Source: a virus
Lineage: Duplodnaviria > Caudoviricetes
Strand: one strand, 5' to 3'
IMG/VR virus record: IMGVR_UViG_3300030376_000674
Span: 1 to 53,522 of that record
Length of the DNA: 53,522 bases
Below the pieces are notes generated by a model. It did not search any database, had not been told where the DNA came from, and saw only the letters and a list, made by a program, of their open reading frames with translations. The position numbers and the translations under genes are program-made. Below are positions 1-53,522 of this stretch, in pieces. How positions within the stretch are numbered: the first letter of the stretch is position 1; each line of letters starts with the position of its first letter.

Positions 1-101
1 TCAAATATAGTTTTACTATATGGACAAACAGATACCCTGGGGACGGTATGTAAAATGGAAGACATGTATTTTTTTTGGAATATATTTTTAACTTTAGTAG
101 T
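1..101. repeat. Terminal direct repeat, left copy (circular-assembly overlap)
   Basis: 1-101 equals 53422-53522 except one base (A99 vs G53520). Confidence 0.95.
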
Positions 102-294
102 AGCTCCTATTATTTTTGGTATTCGTAAGAACGAAACAGAAGCAAAAAGAATAGATATATTACTAAATAAAACTAGAGAAGAAATAGCAAAAGATTATGT
201 TACTAAACAAGAAGTCAAAGAGGATATGACTATATTAATGGAGAGAGTAGAGAAGCTACATGAAAAGGTAGATAAGTTATTCGAGGTGAAATAA
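55..294 (+). CDS. Small membrane-anchored coiled-coil protein
   Basis: N-terminal hydrophobic helix then charged heptads; starts right after the stop of the 51642..53474 gene on the circle; stop overlaps next start. Confidence 0.8.
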   Translation: MEDMYFFWNIFLTLVVAPIIFGIRKNETEAKRIDILLNKTREEIAKDYVTKQEVKEDMTILMERVEKLHEKVDKLFEVK

Positions 295-2732
295 TGGGAA
301 GAAAGAGAGCAAAACAAAAGCGAAAAGATTATAGAAGAGGTGGTAATGTTAATTTACCTAGACAGGGTGGTAAAAGACCAGAAGATGAAATAATATCTAT
401 TGGTGGCCCTGGTGGTGGTAGACCAGACCCACGTGATATAGGAAGACCTGTTGAGCCTCCTGTAGGAAAACAGCCTATGCCTCCTGTAACTCAACCTGCA
501 TCAACTGTACCTTTATCAAGTGGCCCAGGTTTTACAACTGGTACATCTGCTGCTAATAGAGCAGATTATACTCAAGCAGCTAATAGGGGTAGAGCTAGAC
601 CTCAAGACTTTGATGATGAAGATTACGGTAGAGGTTATGATGAACGTAACGGTGGACGTACTGGTGATGAAAGAAACGGTGGAGGAAACCAAGGTGGAGG
701 AAACCAAGGAGCTAAAGGTCAAGACGGTGATGGGCCTTCAGAACCACCAGGTGGCAATGCTCAAATAATTAGATATGTAGGACAAATTCCATATATATTT
801 AATTGGAATGGATATACTTATGTTAATTCAGGTGTAGTTGCTAGTGGTACTGGTGGAAACCAAGGTGGAGGTGATACAACACCTACAGACCCATTAGAAG
901 TAGCTACTGATGCACAAAATAAAGCTACGTTTGAAAAAGAAAGAAGAATACGTAACGTTAGAGAAGGTAGGACAGCTCAAGAAATATCTTCAGGTAATAT
1001 TCCAGAAGGTACTGTTCCTGTTCCTACAGTCATGGGAATAGGTAGAGAGGGAACAGAAGCACCTATTGTTGAAGCCCCAGATGCAGGCCAAGCACAAACG
1101 TTTACTACTGACCAAACACCAGCAGAGGAAGTATCTAGAGTTGACGATGTTGCAACTATAGACCCAGCTAGAGAAGTTACTACAACTACAACACCTACAG
1201 AAACTGTAGAACAAGCTGCTCAAGCTAGAGCTGCACAACAAGATAGAGAAGAAATTAGATTAGCAGAAGCTGCTGAAGTAGCTGATGTTACTTTAGTAGA
1301 TGAAGTAGATGTAGAAGTTAGACCAGGTTCTGTAGCCGAAGCTGTTACTGGTACATTAAGTCCAGGTGCAAAAGCTAAGATTGTTGAGAATACTGGTACT
1401 AATTTAGCTAGAGTTACAAGAGCTAAAAAACAATTAGCTAATGCAGGAGTATCAGAAGAAGCTATACAAGAATTAGGTAAAGACCCTGAAGCTCTTGAAA
1501 ATAGATTAACAGATTTTTCAGAAGAAGAAAGAGGTATTATTGAAGGATTACCAGAAGAAGCTTTAGTATCTAATCAACTTGAAAGTCTTTTAACTGGTAT
1601 AGATGAAGGAGAGATTCCAACGTGGGCTAGACCTGCTGTTGCAACTGTTGAAGCTATGTTAGCTAAAAGAGGATTACAAGCTTCTTCAATAGCTAGAGAT
1701 GCTTTAGCTAATACTATTATCCAAGCATCTTTACCTTTAGCTCAAGCAAATGCACAGGCTATACAGGCAAGTGTCTCTCAACAAAGAAATATTGAGGCTG
1801 CTGTATCTGAAGCTAATGCTCAAAGACAACAACAAACTGTACTAAAGAATGCAGATAATGTATTTAAGATGGACACAGCTAATATGGCTGCTGAACAACA
1901 AACTGAGTTAGCTAATAGTAAATTCTTTCAAACAGTTAGTTTGACTGATGCAACTATAGAACAACAATCAGCAGTTCAAAATGCAACTAATATTGCAAGA
2001 GCTGATTTAGCTGAAGCTGACTTTTATCAGAAAGCACAAATAGATAATGCAAAAAATTTCTTAGCTACTGATATGGCTAACTTAAATAATAGACAGCAAG
2101 CAAATGTTATTAAAGCTCAGTATGAGCAACAAAGATTATTAAGTAATCAGTCAGCAATAAATGCTATGGGTCAGTTCAATGCTACAAACGATAGACAAGC
2201 CCAGCAGTTTATGGCACAGATTGAAACACAAATTAGACAATACAATGCAGGTTATATAAATGCTACAAATCAATTTAATGTACAAGCTGAAAATGCTGCT
2301 ACTGCAAGAGATGCTCAAAGAGTAACAGATGTTAATAGAGCTAATGCTGCAATTATGAATCAAGTAGAACAATTTAATGAACAGTTAAATTATAATAGAC
2401 AACAATGGAATGCTGCTAATGAGCAAGCAGTTATTAATTCAAATATAGATTGGAGGCGAAGAGCAAATACTGCTGATACTGCTGCACAAAATGCAGTCAA
2501 TCAACAAAATGCTCAGAATGCTTTTGGGCTGACACAAGCTGCACAATCTTTCTTATGGCAAGAGTTAAGAGACCAAGCTGATTATGACTTTAGATGGGCT
2601 ACTGACACAGCTAATAGAAAAGTACAGGCTATGATGTCTGCTGCTGGTGCTGAGGGAGATGCTGCTAAAAATTGGGGTACTAATTTTAGAAGTGCATCAA
2701 GTACAATCAACAGTTTATTTGGAAGTGGTTAA
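294..2732 (+). CDS. Putative internal virion / DNA-ejection protein
   Basis: 812 aa; G/P-rich disordered N-terminus, Q/N/A-rich helical C-half; position downstream of tail genes. Function inferred. Confidence 0.6.
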   Translation: MGRKRAKQKRKDYRRGGNVNLPRQGGKRPEDEIISIGGPGGGRPDPRDIGRPVEPPVGKQPMPPVTQPASTVPLSSGPGFTTGTSAANRADYTQAANRGRARPQDFDDEDYGRGYDERNGGRTGDERNGGGNQGGGNQGAKGQDGDGPSEPPGGNAQIIRYVGQIPYIFNWNGYTYVNSGVVASGTGGNQGGGDTTPTDPLEVATDAQNKATFEKERRIRNVREGRTAQEISSGNIPEGTVPVPTVMGIGREGTEAPIVEAPDAGQAQTFTTDQTPAEEVSRVDDVATIDPAREVTTTTTPTETVEQAAQARAAQQDREEIRLAEAAEVADVTLVDEVDVEVRPGSVAEAVTGTLSPGAKAKIVENTGTNLARVTRAKKQLANAGVSEEAIQELGKDPEALENRLTDFSEEERGIIEGLPEEALVSNQLESLLTGIDEGEIPTWARPAVATVEAMLAKRGLQASSIARDALANTIIQASLPLAQANAQAIQASVSQQRNIEAAVSEANAQRQQQTVLKNADNVFKMDTANMAAEQQTELANSKFFQTVSLTDATIEQQSAVQNATNIARADLAEADFYQKAQIDNAKNFLATDMANLNNRQQANVIKAQYEQQRLLSNQSAINAMGQFNATNDRQAQQFMAQIETQIRQYNAGYINATNQFNVQAENAATARDAQRVTDVNRANAAIMNQVEQFNEQLNYNRQQWNAANEQAVINSNIDWRRRANTADTAAQNAVNQQNAQNAFGLTQAAQSFLWQELRDQADYDFRWATDTANRKVQAMMSAAGAEGDAAKNWGTNFRSASSTINSLFGSG

Positions 2733-2743
2733 GGAGAAAATAA

Positions 2744-4015
2744 ATGGGACTATTAAGTAAATTATGGAAAGGTGTTAAGAAAACTGTCAAAAAGATAGGG
2801 AAAGGCATCAAAAAAGTTTTTGGTAAAGTTATGAAAGGTATTGGCAAACTAGGAATAGTAGGTCAAATAGGAATGATGTTTTTAATGCCCTATGCGATGG
2901 GAGCTGTAGGAAGCCTGTTTGGAACGGCAGGTAAATTAGCTTCTTGGTCTAGTAAACTACTTGGGCCAAATGCAAACTTTTTCTCAAAGGTTCTAGGTAA
3001 AACTTTAGAAGCTGTTAATGTTGGTGGTACTTGGATTAAGAATGCATATACAAGTGTAAGTACAGCTATCAGTAATGGTATGGATAGAGTAGGAAACTTT
3101 TTCAAAGGTAAAGGATTTAGTTTAAGTGAAGGCAAAGCATCCGTTTTCTCCAAAGACTTTGCATCTTCTTTAGATACTTTACCAACTCAAGCAGGAATTA
3201 AGTCTGACCAAATACAAGCTCAATTATCTGAGACTGTTCCAAGAGTTTTAGAACAATCATCAGGTACTTCAGTCTTTGATAAAGATGGAAACCTTGTAGG
3301 TGTTGGCGAAAGCACAGCAGGCCAGGTAAACCTTCCAAGTGATTTTGGTAAAACAGGAGAGCTTACTAGAGGTATGGATTTAGAATTAAATACAAGCGAG
3401 TTACTTTCAGGTAAATCAAAAGGTGTGTTTGTAGATGGTCTTGAAGGAAGTGATTTAACACAAGGATTTTATAATCCAGACGAACTAAATGCTTACTATG
3501 CAGGTGGTGCTAAACCTAGTCCTATAAATACTGTTGGAAGTGTAGAAGGATTATCAGAACAAGCAGCATCTTTATTATCTCCAAAAGATAAATTTGCAGA
3601 CCAAGGATTTTTTGAAAAAATTAATGTCTTTGATGCAGACTCAAAAATTAGAGATGATATAAGAAACTTTGATATATACGATACTGCTTCTGCAAAAGTA
3701 AAAAGTGGTATTATGAGTGGTCTTGAGAGTAGAGCTTATGAAGCTGTAGGTGTAGATATGACACCTCAGTATACTTATAACAGTATTAACATACCAAACA
3801 TTATGGGTATTGGTAGTACACCTACAATTAGTTTAGGAGCTATCGACCAGTTTACAGCACCAAGAGGTAACTCATGGCAAGCTACAAGTATGTATTCAAG
3901 TGGTATCTTGAATGATATTTTAAATAGAGACGGTGGACAGGACTGGAGAAACTGGATGAATAATTTTGCAATACAAAATAGTACAAGTCCGTCAACCCCA
4001 GGCACAATGTATTAA
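2744..4015 (+). CDS. Putative internal virion / pilot protein
   Basis: AGGAG RBS; Lys/Gly amphipathic N-terminus followed by a Gly/Ala hydrophobic segment, as in podovirus ejection proteins. Confidence 0.6.
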   Translation: MGLLSKLWKGVKKTVKKIGKGIKKVFGKVMKGIGKLGIVGQIGMMFLMPYAMGAVGSLFGTAGKLASWSSKLLGPNANFFSKVLGKTLEAVNVGGTWIKNAYTSVSTAISNGMDRVGNFFKGKGFSLSEGKASVFSKDFASSLDTLPTQAGIKSDQIQAQLSETVPRVLEQSSGTSVFDKDGNLVGVGESTAGQVNLPSDFGKTGELTRGMDLELNTSELLSGKSKGVFVDGLEGSDLTQGFYNPDELNAYYAGGAKPSPINTVGSVEGLSEQAASLLSPKDKFADQGFFEKINVFDADSKIRDDIRNFDIYDTASAKVKSGIMSGLESRAYEAVGVDMTPQYTYNSINIPNIMGIGSTPTISLGAIDQFTAPRGNSWQATSMYSSGILNDILNRDGGQDWRNWMNNFAIQNSTSPSTPGTMY

Positions 4016-4024
4016 GGAGTAGAC

Positions 4025-4681
4025 ATGGCAACTAAAAGAATAATAGGCGAAGAAATGAACCCAGAAGCTGTAGAAGCTTTTGCAAATAGAGGTTATCCAA
4101 TACCAGGCCAGTCTTGGACACAGCCTGTAGAAGAAAGACGACCTTTTGAAGGTAAACCTGACTTCACAGATATGAGAGAAGCTTTAGAGTATACAGCTTT
4201 AGAATTACTTGATGAAGAAAACTATGTGCCTATTGTTCTCGCTATGGGTGATGGTGTTCCAGTTATGGACTTATCATTACAAATGGGCTATGTAGGATTT
4301 AGAGAAGGTAAATGGAATCCTGATTTAATGCTTATGTTACTAGAACCATTTGCATATTTACTTATGGCTCTTGCTGAAAAGGCTGGTGTCAAATATAGAA
4401 TAGACTCAGATGATGTTGGTGCTAATTTAGATATGGATGATGGTGTTGCTGATGAAGAAGAAGCAATGTTAGTAGACAGAGCTAAGAATGTAGCTAGAGT
4501 TGCTGCTAGTAAAAAAGCTAGAGAGTCTGGTGGAGGAGTTCCTGAAGGAGCTTTACCTCAAGAAGTAATAGAAAAAATAGAAGCTTTACCTGAACTAGGA
4601 TTACTAGATAGACAGCCAGAAATAGATGGAGATGCTATACCTAGTAATGATAGTTTATTAGCTAGAGGAGAGGAAGAATAA
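4025..4681 (+). CDS. Hypothetical acidic virion-module protein
   Basis: AGGAG RBS, 218 aa, coupled to next gene. Confidence 0.7.
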   Translation: MATKRIIGEEMNPEAVEAFANRGYPIPGQSWTQPVEERRPFEGKPDFTDMREALEYTALELLDEENYVPIVLAMGDGVPVMDLSLQMGYVGFREGKWNPDLMLMLLEPFAYLLMALAEKAGVKYRIDSDDVGANLDMDDGVADEEEAMLVDRAKNVARVAASKKARESGGGVPEGALPQEVIEKIEALPELGLLDRQPEIDGDAIPSNDSLLARGEEE

Positions 4682-6633
4682 TGGGATTATATGATGACGG
4701 TGGTGTTCAATTTGCTCAAGAAACATTTGATAATGCTAGAGCAAGAGGAATAGAACAAGCCAAAAAAGCTGACGAAGAAGGCTATAAGAAAACATTACTT
4801 AGAAGGTTTCTTATAGAGCCTGCTATTGGTGGTATCTTCGGTGAGGTTAGAAAATCTTTTGAAGAAAGAGGACAAACTTTACAGGATAAGAATGTTCCTA
4901 TGAGAACTTATCTTGAAAGTTATTTATCAAATCAAGAACAAACAAGAAATGGATTAGTAAATTCAGAGGACAATCCTAATGGTTTTATTGTTAATGGTGT
5001 AGTTGACCTAAACTTATTACAGAACTATATAGCTAATGACTTAACAGATAGACTAGGTAATCAACAACAATTTCAAAACTTAAATATAACTGAATTAGAT
5101 GGCTATATCCAAGAACAATCTAAATCAGAAGCTATAAGATTAAAAGACTATTATCAAAATTTATACAATGAAAGTATGGATGTTCCTGATATGGAGACAA
5201 TATTATCTCAGTTTGATAAATGGAATAGTAGAGAAAATCCAAAGAATCCTTTTGGAAAAATATTTCAAGGTGTTAAAAGATTAATTGGAATGGAGACACC
5301 AGAGACAATAGACTATAAAAACTTAGAAGCCCATGAAAATCTACGTATTACTTTAGGTGATGCAACAAGTAAAGAGCTTATAGAGTTAGGTAATGCTGTA
5401 AGTGAATACGATAAAGCAGCTACTAGTTCAGGAAGTAGATATGACATTGATGGTTTAATTAGAACAGTTCAAAGTAAAATAGAATCTGGAGAAATATCAG
5501 GCAGAATTATTGAAAATTCTGCTAAGATTAATGACGTTTCAATTACAAGTGGAGGTGTTACTTATAATCAAAAAAGCTATGATTACTTAGAAATAGGCCC
5601 AGATGGTAGACCAATCCTAAGAACTGAAGTTGGTGGGAATCCTGTAATAACTGAAGTGAAAGGTGTAGAACCTCCAACACAGGCACAAATAGATTTAGGT
5701 AAAGAGGCAATGATGGCTGTGTTAGAAGATAGTAATAACAAGTATGACTCTAATTTATATTCAAATGTTATTCAAGGTAAAGGTCAAAAGGTTGGCGACC
5801 CTAGAAGATTAGAAGAGTATTATGGTACAAAAGTAGCTTATGCAGCCAATGCTATGCAGCTTAAAGCAGACCAATATGGTGTTAAAATAGACCCAGGACA
5901 ACTGTATTCTATGGCAGCTTTATATATTTTAAATAATGTTAATGCTGGTTATATAGCTGAAAAAGAGGGCGATAGCTCGTTAATAAGTTTACAAAAATAT
6001 CCTCCTACAAATCCTGACCTCTATGATTTATTTGGTTTTGCAGGTCAAACTACTTTAGATGGAGAAGGTAACTTAATGGTTATTAATAATCTTCCAGCAA
6101 TAGTTAAAGATGTATTAGATACTTCTTTAACTCCTGATGCAGGAACAGTAAGATTAAGAGAAATAAATGCAGATTTACAAAAATTAATTACTGACTCTAC
6201 TAGAGATGATGCAGGAGGCTATTTAACTTTAGATGCTTTACCAGAGTATATTTTAGAATATGATGGAAAAACAGCAGAAGAAAAAATACTTAGATATGAA
6301 TTAGATATGATTTCAGGAATTAATAACATTATGCCTGAAGAAGCAAGAATTATGAATCCTGAGTACAATAAAGTTGCCGAAGGTAGTACATATTTTTCAG
6401 ACCAAGAACAAAGAAAAGCAGAAGAAAAAGAAGAGTTCTTAAGTCAATTTAATGTTGATGAGCAAAATAGACCAGCAAGGTCAAAAGACTATTTTACTAA
6501 AGCAGATGCTCAAGCAGATTTAGAAAGAATGGAACTTGAAGGTGAGTACGAAATTAAGAAAAGAACAGGGCCAACGTACAGAAATAAAAACAGATATTAC
6601 ATTGCAAGAAAAGTAAGATTTATTAATGACTAG
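4681..6633 (+). CDS. Putative internal virion protein
   Basis: 650-aa ORF, GAGGAG RBS, between other large virion-module ORFs. Confidence 0.6.
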   Translation: MGLYDDGGVQFAQETFDNARARGIEQAKKADEEGYKKTLLRRFLIEPAIGGIFGEVRKSFEERGQTLQDKNVPMRTYLESYLSNQEQTRNGLVNSEDNPNGFIVNGVVDLNLLQNYIANDLTDRLGNQQQFQNLNITELDGYIQEQSKSEAIRLKDYYQNLYNESMDVPDMETILSQFDKWNSRENPKNPFGKIFQGVKRLIGMETPETIDYKNLEAHENLRITLGDATSKELIELGNAVSEYDKAATSSGSRYDIDGLIRTVQSKIESGEISGRIIENSAKINDVSITSGGVTYNQKSYDYLEIGPDGRPILRTEVGGNPVITEVKGVEPPTQAQIDLGKEAMMAVLEDSNNKYDSNLYSNVIQGKGQKVGDPRRLEEYYGTKVAYAANAMQLKADQYGVKIDPGQLYSMAALYILNNVNAGYIAEKEGDSSLISLQKYPPTNPDLYDLFGFAGQTTLDGEGNLMVINNLPAIVKDVLDTSLTPDAGTVRLREINADLQKLITDSTRDDAGGYLTLDALPEYILEYDGKTAEEKILRYELDMISGINNIMPEEARIMNPEYNKVAEGSTYFSDQEQRKAEEKEEFLSQFNVDEQNRPARSKDYFTKADAQADLERMELEGEYEIKKRTGPTYRNKNRYYIARKVRFIND

Positions 6634-9600
6634 TTTTAATCCAAATTACATACCTTTACAGGCTAAAAGGGTTCAAAATCTTACACCTGTTGCTAGGTAT
6701 GACTTAAATGATTTAGAAGCCAATCAAGAGTTTCAACGTGTCTCTGAAAGATTTTTAGGTTCTATTGGAGAAGATGACGACATCTTTGAATATCTAAGAG
6801 ACTCTGACTTTAATCTTACCTCAGCTATGTCTAGATATGCTGACTCTAATAAATTTACAGAGCAACAGAAAAAAGATTATGCATATCTTAGAACAATGTT
6901 TGATGGTGCAGATGTAGGTAGCACAGGACAATGGATTGAATTAATTAAAGATGGGACAGTAGATATGGTTACTGACCCTACATTAATTTTAGCTGCATTG
7001 TTTACTCCGTTTACTGGAGGAGGCACATTAGCTGCTAGAGCTACGTTAGGAAAAGGGGTAGCTCAAGGTTTAAAAATATTAGGCCAAGCTAATAAAGGAA
7101 ATCTAACTAAAGCACAACTTGCAAAATCTATAGCTGATGGCACATTAGACCAAGCTGCAAAAAGTGCTGTTAAAGTATCTACAGCAGCAGGAGCTATAGA
7201 AGCTGGTGGCTGGATGGGATTACATAACTATGCTAATCAAAACATAGAAATCAACACAGGTTTAAGAAGAGCTTTTTCAGCTAAAGAGTTAGTAGGTACT
7301 ACGGCTGCTGGTGCAGTCCTTGGTGGGGTTATTGGCTACGGTGGACAGAAATGGTCTAACTATTCAAATCCAGTTTTACAAATTAATAACAAACCTAAAG
7401 TTTTTAAAAACGATACATTTGGAAATCTTAGATTAAGATGGAATAAACTTTGGGACGGTAGAATAACAAATTTATTTACAGGTAATGCTGCTAGATTTAA
7501 AAGATGGGAAGACCAAGGTGTAGAACTTGCTAGAACTTGGAGAGGTTTATTAGACCATGATTCTCAATTAGGTATAGGTAAAAGAAGTAATAAAGCTATA
7601 GAGTGGAGTTTTCCTGAACAGCTAAATGCTAGAAGAGGAAACTACATGTTCTTAGAAGAAGGCCCACAAAGAGGTTTTTGGGCTAGGATTGCACCTATAG
7701 CTCCTGATGGTGTATTAGATGAAGTAGAAGGTAGAGCTATAGTAAGATTTTTACGAGGCGACAAGAGTGCTATAAAGGGTAAAAGTAAAGAAGTAAAACA
7801 AGTCGCAAATGATTTAAGAGAATGGTATGACATGATTGCTAAAGATGCAATGGATGCAGGCTATGGCGATATTAGAATAGAAAATTATTTTCCAAGAGAA
7901 TGGAACAGGCAAGCTATAAAAGATAATCAGCCTGAGTTTATAGAAAAGTTAGCAAAAGATTTAAACATATCTAAACGAGAAGCTGGTGACATTGTTGAAG
8001 GCATGTTAGATATTAATAATGATTTATATGCTAGTCATGCTAATTTACTTACACACGGTAGAAAATTTAAAGGACTTGATGATAATAACTATGAAGAGTT
8101 TTTAAATAATGATTTGATTCCTGTTAGTGCTACTTATGGTTTAAATGCTGCAAATTCAATTCAAACTAAAATATCTTTTGGTATGCCTAAAAAATCTAAA
8201 GTTGGTAAGGCAATAGATTTAGAAGGTAATGAAATATTAACTTTCCAACAATTAAGAAGGTCAAAGTTAGATGAGTTTGAAGAAAGATGGATTAATCCTG
8301 TAGCTGAAGAATTGTTTGAAAAAACTGGCAGGAGAATGACTGCTAAAGAAAAACAAGAGATGCGAGAAACTTTTGAGTCTGTAACAGGTGCAGTTAGATA
8401 TTATGGTAATCAACATATTCAAGGTGTATACGATGGTATTAAGCTTGCTAATGCTATGGCTTATCTGCCTTTAGCTACTGTCTCTTCTTTCTCAGAAGGT
8501 TTGATAGCAGCTTCTAGAACATCAGGCAGTAAATCTGTTAAGAACTTTCAGTATCAAATGGAAAATGGTTTACAGTTTTTAACAACTGATTTAAAAAGTT
8601 TATTAAAAGAAAGAAGAGGCTTATCAGAAATTGTAGCTAATAGAGAAGCTAACAGAGTTTACCTAGCTGTAGATGACGTGCAAGCAGATTTAACAAATAG
8701 ATTAGCTGGTGATGGGTTACAGTCTCCAGGATTACAACGAGTAGCAAGAACATTTTATAAAGCAAATTTATTATTACCTTGGACAAAAACTATTGAGCTT
8801 GCAGCTTTCAACACAGGTAGAGATATAGTTGAAGAATCTCTAGTTCAACTTAGTAAGCTTCAAGATGCTGGAGTAAAAATATTTGATGATGTAGATACGT
8901 TTGTAAAATCAGCTTCAGGTAAAGATAAAGCTATTATTAAAGAACTAGATAGTATAGATGGAGTCTGGGCTGGTAAAGGTAATCTTTATAAAAGAGTTAC
9001 TTATTTAAAAGAACAAGTATTTGACATGGGGATTGATGTCGGAGAGGGATTGAACTGGTTAAATTCTGGAGCAAGTAGACAATCTGATTTTTGGTTAAAA
9101 AATATGTCTATGGCTGGTGGTAGATTTGCTAGAAGTGTAATACTACCTACATCTAGAGAGTTTTCTAAAGTTCCTAGATTTATGACAAATCCTAAGTGGG
9201 ATATATTTACACAGTTTTTAAGATACCCTACAGCATTTAGTAATACTGTATTAAAAAACTTTGTTAGAGATACTTTAAATAATCCAGCAATGTCAGGCCC
9301 AAGGTTTGCAGCTTTTATAGCAGGAGCAACAGCTATTGCTAGAGGAACTAATTACTGGAGAAGTAGTGAAGACCAACAAGGAAGATACGATAGGTTTGCA
9401 AGAAAGACTACAGATAAAATGAGTGATAAAATTTTTGATGCTTTTGTAGCTAGAAGTGCAGAAGAAAATCTTAGAGCTTTTCAAAGAGTAGGTTTATTAG
9501 GCCCATTAGAATATGTTGTAAGATTTGGAGATGCTTATAGAGTTAATCCAAATCCATTAGTAGCTTTATCTAGTTTAGGTGGCCCTGTTATGGGAGACAT

Positions 9601-10375
9601 CACAGGTACTACAATATATAACAGGGGGATTTTTGAGATTATAGCAAGAAAAACTCCTTTGATAGGTATTAGAAATCCTTTGAAAAAATACACAGGACTT
9701 GACCCTTATGCACCTATTATAGAAGGAGCTAGGGAGTTAGATACTACTACTAGAGATGCTTTACAAGAAGGTTTTGATTCAGTTTTACCAAGAAGAAATT
9801 ATAAAAAAGGTGGCATAGTTAGAGATGGTTTTCAAAACCTAGGACGTATGCGATATAACCAAGGAACTGAAGTAGAGGTCAACAAGTATGTAGTAGAGGG
9901 AAAAACTTTTGACAAAGAAACTCAAATAAGATTTAACAACATAGATAATGATTTAAAAAAATTAGGATATAGTAGGGTTGCTAGAGCAGCTATTTTAGGA
10001 AATATTCATGTAGAAACAGGTGGTACTTTTGACCATCAACAAAGACAAAATAACGGTAATGGTTACGGTCTTTATCAATTTGATTTCCAAAAAAAATTCT
10101 ATATGGAAAATTCAGATAGTTATTTAAAAGCAAATAAGTTTGAAGATACTCCTTTTAATCAAACTATGTTTATGCATGAAAGTATAAACCAGTTAGCACC
10201 AGGAAAACATACTGTAAATAAAGATATGATAGGTCAGTTGCAAAGAGATTTACAAGGTGATGATGTGTCAACAGCAGCAGTTTCATTTTCTAAAAATTAT
10301 TTACAGCCTGGTAAACCACATATAGAAAGAAGAATAGATGCATCTAAAACTATTTACGAGATATTAGGGGATTAA
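6626..10375 (+). CDS. Large internal virion protein with C-terminal phage tail lysozyme-like domain
   Basis: 1249 aa; Ala/Gly hydrophobic segments; C-terminal AAILGNIHVETGG...GNGYGLYQF motif of the Phage_lysozyme2 type. Confidence 0.75.
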   Translation: MTSFNPNYIPLQAKRVQNLTPVARYDLNDLEANQEFQRVSERFLGSIGEDDDIFEYLRDSDFNLTSAMSRYADSNKFTEQQKKDYAYLRTMFDGADVGSTGQWIELIKDGTVDMVTDPTLILAALFTPFTGGGTLAARATLGKGVAQGLKILGQANKGNLTKAQLAKSIADGTLDQAAKSAVKVSTAAGAIEAGGWMGLHNYANQNIEINTGLRRAFSAKELVGTTAAGAVLGGVIGYGGQKWSNYSNPVLQINNKPKVFKNDTFGNLRLRWNKLWDGRITNLFTGNAARFKRWEDQGVELARTWRGLLDHDSQLGIGKRSNKAIEWSFPEQLNARRGNYMFLEEGPQRGFWARIAPIAPDGVLDEVEGRAIVRFLRGDKSAIKGKSKEVKQVANDLREWYDMIAKDAMDAGYGDIRIENYFPREWNRQAIKDNQPEFIEKLAKDLNISKREAGDIVEGMLDINNDLYASHANLLTHGRKFKGLDDNNYEEFLNNDLIPVSATYGLNAANSIQTKISFGMPKKSKVGKAIDLEGNEILTFQQLRRSKLDEFEERWINPVAEELFEKTGRRMTAKEKQEMRETFESVTGAVRYYGNQHIQGVYDGIKLANAMAYLPLATVSSFSEGLIAASRTSGSKSVKNFQYQMENGLQFLTTDLKSLLKERRGLSEIVANREANRVYLAVDDVQADLTNRLAGDGLQSPGLQRVARTFYKANLLLPWTKTIELAAFNTGRDIVEESLVQLSKLQDAGVKIFDDVDTFVKSASGKDKAIIKELDSIDGVWAGKGNLYKRVTYLKEQVFDMGIDVGEGLNWLNSGASRQSDFWLKNMSMAGGRFARSVILPTSREFSKVPRFMTNPKWDIFTQFLRYPTAFSNTVLKNFVRDTLNNPAMSGPRFAAFIAGATAIARGTNYWRSSEDQQGRYDRFARKTTDKMSDKIFDAFVARSAEENLRAFQRVGLLGPLEYVVRFGDAYRVNPNPLVALSSLGGPVMGDITGTTIYNRGIFEIIARKTPLIGIRNPLKKYTGLDPYAPIIEGARELDTTTRDALQEGFDSVLPRRNYKKGGIVRDGFQNLGRMRYNQGTEVEVNKYVVEGKTFDKETQIRFNNIDNDLKKLGYSRVARAAILGNIHVETGGTFDHQQRQNNGNGYGLYQFDFQKKFYMENSDSYLKANKFEDTPFNQTMFMHESINQLAPGKHTVNKDMIGQLQRDLQGDDVSTAAVSFSKNYLQPGKPHIERRIDASKTIYEILGD

Positions 10376-10376
10376 T

Positions 10377-10820
10377 ATGGGATTTCCGTTTGAGATAATT
10401 ACAATGCTTGCATCTACAGTTCTAGGTGGACTGATGAGTGTGTGGGCTGAAAGTAGAAAAGCTAAAGCAGAGCAACAAAAGCTACTAATTACACGTGGTG
10501 AGTTTGAAATGAAAGCTAGAAAGCAAGCTATTGATGCTGGTCTAGCTGATAAAGGGTTTGCTTGGACAAGAAGAATTATAGCTTTGACTTCAGTATTTGC
10601 TATTGTACTTTTACCAAAGTTAGTTGCTGTATATTATCCAGATGTATCAGTAACTGTTGGTTATACAAATTGGAATCCAGGCTTTTGGTTCTTGAAAGAA
10701 GGTAGAGAAGTTTTTGAATGGATAACTTTTCAGGGCTTAGTAATTACACAGCTTGATACAAACTTAGTGTCAGCTATTATCGGTATGTACTTTGGAGGTA
10801 GCCTGGTAAAAGGAAAATAA
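10377..10820 (+). CDS. Membrane protein, holin-like (3TM type)
   Basis: Three hydrophobic segments, WTRR before TM2 and C-terminal IIGMYFGGS resembling GTA-type 3TM holins; follows the lysozyme-domain gene. Confidence 0.5.
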   Translation: MGFPFEIITMLASTVLGGLMSVWAESRKAKAEQQKLLITRGEFEMKARKQAIDAGLADKGFAWTRRIIALTSVFAIVLLPKLVAVYYPDVSVTVGYTNWNPGFWFLKEGREVFEWITFQGLVITQLDTNLVSAIIGMYFGGSLVKGK

Positions 10821-11107
10821 TGAACAGTAATCAATGGATGGATATACTAGAAACTGTAGGCATACCTGCTGCTTTTGCAGTAGCTGCTGGATGGATGGTA
10901 TACAAACTATTTAATGCTTTGATTGCTGACATACATAAAAAACTAGATACTCAACATGGAATGATAGTTGCATTGATAGATAGAGTAAGACAAATAGATA
11001 ACGATATAATAAGAATAGACACAATGTGTCGTACAGCTATGGGAGTACCTGTAGATGTAGATAGACTAGCGAGGGCAGATGGGAAGAAAGACCAAAGAAA
11101 AGATTGA
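10820..11107 (+). CDS. Small membrane protein with coiled-coil tail
   Basis: N-terminal TM (VGIPAAFAVAAGWMVY); coupled to neighbours. Confidence 0.7.
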   Translation: MNSNQWMDILETVGIPAAFAVAAGWMVYKLFNALIADIHKKLDTQHGMIVALIDRVRQIDNDIIRIDTMCRTAMGVPVDVDRLARADGKKDQRKD

Positions 11108-11555
11108 ATTAGGAACTTTAATAGGAATATTTATAATTTCAGTATTAGGTGTGAGTAATGCACATGCTGATGAAATGGTACATAAGTTTAAGAACCCATC
11201 ATTTAGTGGTATAGGTACGTCTGCACATTACCTTACCATAGAGAATCAAGAGTTCACTAGAAAGATGACTATAAAAGAAGAACTCAAAGCCTTGCAAGAA
11301 CAAATAGAAAGAGATAAAGAGAACACAACACTTGCTAGATTTATTAGAAACTTAGAATCTAGAATATATGCACAATTATCCAGACAATTAGTAGAGAATT
11401 TGTTTGGAGAAAATCCCAGCACAAGTGGAATACTAACCTTAGAGGGTAATACTATAGAATATAGTATAGAAGATGGAATAATAACATTAACTATAACAGC
11501 AAGCGATGGAACACAAACAGTTATTCAGTTGCCTATTGGTGATTTTTCTTTCTAG
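11079..11555 (+). CDS. csgF: Curli assembly component CsgF-like
   Basis: Signal peptide ending AHA, then MVHKFKNPSFSG (cf. CsgF FxNPxFGG), F..NLESRIYAQLSRQL and a C-terminal beta-rich part; directly upstream of csgG. Confidence 0.85.
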   Translation: MGRKTKEKIELGTLIGIFIISVLGVSNAHADEMVHKFKNPSFSGIGTSAHYLTIENQEFTRKMTIKEELKALQEQIERDKENTTLARFIRNLESRIYAQLSRQLVENLFGENPSTSGILTLEGNTIEYSIEDGIITLTITASDGTQTVIQLPIGDFSF

Positions 11556-12315
11556 TGGATGTGCAGTATTAAGTGAGAATAACGATTTAGTTCTAACGAA
11601 AAAGATACAGCCCTCAACTATATTAGAAATACAATCAGATGAGCTATTTGACATGCCTGGTGCTAAACAGCAGCCAGTTGTCGCAGTATATCCTAACAGT
11701 TTTAAAGATTTAACAGGCCAAAGAAGAAGTAATAGTTCTTTTGCCTTATTTAGTACAGCCATAACACAAGCTCCAGAAGCAATACTGATAAGAGCTTTGA
11801 AGCATACAGCAGATGGCAAGTTCTTCAAAGTAGTAGAACGTGTGGGACTTGATGACCTCACAAAAGAAAGACAACTAATTAGGACAACTCGTAAAGAGTT
11901 TGAACAAGATGCAAAATTACAGCCTTTGCTTTTTGCAGGGCTTATGTTCCAGGGTGGAGTAATTAGCTATGAAGCTAATATTCAATCTGGAGGATTGGGA
12001 GCTAGGTATCTAGGTATAGGTAATAGCAAACAATATCGAGAAGATACTGTAATCATTTCACTACGATTGGTTTCAGTATCTACAGGTGAGGTGTTGATAG
12101 AGACATCAGTTTCTAAAAGCATTTTATCTACAAGTGTTTCTCAGGATGTATTCCGTTTTATTGAAGCTGGCACAGAGTTAGTAGAAATAGAAGGAGGAGT
12201 TGCTGAGAACGAATCTATCGCTATTGCTTTGACGAAAGCAGTAGAGACAGGTGTACTAAATATAATAAAAATAGGAATAGAGAGAGGCTATTGGGAATAT
12301 GAAGAATCTAATTAG
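11506..12315 (+). CDS. csgG: Curli secretion channel lipoprotein CsgG-like
   Basis: Lipobox LSSGC; VAVY..FKDLTGQRR, FSTAITQ, F.VVERVGLDDLTKERQLIR, GLGARYLGIG.SKQYR.D. Confidence 0.92.
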   Translation: MEHKQLFSCLLVIFLSSGCAVLSENNDLVLTKKIQPSTILEIQSDELFDMPGAKQQPVVAVYPNSFKDLTGQRRSNSSFALFSTAITQAPEAILIRALKHTADGKFFKVVERVGLDDLTKERQLIRTTRKEFEQDAKLQPLLFAGLMFQGGVISYEANIQSGGLGARYLGIGNSKQYREDTVIISLRLVSVSTGEVLIETSVSKSILSTSVSQDVFRFIEAGTELVEIEGGVAENESIAIALTKAVETGVLNIIKIGIERGYWEYEESN

Positions 12316-13009
12316 TATATTAGTTATGTTATCGTTAAGTGTAATGGCAGATGATAATGAGATATATATTGACCAATCAGGAGCTACAGCTAATATTGAT
12401 TTAGAGCAGTTAGGAGATGATGGAAACATTATCGGAGGGTTAGAGTCATCAGCAGGAAATTTAACACCGTTGGATTTAGATGGAGATAATCTTACATTAG
12501 ACATAAATCAAATAGGTGGTTCTAATACTTTTCTAGGAGATATTTGGGCTGATAACTTTACAGGCTATTTTAATTTTGATGGAAGCAGTAATGATTTCAC
12601 AATTCAAGTAGACCCAAGCAACACTTATGGTGCAGACGGCTCAGATGTCAACATTGACGTTTCAGGAAGTAGTAATGATTTTACATTAGACCTGGCTACA
12701 ACAGCTATGGCTAGTAATACAGACCTTGACTGGATTGTAAATGGAGATGGAAACGTATTTGATTTCGACATTAATTATGATGGAGCTACAAACTATGTAG
12801 ATGTTGATGGTGATTCAAACACAGTAAACTTTGAGGGGAGTGGCTATGCTGGTGGGTATTTTTACCTAGACCAAACAGGCGACTCACGGACTTTTGACAT
12901 CCAACAATTAAGCACATTAAATAATGATTGGCTCAAGATTATATCCAATGGTTCTAATGGTACTTTGTGTATTATCCAAGACGATAATGGCACAGCCGTT
13001 GGATGCTAG
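12299..13009 (+). CDS. Secreted curlin-like beta-repeat protein
   Basis: Sec signal; N.IYIDQSG, IDLEQLG..N, LDINQIGGSN and about 23-aa xDGxSNxFxI repeats; D/N/G-rich; follows csgG. Confidence 0.7.
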   Translation: MKNLISILVMLSLSVMADDNEIYIDQSGATANIDLEQLGDDGNIIGGLESSAGNLTPLDLDGDNLTLDINQIGGSNTFLGDIWADNFTGYFNFDGSSNDFTIQVDPSNTYGADGSDVNIDVSGSSNDFTLDLATTAMASNTDLDWIVNGDGNVFDFDINYDGATNYVDVDGDSNTVNFEGSGYAGGYFYLDQTGDSRTFDIQQLSTLNNDWLKIISNGSNGTLCIIQDDNGTAVGC

Positions 13010-14033
13010 TATTGGTAACATAACAGAACTTAACGGTGCAGGCAGGGTTATAAGAGATAAACCTTATAATGCTGCCTTATCGTTTAACATAGAAAGTTTT
13101 GACAATGTTCAAACTTCAGAAGGTCGTATAGGAATTACATTTCTAGACGATAGTCAGGTCAGATTGACAGAGCATTCTGAACTTATCATAGATGAGTTTA
13201 TCTACGACCCTGACCCATCTAAATCTAAGATGGCTTTACAGTTTGCAAGTGGTACTGCAAGATTTATTACAGGCAAACTTGCAACAATAAATAAAGAAAA
13301 TATTTTTATAGAGACCCCAAGTGCGACCATTGGTATTCGTGGTACAGACTTTACGATTACCATAGATGAGCTTGGCAGGTCTCTTATTATTTTATTGCCT
13401 GACGAAAATGGTTTACCAAGTGGAGAGATAGTAGTAGCTACAGCTATGGGTGAGGTTGTTTTAAATCAGCCGTATCAAGCTACATCAGTATCTACATTTG
13501 AAAGTGAGCCTGCAAAGCCTGTAGTGTTGGACATAACTACAGAGCTAATAGATAACATGTTAATAGTTAGTCCACCAAAAGAGGAGTATAGTCTTGCTGA
13601 GGAAAGTGTGTCAGATAGTAATAGTAATATACTTGATGTTGACTATCTTGAGTTTGAAGACTTGGATGTAGATTTACTAAAAGATGACAGCTTAGAATTT
13701 ACAGAGCTAGATATAAATTATTTAGATGTAAATTTTTTAGAAGACTTACTAGATATAATAGAAGAAGTAAACGAGCTAGATGAGACAGAAAGTATATTAA
13801 GAACAGATATAAATTTAAAAGGAACACAGGTTGGTTTTGACCCTAATACACAGATAAATACTTTTATTACAGACCAACAAATATCTTTCTTTAGAAGTAT
13901 AGAACAAACAGTAAGAATAGATTTAGATAAAGCAGGAGCTTATACCGTTATACTAATACAAGATGGTAAGAGTACACAGCTAATAGTAAATGGTGGTGGC
14001 GATTCTGTTATAAAAATTACACAGAGTAACTAA
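12924..14033 (+). CDS. FecR-domain periplasmic protein (start probably 12948)
   Basis: Signal-like N-terminus; D.VQT..GRIGITFLDDSQVRLTEHSEL and IETPSATIGIRGTDF are FecR-domain motifs; acidic C-half. Confidence 0.85.
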   Translation: MIGSRLYPMVLMVLCVLSKTIMAQPLDASIGNITELNGAGRVIRDKPYNAALSFNIESFDNVQTSEGRIGITFLDDSQVRLTEHSELIIDEFIYDPDPSKSKMALQFASGTARFITGKLATINKENIFIETPSATIGIRGTDFTITIDELGRSLIILLPDENGLPSGEIVVATAMGEVVLNQPYQATSVSTFESEPAKPVVLDITTELIDNMLIVSPPKEEYSLAEESVSDSNSNILDVDYLEFEDLDVDLLKDDSLEFTELDINYLDVNFLEDLLDIIEEVNELDETESILRTDINLKGTQVGFDPNTQINTFITDQQISFFRSIEQTVRIDLDKAGAYTVILIQDGKSTQLIVNGGGDSVIKITQSN

Positions 14034-15763
14034 TGAGATGGGCTAGTTTATTATTAGGATTATTGGCTTTGCCTTTGTTATTTAATGTAGCTCCGTTAGA
14101 AACATTAAGACTTAAAACATTTGACAGGCTAGTAGATACACCTGACCCTACAGGGTATTTTACAATACTTAATATAACTGAAGAGTTTATTGATAGTCAA
14201 GGTGGTTATCCACTACCTAGAGAAACACTAGCAGATATACACATAAAGCTTTTACAAGAAGGAGCAATAGGTGTCGGATGGACTATGTTATTTCCCCATC
14301 CAGATAGACTAGGAGGAGATGAAAAGTTTGCTGAAGTCTTATCATTTTCTCCTAGTATACTTGCAATGCCTGAAGTACCTAATGGCATATATCCTAAAAC
14401 ACATGGTACAGTCATCCGAGGGCCAGAGGTAAATCTACCAAAAGCCCAAGGATTTTTACAGAACATAGACATACTTAAAAATAATTCTAGTCAAGGAGCT
14501 GTCTCTGCTCCTGTAGATGTAGATAATCTTGTCAGACAAATACCTTTGATACAGCAAACACCTAGTGGATGGGTCGCATCTTTTGGGACTGAGGTATTAA
14601 AAGTATTAGGTGGTGGTAATACATATCAGATTATTACTAATGAGAATGGTATAGAGATGGTAAGAGTAAGAGGACTAGACCCTATACCTACTGACAGTTA
14701 TGGACGTAAGTGGATTAGTTGGGTTGATACACCACAGACTACACTAGATAATTTAGATGTAGCAGGTAAGTTTGTCTTCGTAGGTTTTACAGCTAAAGGT
14801 ATAACCAGTCAGCTAGCAACTCCTGTTGGATTGCTTGAGCCTCACAAAATCCAGGCAGCTCTTGCCGAGTCAATATTATTAGATACACCACAGATACCAG
14901 ACTACAGATTATTTGTAGAGCTACTACTATTATGTGTCTCTGGTCTTCTTATAGCTCTTGTAATACGTTCTTTTGGTATGACCCTATCAATGGTATTAGC
15001 TGGTGGCTTGTTTGCTTCAGTAGGTTATCTTGGATATTACTTTGTATCTCTTGGATATTTAATTGACGTTACATGGAGTATGACATGTATGACACTTATA
15101 TCTTTACAACAATTTTATTTAAGGTTTAGACAACAATATAGATTACGACAGCAGATAAAGAAACAGTTTGAACATTACCTTGACCCCAGACAAGTAGCTA
15201 GGCTACAAAAAAATCCAGGGCTTTTGAAACTAGGTGGTGAAAGAAAAAGATGTACGATTATGTTTACAGATGTCAGAGGCTTTACAAGTCTATCAGAAAA
15301 GCTAGAGCCTGAAGAAGTTATAAAGATTATGAACAAAGCTTTGACTGTCCAAGCTGATGCCGTCCAAAGAAATGGAGGGATGGTAGATAAATATATAGGT
15401 GATGCGATGATGGCTGTATGGAATGCTCCACTAGATGTAGACAATCAAGAACAGCTTGCTATTGAAACAGCTCTTCAAATACAACACGACATGCAAGAAG
15501 CAGAGTTAGAAGTTGAAATTGGTATAGGAATAAATACAGGCATAGTTTGTGTAGGGAATATGGGGTCGGCTTCCAGGTTTGAATATAGTTGTTTAGGTGA
15601 TGCTGTAAATTTAGCTGCTCGTTTGGAGTCTTCATGTAAGTCTGTTGGTAAAAATTTAGTCATAGGTGAGGAGACAATTAAGAATTATCAGGGTGAATAT
15701 ACAGAATTAGACCCTATTTTTGTAAAAGGTAAGGAAAAAGAGGTAAAAATCTACACAATATAG
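14033..15763 (+). CDS. CHASE2-domain membrane adenylate cyclase (class III)
   Basis: N-terminal TM, CHASE2-like periplasmic region (GGYPLPR, D.DNLVRQIPL), 3 TMs, then FTDVRGFT, DKYIGDAMMA, GIGINTG, GDAVNLAARLE. Confidence 0.92.
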   Translation: MRWASLLLGLLALPLLFNVAPLETLRLKTFDRLVDTPDPTGYFTILNITEEFIDSQGGYPLPRETLADIHIKLLQEGAIGVGWTMLFPHPDRLGGDEKFAEVLSFSPSILAMPEVPNGIYPKTHGTVIRGPEVNLPKAQGFLQNIDILKNNSSQGAVSAPVDVDNLVRQIPLIQQTPSGWVASFGTEVLKVLGGGNTYQIITNENGIEMVRVRGLDPIPTDSYGRKWISWVDTPQTTLDNLDVAGKFVFVGFTAKGITSQLATPVGLLEPHKIQAALAESILLDTPQIPDYRLFVELLLLCVSGLLIALVIRSFGMTLSMVLAGGLFASVGYLGYYFVSLGYLIDVTWSMTCMTLISLQQFYLRFRQQYRLRQQIKKQFEHYLDPRQVARLQKNPGLLKLGGERKRCTIMFTDVRGFTSLSEKLEPEEVIKIMNKALTVQADAVQRNGGMVDKYIGDAMMAVWNAPLDVDNQEQLAIETALQIQHDMQEAELEVEIGIGINTGIVCVGNMGSASRFEYSCLGDAVNLAARLESSCKSVGKNLVIGEETIKNYQGEYTELDPIFVKGKEKEVKIYTI

Positions 15764-15885
15764 TGTAAATGCTCTCTCGCTTACGGAGAGGCTCTCTAAC
15801 GAATTTTATGTCTTTTGATACCTAGAGCATTACTTACATGCTTTCCGTTCAATACAGAGCATTCTGTGAGGTCGATTTTCTCACA
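15764..15885. other. Structured intergenic region where the two arms converge
   Basis: TGTAA-ATGCTCT (15764-75) can pair with AGAGCAT..TTACA (15824-38); hairpins CTCTC/GAGAG and TGTGAG/CTCACA. Confidence 0.45.
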
Positions 15886-16105
15886 AAGCCTGAATTTCAC
15901 GTTGCAAGTACACATGTAATGGTTCAAGCTTCGCTTTTGCTCTTTGAAGTAAAACTCTGATGATTTGTCTATCCATTTCTGAAAATACTACATCAACTTT
16001 ATCAACTGGAAACTCAGATATTTCTGAGACTATCTTCCCCTCTGGTGTTAGTAGCACCGAAAAACTTATTAAGTTACCATCACTCTTTTGTTTTTTCCTC
16101 TTCAT
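15881..16105 (-). CDS. Hypothetical protein
   Basis: 74 aa, AAGGA RBS, last gene of the minus arm. Confidence 0.7.
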   Translation of the reverse strand: MKRKKQKSDGNLISFSVLLTPEGKIVSEISEFPVDKVDVVFSEMDRQIIRVLLQRAKAKLEPLHVYLQREIQAL

Positions 16106-16523
16106 TTCTATTCCTTAATTCTGTAGTGCTAAATCTATGTCCCCTCTTGTTATAATATATTTCTATTCCTCTTTCTTTACATAGGCCTTTACCTGTGAAT
16201 ATTGCATTTCTATATTCTTCTCCTATGATTCTTACATCAATAGGGAAAGTATATAAAATATCTTCCAACTCATGCTCTCTATGATAAACCACAATATCGT
16301 CCACCCATCTGATACCTTTTAATTGTATCTGCCTTTCTACAATACTTTGTAAAGGTTTGTTTTTTTCTGGTCTATCTGTTGAGGGGTCAGTCTGTAATGC
16401 TACTATTAGATAGTCACATACCGTCTTGGCCTCCTCTAACATAGTGACATGACCTGCATGTAATAAATCAAATGCACCACAGGTAATGCCTACTTTAGAT
16501 TTAAGTCCTAGAAAACTTCTCAT
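16080..16523 (-). CDS. Cytidylyltransferase (TagD / glycerol-3-phosphate CT-like)
   Basis: TCGAFDLLHAGH (HxGH), ER..QL..IRWVD, C-terminal R...FSTTELR. Confidence 0.85.
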   Translation of the reverse strand: MRSFLGLKSKVGITCGAFDLLHAGHVTMLEEAKTVCDYLIVALQTDPSTDRPEKNKPLQSIVERQIQLKGIRWVDDIVVYHREHELEDILYTFPIDVRIIGEEYRNAIFTGKGLCKERGIEIYYNKRGHRFSTTELRNRNEEEKTKE

Positions 16524-17497
16524 TATTCTGACAAGTCTGCAAAGGTAATATTTTTATGACTACCTCTCAGTCCTGCTTTCATATACGTAGTAGCTCTACC
16601 TTCAAAGAAGTTCTGGTGTTCTACTCCCATGACTTCATCTAACCAAGGTAAAGGATTCTCACTTTGTTTATAGTTTGGTTTTAAACCAAGTTGTAATAAT
16701 CTTCTATCAGCTATGTATCTGTTGTACTTATACATATCGTCTTTAGTTAAGCCTTGAATATCTCCCATATCAAATACTAAATCTAAAAATTTATCTTCAA
16801 GCTTTACCATCTCTCTACATATTTGATAGATTTCTTTTTTAAATTCATCAGTCCATATCTCTAAGTTTTCTTGTATGAACTCTCTAAATAATTTAGTCAT
16901 AGCTTCTACATGTAATGATTCATCACGAATAGAATATGTAACTATCTGACCCATGCCTTTCATTTTTCCAAATCTAGGAAAGTTTAATAAGATTGCAAAG
17001 CTACTAAATAATTGTAGTCCTTCTGTAAAAGCAGAGTAAACTGCTAGGGTTTTAGCTATAGTCTTTCTATCAGACTTCAATGGTTTAAAATTACCTACGT
17101 AGTCATGCTTATCTGACATCTCTTCATACTCAGCAAATGCTTTGTATTCTATCTCAGGCATTCCTACTGTATCTAATAATAAACTATAAGCATCTTGGTG
17201 TATTGATTCCATATTAGCAAAAGATGACATCATCATTCTTGCTTCTGGTTTCTTAAACATAGGCATGTATTTGTCTATATACCCAGCACCTACATCTACA
17301 TCTGATTGTGTAAACAATCTAAAGATTTGTGTAAGTAAATACTTTTCGTTCTCTGATACATCTTGCCAGTCTTTTACATCATTATGTAAAGGGACTGACT
17401 CAGGCATCCAATGCATTTGATTCTGTAATTTATAGTAATCATACATCCATGGATATTCAAACGGTTTGTAATAATCTCTATCAGCTAATAGTGCCAT
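16523..17497 (-). CDS. nrdB: Ribonucleotide reductase class I beta subunit
   Basis: HW.PE.V, FTQSDVDV, ESIHQDAY (radical Tyr present), EGLQLFSSF, IRDESLH, NFFE.RAT.Y. Confidence 0.95.
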   Translation of the reverse strand: MALLADRDYYKPFEYPWMYDYYKLQNQMHWMPESVPLHNDVKDWQDVSENEKYLLTQIFRLFTQSDVDVGAGYIDKYMPMFKKPEARMMMSSFANMESIHQDAYSLLLDTVGMPEIEYKAFAEYEEMSDKHDYVGNFKPLKSDRKTIAKTLAVYSAFTEGLQLFSSFAILLNFPRFGKMKGMGQIVTYSIRDESLHVEAMTKLFREFIQENLEIWTDEFKKEIYQICREMVKLEDKFLDLVFDMGDIQGLTKDDMYKYNRYIADRRLLQLGLKPNYKQSENPLPWLDEVMGVEHQNFFEGRATTYMKAGLRGSHKNITFADLSE

Positions 17498-17714
17498 CCT
17501 CTTCTACCTCCCCTAAAAGTTTTTTAAGCCCACTTATATGTTCGTCTGCTTCATTATATTTTTTTATCAGTCCATCTAATGTTCCAATTAAATTAGGATG
17601 GTCTGCTACTCCTACTGGATTTTCAAAGTAAGTCATTATCTCTACCTTGGCCTCCTGTTTCTGTGCTTCGTATTTACAAAACAAAGCTTGTACTACTTGT
17701 TGTTGTAATTTCAT
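17481..17714 (-). CDS. Hypothetical protein
   Basis: 77 aa, AGGAG RBS, NPVGVADHP motif. Confidence 0.75.
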   Translation of the reverse strand: MKLQQQVVQALFCKYEAQKQEAKVEIMTYFENPVGVADHPNLIGTLDGLIKKYNEADEHISGLKKLLGEVEEDGTIS

Positions 17715-17863
17715 TTGTTCTCCTTATATCTTTTATCTGGTGTCCCATCTTTTTTGAGACGTACCGTTTTTGGTTTTCTTTTTTCTTCTAGACCCACCAT
17801 TCTAATTATCTTATGTAATCTAGTAGACTTCATTAGTTTATGTAAGTATTTAACGAATCGCAT
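17711..17863 (-). CDS. Small basic protein, 50 aa (not in ORF track)
   Basis: Read by hand: MRFVKYLHKLMKSTRLHKIIRMVGLEEKRKPKTVRLKKDGTPDKRYKENK; GGAGG RBS; fills the gap exactly with an ATGA overlap. Confidence 0.65.
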   Translation of the reverse strand: MRFVKYLHKLMKSTRLHKIIRMVGLEEKRKPKTVRLKKDGTPDKRYKENK

Positions 17864-18416
17864 ATATGTCCTCCCCTTCTGTCCATGTTAAATAACCCTG
17901 GCCTTGTAATATATCTACAGCTTTGATGTCATCAATATGTTTGTGTTCCATCTTTATAAATGTAGGTTTAACATCCCAGGTGTAATCTTCTATAATATTC
18001 ATCTCATGTCCTTCGACATCTATCTTCAGAAAATCTATAGTTCTTACTTCATTCTCATAAATAATTGTATCTAATCTTTTACAAGGAACTTCTATAACTT
18101 TATCTAGAAATTCTTTTTTACTCCAAGCTTCATACTCAAATATCCTACCACCTTTATGGTTGTCTGCTACGATAGATGACATTCCTCTGACAGCTCTATC
18201 TGTATGGTCTTGTTTAGATACACCAAACTCTATCATGCCGTCATAATCAGAGACAGCATACGGTAGAGTTATTACATTATCATAGTCTTCCATAACCCTA
18301 TTCATATTTTTAAATGCCTGTGGGTTAGGCTCTATCATAATTCCTTGCCAGCCATTATCAGCTAACTTCTGACAAGTATCAAAATCACACGTTCCTATTT
18401 CTATAAATGTTTTCAT
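17850..18416 (-). CDS. FkbM-family SAM-dependent methyltransferase
   Basis: FIEIG, GIMIEPNP, AVSDYDG, V.CKRLDTI, IDFLKIDVEGHE. Confidence 0.88.
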   Translation of the reverse strand: MKTFIEIGTCDFDTCQKLADNGWQGIMIEPNPQAFKNMNRVMEDYDNVITLPYAVSDYDGMIEFGVSKQDHTDRAVRGMSSIVADNHKGGRIFEYEAWSKKEFLDKVIEVPCKRLDTIIYENEVRTIDFLKIDVEGHEMNIIEDYTWDVKPTFIKMEHKHIDDIKAVDILQGQGYLTWTEGEDIYAIR

Positions 18417-18751
18417 TTCTTCCTCTTATGCAATTTAATAAAAAATTCTGCATCAATAACTATTAGTGGTTTATGCCTGTTCTTTTTTATAACAACTAGG
18501 GGTTCATATTTTCCACAATTTTCCGATGCTTGTTTGTAGGATGTCCAGACATTGACTCGTTCCTGATTTTTACATTCAACTGAGTAAGGAAAATTCTTCC
18601 TTGCAGCTCTTGCCATAATAAGGTCTTCACCAGAAGAACCCATAGGCCTACTTTCAATATCTTCAACATGTATCTTTAATTCTTTTATAAGTTGGTCTCT
18701 AGTCCACTTTTGTAGATTACGACCTTTTGCTTTAGCTGATTGTGTTTTCAT
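18413..18751 (-). CDS. Holliday-junction-resolvase-like PD-(D/E)XK endonuclease
   Basis: SAKAKGR..Q, GEDL, SVECKNQE, PLVVIKKN. Confidence 0.75.
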   Translation of the reverse strand: MKTQSAKAKGRNLQKWTRDQLIKELKIHVEDIESRPMGSSGEDLIMARAARKNFPYSVECKNQERVNVWTSYKQASENCGKYEPLVVIKKNRHKPLIVIDAEFFIKLHKRKK

Positions 18752-20640
18752 CCTTCACAGGCTATACATTCTACTTCGTCTAATTTTATTCTAGGTACTT
18801 TAATATTTACATTCTCTACATTTCTTGCAGCATTTGACCTGAAGTAATATAAAGATTTTAACTTATTCATACCGTACCAATGAACATCATTGACATACTG
18901 CATGTAGTCATCATGTATTTCCTGAGCCTCCGTTGTCTTAGGCAAAGTAAAAAATAAATTTACTGATTGTGCCTGGCATATATATTGTTGCCTTTGATAT
19001 GCATGCTCCACTATCCATATCTGATTTATTTCGTTAGCTGTTTTGAATATTTCTTTTTCTTCTTTTGTTAGTATATCTAGTTGCTGTACACTTCCTTCAT
19101 GTGCAGTAATACTTTTCCAGGTTTCTTCTAGTTTTTTTCCTCTAAGTTTTTTTCGTTTGAAGAGCTTTGCGAGGTATTTGTTTTTGACCTGGTAAGAGCC
19201 TGATAAAGTTTTGTGGGTATATGCATTAGCACGGTAAGGCTCAATAGAAGGACTAGTCCCACTACAAATAATACCAGAGCTAGCATTAGGAGCAACAGCA
19301 AGAAGGTTAGCATTACGAAGCTCCCCACCGTGTAAGTCAGGACATTCGCCACGTAACTCACAAAGTCTCTTAGAAGCTTCTGTGGCTGAAGTTTTAATAA
19401 AGCTAAATGCCTTATGGTTAAAGCTCGTAGCAAAGATGCTTTCAAACGGAATGTTTTTAGACTGGAGATAAGCATGGAAACCCATTGCTCCCAGACCGAG
19501 AGACCTTTCTCTATAAGCAGAGTAAGCAGACTTAGTAAAGCCTTCTTTGCCATGTTTGATATAGTTTTTAAAACGTTTAAAATTCGCAATGTAACCTCCT
19601 AAATGCTTCGTATCTACAGCATTCTCTATGTAGTGTTCAATAATATTATCCAGCATTGTTATCAAATCTTGAATAAACAATGGTTCTTTAGACCAGGTAT
19701 CAAAGTGTTCTAAGTTTACACTAGATAAACAACACACGGCTGTACGTTCTTCATCTGTAGGTAGTGTAATCTCTGAACATAAATTACTTTGTTTTATACT
19801 CAGACCTAATTCTTTTTGTGGCTCAGGAAGATTATCATTACATGTATCTATATTGACCATGTAAGGTTCTCCAGTCTCAGCCCTGGCATTTAATATTTGC
19901 CACCACAAGTCTCTAGCTTTTACAGTTCTTACTGCTTCTTTTGTTTTAGGGTCTATCAGTCTCCAGTCTGTATCTTCTTTTACTGCTTTGAGATAATCAT
20001 TAGTTATGTTGACTCCGTTATGTAGATTAAGAGATTTTCTATTTATATCTCCACCAGACTCTTTCCTGATATTTATAAACTCTTCTATCTCAGGATGTGA
20101 TATGTCCATGTATGCTGCATAACTACCACGTCTTGTAGTGCCTTGATTGAAGGCAAGCATTTGTGAGTCTACTACATGGATGAAAGGAATACTTCCAGTA
20201 GAACGAGAGCCATGAGTAGTAGATATGCCATTACTCCTAACATCCCCCCAATATCCACCAATCCCTCCACCTGAGCTTGCGAGCCATATATTTTCATCAT
20301 AATGAGCAGAAAGGCCATCCCTACTGTCAGGTACATAATTAAGAAAACAACTGATAGGAAGCCCACGGGTTGTGCCTCCGTTACTAAGTATAGGAGTGCT
20401 GAACATGAACCAGCGATTGGAACAGTACGAGTAAAGTCTTTGAGCCAATTCAAAATCCACTTCACCTTTGTATGTTGCTCCGAAGATGGAGGCTCTTGCG
20501 AATGCTTCTTGTGCATGTGTTTCATTATCCCATAAATATCTATCTTTTAAAGTATCTAAACTAAATTTATCAAACTCTTTTTCTTTATCATAATCTATTG
20601 TTATACCTAGATAAGGCTTTGTCCCTACTTTATCTTCCAT
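18748..20640 (-). CDS. nrdA: Ribonucleotide reductase class I alpha subunit (no ATP cone evident)
   Basis: FSTPILSN, PISCF, SNLCSEI, VCCLSS, LGLGAMG, APNASS, KSLYY, C-terminal CIACEG. Confidence 0.95.
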   Translation of the reverse strand: MEDKVGTKPYLGITIDYDKEKEFDKFSLDTLKDRYLWDNETHAQEAFARASIFGATYKGEVDFELAQRLYSYCSNRWFMFSTPILSNGGTTRGLPISCFLNYVPDSRDGLSAHYDENIWLASSGGGIGGYWGDVRSNGISTTHGSRSTGSIPFIHVVDSQMLAFNQGTTRRGSYAAYMDISHPEIEEFINIRKESGGDINRKSLNLHNGVNITNDYLKAVKEDTDWRLIDPKTKEAVRTVKARDLWWQILNARAETGEPYMVNIDTCNDNLPEPQKELGLSIKQSNLCSEITLPTDEERTAVCCLSSVNLEHFDTWSKEPLFIQDLITMLDNIIEHYIENAVDTKHLGGYIANFKRFKNYIKHGKEGFTKSAYSAYRERSLGLGAMGFHAYLQSKNIPFESIFATSFNHKAFSFIKTSATEASKRLCELRGECPDLHGGELRNANLLAVAPNASSGIICSGTSPSIEPYRANAYTHKTLSGSYQVKNKYLAKLFKRKKLRGKKLEETWKSITAHEGSVQQLDILTKEEKEIFKTANEINQIWIVEHAYQRQQYICQAQSVNLFFTLPKTTEAQEIHDDYMQYVNDVHWYGMNKLKSLYYFRSNAARNVENVNIKVPRIKLDEVECIACEG

Positions 20641-20893
20641 TGTTCCTCTCTGTATGTATGGCTATTATTGCATAATGTATTATTTTAAATAGCTCTTTTT
20701 CTTTTTCGTCCTTCTTCCCACATCGCATAGCATATTTCATTATGTTGCCAATACAAAAACCTTCACCGTGTCCAGCATCAATAATCATATCAGTTGCTTG
20801 GTACTTACCTTTTCCATAATGCTGGTCGTAAGTATTTCCAATATAAGCTTTTACTTCATTTAAGATTTTATCTTCACTAAACTTATAATTCAT
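20630..20893 (-). CDS. DUF3310 / T7 gp1.7-like small protein
   Basis: QHY...GFCIGNIMKYAMR.GKK...EL.KI..Y pattern. Confidence 0.7.
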   Translation of the reverse strand: MNYKFSEDKILNEVKAYIGNTYDQHYGKGKYQATDMIIDAGHGEGFCIGNIMKYAMRCGKKDEKEKELFKIIHYAIIAIHTERNNGR

Positions 20894-21234
20894 TAGAACT
20901 GTATTCCTGTATTAACTCCTAACCCTGAAGGTGTTTCTACTTTCTTTTCTAATAATAAAGTATAGTCTATATCTTCTAACTTATGTCCTTTCTTAACTAA
21001 AACCTTTATCTTTTGTTGTACCCATTTCAAAGTCCAGGCTGATAAGTGTAAAGTCTTTTGATGAAAGTAATGAGTTTGTGATGGTATCATTGTCATCATA
21101 TCTTTCTTCACTTCACTATCAACAACAGGCTTCATAGTGTTTCTTTCTTCTTCAGATAAGCATTCAAATCTTATCCAATCATACAACACTTGATAACTTT
21201 TCTTTCGTATAGCTTTTGCTTTTCTTGCATTCAT
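20893..21234 (-). CDS. Hypothetical protein
   Basis: 113 aa, coupled at both ends. Confidence 0.7.
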   Translation of the reverse strand: MNARKAKAIRKKSYQVLYDWIRFECLSEEERNTMKPVVDSEVKKDMMTMIPSQTHYFHQKTLHLSAWTLKWVQQKIKVLVKKGHKLEDIDYTLLLEKKVETPSGLGVNTGIQF

Positions 21235-22040
21235 ATCGTTGATGAGTCGTAATTCTTAACTAACTTCCAATAGGTTAATAAACTGTTAAACATTTCTACA
21301 TGTTTTATATGAGAGTCTTCGTCCCAGATGTGTACTAATGCTAAGTCTGTTTGCTCTCTGTCAACAAATACAGATACACGTTGAGGACTATCAAAACCAC
21401 AGCCCTGTGCATAAGCTGATAACTGCATACCATGCTCATCATATACTAATCTTGCTGGGTCTTTACCTTCCAAGCCGTCTTTGGTTTTAAAATCCACAAA
21501 GATACCTGACTTAGAATATAAGTCTATCTTACCACCATACCCTAAATCTGAGCAAAAAGAATCCTCAGCAATCCATTCCTCTTTTGGGAAGTGCTTGTCT
21601 AAAATTTTCTTTACGGCACGGTACGATTTGTTATTTGACTTACCTTCAAATCCTCTTTCAATTAGAGCATGTATCTTAGTACCCTGGGCTGCTGCCGTTT
21701 GACCTATGTCTCTTTGAGCAGTCTTGCATCTGTAAATAAAGTCTTCGTTTGACTCGTCCTCGCCTTGTTGTAATTCAATGGAGGCTTCAAGAGCTTTATT
21801 TATTTTCCAGTTTTCTAATGAAGGTTTAGCTACAATATTAAGAACCGTAGTTACAGAAGGTACTAGCCCTTCTTTCTTGGCATCTCTTAATGTTGTGTTT
21901 CTTTCTTTACCGTTTGCACCTATGATGGTGTAAGCTGGCGACCCCTCTCTGTCATACCAATGTCCAGCTTCCGATGTGAACTTATTATTATACACCTGAC
22001 TTTGCGATTTGTCGATAGGCTCTTCAGTTTTAGTCGTCAT
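21231..22040 (-). CDS. PD-(D/E)XK exonuclease
   Basis: PSVTTVL, GTKIHALIE, YGGKIDL, VDFKTK, QLSAYA. Confidence 0.85.
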   Translation of the reverse strand: MTTKTEEPIDKSQSQVYNNKFTSEAGHWYDREGSPAYTIIGANGKERNTTLRDAKKEGLVPSVTTVLNIVAKPSLENWKINKALEASIELQQGEDESNEDFIYRCKTAQRDIGQTAAAQGTKIHALIERGFEGKSNNKSYRAVKKILDKHFPKEEWIAEDSFCSDLGYGGKIDLYSKSGIFVDFKTKDGLEGKDPARLVYDEHGMQLSAYAQGCGFDSPQRVSVFVDREQTDLALVHIWDEDSHIKHVEMFNSLLTYWKLVKNYDSSTI

Positions 22041-22461
22041 TTTTTTGTTCCTTGTCTAGCTCTTCTTTAAATGCTTTGATGACATCGCTAGAAAAAAGCT
22101 TTTGTAAGTTGACAAGATACATCCTACTAGCATTATGGTCGCCCCCTGATACCGTCTTGAATGTATCTAATTGATTTACTATTAACTTTAACATGTTAGT
22201 ATCAAAAACAATAGTACAAAATTCTTTATCTCCTACACATAAATTATGAAACCAATAGTCTGATTCCGTTGCTCGTATACCAGATGGTTTACTCCAGGAC
22301 TCATACTCAATACAAATGTTTCCTGTTTCCATCCATCTTCCACGTTCAGATTTTACTTCTATCTTTTTGTTCTCTAACATGTCCCTAATTTTATCCTCTC
22401 GTATCTCTCCGTACTTCAAGTCTAGGTCAAATTTCTTTTGGTCTTTCTTAGTGGGTTTCAC
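22030..22461 (-). CDS. Hypothetical protein, restriction-endonuclease-like fold
   Basis: FD.DL.YG...E, IEVKSE, TGNI.IEY, SGI.AT.SDYW. Confidence 0.6.
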   Translation of the reverse strand: MKPTKKDQKKFDLDLKYGEIREDKIRDMLENKKIEVKSERGRWMETGNICIEYESWSKPSGIRATESDYWFHNLCVGDKEFCTIVFDTNMLKLIVNQLDTFKTVSGGDHNASRMYLVNLQKLFSSDVIKAFKEELDKEQKNDD

Positions 22462-24196
22462 TCCAGTTCCCTCCTACCTTATACTCAGCATCTAAAGGAC
22501 ACCTCATATTATAGTAATCAGCAGTTTCTCTTATTGCTTTTATCCCCATCTCCCCTACAAAGTCTGCTGTTTTCTCTGTAGTTTCTATCTGCCATTCATC
22601 GTGTACGTTGGCTACAATTTTGTAGTTGATTGTGTTTAACTCTAGTAAGTCAACTAATTTTACCAAAGCTCTTTTCATTACTACTGCTCCACCACATTGC
22701 AATAATGTATTTAAAGCAGCATGTTTATGTCTTAGTCTTATCTTCCTTCCGTCCAGGCCTTTTAAAAATCCTTTCCTCGTTGCTGATTCAACTCTGTTCT
22801 TAAGATTGTTAAATGATGGGAGACTACTGAGAAAAGACTCTCGCATTCTTTTACCTTCTTTTCTACTTCCTCCAATGATTTTTCCAATCTTTTCGTCTCC
22901 TGCTCCGTATATGAGGGCATAGATGAAAGTCTTTGCCTGGTCTCTTGATTCAAGTCCAGCAAGTTTTTGGTTAGCTGTGTGAATATCTCCATGTAATATT
23001 TCATTTATATACTCCTTATCTGCCATATAGTGTGCTAATAATCTAAGCTCCAACTGACTTGCATCTATACCTACAAGCCTGTTGCCTTCATCAACAGTCC
23101 AACATTGTCGACACTCCGTTCCGTATACATTGTGTATACTAGGAACTTGAGCCATGTTAGGATTGTTATGTGTCATCCTTCCAGTAATCGCACCGTTGCT
23201 AATTACATAACCATGAACCCTGCCGTCTTCTTCAACGGCATCTATCCAGGACTGTATCTGTGCAATTCGCTTCTGTAAAAGTAAATACTCAGCTATCAGA
23301 TTAGCTTCGTGTATGTGTTCTATTTTTTTTAACGTACCTTCATCTACGATAGGCTGTCCAGTAGGTGTAAACCTTTCAGGCTTCCATCCAAAATCTATTA
23401 AGTATTCTCCGATTTGTTTTCTACTACCTAAATTAAATTCTACTAATTGTTTTCTTATAAACTTATAATCTTTTGGCATGGGTACATCTGCAAACTTTTC
23501 TAATAGATTATTGTACTCATGCTCAGTCAGTCCTTGCTTAGATAACGTGCCGTCTTTTTTTAAACGTGGCTCAACTTCTTTTACATCAACCCACTTAGGC
23601 TTAAACGTTTCGTGTACTTCGTCTTCAACCTCCTTCCGTCTTGCGACTAGCTTACTAAGTAAAGACATAGCTTGCACCATATCAAACTTGAAGCCGTCTT
23701 TACGTTGCTGAGATATAATTTTAAAAACAGAATGTTCCAGGTCTACACATTCCTGAGAGAAACCTTTTACGTGTTGTTGTAAATGCTGGTAAAGTTTTCT
23801 GTTTAACCTTACATCTAGTACACAGTAGTCCAGCATTTCTTTACTGTAGATAGTAAAGTCTTCAGGTGGTGTCCCTTTGTTCTGTCCTAAAAGAAAGCCC
23901 CAGTTCTGTAAGCTATGGCCTTTCTCTTTGTTAGGATTTATAAGTCTTGATACAACTAAAGTATCAATAATTTGTTTATCAAATAAATCAACACCGTATA
24001 AATTTTTTATTACTGGTATATCAAACCCTAGTATGTTGTGTCCTATTAGGGTGTCTGCTTCTTGGAGATGTTTAATACCGTCTTCAATATGTTCAGGGTC
24101 AAAAGTTCTTTCAAATCCCTCTTCATCTATTGTTACTATACACCATATCTTAGTCGCCTTAAGGTCATCAGTCTCTATGTCGAAGACTAATTTCAC
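22448..24196 (-). CDS. polA: DNA polymerase family A, T7 gp5-like, with 3'-5' exonuclease
   Basis: FDIET, GHNILGFD, YC..DV; TGRMTH..PN.AQVP, DASQLELR, RDQAKTFIYALIYG, VHDEWQ. Confidence 0.95.
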   Translation of the reverse strand: MKLVFDIETDDLKATKIWCIVTIDEEGFERTFDPEHIEDGIKHLQEADTLIGHNILGFDIPVIKNLYGVDLFDKQIIDTLVVSRLINPNKEKGHSLQNWGFLLGQNKGTPPEDFTIYSKEMLDYCVLDVRLNRKLYQHLQQHVKGFSQECVDLEHSVFKIISQQRKDGFKFDMVQAMSLLSKLVARRKEVEDEVHETFKPKWVDVKEVEPRLKKDGTLSKQGLTEHEYNNLLEKFADVPMPKDYKFIRKQLVEFNLGSRKQIGEYLIDFGWKPERFTPTGQPIVDEGTLKKIEHIHEANLIAEYLLLQKRIAQIQSWIDAVEEDGRVHGYVISNGAITGRMTHNNPNMAQVPSIHNVYGTECRQCWTVDEGNRLVGIDASQLELRLLAHYMADKEYINEILHGDIHTANQKLAGLESRDQAKTFIYALIYGAGDEKIGKIIGGSRKEGKRMRESFLSSLPSFNNLKNRVESATRKGFLKGLDGRKIRLRHKHAALNTLLQCGGAVVMKRALVKLVDLLELNTINYKIVANVHDEWQIETTEKTADFVGEMGIKAIRETADYYNMRCPLDAEYKVGGNWSETH

Positions 24197-25848
24197 AATA
24201 GCAACTCCTGGTCATCTGGTTCTAGTTCTGATAAGTCTTGTTCAGCAAGTCTTCCTGTTTCAATATCATAGATTAGATTGGTGGCCAGGCCTACATCTCC
24301 AGTATATCTTGACTTAAGTATTCTTAATCTTGTTGTCCTGGACACTAACTCGTCATCACTTTGCTGGTTTCTTTCTAAAGCAATAACACAATCAGATAAC
24401 TGAGCAATACTGTTAGAACCTCTCAAGTGAGATAGAGAAACTTCTATACCATTCTCATGGCCTTTGTTTCCGTCTACTCTTCGTAGATGGCTGACCAAAA
24501 TAATACCTGCTCCTGTTTCTTCAACCATACTTCTAAGCCTGGTCATAATATTATCAATAGCTCTTCTCTCATCGCCTTCTCCGATGGCTGATACCAGCAT
24601 GTGCAAGTGGTCTACTACTACCCACTTACAATCACATCCTATAATTAGGTATCGAAGTTTTGAAAAAATAGACTCAATATCATTAGTACCAAAATGAGCA
24701 TGGACAAATACTCTGTCTCCGTTAAAAGTTCTATCATACATATCCTCCAATGTTTTCCTATCAAACTTATCTCTTTCTTGGTCAATGTATATCCTGGCAT
24801 TTGCTTCAATAGATAGCACTCCGTCAACTGTTCGTCTCCAGTCTTCTTCAAGAGCTATGATGCCTACATTGTCTGCTGTCTCATTGATAAGCCAATGTTC
24901 TAGTTCTCTGGTTACACTTGATTTACCTAGGCCTGTTCCACCTGTCAATGTTAGTAGCTCGCCTTGTCTCAAACCATATAGTTTATTGTTAAGTCCTTGC
25001 CATGGATATGGGACACACTCTTTCTTTTCTCTTTGAAAGAATTGTTCTTTCTTTTCAGATACCCTTATGATACCTGATGGAGTAAAGACCTGTGCATCCC
25101 ACCATGCCCTAACAAAATGCTCAAACTTTTTCTGCTTGAGCATATCATTAGCATCCTTAAACCCATTTGGTAAAGTCATTATCTTGGCCTTACCTGGCTT
25201 AAGAATAGAGGCAACCTCTTTAGATGCCTTGATGCCTGGAGCATCGCCATCAAAACAAATAACGATGTTATCAAAACTTTCTACATATTCTAAGTTTTCT
25301 TTAACATCTTTGACTGCCGATGAAGCTCCTCTCTTGATAGATACACAAGCCCACTTAGAACCCATAAGTTCATAAGCTGACATAGCATCTACCTCCCCTT
25401 CAGTTATGGTTAAAAACTTTCCACCTTCTTTAAATAAATGTTGTCCAAATAATCCTGTGCCTTGTATCTGTCCTTGACATAAAAACTTTTTATCCCTGGT
25501 GTATCTTATCTTGTTAGCTGTAAGCTCATGCTTAATATAGTAAGGATATATATGCTGTGCTATCTCTCCTTGACTATCATAAACAACCTTGACCCCAAAC
25601 TTCTTGGCCGTCTCAGCACTAATGCTTCTGTCTTTGAGGGATGCGAATGAAGCTCCGTGGACGTTTAACAAGGGAGCTGTCTTTGGTTCTGGGGTGTAAA
25701 ATTCATCTGTGTTCTGCTCAAACTTTGGGAAGAATTTGTCGCAACTAAAACATTTTGCTGACCCATCTTCGTTAACTGATAAAGCATCTGAACTATTACA
25801 TGCTGGACATGGTAAGTGATACTTCGTAAATTTGCTTTGTTCTTTCAT
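24193..25848 (-). CDS. Primase-helicase, T7 gp4-like
   Basis: Zn finger CPAC..CFSC, TOPRIM (EGEVDA, FDGD, KDAND), GGTGLGKS, VVDHL, LRGS.SIAQLSD; start moved to ATG 25848, which has a GGAGA RBS. Confidence 0.93.
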   Translation of the reverse strand: MKEQSKFTKYHLPCPACNSSDALSVNEDGSAKCFSCDKFFPKFEQNTDEFYTPEPKTAPLLNVHGASFASLKDRSISAETAKKFGVKVVYDSQGEIAQHIYPYYIKHELTANKIRYTRDKKFLCQGQIQGTGLFGQHLFKEGGKFLTITEGEVDAMSAYELMGSKWACVSIKRGASSAVKDVKENLEYVESFDNIVICFDGDAPGIKASKEVASILKPGKAKIMTLPNGFKDANDMLKQKKFEHFVRAWWDAQVFTPSGIIRVSEKKEQFFQREKKECVPYPWQGLNNKLYGLRQGELLTLTGGTGLGKSSVTRELEHWLINETADNVGIIALEEDWRRTVDGVLSIEANARIYIDQERDKFDRKTLEDMYDRTFNGDRVFVHAHFGTNDIESIFSKLRYLIIGCDCKWVVVDHLHMLVSAIGEGDERRAIDNIMTRLRSMVEETGAGIILVSHLRRVDGNKGHENGIEVSLSHLRGSNSIAQLSDCVIALERNQQSDDELVSRTTRLRILKSRYTGDVGLATNLIYDIETGRLAEQDLSELEPDDQELLL

Positions 25849-25854
25849 TGTGTC

Positions 25855-25945
25855 TCCAAATAGGTGCTGGGACAAGAGATGGAGAACAAATATACACTAC
25901 GATATAACTTACCCCAACACCGTGCTACTTTTATGGAGTAGCCAA
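25855..25945 (-). promoter_or_regulatory. Structured RNA leader upstream of primase-helicase
   Basis: Minus strand: hairpin GCTACT/AGTAGC, then 9-bp stem GGTGTTGGG/CCCAGCACC enclosing a loop with ATATTTGTTCTCCA. Confidence 0.55.
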
Positions 25946-25954
25946 CCATATTAC

Positions 25955-26182
25955 TTACTCGTCCTCAGTAGAGGTTTCTACTTTAGACTCAGGCGAGGCC
26001 TGACAAATGTCTTCCAAATTTTTACGATGGACTACGTTAGCTATCTGCAATGCTTCTCTTAGTATTTCAAGTGTAGATACTTTTCTTACTAAGACTTCAG
26101 CCTGCACTCGGCTATCTTTATTCTTAATGGCATTCGTATCATGCTCAGTCATTCCGTCTTGAGTTTCTATCTTTACAATCAT
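25955..26182 (-). CDS. Hypothetical protein
   Basis: 75 aa, GAGGAG RBS, coupled to SSB. Confidence 0.7.
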   Translation of the reverse strand: MIVKIETQDGMTEHDTNAIKNKDSRVQAEVLVRKVSTLEILREALQIANVVHRKNLEDICQASPESKVETSTEDE

Positions 26183-26619
26183 TAGAACTCCTCGCCACCT
26201 TCAACTGAACCCAGCTCATCGCCATCGCCACTTCTATAAGATACCAGGTCAAGAACCTGCATAGCCTGGAAGTCTAGCCCTTTGAAGTCGCCATACTTGT
26301 TGCTGGTTTCCCATTCTGCATACTGCACTTTGACTTCACTTCCATTCCCTACTACTTCGTCCATAGGAACTTTGTCTTTGTCAAAAAGTTTAGGGGCTTG
26401 TCTGGTTCTACCGTCAGCTCCATTTACTTTTCTCTTGATAGTGATTGCTCTGCCTACTGGCTCTTCGTTGATAGTTAGTTCTTTAACTTTATATCCACGT
26501 GCCTGGAAGTCATCAGCCGTCTTATCATCTACAACCAGGTCTACAGTATAGACTGGTTCAAACGTTGTGTTAGGGCTTGTTACTGAAGCCCAATAAGCTT
26601 TTCCACTTACTACTGCCAT
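26182..26619 (-). CDS. Single-stranded DNA-binding protein (gp2.5-like)
   Basis: G.AYWA.V..PNT.F, VGNGS.VKV, L..QAMQV.DLV.Y, acidic tail ending in Phe; upstream of primase. Confidence 0.8.
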   Translation of the reverse strand: MAVVSGKAYWASVTSPNTTFEPVYTVDLVVDDKTADDFQARGYKVKELTINEEPVGRAITIKRKVNGADGRTRQAPKLFDKDKVPMDEVVGNGSEVKVQYAEWETSNKYGDFKGLDFQAMQVLDLVSYRSGDGDELGSVEGGEEF

Positions 26620-26662
26620 ATATATTCTCCTAAAAAAATAATGTAGTTAGATTTAAACATAC

Positions 26663-26866
26663 CTATAAATTCAATGCAACTACTAAATCATTAAATTTAT
26701 TTTCGTCTTCTTTGAAGACAGAAACTTTAAAAATATTTTGATGTGCTTTATCTCCTTGAAGATGCTCCACCATATAACTATTGATACCATGTTCCGTATT
26801 ACAAAACTTTCTATACTGCTCGTAATTCATTTCTTTTGATATGAATATAGCTTTGTCTTTACTCAT
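26663..26866 (-). CDS. Hypothetical protein
   Basis: 67 aa in a co-oriented run. Confidence 0.6.
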   Translation of the reverse strand: MSKDKAIFISKEMNYEQYRKFCNTEHGINSYMVEHLQGDKAHQNIFKVSVFKEDENKFNDLVVALNL

Positions 26867-27027
26867 GTTAACTTAGCTAATAACTCTCTTAGCTTTGGTA
26901 AGTCATACCATCTACAATTAAAATACATTGTGCCTGTATCACTATCAACTAGATAGCAAGGCTCGTCATAAGTATTCTTGCTCTTGTATACGGTAAACTT
27001 TCCGATACTTGTAATATATAATTTCAT
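26863..27027 (-). CDS. Hypothetical protein, 54 aa (not in ORF track)
   Basis: MKLYITSIGKFTVYKSKNTYDEPCYLVDSDTG...; ATGA overlaps on both sides. Confidence 0.6.
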   Translation of the reverse strand: MKLYITSIGKFTVYKSKNTYDEPCYLVDSDTGTMYFNCRWYDLPKLRELLAKLT

Positions 27028-27245
27028 ACCTCTTCTCCATTCAAAGGTTTAGGGTCTAATGGCACTCCTTCTTCTCCATACAATGCATTAGACATATCTT
27101 CTTCACTACATGTAACTATCATATCTTCAGGCTTAGGTAACTCGTTGTTGTTGTAAAGATGAATGAAGAACTCTACTGAGATAGTTCTAACATCAGGCTC
27201 GTCTTGGCCTTCGTATCTTTTACATAAGTATAATTGATTTACCAT
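27024..27245 (-). CDS. Hypothetical protein
   Basis: 73 aa, coupled. Confidence 0.65.
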   Translation of the reverse strand: MVNQLYLCKRYEGQDEPDVRTISVEFFIHLYNNNELPKPEDMIVTCSEEDMSNALYGEEGVPLDPKPLNGEEV

Positions 27246-27550
27246 TAGTAACCCTGGGTCATGTGAACATAACAGTTATCCTCTACGTTCTTATAATAAT
27301 TTTCACTTAGCTTACGGCCACATAGACATGTGTCGTTGTCTTCAATAAAGTGAGGGTGAGACTTTCCAGGATAGGCCTGCAACTGGTTTACCTGGCTAAC
27401 TTCGCTTGCACTTATACGAGGATTATTTTTAATAGCACTTTCCTCAGCCTCTTGAAGTATCTCTTTCCCTCCAGAGTCCAGGGCTTGTTCATTAGATGAT
27501 GAACCTGCTAGTGTATAATTTAAATGACTTACACGTTTCTTTTCTGTCAT
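27245..27550 (-). CDS. Hypothetical protein with possible C-terminal metal-binding motif
   Basis: AGGAG RBS; CLCG...CYVH. Confidence 0.65.
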   Translation of the reverse strand: MTEKKRVSHLNYTLAGSSSNEQALDSGGKEILQEAEESAIKNNPRISASEVSQVNQLQAYPGKSHPHFIEDNDTCLCGRKLSENYYKNVEDNCYVHMTQGY

Positions 27551-27568
27551 CCCTGTTCTCCTTTAAAC

Positions 27569-28363
27569 TTATTCTACTACAATCCTAAAAGGAAGTCTAC
27601 AATCTCTTCCTTCAGGCTCTATTATCATAGCACTATCAAGTAAATACTTTTCTAATGCTTCATACAATCTTCTTCCTGTGTTGCCCTTACTATCAGTAAA
27701 GACCATGTTCTGTATCTCGCCTTCAATAACATCATAATTTAATACAACACTTGTTGTCATTGAGAAGTCTAGTCTACGGATATATCTGTCCAGGTTTACA
27801 CTTCTGTCCCTTTCTGGACATGCAAAGACTGGGGCTGGTTCTTGTATTGGTGGTTCATTAGGGGGTAAGTTAACCACGTCCAGCCCCTCTGCCTCTTCCT
27901 CTATCATTTCTCCGTTTTCAAACTGTTCTTCTTCAAAGGTAATAAAATCCTCTTCTGTAAATGGTTCGTCCATTGGTTCATCCATATTAGCTGGTGGTAA
28001 GTTGCCTGTCAGAACACCAAAGCCACCAGTAGCTGACAGCTCTTCTAGTTCTTCAGCCAGCATCTCCTGATTGCCTACAATCTCATTGATGTTTTCAACC
28101 AGCTCAACGTTGTATTCATCCATTTGTGATTTCAAAGTATTGATACCATCACGATAGACAGCCATCAACATTAAAACTTTTTCTTGTTTATTCGTGGCCT
28201 CCATCACTTGCTGTTGCATCGTATTATACTTTGCATCTAATTCATTCAACCTCTTGGTCAAATATTTTCTATCTTCTTCAATCAGATTAAACGATAAGAT
28301 TAATCCGAAAGACAAGCCACCTAGTAATAACGTAGCGATTATAGTCGTAACATAACTTTTCAT
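27569..28363 (-). CDS. Membrane-anchored coiled-coil protein with TonB-C-like terminal domain
   Basis: N-terminal TM, about 90-aa coiled coil, acidic/Pro linker, C-terminal pattern SVVLNYDVIEGEIQNM...SKG..RLYEAL...LPFRIV. Confidence 0.55.
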   Translation of the reverse strand: MKSYVTTIIATLLLGGLSFGLILSFNLIEEDRKYLTKRLNELDAKYNTMQQQVMEATNKQEKVLMLMAVYRDGINTLKSQMDEYNVELVENINEIVGNQEMLAEELEELSATGGFGVLTGNLPPANMDEPMDEPFTEEDFITFEEEQFENGEMIEEEAEGLDVVNLPPNEPPIQEPAPVFACPERDRSVNLDRYIRRLDFSMTTSVVLNYDVIEGEIQNMVFTDSKGNTGRRLYEALEKYLLDSAMIIEPEGRDCRLPFRIVVE

Positions 28364-28476
28364 TTCTTTCTCCTTTTACGTTTCATTTCATCTACTATCA
28401 TTGAACTTTCCCAGGCAAACCAGCCTGCTCCAATTAAAAATAATAGACCCAATAAATTATTTAGTATCTGTTCCAT
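28360..28476 (-). CDS. Small single-TM protein, 38 aa (not in ORF track)
   Basis: MEQILNNLLGLLFLIGAGWFAWESSMIVDEMKRKRRKK; ATGA overlap with next gene. Confidence 0.6.
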   Translation of the reverse strand: MEQILNNLLGLLFLIGAGWFAWESSMIVDEMKRKRRKK

Positions 28477-28714
28477 CTTCCACCTTCTTAACTTGAAAGC
28501 CCCAACACCAATGGGTATTGTCCAGGCCAATGATACATTCTCTGTTTCTTACAAAGTTCCAATGTAGACTTGCCACATCGTCTCCGTATTTTGTTCCAGG
28601 CTCAACAACAGTAATGGTCTCTACCTTTGCTTTCTTGTAAGGCTCATGTCCCCATGCTCCAGCCCACATTACTACATCTCCTGGATATAAAAAGTTCTTA
28701 TCATCAAATTTCAT
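28457..28714 (-). CDS. Hypothetical protein
   Basis: 85 aa, GAGG RBS, Trp-rich beta pattern. Confidence 0.7.
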   Translation of the reverse strand: MKFDDKNFLYPGDVVMWAGAWGHEPYKKAKVETITVVEPGTKYGDDVASLHWNFVRNRECIIGLDNTHWCWGFQVKKVEDGTDTK

Positions 28715-28908
28715 CTTACCCTCACTTCGTCATTTGCTCTACAGTCATTTACAAAATCAATACACTCATCCATACATTCTCTAAAATGTCTTGTCCTATA
28801 CTCGCCTGGAGTATCTTCATCTGCCTGACAAACCATCTCACTAAGTAAGCTGACTGCTTTATTTAATTTAGTTTTGTAATCAATTAGTAATTGTTTTTCT
28901 ATACTCAT
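28711..28908 (-). CDS. Hypothetical protein
   Basis: 65 aa, coupled. Confidence 0.7.
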   Translation of the reverse strand: MSIEKQLLIDYKTKLNKAVSLLSEMVCQADEDTPGEYRTRHFRECMDECIDFVNDCRANDEVRVR

Positions 28909-29060
28909 CTGCCTTGTCCTCTATATCTTTTGTAGCTACGTTTCTTATGTTTATTCATTGTAGCCATTGCACATTTGATACGTCTGCCACGGCCTCCACA
29001 ACCCTGCGATGTAGCCTTCTTCACGTGGTCTATTGTAATTATTTGTTTAGCTTTTCTCAT
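28905..29060 (-). CDS. Small basic protein, 51 aa, ending KRYRGQGR (not in ORF track)
   Basis: MRKAKQIITIDHVKKATSQGCGGRGRRIKCAMATMNKHKKRSYKRYRGQGR; ATGA overlaps on both sides. Confidence 0.75.
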   Translation of the reverse strand: MRKAKQIITIDHVKKATSQGCGGRGRRIKCAMATMNKHKKRSYKRYRGQGR

Positions 29061-29359
29061 TCTACTAAATACCTAAAGTGAGCTGGCATCTTCTCTTTCT
29101 CATAGTCGTCTGCCATCTTGTTTAAGTCTGCACCTGACATACTATCTGCTGTCTTGTGAACAAACCATTCAATGACAAGCTGTAAGATAGGGTAGTCCTG
29201 TCCAGCATCCTCATAGCCCTCAACGTATGACATCACATGCTCAAGCAAATCATCTTTCAAGTCATCTCGCATGCCGTCTAGTCCTGGTATATGTCTAAGG
29301 CTTTCTTGCACTAGCTCAAGCCTGTCTTCTAAAAATCTTGTGTGTCCTTCGTGGCTCAT
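29057..29359 (-). CDS. Hypothetical early protein
   Basis: 100 aa, coupled. Confidence 0.7.
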   Translation of the reverse strand: MSHEGHTRFLEDRLELVQESLRHIPGLDGMRDDLKDDLLEHVMSYVEGYEDAGQDYPILQLVIEWFVHKTADSMSGADLNKMADDYEKEKMPAHFRYLVE

Positions 29360-29616
29360 CCGTTACCGTCCTGGTCTTCTGTTATGTCTTCATCGTCCTC
29401 ATTATAGAATCTTAATTCTTCTGGCCATTTAAAATCTACGTCAAGGTAATGTCCGTTGTCAACCTCATGTGTCGTGCCGTCTTTCATTTCTATAACAAGT
29501 GTGCCGTATTTACACCAATGATGTTGTATCTCATCGTAGTCAATATCAAGATGGGATATATCGTGCTGGACTGATTGGGTATAATTAGCTTCTACTGTTT
29601 TTATTTTATTGCTCAT
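29356..29616 (-). CDS. Hypothetical early protein
   Basis: 86 aa acidic, coupled. Confidence 0.7.
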   Translation of the reverse strand: MSNKIKTVEANYTQSVQHDISHLDIDYDEIQHHWCKYGTLVIEMKDGTTHEVDNGHYLDVDFKWPEELRFYNEDDEDITEDQDGNG

Positions 29617-29798
29617 ACCCAGTCCTTATCTATACCAATAACTTTTTTCTCTGTGTAATGGGGACAAGTCATTGCATTGGGGTTCTCTATCTCTTTTGCT
29701 TTCTGTAAAGCTTCAGCCTCCGTAGAGGCCTCCACTTCACAATTATAGCTATCTATGACATCGATAGTTACCATATAGGTTTTAGTTTTATTTGCCAC
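29613..29798 (-). CDS. Hypothetical early protein
   Basis: GTG start with AGGAGG RBS; VEA.TE.EA..KA motif. Confidence 0.7.
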   Translation of the reverse strand: MANKTKTYMVTIDVIDSYNCEVEASTEAEALQKAKEIENPNAMTCPHYTEKKVIGIDKDWV

Positions 29799-29967
29799 TC
29801 TGACCTCCTGCCTTTGTTAAGACTGCATAGTCTTTTTTGCTGGCCTTACCGTCCAACAATCTATCTAGTGCATTGAGTTCTTGAAGTGAGAATGATTTGA
29901 TTTTATCTACGTTGACTGTCTGATGAAAGTCTGGAAACGTAATTTGTTTTTTAAATTTATAGTCCAT
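29788..29967 (-). CDS. Hypothetical early protein, 59 aa (not in ORF track)
   Basis: MDYKFKKQITFPDFHQTVNVDKIKSFSLQELNALDRLLDGKASKKDYAVLTKAGGQSGK; leader GGAGAATAAAT-ATG. Confidence 0.75.
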   Translation of the reverse strand: MDYKFKKQITFPDFHQTVNVDKIKSFSLQELNALDRLLDGKASKKDYAVLTKAGGQSGK

Positions 29968-29997
29968 ATTTATTCTCCGTTTATATAGTCTTTATAG

Positions 29998-30027
29998 AAT
30001 ATAGAACATAAAGTTTTATAATGTCAA
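29998..30027 (-). promoter_or_regulatory. Sigma70-type promoter
   Basis: TTGACA-18-TATATT with AT-rich upstream DNA. Confidence 0.7.
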
Positions 30028-30131
30028 GTAGTTTTTATAAAATAATTATAAAGAAATATAAAAAAATATATTTATTCTATTAAATATTTATGATACTATA
30101 CAGTCTATATAAATTATATAGGAGCAAATAT

Positions 30132-30230
30132 ATGGAAGCAGATATTTTAATTGCTGGAATTGGAATGAGCATATTGACATTATGTTTTATTGGAATATTA
30201 GTAATTGAATCAGGACTTTTTGACAGATAA
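30132..30230 (+). CDS. 32-aa hydrophobic single-TM peptide (not in ORF track)
   Basis: MEADILIAGIGMSILTLCFIGILVIESGLFDR; GGAGCAAATAT leader; possible extended -10 TGATACTAT at 30091-99. Confidence 0.6.
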   Translation: MEADILIAGIGMSILTLCFIGILVIESGLFDR

Positions 30231-30281
30231 GAACTGACCCTGGACAGTATTTAACTATTTCACATCTGATATTCCAGGCAC

Positions 30282-30305
30282 AAAAAAGCCCCAATTAAGG
30301 GGCTT
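30282..30305 (-). terminator. Intrinsic terminator
   Basis: AAGCCCC-ttaatt-GGGGCTT plus T tract on the minus strand. Confidence 0.8.
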
Positions 30306-30325
30306 CAAGTGGTAGTGGTTACTTA

Positions 30326-30871
30326 CTAACTATTATAATATTCTTTTATCTCCTCCTTAGTTGCCTCACGTTCCCAGGCATACTCTCCTATTTTAAATAT
30401 CTTTGATACCTGGTCAATGTCCAGGCCGTGGTCTGAAGTCTGCTCCAGGTAATGTATCAGGCCGTCAGGGTCAAGATATTGTCCTTCATCCCAGCCTTTG
30501 CCCCATCTCCCATATTCAGGCTCGCTTACGGCCTTAAAAAGATTATCTTTAAAATCTTTTCTTGATTGAAAAGGGCAGATATTACTAGCTACAATATCGT
30601 CCATGTTACCAGTATATTTATCGTAGCTTATAGCAAATGAGAACATCTCCTCAATTAATTCAGCTACGTATTCTGATATTGTGTAATGCATCATATTAAA
30701 TGAAGCAACATTACCTTCTTTTATATCATGCTCAGTAAGATAATTATGCTCTTCTTCGCAATCAATCCAGTATCTACACTCATATAGTCCGATAGTGATA
30801 CCGTATACTTTCATAATAATATTCCGTTCTTCAGCAGAATATTTACCTAAATACAAATCGTCATTTTTCAT
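30326..30871 (-). CDS. Hypothetical acidic early protein
   Basis: Start moved from 30886 to ATG 30871 behind GGAGAATAGATAT. Confidence 0.75.
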   Translation of the reverse strand: MKNDDLYLGKYSAEERNIIMKVYGITIGLYECRYWIDCEEEHNYLTEHDIKEGNVASFNMMHYTISEYVAELIEEMFSFAISYDKYTGNMDDIVASNICPFQSRKDFKDNLFKAVSEPEYGRWGKGWDEGQYLDPDGLIHYLEQTSDHGLDIDQVSKIFKIGEYAWEREATKEEIKEYYNS

Positions 30872-30902
30872 ATATCTATTCTCCAATAGTTAATATACTT
30901 TT

Positions 30903-30932
30903 AGTTTAATATGAAAGTAAAAGAAAAGTCAA
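30903..30932 (-). promoter_or_regulatory. Sigma70-type promoter
   Basis: TTGACT-18-TAAACT directly after a terminator T tract. Confidence 0.6.
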
Positions 30933-30934
30933 GC

Positions 30935-30961
30935 AAAAAAAAGCCCCAAATTAATGGGGCT
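30935..30961 (-). terminator. Intrinsic terminator
   Basis: AGCCCCA-ttaatt-TGGGGCT plus T tract. Confidence 0.8.
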
Positions 30962-30980
30962 ATTTATAAGGCTCTTAGCT

Positions 30981-31235
30981 CTAGTCAGGGAACTTCTGAT
31001 TCAGTTGCCAGAGATTCATTACCTTTGCTACGTCATCGTGATTCAGTCCTAGGCTACGTCTCATAAATGTAAACGTTCTAGGGTCATCCTCTGGGACATC
31101 CTCCAGGTATTCATAGCATTGACCACCGTTGCTAAGTTCCTCAGTCTCTAATGTAGCCCAGGCTATCTGCTTAGAGCTTGTTATATTCTCATCATCCAGG
31201 TATTCCCTGGCTGTGTTATATCGTATCATTGTCAT
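30981..31235 (-). CDS. Hypothetical early protein
   Basis: 84 aa; leader GGAGAAAATAT-ATG; weak promoter TTGACT-17-TATTTT at 31268-96. Confidence 0.75.
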   Translation of the reverse strand: MTMIRYNTAREYLDDENITSSKQIAWATLETEELSNGGQCYEYLEDVPEDDPRTFTFMRRSLGLNHDDVAKVMNLWQLNQKFPD

Positions 31236-31480
31236 ATATTTTCTCCTTTAGTTAATATATAACTATAAAAATAAACAAATTTAAAAACCCAGTCAAGCCA
31301 TTTTAAAAAAATATATACTTTTTTTCATTTAGGGGTTGACTTTTACAGAATCCATTTTTACACCTTAAGCAATACCTAAGCCTTACTTTTAACTAAAATG
31401 CAATAGAGAAGCTCTCAGGCCGTCCGATAATTTAGAGTTATAATAGATTATAAGCCGTATTTATATTATAAAAAAGAGAT

Positions 31481-31507
31481 AAAAAAAACCCCAGCATTTG
31501 CCAGGGT
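31481..31507 (-). terminator. Intrinsic terminator
   Basis: ACCCTGGCA-aa-TGCTGGGGT plus T tract. Confidence 0.75.
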
Positions 31508-31530
31508 CTTTTAAAGGGGATTATTTTTTA

Positions 31531-31860
31531 TTAATAGCCGTAGCCTGCGTAATGATTATCAGGGTTAAGCTGTTGAAATTTTATTTTACCGTCTTTGATT
31601 CTCTTTTTAGTTTCTGCTGTATCTAAGCCAGTAAAATTATTTCTATGTCTGCTGGTTGTCCTGGAGTAGTTCCAGTAATCAGCATCAAACACCAGGCCGT
31701 TTTCTGTGTAGCCTGCTACGATTGTCCCATAACTTTGGAAAAAAGTTCCTTCAGCCGTAGTAATTACAAATTGATTAGCTACTTTATTTCCGTTGCTATT
31801 GGTCAAGCTCTTAACCTTTAGACCCTCTGAGCAAATAGGGTTTTTACTTTCATTTTTCAT
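31531..31860 (-). CDS. Conserved-type phage early protein
   Basis: NQF.I.....FFQSY...V......WNYSRTTSRHRN.F pattern; leader GGAGAATATAT-ATG. Confidence 0.8.
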   Translation of the reverse strand: MKNESKNPICSEGLKVKSLTNSNGNKVANQFVITTAEGTFFQSYGTIVAGYTENGLVFDADYWNYSRTTSRHRNNFTGLDTAETKKRIKDGKIKFQQLNPDNHYAGYGY

Positions 31861-31893
31861 ATATATTCTCCTTTTAGTTTATATGATGGTAAA

Positions 31894-31923
31894 AGTATAA
31901 CATTAAAATTATTTTACTTGCAA
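31894..31923 (-). promoter_or_regulatory. Sigma70-type promoter
   Basis: TTGCAA-18-TATACT with TGn extension. Confidence 0.7.
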
Positions 31924-31925
31924 AT

Positions 31926-31955
31926 AAAAAAAAGCCCCAGCGATTGCCAGGGCTT
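31926..31955 (-). terminator. Intrinsic terminator
   Basis: AAGCCCTGGC-aatc-GCTGGGGCTT plus T tract. Confidence 0.75.
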
Positions 31956-31972
31956 CAGGGGAGCTTTTAAAT

Positions 31973-32407
31973 TTATGCTATTGCCTCCTTTTCTTCTTTC
32001 CATTTCTGGTATTCTTTAACATCTTCTTTGATGCCTGCTACTTCATAATGGATAGCCCACCAGGTAACCCTGTTAGACTTTCCTAGATATTCTGATAGTT
32101 TTCTACTGTGATAATTGTCAAGCCTAGAATACAAAAGACTAGCACCGTGCCAGTATTTTTTCTGCCCTTCTTCATCAGTAAATTTAAATTCTTGCCAGTC
32201 AGGTAATAAAGCTCTGACTCCATTAGCATTAGTTAGATGAAATAATATAAAATAGAATTTGTCCAGGCCTTCATCTGATTCTAATTGATTGCTTACTAAA
32301 TCTGCCAAATCAATTTGCCCTTCTTCCTCCTCCTCTTTTGTTATCTCATCTTTTAAATACAAGTCCCATAATTTTTTATTATGTTTCTTAGCTTCTTTAA
32401 AATTCAT
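31973..32407 (-). CDS. Hypothetical early protein, first gene of the minus arm
   Basis: 144 aa; leader GGAGAATAAAT-ATG; promoter-like TTGCAA-16-TATATT at 32441-68. Confidence 0.75.
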   Translation of the reverse strand: MNFKEAKKHNKKLWDLYLKDEITKEEEEEGQIDLADLVSNQLESDEGLDKFYFILFHLTNANGVRALLPDWQEFKFTDEEGQKKYWHGASLLYSRLDNYHSRKLSEYLGKSNRVTWWAIHYEVAGIKEDVKEYQKWKEEKEAIA

Positions 32408-32692
32408 ATTTATTCTCCTTAGTAGTTATGAATAATTATTAATATACACATATTTTTTTTAATTGCAACTAAAAGAGAAAAGCCCAACTTAACACCAGCC
32501 CCCAGCCCATTAATATTTATATGCTGTTAAGCTCTGCCAGGTTGCCAGGAAATAACCCAGTAACCCTATGAAGCCTGGGAAGTTTTAGAAGTTCTCCTGG
32601 GGCTTCTCTGGTTCACGTCTTGGGTCTTTATAAGTTGTTATTACTTGTTAACTTGTCAAAGCTTGCCAGGTTCTTTTATTTCTCCTGGTGGT

Positions 32693-32728
32693 TCTTCAAA
32701 GTCTTCAAAGTCTCCAGAGTCTATAAAG
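32693..32728. repeat. Four tandem degenerate 9-mers
   Basis: TCTTCAAAG TCTTCAAAG TCTCCAGAG TCTATAAAG. Confidence 0.7.
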
Positions 32729-32813
32729 GGTGGGCAGGTGGCCAGGGGGCATACCAGGTATATATGCACATGCTCAAATATTTTTAGGAACTTTTCGGTG
32801 TTAAGCAGGGCTA

Positions 32814-32891
32814 AAAAATCGCCCCCAACCGAGTATGAGGTGTTGTTGGTCGAGGGAGGCTGTATAGACTATATAGACCCCCCACGGACAC
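32814..32891 (-). ncRNA. Candidate small RNA, about 80 nt
   Basis: Lies below a consensus promoter, has no RBS-led ORF, ends in stem CCTCGACC/GGTTGGGG followed by T6. Confidence 0.4.
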
Positions 32892-32897
32892 ATCCTC

Positions 32898-32926
32898 ATT
32901 ATACAGTTGAGATAGTGTTTTGTCAA
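32898..32926 (-). promoter_or_regulatory. Consensus sigma70 promoter, leftward
   Basis: TTGACA-17-TATAAT, exact. Confidence 0.85.
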
Positions 32927-32944
32927 TAGATTTTGGCGAAAAAC

Positions 32945-32972
32945 TTGACAAGTTTGATAGTAGCTTTATAAT
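32945..32972 (+). promoter_or_regulatory. Consensus sigma70 promoter, rightward
   Basis: TTGACA-16-TATAAT; ATG 7 nt downstream. Confidence 0.75.
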
Positions 32973-32979
32973 AATAGAC

Positions 32980-33396
32980 ATGAGTGCTTTAACAACCAGA
33001 AAGCTTACAGAGAAGCAAGAGAAGTTCTTGCAACATTTAGTAGATACTAAGGGTAACTTAAAGCTCTCAGCCGAACTCGCAGGTTACTCAGGCAATCACT
33101 ACCAAGTTATAAACAGTCTTAAAGAGGAAATAATTGATTTGGCCTCGAATGTACTTGCAAGGGAAGCACCTTCAGCAGCTTTCAAGCTTGTAGAGATTAT
33201 GCATAGTGACGAGGCCGTGCCTCAAGCTAACGTAAAACTACAGGCAGCACAAACTTTATTAGATAGAGTTGGTGTTATAAAGAAAGAAAAACTTGACATT
33301 AATCACAATGTCACAGGAGGGATTTTTATTCTTCCACAAAAAGACACCATTGATTTATCAGCCGAGGATGGAGAGTATACAGAAGTCGATGGATGA
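32980..33396 (+). CDS. terS: Terminase small subunit-like protein
   Basis: LTEKQEKFL....G....SAELAGYS HTH motif, AAQTLLDRVG; start moved from TTG 32920 to ATG 32980. Confidence 0.7.
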   Translation: MSALTTRKLTEKQEKFLQHLVDTKGNLKLSAELAGYSGNHYQVINSLKEEIIDLASNVLAREAPSAAFKLVEIMHSDEAVPQANVKLQAAQTLLDRVGVIKKEKLDINHNVTGGIFILPQKDTIDLSAEDGEYTEVDG

Positions 33397-33565
33397 AAGA
33401 GTTTATGCAACTGAGTTCTTAGATGATGACTCTAGAATTGTTCTAGGGCCATTTATAAAAACCAGTACATATAAAGAAGCACAAAACTTAGCAGAACACT
33501 ACGGTCTTATTATCGTAGGAGAAGTAACAGACTTTGTGCCAAAGAAAGAGGTAACACTACACTAA
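33389..33565 (+). CDS. Hypothetical protein
   Basis: Likely start MDERVY..., overlapping the terS stop. Confidence 0.6.
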   Translation: MDERVYATEFLDDDSRIVLGPFIKTSTYKEAQNLAEHYGLIIVGEVTDFVPKKEVTLH

Positions 33566-33753
33566 TGCCAGCAAAGAAAAAAGCCAAGTCAAGAGTCAAC
33601 GAAGCAGGTAACTACACTAAACCAACCCTAAGAAAACGGATTTTTAACCGTATTAAGGCTGGTGGTAAGGGTGGAAAGCCAGGACAATGGTCAGCTCGTA
33701 AGGCTCAAATGTTAGCCAAAGCCTACAAGAAAGCAGGTGGAGGTTATAAATGA
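33565..33753 (+). CDS. Small basic protein
   Basis: NYTKP.LR, GGKPGQWSARKAQ, YKKAGGGY; GAGG RBS. Confidence 0.8.
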   Translation: MPAKKKAKSRVNEAGNYTKPTLRKRIFNRIKAGGKGGKPGQWSARKAQMLAKAYKKAGGGYK

Positions 33754-33989
33754 CGTTGAAGAAGTCTCAACTATCTCTAAAGAAGTGGGGCAGACAAAAG
33801 TGGCGAACTTCAGATGGTAAACCAAGCAAAGGTAAGAAAAGATATTTACCTGATGCAGCTTGGAATGCTTTGAGTCCTGCTGAAAAGAGGGCAACTAACA
33901 GAGCTAAAGCAGCAGGTAACAGAAAAGGTAAGCAATTTGTAAAACAACCTAAGAAAATTGCTAAAAAAACTAGAGCATACAGGAAATAA
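33750..33989 (+). CDS. Small basic protein
   Basis: SLKKW..QKWRT, RYLP..AW, KGKQFVKQP. Confidence 0.8.
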   Translation: MTLKKSQLSLKKWGRQKWRTSDGKPSKGKKRYLPDAAWNALSPAEKRATNRAKAAGNRKGKQFVKQPKKIAKKTRAYRK

Positions 33990-34255
33990 TGGCTAAGAAA
34001 AAAGACCCTAGGTTAGCTAGAGCAGGTGTATCAGGTTATAACAAACCAAAAAGAACACCAGGACATAAAACAAAATCACATGTTGTTGTTGCAAAAGAAG
34101 GCGATAAGGTTAAAACTATACGTTTTGGACAACAAGGCAAAACAGGTGATAGAACTATGACAAAAAGAGCTAAGTCATTCAAAGCTAGACATGCTAAAAA
34201 CATTAAGAAAGGTAAAATGTCAGCAGCATATTGGGCTAATAGGGTAAAATGGTAA
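33989..34255 (+). CDS. Small basic protein
   Basis: YNKPKRTP.H..KSHVV, IRFGQQG, SFKARH, SAAYWA..VKW. Confidence 0.8.
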   Translation: MAKKKDPRLARAGVSGYNKPKRTPGHKTKSHVVVAKEGDKVKTIRFGQQGKTGDRTMTKRAKSFKARHAKNIKKGKMSAAYWANRVKW

Positions 34256-34256
34256 G

Positions 34257-34436
34257 ATGCCACAGATTGGTAGCGATGATAAACACAATTCCGTTCCATT
34301 AAGACGGAGTATGTATAGAAATGCAGCAGGTAAAGGTGCAAAGCCTAGACCTAGAGCAGTTTCTAAACAAGCATACGAAGATAATTGGGACAGAATATTT
34401 GGTAAAAATAAGAATCAAACCAAGGAGCAGTCCTGA
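34257..34436 (+). CDS. Small basic protein, 59 aa (not in ORF track)
   Basis: MPQIGSDDK...GKGAKPRPR....YEDNWDRIFGK. Confidence 0.65.
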   Translation: MPQIGSDDKHNSVPLRRSMYRNAAGKGAKPRPRAVSKQAYEDNWDRIFGKNKNQTKEQS

Positions 34437-34449
34437 GTTATGCTTAAGA

Positions 34450-34512
34450 CCTTTTTAGAATCTAAAAATCACTATTTCATCTAGGTAGTGTCTTCTAAAA
34501 AGGCAGCTTTTT
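34450..34512 (+). promoter_or_regulatory. Stem-loop immediately upstream of terL
   Basis: Perfect 11-bp stem CCTTTTTAGAA/TTCTAAAAAGG with inner CACTA/TAGTG, followed by T5. Confidence 0.55.
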
Positions 34513-34515
34513 ATT

Positions 34516-36411
34516 ATGTCTAGTATTCCTCCTAACTATATCAAGAAAAAATCAGCAACCATTCCATTTGGTTACGAGATTAGTGAGGTCAAAGGCTATC
34601 TCAAGCCTATCCCAGAGCAATTAGAAGCTCTCAACAAATATCTCAAGAGTATTTACAACAAAGCCTACTCATTACGTGAGGCAGCTACACTATTGTCTGA
34701 AGAAACAGGCAGAAAGATTAGTCATGTAGCATTAAAGAAACATTTAGAAAAAGATTTGTGGGAAATATTCCCAGAAGACTACGAAACTAACGAAGATGGT
34801 TCGTTTGTTCTAACCGATTCAGGTAATCCAAAGAAAAAAACAGGAAGACCCAAGGGAGTTACGTCTCAATACAACTATTCAGCCGAACAAAAAAGAAAAA
34901 TAAAACTACGACAGAAGAAAGCAAAGATACAAAAGGAGAAAAAGAAACTTGCCAAACAGGAAGAGAGACTTAAGACGGAAGAAGAAGTTATCACAAAGGT
35001 TACGGAGGACACGTCATCTAAATTGGTCACAGAAGACCAGCTTGAAGAAACCACAGACACAATCAGAGACACAATAAAAGATAGTAAAGTTATCTTCCAT
35101 GCTAATGAAGGGCCACAAACAGATTTTTTAGCAGCAGGTGAGAAAGATGTTCTGTATGGTGGAGCAGCAGGAGGTGGTAAATCCTATGCTATGCTTGTTG
35201 ACCCACTAAGATATGCACATAAAAAAGCACATAGAGCTTTAATACTTAGAAGGTCTATGCCAGAACTTAGAGAACTAATAGATAAGTCCAGGGAGTTATA
35301 TCCCCAGGCTTTCCCTGGTGCAAAGTTTAGAGAAGTAGAGAAGTTGTGGAACTTCCCAAGTGGTGCTAAGATAGAATTTGGTTTCTTAGAACGAGATGCT
35401 GATGTCTACCGATACCAAGGTCAAGCTTATTCTTGGATTGGCTTTGATGAAATCACACATCTCCCAACAGAGTTTAGTTGGAACTACCTTGCATCTCGTT
35501 TGAGAACCACAGACCCTGAAATAGAAACATATCTAAGATGTACTGCTAACCCTGGTGGTGTTGGTTCACAATGGGTAAAGAGAAGATACATAGAACCTCA
35601 CGAATCTAACAAAAGTTTTGAAGGTAAAGACGGACTAACAAGAAAGTTTATTCCTGCTAAGTTAGCTGATAACCCTTACTTAGCTAGGGACGGTGTATAT
35701 GAAAAGATGTTGGAATCTTTACCACCTATACAAAGACGACAATTACTAGAAGGAAACTGGGATGTAGCAGAAGGTGCAGCCTTTGTTGAGTTCCAACCTG
35801 AAGTACATATTGTAGCTCCATTTGAGATACCATTACCCTGGGAACGACTAAAAGGGATTGACTATGGTTATGCATCCGAATCCTGCTGCCTGTGGGGAGC
35901 TGTGGACGTAAATGACGGAACATTGATAATATACCGTGAATTATACAGAAAAGGCTTGACAGGTGTCGAATTAGCCTCTATAATAACAGATATGGAAATG
36001 GAAGACCCATTTTCTGTATCAGGTGTATTAGATACTGCTGCATGGGCGAAAACTGGTACAACAGGCCCAACTGTAGGTGAATCTCTAGTTCGAGCTGGTC
36101 ATAAGCTTAGGCGAGCAGATAAGAACAGAGTACAGGGGAAAATTCAAGTACACGAATATCTTAAGGTCAGGGAGAGTGGAAGACCTAAGTTACAGATATT
36201 TAACACATGTCCTAACTTAATTAGAGAATTACAATCCATACCACTATCCAAAACAAATCCAGAAGATGTTGATACTCATGCATCAGACCATGCATACGAT
36301 GCATTAAGGTATATGATAATGAGCCGACCAAGAATGCAAAGCTCATTAGACAGAATAAAGGGGATTAAAAGGGACTTATACCAACCTTTTGACTCTACTT
36401 TTGGTTATTAA
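34516..36411 (+). CDS. terL: Terminase large subunit with N-terminal DNA-binding extension
   Basis: YGGAAGGGKS Walker A, IGFDE Walker B, TANPGG, nuclease GIDYG and DHAYDALRY. Confidence 0.93.
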   Translation: MSSIPPNYIKKKSATIPFGYEISEVKGYLKPIPEQLEALNKYLKSIYNKAYSLREAATLLSEETGRKISHVALKKHLEKDLWEIFPEDYETNEDGSFVLTDSGNPKKKTGRPKGVTSQYNYSAEQKRKIKLRQKKAKIQKEKKKLAKQEERLKTEEEVITKVTEDTSSKLVTEDQLEETTDTIRDTIKDSKVIFHANEGPQTDFLAAGEKDVLYGGAAGGGKSYAMLVDPLRYAHKKAHRALILRRSMPELRELIDKSRELYPQAFPGAKFREVEKLWNFPSGAKIEFGFLERDADVYRYQGQAYSWIGFDEITHLPTEFSWNYLASRLRTTDPEIETYLRCTANPGGVGSQWVKRRYIEPHESNKSFEGKDGLTRKFIPAKLADNPYLARDGVYEKMLESLPPIQRRQLLEGNWDVAEGAAFVEFQPEVHIVAPFEIPLPWERLKGIDYGYASESCCLWGAVDVNDGTLIIYRELYRKGLTGVELASIITDMEMEDPFSVSGVLDTAAWAKTGTTGPTVGESLVRAGHKLRRADKNRVQGKIQVHEYLKVRESGRPKLQIFNTCPNLIRELQSIPLSKTNPEDVDTHASDHAYDALRYMIMSRPRMQSSLDRIKGIKRDLYQPFDSTFGY

Positions 36412-38571
36412 ATGGCAGACAAAGACAACACATTACTAAATGCAGATGAAATCTACATGGATGTAGAAGGTGAGTCTGGTCAGCAATTAGAATTAGAAGA
36501 TGACCAAAAGTTAAATCTTGTAGGTATAATAAACTCTAGGTTCGACTCTGCCGAGGATGCTAGAAACTCTGACGAGAAACGTTGGATTACAGCATTTGAG
36601 AACTACAGGGGTTTATACAAAAAGAATCAAAAATTCAGGGAATCTGAAAAATCACGTGTCTTCGTTAAAATTACAAAAACTAAAGTCCTTGCTGCCTTTG
36701 GACAGTTAGTTGATGTTATTTTTGGGACAGGTAAGTTTCCTATTGGTATATCGGAAACCAGAATACCTGAAGGAGAGTTAGCTCAAGCACATCTTGATAT
36801 TAACAATCCACAACCTGGTATAGAAACTAGTGAACCTCAAGAAATACCTGATGATATAGGTAATCGTATAGATGACCCTTATGATGTAGGTTATGAAGGT
36901 GACGGCAGAGTATTAGGCCCAGGCTCTACCTTTATGCAAGGAGAAGTGTCTGAACCTATTGAAGACCAAGTTCCATTAAAAGAAGGAGCTATACCTATAC
37001 CTAATATTCCAGAGGTCAATCCAGCACAAGAAGCTGCTAGGAGAATGGAACGTTTAGTCCATGACCAAATAGAAGAATCAAACGGTTCTTCAGAGATTAG
37101 AAATGCTTTATTAGAAGCAGCTTTATTAGGTACAGGAATTGTCAAAGGCCCATTTAATTTTAATAAAAGATTAAATAAATGGACTACTACTCCTCAAGGA
37201 AGAGAGTATAGTCCTATAGATGTGAGAGTACCTCGCATAGAGTTTGTAAGTTGTTGGGACTTTTATCCTGACCCTTCAGCTACAGACATGGATGAATGTG
37301 AATATGTAATTCATAGACACAGAATGAATCGTAGTCAAATAAGAGCATTAAGAAACATGCCTTACTTTGATGAAGATGCAATTAGAGAATGTCTACAACA
37401 AGGGCCAAACTATGTAGACAGAGGTTATGAATCTCATTTAAGAGATGATAACAATGCTTACGATACTGAAACAACATTTGAAGTATTGGAATATTGGGGC
37501 ATCATGGATGCTGAATATGCTAAAGAAGCAGGCATTGAATTACCAGATGATATAGACGAACTAGATGAAGTTCAAATAAATGCATGGGTATGTGGAAACA
37601 AATTACTTAGAGCAGTAGTTAATCCATTTACACCATTTAGATTACCATATAATGCATTTCCGTATGAACGTAACCCTTACAACTTTTTTGGTATAGGTGT
37701 TGCTGAAAATATGGATGACTCACAGCAGATTATGAATGGTCATGCAAGAATGGCTATTGATAATCTAGCTTTAGCAGGCTCATTAGTTTTTGATGTTGAT
37801 GAATCTGCTCTTGTCGGAGGACAGAATATGGAAGTTTATCCAGGCAAAGTATTCAGAAGACAAGCTGGAATGCCTGGTCAATCAATATATGGATTAAAGT
37901 TTCCAAATACTGCACCTGAAAACATGATGATGTTTGACAGGTTTAGACAGTTAGCTGACGAACAAACAGGAATACCTAGTTATTCACACGGTCAAACAGG
38001 TGTTCAGAGTATGACAAGGACTGCTTCAGGTATGTCCATGCTACTAGGAGCATCAAGTTTAAATATTAAAACTGTTATCAAGAACCTTGATGACTTTTTA
38101 TTAAAACCTTTAGGAGAAGCTTACTATCAATGGAACATGCAGTTCCATGAAGGTGACTTAGATATAGAGGGCGATTTAGAAGTTAAAGCTACTGGTACTA
38201 ATAGCTTGATGCAGAAAGAAGTTAGAAGTCAAAGACTTACTATGTTCTTACAAACTGCACAAAATCCTGCTATTGCACCGTTTGTTAAGATTTCTAAATT
38301 GGTTAGTGAACTTGCCTACAGCTTGGATTTAGACCCAGATGAAATTCTGAACGACCCTGAAGAAGCTGCATTGATGGCACAAATAATAGGAATGCAAAAT
38401 GCTGGACAAAACGTTAGCGAAGAAGCTCAACCCCCTGGTCAACCATCCCCAATGGGAGGGATTCAAGGAGTACCTCAAGAACCAGCAGGACTTGATAGTC
38501 AAGGAACTGGTGGTGGCACAATCGGAACAGGTAATGTACCGACTCCAGGGGAAGATGAATTTGCTGGATAA
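36412..38571 (+). CDS. Portal protein
   Basis: 719 aa after terL; GTGIVKGP, DFYPDP.A, FFGIGV.E, RTASGMSML; disordered tail. Confidence 0.88.
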   Translation: MADKDNTLLNADEIYMDVEGESGQQLELEDDQKLNLVGIINSRFDSAEDARNSDEKRWITAFENYRGLYKKNQKFRESEKSRVFVKITKTKVLAAFGQLVDVIFGTGKFPIGISETRIPEGELAQAHLDINNPQPGIETSEPQEIPDDIGNRIDDPYDVGYEGDGRVLGPGSTFMQGEVSEPIEDQVPLKEGAIPIPNIPEVNPAQEAARRMERLVHDQIEESNGSSEIRNALLEAALLGTGIVKGPFNFNKRLNKWTTTPQGREYSPIDVRVPRIEFVSCWDFYPDPSATDMDECEYVIHRHRMNRSQIRALRNMPYFDEDAIRECLQQGPNYVDRGYESHLRDDNNAYDTETTFEVLEYWGIMDAEYAKEAGIELPDDIDELDEVQINAWVCGNKLLRAVVNPFTPFRLPYNAFPYERNPYNFFGIGVAENMDDSQQIMNGHARMAIDNLALAGSLVFDVDESALVGGQNMEVYPGKVFRRQAGMPGQSIYGLKFPNTAPENMMMFDRFRQLADEQTGIPSYSHGQTGVQSMTRTASGMSMLLGASSLNIKTVIKNLDDFLLKPLGEAYYQWNMQFHEGDLDIEGDLEVKATGTNSLMQKEVRSQRLTMFLQTAQNPAIAPFVKISKLVSELAYSLDLDPDEILNDPEEAALMAQIIGMQNAGQNVSEEAQPPGQPSPMGGIQGVPQEPAGLDSQGTGGGTIGTGNVPTPGEDEFAG

Positions 38572-38626
38572 CTTAGAAAGTTTACCAGAAAAAGTAAAAG
38601 AAGCATTAACTAGAGGAGAACAATAA
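38399..38626 (+). CDS. Small head-module protein overlapping the portal 3' end
   Basis: Helical 75 aa with W..F.EYL and YRLQG; its stop is coupled to the next ATG. Confidence 0.65.
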   Translation: MLDKTLAKKLNPLVNHPQWEGFKEYLKNQQDLIVKELVVAQSEQVMYRLQGKMNLLDNLESLPEKVKEALTRGEQ

Positions 38627-38802
38627 TGTTAGATTTATTAGATACAATTTTAAAAATAGTTGGAGTAGTTCCATGGATAGTTTCAATCTGTTCATTGATT
38701 GCTTCATTAACACCAACACCTGCTGATGATAAATTAGTAGGTAAGGCTTACAAAATTATTGATTGGTTTGCCCTTAACATAGGAAGAGCCAAGGAGAAGT
38801 AA
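38626..38802 (+). CDS. Small membrane protein, holin-like, 58 aa (not in ORF track)
   Basis: MLDLLDTILKIVGVVPWIVSICSLIASLTPTPADDKLVGKAYKIIDWFALNIGRAKEK; GAGGAG RBS. Confidence 0.7.
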   Translation: MLDLLDTILKIVGVVPWIVSICSLIASLTPTPADDKLVGKAYKIIDWFALNIGRAKEK

Positions 38803-38803
38803 G

Positions 38804-39466
38804 ATGGCAAGTATTTTATCACCAGACGAAATAAAAGATTTACCTAACGAAGGACTACAAAAGCTTGCAAAAGAAGCTCCTGAAGTAGTTAAGAAGATGG
38901 GTTTTAAAGAAGGTGGTGTAGCTATTATGATTGCACCAAAAGAGATGGAAGAGGAAATGCCAGAAGCAGAACCTATGAAATCTGATGAACAAATGGAAAA
39001 CGATTATCTAGACTTTGTTGTAGAAGAATCTTTATCCGAAAGTGAAGAAAAATACTTATTAGAAAAATTAGAACAAGATGACAGACTTAGCATGATTTTT
39101 GATAAAGTCATGGAAGTCGCAACAGAATTTGCTGGGTCAGGCCCTGTAGAAGGCCCTGGCTCAGGAGTCTCCGATTCGATACCTGCTAGGTTATCGGATG
39201 GAGAGTTTGTCTTTACTGCGAAAGCAACTAAAGAAATCGGAGCTGATAACCTTCAGAGAATGATGGAAGAAGCCGAGAGTAAAGCAGATGCACCAATGGA
39301 AAGACAAGCAAGAAGAGCTGGTGGGTACATGATGGATGATGTTAGAGAGGAGACAATCCAAGCTACTGACCCTGAAAAAACTTACGACTTGAATAAAGCA
39401 GAAGTTGAAGATACTGAAAAGAGAATCGCTGATGCTATGATTTCAGGTGGTATACCCATCAGATAA
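38804..39466 (+). CDS. Acidic head-module protein
   Basis: Contains GPGSGVSDSIPARLSDGEFV, a motif type common in phage virion proteins; AGGAG RBS. Confidence 0.7.
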   Translation: MASILSPDEIKDLPNEGLQKLAKEAPEVVKKMGFKEGGVAIMIAPKEMEEEMPEAEPMKSDEQMENDYLDFVVEESLSESEEKYLLEKLEQDDRLSMIFDKVMEVATEFAGSGPVEGPGSGVSDSIPARLSDGEFVFTAKATKEIGADNLQRMMEEAESKADAPMERQARRAGGYMMDDVREETIQATDPEKTYDLNKAEVEDTEKRIADAMISGGIPIR

Positions 39467-39472
39467 TAAACC

Positions 39473-39574
39473 GTAGGCTACCTATCATTCGATAGCCCCT
39501 ACATAAACACCAGAAAGGCTACCTTTACAACAAGCCCTCTTGTCGACAAAGAGCTACCTTGTAACGAAGCCCTG
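39473..39574 (+). promoter_or_regulatory. Triple GCTACCT..AGCCC structured leader of the scaffold gene
   Basis: Three units at about 39477-98, 39518-37 and 39553-72, with flanking stems. Confidence 0.6.
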
Positions 39575-39589
39575 AGTAAGGAGAGAAAA

Positions 39590-40480
39590 ATGGCAACTGA
39601 ACAAGTCGCACAAAATGAGGAACAAGCCAATCCTTATAACCAAAAAAAATCTTGGCATAAACCTGATGACAAAAAGTTTGTCTCAGCAGATGATAGTTTA
39701 TTCTTTGAGCAACCTCAGAATAAATTATTCGACAGTAACGACATAACTCAAGCTGAGAATGTTAATACTGAGGAGTTAGAATCTAAGAAACAGGAGTTAT
39801 CTACAGATACTCCTTATAGTAGGCCTGACTGGAAGAAACGTTATGATGACATGAAACGTCATTATGACAGTAAACTAGAAGAGTGGAAGTCTAAAGAACA
39901 AGAGTTGGCACAAGCAGCGAAAGCTCAGTATCAACCTCCAAAGACTTTAGAAGAACTTGAAAAGTTTAAACAGGAACATCCTGATTTTTATGCAGTTGCA
40001 GAAACTGTAGCTCATTTACAAAGCAATGAGAGAGTTCAAGATTTAGAACAAACTATTGCAGATATGAGAAATAATGAAATCAAGATGAAGAAAGGTCAAG
40101 CTGAAGTTAGATTGAGAGAAAGACATCCTGACTTTGATGATATTCGCAATAGCGATGATTTTCATAGTTGGGCTAAAGAACAACCTCAGTCTATCCAGGA
40201 TTGGATTTACTCAAATGCTGACGATGCAGACTTAGCATCAAGAGCTTTAGATTTATTTAAAAAGGATTTAGGAATAGAACTCCCAAGTGTGAAGCCAGTT
40301 TCTCAAAAGCCTGTTCAATCTGCTGCTGATATGGTATCAACTAAAACAACAACAGTTGACCCTAAGCAGGAGAGAGTATGGACAGAAAAGGAGATAAATG
40401 CCTTAAGCATGGATGAATTTGATAAATACGAAAAGGAAATATCAGAGGCCATGCAGTCAGGTAGAATTATCAGAGATTAA
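39590..40480 (+). CDS. Capsid scaffolding protein
   Basis: Charged and helical; WKKRYDD, HPDF, F.SW; between portal and capsid. Confidence 0.8.
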   Translation: MATEQVAQNEEQANPYNQKKSWHKPDDKKFVSADDSLFFEQPQNKLFDSNDITQAENVNTEELESKKQELSTDTPYSRPDWKKRYDDMKRHYDSKLEEWKSKEQELAQAAKAQYQPPKTLEELEKFKQEHPDFYAVAETVAHLQSNERVQDLEQTIADMRNNEIKMKKGQAEVRLRERHPDFDDIRNSDDFHSWAKEQPQSIQDWIYSNADDADLASRALDLFKKDLGIELPSVKPVSQKPVQSAADMVSTKTTTVDPKQERVWTEKEINALSMDEFDKYEKEISEAMQSGRIIRD

Positions 40481-40507
40481 CTATATTAACTTAAAGGAGT
40501 AAGTATC

Positions 40508-41482
40508 ATGGCTCAATATTTTGAACCTTCAACAGATACCGATGCTAACTTTGCTAACTCCGTAAGTGGACAAGCTAATAGTTATTTCTTACCTTCCGTT
40601 TACTCTAGAAAGGTTTTAAACTTTTTCAGAAAAGCGAGTGTGGTAGAAGCTATTACAAACACCGACTATGCTGGTGAAATATCTGCTTATGGAGACTCAG
40701 TAAAGATTATCAAAGAACCAGTAATCTCAGTATCAGATTATACTAGAGGTTCTGACACTTCTGCTACTAAGTTGACAGACCAAGAGTTAAACCTTGTTGT
40801 TGATAGTGCTAAAGCTTTCAAATTCATCGTAGATGATATTGAAACTAACATGTCACATGTAAACTTCAAGGAAGTTGCATCTTCAAGTGCAGCTTATGCT
40901 CTAAAAGATTCATACGATGCTGCTGTTATAGCATCTATGTTCTCTGGTGTATCAGCTTCAAGCCCAGACCATATTATTGGTTCTGATAGTGCAACAGCAG
41001 ATGCAACAATGTCTCATGCAACTAATTCAGTCGACCTATTAGGTTCAGACGGAACTGGTGTTGATGCATTAGACTTAATGGCTAGAATGGCTAGAAAATT
41101 AGACGACCAAAATGTACCTGAAGAAGGTAGATGGTTCGTTGCACCACCTCAGTTCTACGAAGAGCTAGGTAAATCTGGTTCAAAGCTATTGTCAGTTGAC
41201 TTCAATGCAGGTCAAGGTTCTATTAGAAATGGCTTAGTATCAAGTGGAAAACTAAGAGGATTTGATATGTACAAATCTAACAACATTGCTGCTACATCAA
41301 ATGCAAGTGGTAAAGTTTTAGCTGGACATATCAGTTCAACAGCTACTGCTAATACAATCCTTTCAACAGAAGTTATCAGAGACCCAAGTTCTTTTGGTGA
41401 CATCGTGAGAGGTCTTCATGTCTACGGAGCAAAAGTTCTTAGACCAGAAGCATTAGTAAGTGCTTTCTACGTTATTGACTAA
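40508..41482 (+). CDS. Major capsid protein
   Basis: 324 aa; ITNTDY.GEI...GDSVKI, LD.QNVP.EGRW.V, FGDIVRGLHVYGAKVLRP; strong RBS; terminator after. Confidence 0.9.
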   Translation: MAQYFEPSTDTDANFANSVSGQANSYFLPSVYSRKVLNFFRKASVVEAITNTDYAGEISAYGDSVKIIKEPVISVSDYTRGSDTSATKLTDQELNLVVDSAKAFKFIVDDIETNMSHVNFKEVASSSAAYALKDSYDAAVIASMFSGVSASSPDHIIGSDSATADATMSHATNSVDLLGSDGTGVDALDLMARMARKLDDQNVPEEGRWFVAPPQFYEELGKSGSKLLSVDFNAGQGSIRNGLVSSGKLRGFDMYKSNNIAATSNASGKVLAGHISSTATANTILSTEVIRDPSSFGDIVRGLHVYGAKVLRPEALVSAFYVID

Positions 41483-41491
41483 TAACAACTA

Positions 41492-41519
41492 GGGGGAGTC
41501 TTCGGACTCCTCCACTTTT
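41492..41519 (+). terminator. Terminator after the capsid gene
   Basis: GGGGGAGTC-TTCG-GACTCCTCC then a T-rich tail. Confidence 0.8.
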
Positions 41520-41535
41520 AATTTAGGGGAAACAA

Positions 41536-41676
41536 ATGTACGGAAAAGAAAAAAGAATGAAGAAGATGGGTGGTGGTTATAACATGCCTCGTAAGAAAAA
41601 AGGTCATGGTGGCAAAATGAAAAGAGCTATGTATGGTCACGGTGGCGAAGTAATGCCTAAAGCTAAACCTTGCTAA
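41536..41676 (+). CDS. Small basic Gly/Met-rich protein, 46 aa (not in ORF track)
   Basis: MYGKEKRMKKMGGGYNMPRKKKGHGGKMKRAMYGHGGEVMPKAKPC; GGGGA RBS. Confidence 0.7.
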   Translation: MYGKEKRMKKMGGGYNMPRKKKGHGGKMKRAMYGHGGEVMPKAKPC

Positions 41677-41677
41677 T

Positions 41678-41824
41678 ATGAAAGTTAAAGCACCCAAAGG
41701 CTACCATTGGATGAAACAACCCAAAGGTGGTTATAAATTAATGAAACATTCAGGTAAGTTTGTAAAACATAAAGGAGCAAGCTTAACTGCTAACTTTGCA
41801 ATACAAAAGGTACATAAAAAATAA
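41678..41824 (+). CDS. Small basic protein, 48 aa (not in ORF track)
   Basis: MKVKAPKGYHWMKQPKGGYKLMKHSGKFVKHKGASLTANFAIQKVHKK; stop overlaps next ATG. Confidence 0.7.
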   Translation: MKVKAPKGYHWMKQPKGGYKLMKHSGKFVKHKGASLTANFAIQKVHKK

Positions 41825-42591
41825 TGGCTACGACATATTTAGAATTAACAAACCAAGCATTAAGAGAACTCAATGAAATACCTTTAACATCTGCTAACTT
41901 TGCAGGTGCTGTAGGTTTACAACAGTTTGTTAAAGATTCTATAAATAAGTCGATTTTTGATATTGCTAATGAAGAACCTCAGTTACCTTTCTTTAGTGCT
42001 GGAGTTAGTGGAAGTACAGACCCTTTCTATGGGAATGTAACTGTAGCTACTGTAGCAGGACAAAGATGGTATACATTAAAAGCTGGGAGTTCAGATATAA
42101 CAACAGATTATGCCTCAATAGATTGGGATGATTTTTTAGTTACAACAGTAAATGTATCTGGAGAAACTTCTCCATTCGTATCTAAAGGATTAAAGTATAT
42201 AACTTTAGATGAATGGACTAGATATTATAGAGACCAAGAAAATTTAGATGATGCTGATACTCAAGCACGTGGTGAACCAGTTAGAGTATATAGAAGTCCA
42301 GACAATAGAAAGTTTGGCCTAAGTCCTATACCTGACAAAGTTTATAACATTCATTTTTATGCTTATGAAAAGCCAACAGCTTTATCATCACATGGAGACA
42401 CTATAGCTTTTCCAGACCAATACTCAAATGTAATTACAGCTAGAACTAGATACTACGTTTGGCAGTTCAAAGACAGTCCTCAACAGGCAGCTTTTGCTTT
42501 GGAAGATTTTAAAAAGGGAATGAGAAATATGAAAAAGAACCTTTTAAATCCACAGCCTAAGTATATTACTGATGATAGGATTTACTTTTAA
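41824..42591 (+). CDS. Tail tubular protein A / head-tail adaptor
   Basis: TYLEL.N.ALRELNE N-terminus, L.PIPDKVY; position after the capsid gene. Confidence 0.75.
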   Translation: MATTYLELTNQALRELNEIPLTSANFAGAVGLQQFVKDSINKSIFDIANEEPQLPFFSAGVSGSTDPFYGNVTVATVAGQRWYTLKAGSSDITTDYASIDWDDFLVTTVNVSGETSPFVSKGLKYITLDEWTRYYRDQENLDDADTQARGEPVRVYRSPDNRKFGLSPIPDKVYNIHFYAYEKPTALSSHGDTIAFPDQYSNVITARTRYYVWQFKDSPQQAAFALEDFKKGMRNMKKNLLNPQPKYITDDRIYF

Positions 42592-44216
42592 TGGCAAACT
42601 CACAACCGTTTACAGTAGCTTGCGAAGGTGGATTAATAAAATCTACAAACTCGTTAGCTTTATTAAGAACTCCAGGATTTGCTACAAAGCTTAGAAACTT
42701 TGAAGTAGGTACTGAGGGTGGCTATAGACGTGTAAGTGGCTTTACTAGATTTGGTGGAGATGATGCTGTTAATCCTAACGGCACAAATAAAATATTAGGA
42801 TTACAAGTTTATGCAGATGGAGTCATAGCTTGTGCAGGAGATGGGATATTTTTTAGTCAGGACGGAACTAGCTGGCTACAAATAAATAGAACAGGAGTTT
42901 CTTCTAGTGGAGATAACTATACTACCTTTACAGGAAGAAGCACACTAGCTAGGACTAATCAGGGACAATGTTCATTTGATGTCTTTGAAGGTGCTAGTGA
43001 TTTTGGTGATGTCTTAATAGTAGACGGAGCTAATAAACCATTCAGATTTAGAATGGAAGGAACAGGAGTTCTAACAAGTAGAACTTTTATAACAGAGGAG
43101 ATTACAGTAAGTGGAACTGTAGCTCCTAAAGTAGGAACAATCCACGATAAACACTTTGTTGTTGCTGGTGATGCTAGTCAAAAGAACACTATCTTTTTTA
43201 GTGGAGTCAATGAAGTCAACAACTTTAGTGCAGCTACGGCAGGTAATATATCTTTAGAAGATGCTGTAGTTGGAATTAAAAGTTTCCGTAACGAATTATT
43301 TATATTTTGTAGAGAGAGTATTCATAAGTTAATAAATATAAATGATTCAACTTCAATAGCTATCGTACCTGTTACAGATAACGTTGGCTGTTTAGATGGA
43401 CAAAGCATACAGGAGATTGCTGGTGACTTGATATTCTTAGCACCAGATGGTTTCAGAACAGTTGCTGGTACATCAAGAATTGGTGATATTGAGTTAAGTA
43501 GTATTAGTAAACAAATACAGCCTTTAGTGCAAAAGATAGCAGAAAGGATTAACTCATTTACTATTAGTAGTGTCGTTATAGGTGATAGGTCTCAGTATAG
43601 ATTATTTTATGTAGATGCAGGTTCAGACACTACATCAAGTTCTAAAGGAATTATAGGAACATTAAGACCAGGTTCTACTGCTAATCCTACAGCAGGATTT
43701 CAATGGTCAGAAACATTAGGTATTCAATGTCCTGCGATAACAGCAGGTTTTGATAATAACGGACTAGAAAAATATTTCCATGGAGATTTAGAAGGAAGAG
43801 TTTTTAAACATGATGAAGGAAATAGTTTTAATGGTGAAAATGTAATAGCTGAGTATGAAACTCCAAATATTGATTATGGAGATTTAGGTACATTAAAGAC
43901 TTTACATTTTATAAAAATATCTTTTGGCCCAGAGGGTGAAGTAACTCCAGTATTAAGAGTTAGATATAATTATGATGACCCTAATCATCCTCAACCAGCA
44001 GATTATATATTAGATAGAATACCACCTCCATCTTTATTTGGAGAAGCAACATTTGGTATTGGAGCAGTTTTTGGTGCTTCAGAAAAACCATTAGTAAGAC
44101 AACAACTACAAGGGAGTGGACATAGTAACATGTTCAGAATTAGAAGTGACGATACAAAGTCTCCATACACAGTAAATGGATTCTTTGTAGATTACGTACC
44201 TTCAGGCAGGAGATAA
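42591..44216 (+). CDS. Tail tubular protein B / nozzle (beta-propeller)
   Basis: 541 aa beta-rich; GGL...NF....GGYRR..GF, VGC....SIQE..GDLIFLAPDG. Confidence 0.75.
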   Translation: MANSQPFTVACEGGLIKSTNSLALLRTPGFATKLRNFEVGTEGGYRRVSGFTRFGGDDAVNPNGTNKILGLQVYADGVIACAGDGIFFSQDGTSWLQINRTGVSSSGDNYTTFTGRSTLARTNQGQCSFDVFEGASDFGDVLIVDGANKPFRFRMEGTGVLTSRTFITEEITVSGTVAPKVGTIHDKHFVVAGDASQKNTIFFSGVNEVNNFSAATAGNISLEDAVVGIKSFRNELFIFCRESIHKLININDSTSIAIVPVTDNVGCLDGQSIQEIAGDLIFLAPDGFRTVAGTSRIGDIELSSISKQIQPLVQKIAERINSFTISSVVIGDRSQYRLFYVDAGSDTTSSSKGIIGTLRPGSTANPTAGFQWSETLGIQCPAITAGFDNNGLEKYFHGDLEGRVFKHDEGNSFNGENVIAEYETPNIDYGDLGTLKTLHFIKISFGPEGEVTPVLRVRYNYDDPNHPQPADYILDRIPPPSLFGEATFGIGAVFGASEKPLVRQQLQGSGHSNMFRIRSDDTKSPYTVNGFFVDYVPSGRR

Positions 44217-44219
44217 AAA

Positions 44220-47200
44220 ATGGCAGGATATACACGACAAAGTACGTTTTCAGATGGCGATACCATCACAGCAGCAATATTCAATAATGAATATAATGCT
44301 ATAGCGAATGCTTTTCATAACCAAACAGGTCACAAACATGACGGCACAGCAGCCGAAGGGCCAGTTATAGGTGTTATTGGAGATGCAGGGGTAGTTACAC
44401 CTCTTAACAAAGTATTAATAGATACAACTAATGACCACATTGAGTTTTGGATAGATGATTCAAGCAGTTCAGTACAGCAAGTATATATAGGCAATGGAGT
44501 TATTGCTCCTGTCACAGATAGCGACATTGACCTAGGTACAAATGCTTTACGATTCAAAGATGCTTATATAGATACTATTACTACAACAAGTAATGTTTCC
44601 GTAGGTGGAAACCTGACTGTCACAGGTACTACAACACTTAACGGAGGAACATTAACACTAGGAGATGCAGCATCAGATAACGTTGTTTTTGGTGCAGATG
44701 TAGACTCAAGCATTATTCCAGATGATGACGATACGTATGACTTAGGTTCAACAACCCAAGAGTGGAGAAATTTATTTATAGACGGTACTGCTAATATTGA
44801 TAGCTTAGTATTAGGTAGTGGTGTAACTGTTACAAGTATTCTTGATGAAGATGGATTAACTTCTGATAGTGCTAGTGCTTTAGCAACTCAACAATCTATT
44901 AAAGCTTATGTTGATGCTCAGGTAACAGCACAAGACTTAGACTTCCAAGGTGATTCAGGTGGAGCATTATCTATTGACTTAGATAGTGAAACTCTTGATA
45001 TAGCTGGTGGTACAGGTATTGATACAGCAGGTTCTGGTAATACATTAACAGTTGCTATTGATTCTACTGTAGCAACTTTAACAGGTTCACAAACTTTAAC
45101 AAACAAAACAATAGATGTAGATAACAATACGTTATCTAATATAGAAGTAGACAATTTTAAGTCTGGAGTTTTAGATACAGATATATCTTCCGTAGCAGGA
45201 ACAGACACAACACTTGCTTCAGCTAAAGCTATTAAGACTTATGTTGATGCTCAAGTAACAGCTCAAGATTTAGATGCTACTACTGATAGTGGTACAGTTG
45301 CAATAGACCTAGATAGTGAAACATTAACTATTGCAGGTGGAGAAGGTATAGATACTTCAGGTTCTGGTAATACAATTACAATTACAGGTGAACTAGCTAC
45401 AGAAACAAATGCTGGTGTTGCTACTTTTGATGGTACTGACTTTACAGTTTCTTCAGGCGATGTAACTCTAAATGCAGAAAGAATACAAGATATTACTGGG
45501 GCAATGTTCTCAGGAAATACTGAGACAGGTATTGCAATTACTTATGATGATAGTGACGGAACAATAGATGCAGTAGTTAGCTTATCGCCATTTGATACAG
45601 ATAACTTATCAGAAGGCTCAAGTAATTTATATTATACAAATGCTAGAGTAAGAAGTCATATTACAGGTTCTGACCTGGATATGGGTGGTAATAAAGTATT
45701 ATTTGGTAATCTTTATTCTAATGAATCTGATTTACCAAGTGCATCAACATATCATGGTATGTTTGCACACGTTCATGCGACAGGTAAAGGTTACTTTGCA
45801 CACGGTGGTCAATGGCATAAATTATTAGATGAGTCATCTTCTGATACTGGTGATTTAACAGAAGGAAGTAATTTATATTTTACAAATGCTAGAGCAGATG
45901 CTAGAGCAGATGCAAGGATAGCAGCATCTTCAACAGATGACCTATCAGAAGGTTCAAGCAATTTATATCATACAGTAGAAAGAGTACAAGATGTAGTTGG
46001 TGGTATGGTTTCTTCTAATACTGAAAATGGTATTAGTGTAACCTATGACGATAGTGATGGTACTTTAGACTTTGATGTTAATGACCCTACTATTACTTTA
46101 GCAGGAGATGTGACTGGTTCAGCAACAATGACTAACCTAGGTAATGTTTCTATTACTACAACAGTTGCAGCAAACTCAGTTGCTTTAGGTACAGATACAA
46201 CAGGAGATTATGTTGATAGTTTAGTAGCAGGAACTGGTGTTACTTTAACTAATAACTCAGGCGAAAGTGCTACACCTACAGTAGCTATTGGACAAGCAGT
46301 AGAAACAAATTCAAGTGTAACTTTTGGTTCAGTTACAACTACAGGTAATACTACCGTAGGAGGAAATTTAGTTGTAAATGGAACTACGACCACACTTAAT
46401 ACTGCCACTTTAGATGTTGAAGATAATAATATAACACTTAACAAAGGTTCAGGCGATACATCAGGTTCAGCAGATGGTGCAGGTATTACAATTCAAGATG
46501 CTGTTAATTCTTCTACAGATGCAACTATAGCCTGGAGTGCAGCTAATGATAATTTTGTGTTCTCACATGAAGTAGTTGCTCCAAGTTTAGATATATCAGG
46601 TAATGTAGATATTGATGGCACATTAGAAACAGATGCATTAACTATTAATGGTACAGCTTCAGTTCCTTTTGAATCTGCTGACCATAGTAAATTAGATGGT
46701 ATAGAAGCAAATGCAACAGCAGACCAAACTGCTTCTGAGATTAGAGCATTAGTTGAAGCAGCAACAGACTCAAATGTATTCACAGATGCTGACCACACTA
46801 AACTTAATAATATTGAAGCCAATGCTACAGGAGACCAAACTGCTAGTGAAATAAAAGCTTTATATGAAGGTAATTCAGATACAAATGCATTTACTGATGC
46901 AGATGAAAGTAAGTTAGATGGTATAGAAGCAAATGCTACAGCAGACCAAACAGATGAAGAAATACAAGATATAGTAGGTGGAATGCTTACTGGTAATACT
47001 GAAACAGGTATTACTGTTACATATCAAGATAGTGATGGAACAATAGATTTTGTTGTAGCATCTCAGACAGATGAAAACTTTACAACAGCAGACCATGCTA
47101 AATTAGATGGTATAGAAGCTGGAGCTACTGGCGACCAAACAGCAGCAGAAATTAGAGCATTAGTAGAATCTGCTAGTGATTCTAATGTATTTACTGATGC

Positions 47201-50200
47201 TGACCATACCAAGTTAAACGGTATTGAAGCTAGTGCTGATGTTACAGACTCAGCAAATGTTGGAAGTGCTTTAACAGGATTTAGCACAGGTACAGATGCT
47301 GATAGTGCTGATTTAATAGCTTACTATGATGTAAGTGCAAATGCTTGGGAAAAAGGAACTATATCAGATGTAGCTTTACAAGGTGATAAAGGTCAGAAAG
47401 GTGAAGGTGGAGTTCTTGGTTCTAAAGGTCAGAAAGGTGAAGTAGGTCAGAAAGGTCAGAAGGGTGAAGAAGGAGCTGATGGTTCTAAAGGTCAAAAAGG
47501 TGAAGTAGGTGCTACAGGTTCTAAAGGACAAAAAGGTGAAGTAGGTAACACAGGTAGTAACGGTGATAAAGGCCAGAAGGGACAAAAAGGTGAAGTCGGA
47601 GCTACAGGTAATGCAGGTGGCGATGGAGATAAAGGTCAGAAAGGTGAAGTAGGTGCTTCAGGTTCTAACGGTGCTAAAGGCCAAAAAGGTGAAGTAGGTG
47701 CTACAGGTTCTAAAGGACAAAAAGGTGAGGCAGGTGTTGATGGTGCTGCTTCAGACGGTACTAAAGGTCAGAAAGGACAAAAAGGTGAAGTAGGTGCTAC
47801 AGGTTCTAAAGGACAGAAAGGTGAAGTAGGTAACACAGGTGCTGCTGGTAATGATGGTACTGATGGCGATAAAGGTCAAAAAGGTGAAGTAGGTGCTGCT
47901 GGTAGTAACGGTTCAAACGGTTCAAAGGGACAAAAAGGTGAAGTAGGAGCTACAGGTAACAATGGTTCTAACGGTTCTGACGGTGACAAAGGTCAGAAAG
48001 GTGAAGCAGGAACTAATGGTTCTAATGGTTCTAATGGCTCAAAAGGTGAGAAAGGTCAAAAAGGACAAACAGGTAACACAGGTGCTGCTGGTAATGACGG
48101 TAATGACGGTGCTAAAGGACAGAAAGGTGAGAAAGGCCAGAAAGGTGAAGTAGGTGCTACAGGTTCTAAGGGACAGAAAGGTGAAGTAGGTGCTACAGGT
48201 TCTAAGGGACAGAAAGGTGAGAAAGGTCAGAAAGGTGTAAAAGGACAAGAAGGAAACTTCGGTGGACAAACATTTGCTTATGACTTTGATACAGGTACTT
48301 CAGATGCAGACCCAGGTAATGGTGAGTTAAGATTAAATAACGGTACTGTATCTAGTGCAAGTATATTATATATTGATGACCAAGATTCAGGTGGTACTGA
48401 TATACAAAGTTATCTAAGAACTATTGATGATAGTGATTCTACTATTAAAGGTCATGTAAGAATATCAAATAAATTAGATGCTTCAGACTTTGCTCTGTTT
48501 ACAATTAGTGGTTCTATAACAGAAGCTTCAGGATATTTCAAAGTTCCTGTAGCTTATGTAAGTGGTTCAGCATCTTCATTCTCAAATGGTGAAGACTTAA
48601 TTGTAACCTTTGCAAGAACTGGAGACCAAGGTGACAAAGGTCAAAAAGGTGAAGTAGGTTCTACAGGCTCTACAGGTTCAAAAGGACAGAAAGGTGAAGT
48701 AGGAGCTACAGGTCAAAAAGGTCAGAAAGGTGAAGTCGGCTCTACTGGTTCAACAGGTGCTAAAGGGGAAAAAGGCCAGAAAGGTCAAACAGGTGCTACA
48801 GGTGGAGACGGTAACGATGGTAATGACGGTTCAAAAGGACAGAAAGGTGAAGTAGGTGCTGCTGGTAACAATGGAACTAATGGTTCTAAAGGTCAGAAAG
48901 GTGAAGTAGGAGCTGCTGGTAATAACGGTACAAATGGTTCTGACGGTGATAAAGGGCAAAAAGGTCAAGCAGGTTCTAATGGAACTAATGGAACTAATGG
49001 TTCTAAAGGTCAGAAGGGTCAAGCAGGTACTAATGGTTCTGATGGAAACGATGGAACTAATGGCGATAAAGGTCAGAAAGGTGAAGCAGGTTCTAATGGA
49101 ACTAATGGCGATAAAGGTCAGAAAGGTCAAGCAGGTTCTAATGGAACTAATGGAACTAATGGTTCTAAGGGACAAAAAGGTGAAGCAGGTACTAATGGTA
49201 CAAATGGTACTAACGGAACTGATGGTTCTAAAGGTCAGAAAGGCCAGGCTGGTACTAACGGAAGTAACGGAACTGATGGTGACAAAGGTCAAAAAGGTCA
49301 AGCAGGTACTAACGGTAATAATGGTACAAATGGAACTGATGGTGACAAAGGTCAGAAAGGTGAAGTAGGTCAGAAAGGCCAGAAAGGTCAAGCAGGAACT
49401 AACGGAACTGACGGTACTGATGGCGATAAAGGTCAGAAAGGTGAAGTAGGACAGAAAGGCCAGAAAGGTGAAGTAGGAGCTACTGGTGTAGGTCAGAAAG
49501 GTCAGAAAGGTCAGAAGGGTCAAACAGGTGCTACAGGTGTAGGACAAAAAGGACAGAAAGGTGAAACAGGTGCTAAAGGCCAGAAAGGTGAAGTAGGGCC
49601 TACAGGTACAGGTCAAAAAGGACAGAAAGGTGCGACAGGTGATAAAGGCCAGAAAGGTCAAACAGGTACAGGTTCTAAAGGACAGAAAGGTGAAGTAGGT
49701 TCTAAAGGTCAGAAAGGTGAAGTAGGCACAGGTCAAAAAGGTCAGAAAGGTGAAGCAGGTGGATTTACTACAAGTTCAAATGCTCAAGTTAATAGTTTAG
49801 GTATTAACACAGCAGGCTCAGGTACAGCAGGTGAGATTAGGGCAACTAATAACATTACAGCTTACTACTCTGATGCAAGACTAAAAGACTTTGAAAGCAC
49901 TATACCAAATGCTCTAGACAAAGTATTAGCTCTAAGTGGTTACTACTTTAGAGAAAATGAGCTAGCTAAAGAGTTAGGTTATGAAAATGATAAACGACAA
50001 GTTGGTGTATCAGCTCAAGAGGTACAAGATGTATTACCAGAAGTAGTAACAGAAGCACCTATTGATGAGAAATACTTAACTGTTTGGTATGATAAGTTAG
50101 TTCCTTTATTAATAGAAGCTATTAAAGAACTAGCTGAAGACTCACATCCTCCAAAATGTTTACAAGATATGGAAGGATTTGAAGATATACAACGAAGATT

Positions 50201-50222
50201 AGAAGACTTAGAAAATAAATAA
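44220..50222 (+). CDS. Tail fibre with two collagen-like blocks and C-terminal intramolecular chaperone (S74-type)
   Basis: 2000 aa; GH.HDG N-terminus; LSEGSSNLY and KLDGIEA.AT.DQT repeats; Gly-X-Y blocks; YYSDARLK...GVSAQEV..VLPEVV...LLIEAIKEL. Confidence 0.9.
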   Translation: MAGYTRQSTFSDGDTITAAIFNNEYNAIANAFHNQTGHKHDGTAAEGPVIGVIGDAGVVTPLNKVLIDTTNDHIEFWIDDSSSSVQQVYIGNGVIAPVTDSDIDLGTNALRFKDAYIDTITTTSNVSVGGNLTVTGTTTLNGGTLTLGDAASDNVVFGADVDSSIIPDDDDTYDLGSTTQEWRNLFIDGTANIDSLVLGSGVTVTSILDEDGLTSDSASALATQQSIKAYVDAQVTAQDLDFQGDSGGALSIDLDSETLDIAGGTGIDTAGSGNTLTVAIDSTVATLTGSQTLTNKTIDVDNNTLSNIEVDNFKSGVLDTDISSVAGTDTTLASAKAIKTYVDAQVTAQDLDATTDSGTVAIDLDSETLTIAGGEGIDTSGSGNTITITGELATETNAGVATFDGTDFTVSSGDVTLNAERIQDITGAMFSGNTETGIAITYDDSDGTIDAVVSLSPFDTDNLSEGSSNLYYTNARVRSHITGSDLDMGGNKVLFGNLYSNESDLPSASTYHGMFAHVHATGKGYFAHGGQWHKLLDESSSDTGDLTEGSNLYFTNARADARADARIAASSTDDLSEGSSNLYHTVERVQDVVGGMVSSNTENGISVTYDDSDGTLDFDVNDPTITLAGDVTGSATMTNLGNVSITTTVAANSVALGTDTTGDYVDSLVAGTGVTLTNNSGESATPTVAIGQAVETNSSVTFGSVTTTGNTTVGGNLVVNGTTTTLNTATLDVEDNNITLNKGSGDTSGSADGAGITIQDAVNSSTDATIAWSAANDNFVFSHEVVAPSLDISGNVDIDGTLETDALTINGTASVPFESADHSKLDGIEANATADQTASEIRALVEAATDSNVFTDADHTKLNNIEANATGDQTASEIKALYEGNSDTNAFTDADESKLDGIEANATADQTDEEIQDIVGGMLTGNTETGITVTYQDSDGTIDFVVASQTDENFTTADHAKLDGIEAGATGDQTAAEIRALVESASDSNVFTDADHTKLNGIEASADVTDSANVGSALTGFSTGTDADSADLIAYYDVSANAWEKGTISDVALQGDKGQKGEGGVLGSKGQKGEVGQKGQKGEEGADGSKGQKGEVGATGSKGQKGEVGNTGSNGDKGQKGQKGEVGATGNAGGDGDKGQKGEVGASGSNGAKGQKGEVGATGSKGQKGEAGVDGAASDGTKGQKGQKGEVGATGSKGQKGEVGNTGAAGNDGTDGDKGQKGEVGAAGSNGSNGSKGQKGEVGATGNNGSNGSDGDKGQKGEAGTNGSNGSNGSKGEKGQKGQTGNTGAAGNDGNDGAKGQKGEKGQKGEVGATGSKGQKGEVGATGSKGQKGEKGQKGVKGQEGNFGGQTFAYDFDTGTSDADPGNGELRLNNGTVSSASILYIDDQDSGGTDIQSYLRTIDDSDSTIKGHVRISNKLDASDFALFTISGSITEASGYFKVPVAYVSGSASSFSNGEDLIVTFARTGDQGDKGQKGEVGSTGSTGSKGQKGEVGATGQKGQKGEVGSTGSTGAKGEKGQKGQTGATGGDGNDGNDGSKGQKGEVGAAGNNGTNGSKGQKGEVGAAGNNGTNGSDGDKGQKGQAGSNGTNGTNGSKGQKGQAGTNGSDGNDGTNGDKGQKGEAGSNGTNGDKGQKGQAGSNGTNGTNGSKGQKGEAGTNGTNGTNGTDGSKGQKGQAGTNGSNGTDGDKGQKGQAGTNGNNGTNGTDGDKGQKGEVGQKGQKGQAGTNGTDGTDGDKGQKGEVGQKGQKGEVGATGVGQKGQKGQKGQTGATGVGQKGQKGETGAKGQKGEVGPTGTGQKGQKGATGDKGQKGQTGTGSKGQKGEVGSKGQKGEVGTGQKGQKGEAGGFTTSSNAQVNSLGINTAGSGTAGEIRATNNITAYYSDARLKDFESTIPNALDKVLALSGYYFRENELAKELGYENDKRQVGVSAQEVQDVLPEVVTEAPIDEKYLTVWYDKLVPLLIEAIKELAEDSHPPKCLQDMEGFEDIQRRLEDLENK
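47382..48251 (+). repeat. Collagen-like Gly-X-Y block 1
   Basis: Roughly 95 triplets, dominated by GQK, GEV, GSK, GDK, GAT. Confidence 0.95.
48621..49760 (+). repeat. Collagen-like Gly-X-Y block 2
   Basis: Roughly 125 triplets (GQK, GTN, GSN, GDK), a few interruptions near the end. Confidence 0.95.
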
Positions 50223-50842
50223 TGTCATATATTTGTAGAGATTTATCTGAAAGAGATGTTGACCATCTAGAAAATACTGGAGTGTTAGATGAGTTCTATC
50301 TTGCTAATGTAAAATATTTAGAAGGAGATAAGAACTTTAATTATGCTAACTGTGGTTTAACTACAGAAGAGTTTAATAATCTAACACAAGACCAGAAAAA
50401 ATATTTTTGGAAAAAGTTTTTAAGACCTATGGGTAGGATTGTTGAAACAACACCTTTTGAAGAACCAGAGCCTTATGTATTTAAGTCTTTAGCTATGCAA
50501 GCTCCAGATGGATATATATTACATCTTTATAATGGATATATAGACGGTAATATCTGGGTAGAAGAAAGAGGTTTAACAAGACCTGATGCTAGTGGTTCAA
50601 GAGCTTATACATTTACAAATGACTTTTGGACTCCTAAATATACTTACTTAAAAAGTTTAGGAATAACTAAGATAAAAAGAGTTATTGACATGGGTGGAGA
50701 ACTTGTTGCATTATTAACTAATCCAGATAGTTACAACTATAACACACATTTAGATGCTTCAACAATGGTAGTTGAAGATGTTACCTCTACTTATCCTTGG
50801 GGTGATGTAACACATAAACATATAACAATAGATTTAACATGA
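50222..50842 (+). CDS. Hypothetical protein
   Basis: 206 aa, coupled to the fibre gene. Confidence 0.75.
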   Translation: MSYICRDLSERDVDHLENTGVLDEFYLANVKYLEGDKNFNYANCGLTTEEFNNLTQDQKKYFWKKFLRPMGRIVETTPFEEPEPYVFKSLAMQAPDGYILHLYNGYIDGNIWVEERGLTRPDASGSRAYTFTNDFWTPKYTYLKSLGITKIKRVIDMGGELVALLTNPDSYNYNTHLDASTMVVEDVTSTYPWGDVTHKHITIDLT

Positions 50843-51624
50843 GTACATTAAGTGATACAAACGTAAGTTTCGATGGAATGCGAGACCTTTTTGATAATTT
50901 AACAACTCAGGGAAGCACGTCTTCTTGGTCATTAAACAATCAAAAACATATTGACCGTTGTCCTGTTATTAATGGTGGTCAAGGTAGTGGTAAAGTTCCT
51001 GTAACGTTTGGTCAGTCTGAAGCTACTAGTACAACTAGTATGAATGCAAATGATTTTAAAAGTATTTTTAAAGTAGATTCTGTTAGAGCAACTGCTACTA
51101 CAGGTACTAATAAAAACCAAACACAGCATAACTTTACAGGATTTGGAACACTTCACGGTATGTATGCTGCTAGTAAACAAAATATTACCAACAATAATAG
51201 TGGTGTTGGTGTAGCATACGATGGTACTAATACTTATACAGGGACTGGTAACAATCAAAACTTTATAACTTTTGATGATTTAAATAGTAATTTTAATTCT
51301 AACAAAGACATTGCTGCTGTAGGATTTTATGAAGCAGGATTTACTGCTTTAGAAATGGTTGTAGTTTTTAGAGGTTCAGGAGCTTCAGCAACTGATACAG
51401 ACTGGAGTAATATGTATCTAAGAACAATTAGTGAGCTTCACGAAACAGCAGGTACTGAAGACATTAATATACAGATGGGAGGAGTTTTTGCTAACAATGC
51501 TACATCAGGTTATAATGTGACTACATATTCAAATATTCTTTATGGCCCTTATTATCGCCATGCATGGATATTACCTAATGTATCTTTTGCTGCTTCTAGT
51601 GTAACCTATGTTAAGTTTGACTAA
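50839..51624 (+). CDS. Hypothetical N/T/G-rich protein, possible fibre-tip adhesin
   Basis: 261 aa, beta-rich low-charge composition; function inferred from position only. Confidence 0.55.
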   Translation: MSTLSDTNVSFDGMRDLFDNLTTQGSTSSWSLNNQKHIDRCPVINGGQGSGKVPVTFGQSEATSTTSMNANDFKSIFKVDSVRATATTGTNKNQTQHNFTGFGTLHGMYAASKQNITNNNSGVGVAYDGTNTYTGTGNNQNFITFDDLNSNFNSNKDIAAVGFYEAGFTALEMVVVFRGSGASATDTDWSNMYLRTISELHETAGTEDINIQMGGVFANNATSGYNVTTYSNILYGPYYRHAWILPNVSFAASSVTYVKFD

Positions 51625-51626
51625 TA

Positions 51627-51635
51627 TGGTACAAT
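51627..51635 (+). promoter_or_regulatory. Extended -10 promoter, probably leaderless
   Basis: TGG-TACAAT, ATG 6 nt later, no SD. Confidence 0.5.
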
Positions 51636-51641
51636 CTTGTA

Positions 51642-53474
51642 ATGAAGAAATTAGTTATAAGTTTACAGCGAAGAACAGATAGAAAAAAAGAATTTTATAA
51701 AAATAATTTAATAAATTATGAATTTATAAAAGCAATAGACTATAAAAGACTAGATGACTTTATAGTTGATGAAGAGTTTAGAGACCCTTTTAAAAACAGA
51801 CCAGTTTTAAAAAGTGAAGTAGCATGCTTCTTATCTCACAAAAAAACATGGGAAAGATGTTTAGAGTTAGATGAACCTGTTATTATCTTAGAGGATGATG
51901 CAGTAGTAAATGAAAGATGGGATGAAGAATACTACAAAGACTTAATAGATAGATACGATTTTATATACTTACAAAAAAACGAGAACGAACCTGACAAAGT
52001 TATAAGTATAGATGATAAATTGGAGATACCTTCTTATCCTTATAATTTAACAGGCTACATAATAAAACCCTCAACGGCAAAAATTTTATTAGATAATATA
52101 GATAAAATTATTCCTGCTGATGAATATGTACCTAAATTAATAAAGGAGAAAGTTTTGAATAACGTAGTATCATTAAAGAAAGATTCTTGTAATCAAATAT
52201 CCAGAGATATAAGTCCAAGTGATATTGAAGTTCCAGCAGGTATAGCTAGAAACTTTAAAGTACATCCACTTACTATTGGCACAGATAGAAAGAAATGTTC
52301 TAGATTATTTACAAGTGCTAGGCATTGTGGAATAGATATAGTAAATCTAGGAAACAATGTAGAGTGGCAGGGAACTGACATGGTAGGCCCTGGTGGTGGA
52401 CATAAGGTAAACTTGTTAAGAGAATATATCAACAAGTTACCAGACAATGATGTAGTTTTATTTACAGATGCATACGATGTTTTTTATGCAGACAATTTAG
52501 AAACTATAACAGAAAGATACTTAGGATTTAATTGTAAGGTTTTGTTTTCAGCAGAACAATATTGTTGGCCTGATGCAGATTTAGAACATGTATTTCCAGA
52601 TGCTCCAACTAAATATAGATTTTTAAATAGTGGAACATTTATAGGTGAAGTAGGTGAACTTAAAAAAATACTAGCAACTGATTCTGTAGATGATGATGGA
52701 GATGACCAGTTATATTATCAAAAGATATTTTTAAGTGGTGAGTTTGATATACAACTAGACTATGAAGGTTATATATTCCAAACACACGAAGCAAATACTA
52801 CAATGCTTGAAGGTCAACTTTACAATCCTATAACAAAATGTTGTAGTTGTATTTACCACGGTAATGGTGGTGATTTAACCAAGAAAAAATTTGACCAGAT
52901 GTATGACAGGTTTTTTCCAAAGCAACAAAGTTTATTTATAGAACCACAAGGTTTTGAAATATTAGATGATGACATATTGCTTGTAGATTTTATGACACAA
53001 GAACAATGTGAAAGATTGATTGAAATAGCTGACAATCATGGAGGCTGGGGAAGTTTAAGTTATGATAAGTTTCCAGCACAAGAGATAAGATTAAAAGAAC
53101 TAGGACTCTGGCAAGAACTAGAAAATCATTGGCAAACACATATAGTTCCAATTATAGAAAGTTATTGGAAGCCAATGGAAATGTATGGACTTAGAGATGC
53201 ATTTACAATGAGATACTCAGTCGATACACAAAAAGATTTACCTTTACATACTGATGCTAGTTTAGTTACAGGAAGTATAAAACTAAACGATGATTATGAA
53301 GGTGCTGATTTAGTTTATCCAAGACAGAATTTTAGTAATAAAGATATACCTGTAGGAAAATGTATATTGTTTCCTGGGATGGTAACACATGGTCATGCAT
53401 GTCAAACCTTAACCAAAGGAGTCAAATATAGTTTTACTATATGGACAAACAGATACCCTGGGGACGGTATGTAA
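51642..53474 (+). CDS. Three-domain GT25 + PLOD-type glycosyltransferase + 2OG-Fe(II) lysyl-hydroxylase-like protein
   Basis: GT25: ISL.RR.DR, E.ACFLSH...W, ILEDDA, PADEY. PLOD-GT: GGGHKV.LL, LFTDAYDV, FSAE..CWPD, RFLNSG.FIG, DDQLYY, HGNG. Dioxygenase: MRY....Q..L.LHTDAS, LNDDYEG, FPG.VTH.H, GVKY. Confidence 0.88.
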   Translation: MKKLVISLQRRTDRKKEFYKNNLINYEFIKAIDYKRLDDFIVDEEFRDPFKNRPVLKSEVACFLSHKKTWERCLELDEPVIILEDDAVVNERWDEEYYKDLIDRYDFIYLQKNENEPDKVISIDDKLEIPSYPYNLTGYIIKPSTAKILLDNIDKIIPADEYVPKLIKEKVLNNVVSLKKDSCNQISRDISPSDIEVPAGIARNFKVHPLTIGTDRKKCSRLFTSARHCGIDIVNLGNNVEWQGTDMVGPGGGHKVNLLREYINKLPDNDVVLFTDAYDVFYADNLETITERYLGFNCKVLFSAEQYCWPDADLEHVFPDAPTKYRFLNSGTFIGEVGELKKILATDSVDDDGDDQLYYQKIFLSGEFDIQLDYEGYIFQTHEANTTMLEGQLYNPITKCCSCIYHGNGGDLTKKKFDQMYDRFFPKQQSLFIEPQGFEILDDDILLVDFMTQEQCERLIEIADNHGGWGSLSYDKFPAQEIRLKELGLWQELENHWQTHIVPIIESYWKPMEMYGLRDAFTMRYSVDTQKDLPLHTDASLVTGSIKLNDDYEGADLVYPRQNFSNKDIPVGKCILFPGMVTHGHACQTLTKGVKYSFTIWTNRYPGDGM

Positions 53475-53522
53475 AATGGAAGACATGTATTTTTTTTGGA
53501 ATATATTTTTAACTTTAGTGGT
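53422..53522. repeat. Terminal direct repeat, right copy
   Basis: Matches 1-101 with one substitution. Confidence 0.95.

Follow-up and report, generated by a model that had tools for sequence, protein, structure and literature searches.

Here we show that five overlapping genes in a marine podovirus genome are a copy of a gene block already published from phages, the 'viral curli (type VIII secretion)-FecR-adenylate cyclase' block, and that these genes are real and under selection. The identity and intactness of the parts, taken jointly, are close to certain. The explanation that we consider probable is that this copy combines two bacterial modules, which would have export and sensing roles, respectively. 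Module (a) is an alphaproteobacterial-style curli export set composed of CsgF, a lipoprotein CsgG and one curlin-like subunit, and module (b) unites a secreted FecR-domain protein and a membrane adenylate cyclase of the CHASE2 type, which form a sensor pair found repeatedly in bacteria. To the published record we add a new carrier type, the indel site, a cyclase-less variant on the same backbone, the composite origin and the dN/dS of the five genes.

The window, i.e. the whole stretch of DNA analysed, is an IMG/VR virus record of 53,522 bases, to which CheckV assigns a completeness of 100. The carrier, a complete marine podovirus with a genome of ~53.5 kb, is HTVC103P- and HMO-2011-like, whereas the podovirus type for which the cassette was published is HTVC023P; we infer its host from the nearest cultured relatives only. 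Genes for terminase, portal, capsid, tail fibre and internal virion protein are located on the + strand upstream of the cassette, and replication genes on the - strand, convergent with it, start at 16080, confirming that the late arm ends with the cassette. The preliminary description, made from the letters alone, had reported five overlapping, co-oriented genes, and the ORF listing gives exactly its coordinates: 11079-15763 holds five + strand ORFs with overlaps of 50, 17, 86 and 1 nt when the longest ORFs are taken (Table 1). Its gene identities also stood, as Pfam CsgF, CsgG, FecR, CHASE2 and Guanylate_cyc all exceed curated cut-offs, and so did the absence of csgE, csgC and csgD, since PF10627, PF10610 and PF00196 (CsgE, CsgC and CsgD-type domains) had 0 matches each in the whole genome at E<=1. 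A domain search found no cNMP-binding domain encoded in the phage genome. The GC content of the cassette (0.345-0.375) is not distinct from that of the remaining window.

Table 1. Positions of the cassette genes, their domains and the adjoining g95 in the window
Feature	Position (nt)	Strand	Size or residues	Basis or remark
g95, N-terminal TM helix and coiled coil	10820..11107	+	95 aa	directly upstream of cassette
CsgF homologue, secreted cap and adaptor of curli pore	11079..11555	+	158 aa	Pfam CsgF
CsgG homologue, outer-membrane lipoprotein channel	11506..12315	+	269 aa	Pfam CsgG
Curlin-like secreted beta-solenoid subunit	12299..13009	+	236 aa	structure and profile comparison
Secreted FecR-domain protein	12924..14033	+	369 aa	Pfam FecR
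FecR fold	13011-13478	+	~30-185	within FecR-domain protein
Invariant acidic Leu/Asp-rich stretch	13596-13793	+	~225-290	FecR-domain protein
Small beta-rich C-terminal part				FecR-domain protein, after Leu/Asp-rich stretch
Receptor-type class III adenylate cyclase	14033..15763	+	576 aa	Pfam CHASE2 and Guanylate_cyc
TM helix			4-22	cyclase, hydrophobic segment
Periplasmic CHASE2 domain	~14066-14947	+		Pfam CHASE2
TM cluster	~14909-15112	+	293 onward	cyclase, hydrophobic segments
Cytoplasmic cyclase domain	15245-15757	+		Pfam Guanylate_cyc

The first gene matches Pfam CsgF at 7.7e-19 over 127/132 profile positions and phrog_35372 at 1.2e-42, and its hydrophobic segment at residues 9-27 is compatible with a signal peptide; phmmer found no sequence match between it and solved CsgF chains. 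The second matches Pfam CsgG at 8.2e-48 and the E. coli CsgG structures 3x2r, 4uv3 and 6l7a at 3e-43. Its LSSGC aligns with the E. coli CsgG lipobox LLSGC, while the constriction-loop region differs, reading ...ALFSTA in the phage versus ...SNFSTA in E. coli, with a one-residue gap.

The third gene is present in single copy in the genome, which has no separate nucleator gene. Its product has a signal-peptide-like N-terminus and is strongly acidic (39 D/E versus 3 K/R), and an alignment of 33 viral homologues shows recurrent Q-x-G-x-x-N-type turns and an invariant pair of C-terminal Cys. No Pfam family matched it at E<=0.01 (Curlin_rpt reached E 0.69 only), and the NCBIfam CsgB/CsgA matches, 9e-5 and 3e-3, fall far under the cut-offs of those families. 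For this reason, the label 'curlin-like' rests on the AlphaFold2 fold, the match to CsgA and a profile-profile match. The model is an all-beta solenoid (pLDDT 84.5), whose top structural match in a wide search was Pontibacter CsgA (8c50_A; Z 17.3, with rmsd 9.1 and 20% identity over 204 aligned residues); the next matches, at Z 15-16, are unrelated beta-helices, a margin of ~1 Z, and Foldseek returned no match at E<=1e-3. Aligned by hhalign with alphaproteobacterial Curlin_rpt proteins, it gave 94.5% probability and E 7e-8, with the match confined to the 78 N-terminal columns. Judged by its sequence and its model, the third gene resembles a true curlin, and the preliminary claim that this is not a curli system is therefore unsupported. 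Fibre formation is itself no more than possible, given the Curlin_rpt E value, the single subunit with no nucleator and the narrow margin of CsgA over the beta-helices.

The FecR-domain protein matches Pfam FecR (3.4e-10) and phrog_37870 (2.8e-78), has an N-terminal hydrophobic segment at residues 6-24 and carries the motif LEFxELDxNxLDxNF, invariant in the 33-homologue alignment. The mean pLDDT of its AF2 model is 54.6, the FecR domain alone reaching 65-82. This domain model matches PupR's periplasmic domain for cell-surface signalling (6ovk_R, E 2.6e-5), a structure that, going by its entry title, is a complex with an outer-membrane partner, and also the anti-sigma factor 4m0h/4m0n. Among the classic Fec parts sought, no anti-sigma N-domain, STN domain above cut-off or ECF sigma was found.

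The last gene matches Pfam CHASE2 at 1.1e-27 and Guanylate_cyc at 5.8e-23, and its cyclase domain matches solved cyclases, e.g. 6fht, 2w01 and 3r5g. D413, K453, D457, N526 and R530 are kept in 76/76 viral family members and D523 in 65/76, the others having S (10) or A (1). In class III cyclases, the Lys/Asp pair specifies ATP. The product is a predicted CHASE2 class III cyclase with all catalytic residues present.

In bacteria, the two halves occur apart. No CsgF, CsgG, curlin or g95 was found within 10 kb in the 80 closest bacterial CHASE2-cyclase loci; a FecR-domain ORF lies directly upstream in 13/80 and elsewhere in the locus in 18/80. CsgG was surveyed in 401 genomes sampled evenly from a single bacterial class around a Bradyrhizobium genome. 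Strong matches were found in seven of them, all with CsgF and CsgG paired (7/7), and FecR, cyclase and g95 were absent within 10 kb of these seven loci; Pfam Curlin_rpt proteins are neighbours in 4/5 of the loci whose neighbours were scanned. Thus, bacteria carry the CsgF/G set and the FecR/CHASE2 pair as separate modules, which makes the phage block a composite. The pairing of FecR with CHASE2 has been published for the Burkholderia BiofilmReg operon (PMC5192318). The statement in the preliminary description that Sinorhizobium CHASE2 cyclases relay an outer-membrane signal agrees with the accessible parts of PMC7529298 and PMC13001267, according to which CyaK and CyaD1/D2 signal only with the outer-membrane protein NsrA.

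The cassette is tightly linked on at least three phage backbones. A cyclase-anchored scan, from which we retained 80 loci, matched 599 viral-contig stretches, 585 of them encoding a relative. The order g95-CsgF-CsgG-curlin-FecR-cyclase is collinear in 33/36 independent IMG/VR loci that have 5.2 kb or more of upstream sequence, and HTVC008M and Melnitz are annotated with the same gene order, in line with the earlier remark that csgF/csgG occur in some T4-like marine phages. The five genes therefore co-occur widely in phages, contrary to the concern that they might not do so elsewhere. Variants exist: one locus (L215) has CsgF-CsgG-curlin-FecR without the cyclase on the same backbone as the window, another (L225) also lacks the cyclase, six loci have the cyclase inverted relative to the other genes, and myovirus copies have a second curlin with a PA14 adhesion-type domain. 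Measured against three close relatives, dN/dS is 0.05-0.13 across all five genes: 0.06-0.07 for CsgF (versus L071 and L039), 0.08-0.13 for CsgG, 0.07-0.11 for the curlin-like gene, 0.05-0.13 for the FecR-domain gene and 0.05-0.07 for the cyclase.

Two small membrane proteins are encoded directly ahead of the cassette: g147, with three hydrophobic stretches and conservation across 23 phage records, and g95. In cassette-less relatives (L216, L217, L226, L232, L233 and L234), g95 is directly followed by the convergent RNR gene. Hence, the cassette is an indel, flanked by a gene for a small membrane protein on one side and by the convergent ribonucleotide reductase genes on the other. In the pair formed by the window and L039, dS is 0.50-0.95 in g147 and g95 but only 0.09-0.18 in the cassette genes; this drop and the cassette-less relatives point to mobility of the cassette as a unit.

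The preliminary description knew of no such five-gene set in a 53-kb podovirus. However, the accessible part of PMC9599517 gives the same ordered set, CsgF-CsgG-CsgA/B-FecR-(second CsgA/B)-adenylate cyclase, for nine podovirus pelagiphage genomes and for myoviruses, with the cyclase only 'frequently' present, and describes expression of the module in metatranscriptomes and its wide presence in ocean viromes. The cassette was also published in PMC7029224 and PMC9004378. Our literature search found no paper joining CHASE2, curli and phage, so that the trans-envelope-sensor framing was not in print there, and no experiment on any cassette copy.

Our best guess at a mechanism, a tentative one, couples the export and sensor halves, a coupling that we infer from linkage alone. 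As overlap and orientation suggest, the cassette would be transcribed along with the late structural genes. CsgG would reach the outer membrane by way of the host Sec and Lol systems, CsgF would cap its channel, and the acidic solenoid would be exported and then displayed at the cell surface. The FecR-fold protein would act in the periplasm together with the export set, since it persists even in the cyclase-less L215; where the cyclase is present, it would modulate the CHASE2 domain, and cytoplasmic cAMP would thereby report envelope or export state.

The published reading (PMC7029224 and the accessible part of PMC9599517) is that functional curli fibres make infected cells sticky, which would serve 'sibling capture', aggregation or keeping competing phages out, with FecR and the cyclase merely as regulators. 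The presence and conservation of CsgF, CsgG and the curlin-like subunit argue for it, as do the Curlin_rpt proteins beside the closest bacterial CsgF/G pairs, the PA14-bearing second curlin of myovirus copies and the spread of the module in ocean viromes. Yet Buchholz et al. did not see clumping in Melnitz infections (PMC9004378), the window has one subunit gene and no nucleator, and a periplasmic FecR-fold protein and cAMP would be transcriptional regulators in a late lytic operon with no known target, because the phage has neither a CsgD-type nor a cNMP-binding protein. We regard fibres as possible but doubtful. The surface-to-cAMP relay of the preliminary description is plausible: pore and curlin-like receptor would signal through a FecR-fold relay to CHASE2, with no fibre and with cAMP as the purpose of the device (superinfection or contact sensing, host CRP rewiring or lysis timing). 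Strict linkage and overlap of the genes, the PupR-like fold with its outer-membrane partner in 6ovk, the upstream FecR in bacterial cyclase loci, the Sinorhizobium precedent and the lack of CsgE all favour such a dedicated sensor. On the other hand, cyclase-less variants retain the other four genes, so that cAMP cannot be the sole purpose and the relay reading is weakened. The inverted cyclases, the resemblance of the third protein to real curlins, which also neighbour the closest bacterial CsgF/G operons, the lack of a cNMP receptor and of the classic Fec parts, and the dispensability of the FecR-domain protein SMc02177 for signal perception in S. meliloti (PMC5498481) also count against it, and we think it unlikely.

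Improbable, in our view, is that CsgG/CsgF serve as an ungated pore for lysis timing or permeability, pinholin- or secretin-like, or as an import channel (PMC9004378; PMC7029224; accessible part of PMC9599517). Without CsgE the channel would be ungated, its constriction loop is unlike that of E. coli CsgG, and the cassette directly follows two lysis-type-looking genes, g147 and g95, at the late-arm end. [quoted passage not shown] An artefact, i.e. chimeric assembly or captured host DNA with no phage role, is effectively refuted: bacterial ancestry of the genes is all that speaks for it, and against it stand the arrangement common to 33 of 36 independent loci, the cultured carriers HTVC008M and Melnitz, the uniform GC and the low dN/dS. 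The region is tiled by DNA contigs of run X1 (possibly the source sample), one of which spans the cyclase 3' end into the convergent genes with zero mismatches. The chimeric host insert that the preliminary description had considered was thus not found. The same DNA is contained in 14 runs at >=0.69 of sampled words, and small metatranscriptome contigs from two studies match CsgF, CsgG and curlin at 97-99% identity, for which DNA carry-over is possible.

Whether g95 belongs to the cassette is uncertain. It adjoins the cassette in 56/79 g95-anchored loci, including myovirus-size contigs with two paralogues, and occurs without it in 17/79, in six of which g95 is the final late gene before the convergent RNR. 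The equivalent ORF is labelled 'histidine kinase' in the accessible part of PMC9599517; in g95, HisKA/HATPase are absent and no Pfam family matched at E<=10 except a chance GST_C match. It has a single hydrophobic segment (residues 9-27) and matches phrog_18771, which has no assigned function. A g95 profile search gave 712 representatives at E<=1e-3, of 56-209 aa among the 150 matches listed, and the Atlas clusters nearest to g95 are 100% viral.

The window is a complete IMG/VR virus record of 53,522 bases (CheckV completeness 100) with two convergent arms. The plus strand encodes the terminase, portal, capsid and tail proteins together with a fibre of 2000 aa and an internal protein of 1249 aa that has a lysozyme domain, and the minus strand encodes DNA polymerase, primase-helicase and ribonucleotide reductase. 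The plus arm ends with seven overlapping ORFs, namely the small upstream ORFs g147 and g95 (147 and 95 aa) followed by the five ORFs of the cassette, which encode CsgF, CsgG, a curlin-like protein, a FecR-domain protein and a CHASE2 adenylate cyclase. According to the ORF listing, the coordinates of these five ORFs in the preliminary description were exact, and its view that the cassette closes the late arm was borne out: the plus arm terminates with it, and the replication genes on the minus strand converge on it. Scans of the window for promoter-like sites (30 versus 40.5 +/- 5.8 in shuffles) and terminator-like sites (4 versus 5.0 +/- 2.2 in shuffles) were uninformative.

Positions of the cassette, its neighbours and related features in the window and in two cultured phages
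Feature	Record	Position	Strand	Remark
1249-aa internal protein	window	6626-10375	+	
g147	window	10377-10820	+	small membrane protein upstream of g95
g95	window	10820-11107	+	one TM helix, coiled coil
Five-gene cassette	window	11079-15763	+	
147-aa transferase-like gene	window	16080-16523		
2000-aa fibre ORF	window	44220-50222	+	
610-aa accessory gene	window	51642-53474		
HTVC008M cassette (Pelagibacter phage)	KC465899	7562-13807		GenBank annotation, same gene order
Melnitz cassette (Methylophilales phage)	MZ577097	50731-56876		GenBank annotation, same gene order
Extra Curlin_rpt gene, HTVC008M	L001	6639-7964		also PA14 domain
Extra Curlin_rpt gene, Melnitz	L002	6794-7810		between FecR and cyclase

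The identity of the cassette is near certain. Pfam matches show that its csgF, csgG, FecR and CHASE2 cyclase genes had been named correctly at the gene level, and families exist in PHROGs v4 for four of the five proteins. CsgF matches PF10614 (7.7e-19, 68.6 bits versus a cut-off of 25.8), and phmmer returned no solved relative for it. CsgG matches PF03783 (8.2e-48), which identifies it as an outer-membrane lipoprotein channel; its alignment to solved E. coli CsgG scores 3e-43, the cysteine of its LSSGC motif falls on the E. coli lipobox cysteine, and its constriction loop is unlike that of E. coli CsgG. The FecR-domain protein (Pfam FecR, 3.4e-10) has a signal-peptide-like N-terminus and an invariant acidic Leu/Asp-rich stretch. 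The model of its FecR domain matches the cell-surface-signalling domain of PupR (6ovk_R, E 2.6e-5); its full-length AF2 model is poor (pLDDT 54.6), and the acidic stretch and the C-terminal part are unreliable in it. In the cyclase, CHASE2 (PF05226, 1.1e-27) covers residues 12-305 and a class III cyclase domain (PF00211, 5.8e-23) covers residues 405-575, and a TM helix at residues 4-22 and a TM cluster from residue 293 flank the periplasmic CHASE2 domain. Alignment to solved cyclases places the catalytic residues at D413, K453, D457, D523, N526 and R530, which we take to be the two metal-binding aspartates, the substrate-binding Lys/Asp pair, and the transition-state Asn and Arg. All 76 viral homologues keep the five residues other than D523, and position 523 is Asp in 65, Ser in 10 and Ala in one. 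The active site of the predicted enzyme is complete.

The third ORF, which the preliminary description had called curlin-like, required a more careful assessment. Its match to Pfam Curlin_rpt (E 0.69) is below the cut-off, as are, by far, those to the NCBIfam CsgB and CsgA models. In an alignment of 33 viral homologues, the family has a signal peptide, repeated Q-x-G-x-x-N-like turns, a very acidic composition and two invariant C-terminal cysteines. The AF2 model is an all-beta solenoid (pLDDT 84.5), and its top match among 48,161 chains is Pontibacter CsgA (8c50_A, Z 17.3, 20% identity, rmsd 9.1), only about one Z above the unrelated beta-helices that come next (Z 15-16); a Foldseek search with the same model (294 rows) gave no match at E<=1e-3. 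Comparison with the alphaproteobacterial curlins by hhalign gave a probability of 94.5%, over 78 N-terminal columns only. Based on the solenoid model, the structural match to CsgA and the profile match to alphaproteobacterial curlins, we accept the name curlin-like for this predicted protein and regard fibre formation as putative. It is the only match to the viral curlin profile in the genome, and thus neither a second curlin gene nor a CsgB nucleator was found. The absence of csgE, csgC and csgD that had been noted earlier was confirmed, since PF10627, PF10610 and PF00196 each gave no match in the whole genome at E<=1. For all five cassette genes, dN/dS against three close relatives is 0.05-0.13. 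Taken together, the sequences show that the parts of the cassette are intact, conserved and linked, and carry predicted export signals. Small contigs from two metatranscriptome studies match CsgF, CsgG and the curlin gene at 97-99% identity, where DNA carry-over is possible. Such contigs cannot rank genes, and those of the metatranscriptome runs X19 and X20, which include none on FecR or the cyclase, cannot show absence. The window stretch is present in 14 runs at >=0.69 of the sampled words.

The preliminary description knew of no account of the full five-gene set in a 53-kb podovirus. However, the set is already in print. The available part of a 2022 mSystems paper (PMC9599517) reports, for nine podovirus pelagiphage genomes of the HTVC023P type, type VIII secretion genes for CsgF, CsgG and CsgA/B, then FecR and "frequently" a second curlin gene and an adenylate cyclase. 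It also reports the same gene set in pelagimyophages. The published region resembles that of the window in the order of its small upstream ORF, CsgF, CsgG, curlin-like, FecR and adenylate cyclase genes, and in being a late-region accessory module that lacks CsgE, CsgC and CsgD and has a wide distribution in ocean viromes, whereas the window lacks the second curlin gene. The same part of that paper also states that the curli genes were detected at all 65 GOV2.0 ocean stations and are expressed in metatranscriptomes, that they arose in Alphaproteobacteria and were later transferred from one virus family to another, and that alphaproteobacterial curli systems likewise occur without CsgE, CsgC and CsgD. 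Two earlier, partial descriptions exist: one proposed "sibling capture" and an uptake pore (PMC7029224), and the other, on Melnitz, proposed a lysis-timing pore and did not see clumping (PMC9004378). Thus, the cassette is already published, and only the carrier lineage and some of the anatomy are new. On the other hand, CHASE2 does not occur in the available part of PMC9599517, and we found no paper that combines CHASE2 with curli and phage; the framing of the cassette around a CHASE2 receptor therefore offers a new view of something already described.

The statement that csgF and csgG occur in T4-like phages also holds, as both are annotated in HTVC008M and Melnitz. These phages share with the window the order CsgF, CsgG, curlin-associated, FecR-domain and cyclase genes, and have two g95 homologues just upstream; the identities to the window proteins are 40-42% for CsgG and 33-34% for the cyclase. 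They differ in having T4-like genomes of 141-147 kb, in which the cassette lies between replication and baseplate genes and not at the end of the late arm as in the window, and in having between FecR and the cyclase an extra gene for a Curlin_rpt protein, which has no counterpart in the window. The PA14 domain of the extra HTVC008M protein is of a type that binds carbohydrates or serves in adhesion.

The published podovirus carriers are, according to the available part of PMC9599517, of the HTVC023P type, with a mean size of 58.8 kb and 42% GC, whereas the window has 53.5 kb and about 36% GC. The portal, capsid and DNA polymerase (PolA) of the window are closest to those of the Pelagibacter phages HTVC115P, HTVC103P and HTVC104P (49-61% identity), followed for portal and capsid by HTVC033P and HMO-2011 (43-54%; HMO-2011 alone 43-47%). 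HTVC023P is not among the 33 portal matches, though it is in the collection searched, and only one of ten HTVC023P markers, PolA at 27%, was found in the window. Judging from these markers, the carrier is neither an HTVC023P-type podovirus nor a pelagimyophage, a distinction that concerns the carrier and not the cassette. Thus, the window represents a further (third) podovirus or phage backbone with the cassette. HTVC023P-like carriers of the cassette were also encountered (L075, L246 and L247). We found no paper that mentions both HMO-2011 and curli, and such genomes might appear in Data Set S1 and Fig. S3 of PMC9599517.

In the bacteria sampled, the genes of the cassette are found in two separate settings. 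Of the bacterial relatives of the cyclase, the 80 closest (27-44% identity) come, by record title, mostly from Alphaproteobacteria, and within 10 kb none of the 80 has CsgF, CsgG, curlin or g95. Thirteen of these 80 loci have a FecR-domain ORF on the same strand immediately upstream of the cyclase, and 18 have one at another place in the locus; none is present in the remaining 49, 17 of them short loci. Conversely, among 401 genomes sampled evenly from one bacterial class, seven have strong CsgG matches, all with a CsgF-CsgG pair, and FecR, the cyclase and g95 were absent within 10 kb of all seven pairs. Proteins matching Pfam Curlin_rpt adjoin CsgF-CsgG in four of the five bacterial loci whose neighbours were scanned. 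The alphaproteobacterial curli operons contain the closest cellular CsgG relatives (38-46%) and share with the phage cassette the order CsgF-then-CsgG and the neighbouring curlin genes, but their subunits reach the Curlin_rpt cut-off whereas the phage subunit falls below it. Because the two modules are separate in the bacteria sampled, the phage block can be read as their fusion, and the comparison provides evidence that this fusion was made in phages.

The FecR proteins encoded beside the bacterial cyclases are often very large and contain cadherin, Ig, LamG or RTX domains or TPR repeats, which suggests that CHASE2 sensors may have surface-adhesin-like partners in rhizobia. The rhizobial FecR-domain proteins encoded directly upstream of the closest CHASE2 cyclases have 1288-2354 aa; those of Bradyrhizobium (L084, L085 and L113, scanned with Pfam) have cadherin-like, Ig, LamG and RTX domains, and of the two from Rhizobium (L108 and L127), L108 was scanned with Pfam and has TPR repeats. 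A related arrangement is known from the Burkholderia BiofilmReg operon, in which a LysM-FecR protein precedes a CHASE2 histidine kinase (PMC5192318). These bacterial pairs resemble the phage genes in that the gene for a secreted FecR-domain protein immediately precedes that for a CHASE2 membrane sensor, but differ from them in having extra domains on FecR (LysM and others), an output that may be a kinase, and no link to CsgF/G.

The distribution of the cassette among viruses was determined at the protein level. A DNA-level search of 50,697 phage records returned only a 77-base match, to HTVC008M, and thus relatives of the cassette are visible only as proteins. With the cyclase as query, IMG/VR gave at least 599 matching viral-contig stretches; a relative is encoded in 585 of these, and the 80 best loci were retained. 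Among the 36 of these with at least 5.2 kb upstream, 33 have g95, CsgF, CsgG, curlin, FecR and cyclase in the order of the window, which, together with HTVC008M and Melnitz, answers positively whether the five genes co-occur elsewhere. In the remaining three the cyclase is inverted and lies beside a reductase gene, an arrangement seen in six loci overall. Where it is inverted (L044-L047, L052 and L062, and also L189, L205 and L206), the cyclase is on the reductase strand and converges on FecR.

Six loci without the cassette (L216, L217, L226, L232, L233 and L234) have g95 followed directly by the convergent reductase gene. As g95 adjoins the reductase gene in these relatives, the cassette is, on this backbone, an indel located precisely at the junction of g95 with the replication arm, and the limits given for it in the preliminary description coincide with the indel borders. 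A further variant is present in L215 (1-4594), in which g95, CsgF, CsgG, curlin and FecR are followed after 345 bases by the convergent reductase gene, with no cyclase; similarly, no cyclase was found in the 4 kb downstream in L225. Hence, the constant companion of the export genes is the FecR-fold gene, not the cyclase, which narrows down the interaction to be tested first. Between the window and the viral locus L039, dS is 0.50-0.95 in g147 and g95 and 0.09-0.18 in the cassette genes. This drop at the g95/CsgF border points to a recombination boundary there, and suggests that a recent recombination may have swapped the left structural arm relative to the cassette and the replication arm. In one sequencing run (X1), a DNA contig of depth 21.8 joins position 13750 to 16563 and skips 2812 bases, with 30 letters on its shorter side; such a joint would leave FecR without its end and would remove the cyclase and transferase genes. 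Its source may be a cyclase-less relative in the same sample, and it is too weakly anchored to rely on.

Three guesses at the function of the cassette have been published. The window leaves the functional question unchanged, and adds a further carrier backbone, clean indel boundaries, evidence of a two-module fusion, and the FecR-fold gene as constant companion. The reading that we prefer, if tentatively, is a composite one, in which an export set is combined with a FecR-modulated CHASE2 cyclase. The cassette would be co-expressed late with the structural genes, CsgG and CsgF would assemble in the host outer membrane, and the acidic curlin-like solenoid would be exported and displayed. Since the FecR-fold protein persists where the cyclase has been lost, it would act in the periplasm alongside the export set; where the cyclase is present, it would modulate CHASE2 and hence cAMP. 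The best single argument for such a coupling role is the fold match to PupR, whose domain works by contacting an outer-membrane partner. It should be noted that Fec/Pup signalling (FecA-FecR-FecI and PupB-PupR) shares the periplasmic FecR fold with the phage protein, but that its other parts are missing in the phage: the FecR protein consists of a periplasmic FecR domain with no cytoplasmic anti-sigma domain, the best STN match in the genome (11.9 bits versus a cut-off of 28.4) lies inside the tail-fibre ORF, which leaves no TonB-dependent STN transducer, and Sigma70_r2 or an ECF sigma factor gave no match in the genome.

A pure fibre system is possible but doubtful. The proposal of the preliminary description, that the cassette is purely a trans-envelope relay from the surface to cAMP, is in our view unlikely. 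On the one hand, the precedent that it invoked is real: the available parts of PMC7529298 and PMC13001267 state that in Sinorhizobium meliloti the outer-membrane protein NsrA is required for signal-dependent cAMP synthesis by the inner-membrane CHASE2 cyclases CyaK and CyaD1/D2. On the other hand, NsrA is a beta-barrel receptor whereas the phage CsgG is a lipoprotein channel. Furthermore, a FecR-domain protein of S. meliloti is a target of the cAMP regulator Clr, and signal perception proceeds without it (PMC5498481). No cNMP-binding domain was found in the phage genome. A lysis or permeability pore is the least probable reading; it takes up the pore formed by CsgG, and gives no part to the FecR-fold protein and the cyclase. 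A more specific version of the coupling idea, to which we attach little probability, is that the FecR-fold protein is an invariant adaptor that replaces CsgE at the periplasmic mouth of CsgG, perhaps via its acidic stretch, and that would report pore occupancy, export or surface contact to CHASE2 where the cyclase is present. If this CsgE replacement were true, the phage would equip a host that lacks both curli and such a cyclase with a self-contained trans-envelope sensor, a CHASE2 domain would for the first time have an assigned ligand or partner, and a CsgG pore would for the first time be seen to serve in signalling. Among the accessory modules of marine phages, the cassette is one of the most widespread, and through it hosts such as SAR11 gain an envelope machine for which they have no genes of their own.

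The two ORFs upstream of the cassette, neither of which has a Pfam family, close the late arm before it. Homologues of g147 are present in 23 phage records, all without the cassette; in 21 of these, from pelagiphages and roseophages, the identity is 54-63%, and some are annotated "peptidase M15". Three hydrophobic stretches can be seen by eye in g147, and a scan with a 19-residue window flags one. It is a backbone gene and possibly encodes a holin. The ORF g95 has conserved ALIDRVR and RKD motifs besides its TM helix and coiled coil, and its relatives are small, virus-only proteins for which a cluster look-up gives only the name "hypothetical protein". Together, g147 and g95 look like lysis-type genes, holin-like and possibly spanin- or antiholin-like. 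According to the available part of PMC9599517, the ORF that precedes the published cassette is a "histidine kinase", whereas the homologous g95 of the window has 95 aa and lacks a kinase domain at Pfam E<=10; we therefore rejected this label for the window copy. The automatic Atlas name "MotA/TolQ/ExbB" for g95 clusters was likewise rejected, as it lacks Pfam support.

A scan anchored on g95 yielded 79 new loci, of which 56 contain cassette genes, 17 do not (counted only where at least 1.5 kb of downstream sequence is present) and six are too short. With 17 of 79 loci lacking the cassette, g95 was rejected as an obligatory cassette member in podoviruses. Five contigs of 82-168 kb (L238, L244, L245, L248 and L267) each contain two g95 paralogues, with the full cassette in the first four and the cyclase only in L267. 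Thus, the link between g95 and the cassette is real in contigs of myovirus size, and is not obligatory.

Some further features of the genome were observed. The 1249-aa protein has a C-terminal Phage_lysozyme2 domain (6.6e-18) and matches large virion/endolysin PHROGs, and probably represents an internal protein of the virion that is ejected and has a cell-wall hydrolase; between the window and the loci L039, L004 and L071 this protein is 54-74% identical, and the cassette and reductase genes are 92-99% identical. The 147-aa cytidylyl/adenylyltransferase-like accessory protein (phrog_7878) is encoded next to the reductase genes and occurs in some relatives only (L004, L028, L029 and L071). The 610-aa accessory protein matches phrog_61 (2OG-Fe(II) oxygenase) and, more weakly, glucosyltransferase and endonuclease families. 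Finally, the 2000-aa ORF has many matches to collagen-like tail-fibre repeats, and nowhere in the genome is GC higher (0.41-0.43 versus about 0.36); it also has a strong GC skew.

Follow-up and report, generated by a model that had tools for sequence, protein, structure and literature searches.

A three-domain enzyme that probably hydroxylates and glycosylates the collagen-like tail fibre of a marine podophage

Introduction

In the phage genome studied here, a gene for a long tail fibre with lysine-rich collagen repeats is followed a short way downstream by a gene that joins two glycosyltransferase domains to a lysyl hydroxylase domain, which raises the question of whether the phage modifies the lysines of its own fibre. 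The window, that is, the whole stretch of 53,522 nucleotides that was analysed (IMG/VR record IMGVR_UViG_3300030376_000674), represents the complete genome, about 53.4 kb, of an HMO-2011-type marine podophage, and Pelagibacter is the host of its nearest cultured relatives. The enzyme probably hydroxylates and sugar-coats the collagen fibre of the phage itself, because three domains of collagen-lysine-modifying type are encoded just after a Lys-rich fibre. Iyer et al. (2010; PMC2938197) predicted that bacteria hydroxylate collagen-like and tail-collar proteins, and in the literature searched no published phage case of a collagen-fibre lysine hydroxylase-glycosyltransferase was found.

Gene order and the collagen-like fibre

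The fibre gene, two small ORFs and the enzyme gene lie on one strand in that order. The first two junctions overlap and the third is a gap of 17 nt; no terminator-like site was found at any of the junctions from fibre to enzyme, a single weak one being located inside the 261-aa ORF. The features are as follows.

41824-42591, SU10-adaptor-like gene, upstream of the fibre gene
42591-44216, 541-aa tail gene, between the SU10-adaptor-like gene and the fibre gene
44220..50222, + strand, tail fibre gene, 2000 aa, proposed substrate (ORF; PHROG tail-fibre families; Pfam Collagen, 300 bits)
44220..45269, + strand, N-terminal anchor of the fibre, aa 1-350, common to HMO-2011-type phage fibres
47382..48269, + strand, first collagen block (block 1), aa 1055-1350, Lys at Y in 44 of 98 Gly-X-Y triplets
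47382-47750, run in block 1, 41 triplets, 19 Lys
47757-48269, run in block 1, 57 triplets, 25 Lys
48270..48620, + strand, non-collagen insert of 117 aa (aa 1351-1467) between the collagen blocks (translation; no family assigned)
48621..49733, + strand, second collagen block (block 2), aa 1468-1838, five runs, Lys at Y in 46 of 121 triplets
49869..50048, + strand, C-terminal Peptidase_S74 intramolecular chaperone (trimerisation, self-cleaving type), aa 1884-1943 (Pfam PF13884, E 2.1e-10)
50222..50842, + strand, ORF of 206 aa, no function assigned
50839..51624, + strand, ORF of 261 aa, possibly a fibre-associated structural protein
51642..53474, + strand, three-domain enzyme gene, 610 aa (ORF; Pfam; PDB sequence matches; AlphaFold2 model)

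The fibre comprises 219 Gly-X-Y triplets in 7 runs (counted from at least 4 triplets), with run lengths that include 41, 57 and 97 triplets. Lysine occupies position Y in 90 of the 219 triplets and position X in none, a distribution that has p = 8e-28 (90 of 90 Lys at Y) under equal chances for the two positions; GQK occurs 51 times in the fibre and the collagen runs hold a single Pro. The initial annotation had placed the enzyme 1.4 kb downstream of a fibre with about 220 triplets rich in Lys at Y, in agreement with these counts and with a measured spacing of 1,420 bp occupied by the two small ORFs. Both features of a collagen-like trimeric fibre, long unbroken Gly-X-Y runs and a trimerisation module, were found. 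At the other end, the anchor shares 52-64% identity with the fibre genes of HMO-2011, HTVC103P, HTVC104P and HTVC115P (tblastn), and as a query it matched 602 IMG/VR stretches.

Neither small ORF has a family match in Pfam, PHROG or NCBIfam. Same-position homologues of the 206-aa ORF occur in 11 of 37 enzyme loci (the named cyanophage and CRP-6 loci are not among these) and homologues of the 261-aa ORF in 12 of the 37. The latter ORF has Atlas matches to viral hypothetical clusters only (0.85), which is a lead only, and its product is possibly a fibre-associated structural protein.

Domains of the enzyme

From N- to C-terminus the 610-aa enzyme consists of a GT25 domain, a PLOD-type glycosyltransferase (GT) domain and a lysyl hydroxylase domain.

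51642..52226, + strand, GT25 domain, aa 1 to about 195; proposed first-sugar transfer onto hydroxylysine (Pfam PF01755)
52260..52895, + strand, PLOD-type GT domain, aa 207-418; proposed second-sugar transfer (Pfam PF25342)
52935..53447, + strand, lysyl hydroxylase domain of Fe(II)/2-oxoglutarate type, aa 432-602 (sequence, profile and Foldseek matches)

This architecture, proposed in the initial annotation from motifs, is borne out by Pfam, PDB and Foldseek, and all of the quoted motifs (GGGHKV, FTDAYDV, SAEQYCWPD, FLNSG, DDQLYY, HGNG and HTD...H) are present in the translation. Searched by sequence against the PDB, the enzyme matched human LH3 over two separate stretches, 211-381 and 432-599 (2e-35), mimivirus R699 (6e-26), COLGALT1 (2e-9, aa 5-168) and the hydroxylase domain of mimivirus L230 (3e-7). 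A profile built from 35 homologues of 56-90% identity, which were also used for residue conservation, strengthened these matches to 5.5e-53 for LH3, 6.4e-39 for R699, 1.6e-24 for COLGALT1 and 7.6e-13 for the L230 hydroxylase. The AlphaFold2 model (mean pLDDT 89.2, pTM 0.87) recovered the same structures in Foldseek. The LH3 matches end at chain position 238 and restart at 529, a span for which the enzyme has only residues 416 to 432; the two matches thus lie about 15 residues apart and no counterpart of the accessory (second Rossmann) domain of LH3 and R699 was found in the enzyme, which is therefore a catalytic-domain relative rather than a full LH3/R699-type unit.

The Pfam Glyco_transf_25 match (PF01755) covers aa 2-161 (E 3.4e-24, 86.2 bits against a cut-off of 24). 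With the 35-homologue profile this domain matched COLGALT1 at 1.6e-24 (89.6 bits), mimivirus R655 at 7.6e-12 and the bacterial GT25 8xlz at 4.4e-9 (38.6 bits), and Foldseek gave the same order (3.8e-12, 4.1e-9 and 1.3e-6, respectively). Among the solved structures compared, the domain is by sequence and model nearer to collagen-type than to LPS-type GT25. The donor of animal collagen GT25 enzymes is UDP-Gal. Residues E84-D85-D86 are invariant in 35/35 homologues and align to the 'EDD' of COLGALT1; the putative GT motif of L230 is E106-D107-D108, and L230 transfers Glc (donor UDP-Glc), not Gal, in an activity assigned to the GT25-like N-terminus, aa 1-194 (review PMC9614988).

GT_PLOD (PF25342) covers aa 207-418 (E 1.2e-51, 175.7 bits against a cut-off of 27), and the best structural matches are the GT domain of human LH3 (6wfv, E 2.3e-19, target TM 0.84, rmsd 2.1) and R699 (3e-18). 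D276, D279, W242, D354, D355 and H406 are invariant in the 35 homologues, position 278 is Tyr in 29 and Phe in 6, and position 309 is Trp in 26 and Tyr in 9. D276-A-Y-D279 aligns to 'DSYD' of LH3, W242 to 'EEWRGGD' and D354-D355 to the last two Asp of 'DDDDD', so that the domain carries the Mn2+ DXXD motif, the UDP-binding Trp and Tyr and the acidic pair (roles according to PMC9546862 and PMC12279948). In R699 the DXXD motif is critical (PMC9546862) and the polyacidic residues that are counterparts of D354/D355 are needed (PMC12279948).

The hydroxylase domain, whose predicted double-stranded beta-helix fold is nearest to those of the LH3 and L230 hydroxylases, matched LH3 (6e-8) and L230 (3.4e-7) by sequence, the next match being PiuC at 8e-3, and in Foldseek L230 (6ax6_B, E 1e-9, target TM 0.72). 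No prolyl hydroxylase matched at or below 0.01 with the 35-homologue profile and the best Foldseek value for one was 1.5e-5; Pfam 2OG-FeII_Oxy_3 matched weakly at aa 533-602 (E 0.041, below the cut-off). In the predicted Fe(II) triad, H536-T-D538 aligns to 'HHD' of LH3 and H585 to the second His of 'THYH', with conservation of 35/35 for H536, 34/35 for D538 and 35/35 for H585. K595 (GVKY), conserved in 35/35, stands where LH3 has the Arg of ...GTRY..., which we take to be the 2-oxoglutarate-binding residue; a basic residue is kept, although not Arg. The 2-oxoglutarate-binding Arg of L230 is R887 (review PMC9614988), to which we infer that the LH3 Arg corresponds. Collagen lysyl hydroxylases of this type require homodimer formation to be active.

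Linkage of the enzyme to Lys-rich collagen across phages

A same-strand upstream collagen gene was present in all 26 of the 37 enzyme loci that retain at least 2.8 kb of upstream sequence, and in these 26 collagens Lys ranks third or higher among the residues at Y; the other 11 loci show no collagen and have at most 2.1 kb upstream in each case. The pairing also occurs in the T4-like cyanophages S-PRM1 and S-CAM9, in Roseobacter phage CRP-6, a phage with a tape measure gene, and in 3/3 of the MAG contigs whose sequence upstream of the enzyme reaches 2.4 kb or more. The fibre C-terminus (aa 1840-2000) has tblastn matches in 25 of the 37 enzyme loci (L001-L037), cyanophage loci among them, and the only neighbour that the enzyme was found to have in common across podo-, myo- and sipho-type phages is a collagen gene with an S74 C-terminus. 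Starting instead from the fibre anchor, 19 of 80 loci have at least 8 kb downstream, and these divide into 5 with collagen and enzyme, 14 with neither and none discordant (Fisher p = 8.6e-5, a value that ignores the relatedness of loci; the positive ones trace to about two lineages, and near-duplicates are numerous among the IMG/VR loci). Among the relatives, HMO-2011, HTVC104P and HTVC115P are absent from the 13 enzyme-carrying phage records, and the 10 kb flanking their fibre genes on each side showed no collagen run of 6 or more triplets.

The placement of lysine is biased towards Y elsewhere as well, with 3923 Lys at Y and 12 at X in the collagen of 66 other contigs. In a census that started from the collagen (start motif GQKGQKGE; n=25 contigs, each with 40 triplets or more and a downstream stretch of 5 kb or longer), a hydroxylase homologue was found in 20/25: 17 three-domain, 2 GT25+LH and 1 LH only. 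None was found nearby in the remaining 5/25 Lys-rich collagen contigs; one of these (L143), like L186, which has less than 5 kb downstream and lies outside the 25, pairs its Lys-rich collagen with a different oxygenase (PF13759), and another (L192) has a GT11 gene. Such loci indicate that Lys can be placed at Y without this enzyme. Lys followed by Gly-Glu can stabilise triple helices without modification, and Gly-Glu comes next after 34 of the 90 fibre Lys; given this and the 5/25 contigs without a nearby enzyme, the placement of Lys at Y is partly structural.

Two sequence-based grounds for doubting the initial annotation were that the domains might better match LPS-type GT25 or prolyl hydroxylases, and that homologues might occur independently of collagen fibres. 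The domain comparison favoured the collagen-modifying enzymes in profile and Foldseek searches, and the enzyme tracked Lys-at-Y collagen across unrelated phage types, which argues against both.

Proposed mechanism and alternatives

The explanation that we consider likely is a cytoplasmic three-step modification of the fibre, hydroxylation of Lys and two hexose additions, followed by S74-driven trimerisation. Late in infection the enzyme would be made alongside the tail genes in the host cytoplasm and would act on new fibre chains (2000 aa) before they fold. The C-terminal Fe(II)/2-oxoglutarate domain would convert Y-position Lys of Gly-X-Lys-Gly to hydroxylysine, the N-terminal GT25 domain would transfer a hexose from a UDP-sugar onto the hydroxylysine hydroxyl, and the middle PLOD-type GT domain would attach a second hexose. 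The S74 C-terminal chaperone would afterwards trimerise the chains and the triple helix would close, giving a collagen stalk of about 190 nm with perhaps up to 90 modified Lys per chain. Modification may stabilise or hydrate a proline-free helix, or alter the surface properties of the fibre; stability, protease shielding or adhesion were the possible roles put forward in the initial annotation. Weighing against this explanation are the Lys-rich collagen contigs without a nearby hydroxylase homologue, the Gly-Glu that follows 34 of the 90 Lys, the Lys found where LH3 has Arg, the sub-cut-off Pfam 2OG match and the single Glc that L230 adds.

That the enzyme acts on the fibre yet performs less than the full pathway (hydroxylation only or a single sugar, one GT being structural or serving another acceptor) is rather unlikely, although several observations point that way. 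L230 is reported to yield glucosyl-hydroxylysine only, with its GT activity assigned to aa 1-194 (review PMC9614988); natural GT25+LH forms without the PLOD-type GT adjoin the collagens richest in Lys (L123/L124, L172, L179), and forms with GT_PLOD and LH only exist (P0143), so that two domains can suffice. However, none of the 35 homologues departs from the metal-binding and acidic motifs in either GT domain, which argues that both are active in this enzyme family. A quite improbable reading is that the target is a host surface glycan or another host or phage protein and that adjacency to the fibre is incidental: homologues are publicly labelled 'GR25 family glycosyltransferase involved in LPS biosynthesis' or '2OG-Fe(II) oxygenase', and cyanophages hold many oxygenases of unknown role (PMC2938197). 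Against it stand the closeness of the GT25 domain to COLGALT1 (1.6e-24, as against 4.4e-9 to bacterial GT25), its fusion to a collagen-type lysyl hydroxylase, the collagen and S74 gene as sole shared neighbour across the three phage backgrounds, and the collagen-free relatives without the enzyme. An inactive remnant or an assembly artefact is scarcely credible for an intact frame with a confident model, near-identical copies on independent contigs, and homologues in 786 clusters at 90% identity (E <= 1e-3, near-length search) and 214 representatives at 50% identity (E <= 1e-30).

Comparison with known systems

Among prokaryotic collagen-like glycoproteins, BclA of Bacillus anthracis likewise bears sugars on its collagen-like repeat, but there unrelated enzymes attach the sugars to Thr in GXT repeats, and hydroxylysine is not known to be involved. 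Iyer et al. (2010; PMC2938197) share the idea, drawn from gene neighbourhoods, that prokaryotic collagen-like proteins are substrates of adjoining dioxygenases; in the available portion of that work the dioxygenases are not lysyl hydroxylases with GT25 and PLOD-type GT domains, and no phage fibre case is described.

Human LH3 (PLOD3) and COLGALT1 (GLT25D1), whose complex is PDB 8zgc, comprise the same three catalytic domain types as the phage enzyme, are the best PDB matches for two of its three domains and act on the motif X-Lys-Gly, as found in the phage fibre (PMC9546862). Identity is 21-29% per domain over Foldseek structural alignments. In animals the domains are divided between two ER-luminal proteins, whereas the phage has one predicted cytoplasmic protein, which lacks both the extra N-terminal domain of COLGALT1 and the accessory domain of LH3. 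In mimivirus, the galactosylhydroxylysyl glucosyltransferase R699 (PDB 9dyt) matches the middle domain, sharing the DXXD and acidic motifs, and the GT25 protein R655 (PDB 9crz) matches the N-terminal domain (7.6e-12, profile); these are separate genes, unlike the single phage protein, and R699 has an accessory domain, absent from the phage enzyme, and works as a dimer (PMC12279948).

A close parallel is mimivirus L230 (Acanthamoeba polyphaga mimivirus, 895 aa; hydroxylase domain PDB 6ax6, 9nev), in which, as in the phage enzyme, a single viral polypeptide combines a GT25-like GT at the N-terminus and a collagen lysyl hydroxylase at the C-terminus, and which acts on proline-poor, Lys-containing collagen-like proteins of the virus itself, as proposed for the phage fibre (review PMC9614988). 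L230 hydroxylated and glucosylated peptides from L71, a collagen-like protein of the virus, and in mimivirus particles hydroxylysine was confirmed but its glucosylation was not (review PMC9614988). Database proteins of about 880-1190 aa carry GT25 together with a whole LH3-like GT-AC-LH unit. In the L230-type P0200 (899 aa) GT25 precedes the LH3-like unit, the order seen in the phage enzyme, and the L230-type K7YEL3 of Megavirus courdo11 (889 aa) aligns with the phage enzyme model along its length; the two suggest a PLOD-type GT domain in L230 too. The idea that the phage packs three steps into one protein for its own fibre keeps the support of domain homology and linkage, but the domain set is not unique, L230-type giant-virus proteins sharing it, which weakens the idea that a single protein with all three domains is special. 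The phage protein is a compact version of the L230 type, 610 aa long, without the accessory domain and with Lys for the aligned Arg; compared with L230, its host is a bacterium and its proposed substrate a tail fibre rather than capsid fibrils.

The Collagen Fibre

The proposed substrate of the enzyme is a long collagen-like tail fibre, composed of the following parts:

44220-50222, + strand: tail fibre ORF, 2000 aa
46500-47300 of the window (fibre aa ~760-1030): repeat units of ~40 aa (…DGIEANATADQTASEIRALVE…), ahead of the collagen blocks
fibre aa 1055-1350 and aa 1468-1838: collagen blocks, 219 Gly-X-Y triplets in total
48270-48620 of the window: non-collagen insert of 117 aa, dividing the collagen stalk into two blocks
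fibre aa 1884-1943: Peptidase_S74 intramolecular chaperone

Lysine occupies the Y position in 90 of the 219 triplets and the X position in none, GQK occurs 51 times, and the collagen repeats contain a single proline. After these 90 lysines come Gly-Gln in 54 cases, Gly-Glu in 34, and Gly-Val and Gly-Ala in one each. At the collagen rise of 0.286 nm per residue, the 657 collagen residues have a computed length of ~188 nm. Residues 1 to ~350 recur in the fibres of HMO-2011 and the HTVC phages with 52–64% identity, and the region of ~40-aa repeats matches fibre genes from numerous cyanopodoviruses and cyanomyoviruses (among them P-SSP7, NATL2A-133 and S-CREM2) with 46–65% identity, so that the fibre is put together from modules common to marine phage families. 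A family was looked for in the 117-aa insert and none was found.

A Three-Domain Enzyme

Downstream of the fibre lies the 610-aa enzyme (ORF 51642-53474), whose domains are:

enzyme aa 2-161: GT25 domain (Pfam E 3.4e-24)
enzyme aa 207-418: PLOD-type GT domain (Pfam E 1.2e-51)
enzyme aa 432-602: lysyl hydroxylase (LH) domain (general Pfam 2OG match weak; PDB matches LH3 and L230)

A PDB search with a profile built from 35 homologues recovered human LH3 (5.5e-53) and the mimivirus protein R699 (6.4e-39), human COLGALT1 (1.6e-24), mimivirus R655 (7.6e-12) and a bacterial GT25 (4.4e-9), as well as the hydroxylase of mimivirus L230 (7.6e-13); none of the hits at E ≤ 0.01 was a prolyl hydroxylase. 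The AlphaFold2 model (pLDDT 89.2, pTM 0.87) matches the same structures as the profile, with target TM values of 0.84 for the human LH3 GT domain and 0.72 for the L230 hydroxylase, and prolyl hydroxylases reached 1.5e-5 at best. The catalytic residues E84-D85-D86, W242, D276, D279, D354, D355, H406, H536, D538 and H585 are conserved in homologues of 56–90% identity, and the arginine of the LH3 '...GTRY...' motif is replaced by an invariant lysine (K595) in the enzyme and its homologues. Matching to LH3 gave no counterpart of the accessory domain, the segment between GT and hydroxylase.

Between the fibre and enzyme genes lie ORF206 and ORF261, of 206 and 261 aa; an NCBIfam search returned no family for either of them or for the enzyme, and the ESM Atlas produced no usable hit for ORF206 and just one lead, of 0.85, for ORF261. 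Scans for promoters and terminators told little, promoter-like sites being fewer than in shuffled sequences. In a read search of RNA sequencing runs, no run contained more than 0.08 of the sampled words. Contigs from two metatranscriptomic libraries align to the enzyme ORF, with 1 difference over 369 nt, none over 182 nt and 5 over 226 nt; these short contigs were discounted as proof of expression because contigs from RNA libraries are compatible with DNA carry-over and both libraries belong to one study.

Genome and Phage Type

The virus record of 53,522 bases is rated 100% complete as a whole. Its ends carry an exact 98-nt direct repeat, which takes in the final 53 nt of the enzyme's reading frame; since bases 1-98 recur at 53422-53519, the unique genome amounts to ~53.4 kb. 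The repeat is consistent with terminal redundancy or circular permutation in a genome assembled with overlap. The phage is an HMO-2011-type podophage: its portal shares 61% identity with that of Pelagibacter phage HTVC115P, 57% with those of HTVC103P and HTVC104P, and 47% with that of Puniceispirillum phage HMO-2011. Additionally, it encodes a DNA polymerase, a primase-helicase, ribonucleotide reductase, terminase, the portal, the major head protein and an SU10-adaptor-like tail gene. SAR11 is suggested as host by the nearest cultured relatives only. One further gene adjoins those for ribonucleotide reductase:

16080-16523, - strand: 147-aa cytidylyl/adenylyltransferase-family protein, resembling RfaE domain II or glycerol-3-phosphate cytidylyltransferase

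This protein passed the cut-off solely for the general TIGR00125 domain, and it could conceivably help to make activated sugars.

Linkage of Collagen and Enzyme

The association of fibre and enzyme was approached from three sides. The enzyme-first comparison covered 37 loci (34 from IMG/VR and three named phages), many of them near-duplicates. Collagen lies upstream on the same strand in 26 of 26 loci having at least 2.8 kb of upstream DNA, with lysine among the top three Y residues in every one, and the 11 loci without collagen have 2.1 kb or less upstream. The loci with collagen span the T4-like cyanophages S-PRM1 and S-CAM9 and the tape-measure-bearing Roseobacter phage CRP-6, three cultured phages in which full-length homologues of the enzyme adjoin Lys-rich collagen fibres; some of the 37 loci are without the podophage tail gene. 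Among prokaryote genomes (one for each of 185,579 species) there were just five enzyme matches, all on MAG contigs, with collagen upstream in all three of those having at least 2.4 kb there. These contigs probably derive from phages and were binned with the MAGs, and their labels (Neomarinimicrobiota, Gammaproteobacteria, Bacteroidia, Sansalvadorimonas and Pseudomonadales) are for that reason no host evidence.

Starting from the fibre anchor, 80 IMG/VR loci were collected, 19 of them with at least 8 kb downstream. Collagen and enzyme were both present in five of these and both missing from 14, with no discordant locus (Fisher p 8.6e-5); the five positives represent about two lineages. Three more anchor loci contain collagen, and with just 6.2–7.4 kb of downstream DNA the enzyme is out of reach. 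Collagen was looked for near the fibre genes of HMO-2011, HTVC104P and HTVC115P and is absent there, and none of these phages is among the 13 phage records bearing the enzyme. The contrast of presence and absence within one fibre family is clean, and the case is that of a podophage lineage.

The collagen-first scan, whose degenerate DNA motif for GQKGQKGE favours fibres like that of the window, yielded 66 distinct contigs; 54 reach 40 triplets or more, and 25 of these have 5 kb or more downstream. A hydroxylase homologue is present in 20 of the 25 (17 three-domain, two GT25+LH, one LH alone). Among the five without one, a PF13759 2OG-Fe(II) oxygenase adjoins the collagen in one contig (L143) and a GT11 gene is found in another (L192); a PF13759 oxygenase likewise occurs in L186, a Lys-rich collagen contig outside the 25 with less than 5 kb downstream. 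The alternative genes at these loci without lysyl hydroxylase are:

L143, 9242-9862: PF13759 oxygenase
L186, 3033-3653: PF13759 oxygenase
L192, 4400-5347: GT11 gene

The PF13759 oxygenase stands directly after the collagen and tail-assembly-chaperone genes, and it and GT11 may be alternative fibre-modifying enzymes.

Two observations concern other collagens. The most Lys-rich ones seen (L123/L124, L172 and L179; 352–475 triplets, lysine at 49–56% of Y positions) are followed by a two-domain GT25+LH protein that is without the PLOD-type GT. Additionally, among enzyme loci with at least 40 triplets (within L001-L195, not de-duplicated), an extra small 2OG-Fe(II) oxygenase (PF13640) of the S-PRM1 gp160/gp161 type, for example L001 10839-12004, occurs in 16 of 21 loci where proline takes up 10% or more of the X positions, against 2 of 33 loci below that value, which suggests that Pro-rich phage collagens have a separate proline hydroxylase; the window has neither Pro-rich X positions nor a PF13640 gene.

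Interpretation

Lysine at Y is also seen without the enzyme, and Lys-Gly-Glu pairs might stabilise a proline-free helix. Such pairing was rejected as the sole cause, because collagen-free relatives are without the enzyme and the enzyme always adjoins such collagen; it stays a partial explanation. The full reading, which taken jointly we put forward tentatively and consider rather doubtful, is that abundant marine phages, podophages related to those of SAR11 among them, produce true hydroxylysine collagen bearing sugars inside the cytoplasm of the bacterium, that the 610-aa enzyme performs every step of the animal-type pathway (Lys to Hyl, hexosyl-Hyl and dihexosyl-Hyl), and that stalk, S74 chaperone and enzyme form a cassette which is passed on as one block among podo-, myo- and siphophages. 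This reading is open to direct test in the cultured carriers S-PRM1, S-CAM9 and CRP-6.

If true, collagen lysine glycosylation would be widespread among viruses and prokaryotes instead of a speciality of animals and giant viruses. The phage version would bring hydroxylysine-linked glycosylation to viruses of bacteria, give phage fibre biology a post-translational layer and account for some of the many marine phage genes labelled '2OG-Fe(II) oxygenase' or 'GT25 LPS' (PHROG 61) that lack an explanation.

Comparison with Known Systems

To our knowledge, measurements of sugars on collagen hydroxylysine come only from animals and, in part, from mimivirus. No account of lysine hydroxylation or hydroxylysine glycosylation in bacteriophage fibres turned up in open-access full texts or on bioRxiv; hydroxylation of bacterial collagen-like proteins is predicted by Iyer et al. 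2010 (PMC2938197), via other dioxygenase families. The review PMC9614988 describes mimivirus L230 (895 aa) as GT25-like at its N-terminus and as a lysyl hydroxylase at its C-terminus, the sugar put on hydroxylysine being Glc. Database proteins of ~880–1190 aa have GT25 followed by GT_PLOD, with the oxygenase C-terminal; in one of 899 aa (P0200), residues 5-193 match COLGALT1 and 232-898 match the whole of LH3, and Megavirus K7YEL3 (889 aa) aligns over its full length with the enzyme model. Since proteins of this type exist, the phage is not alone in joining the three domain types in a single chain. Shorter natural forms are GT_PLOD+LH (~417 aa), GT25+GT_PLOD (~440–470 aa) and GT25+LH.

According to PMC9546862, expressing human collagen glycosyltransferases in active form is difficult in bacteria; a compact enzyme could have practical use and, if the reading holds, would offer a minimal means, expressible in bacteria, of making glycosylated recombinant collagen. 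Whereas LH3 carries an accessory domain between GT and hydroxylase, the phage enzyme dispenses with it and is a compact protein of the L230 type.
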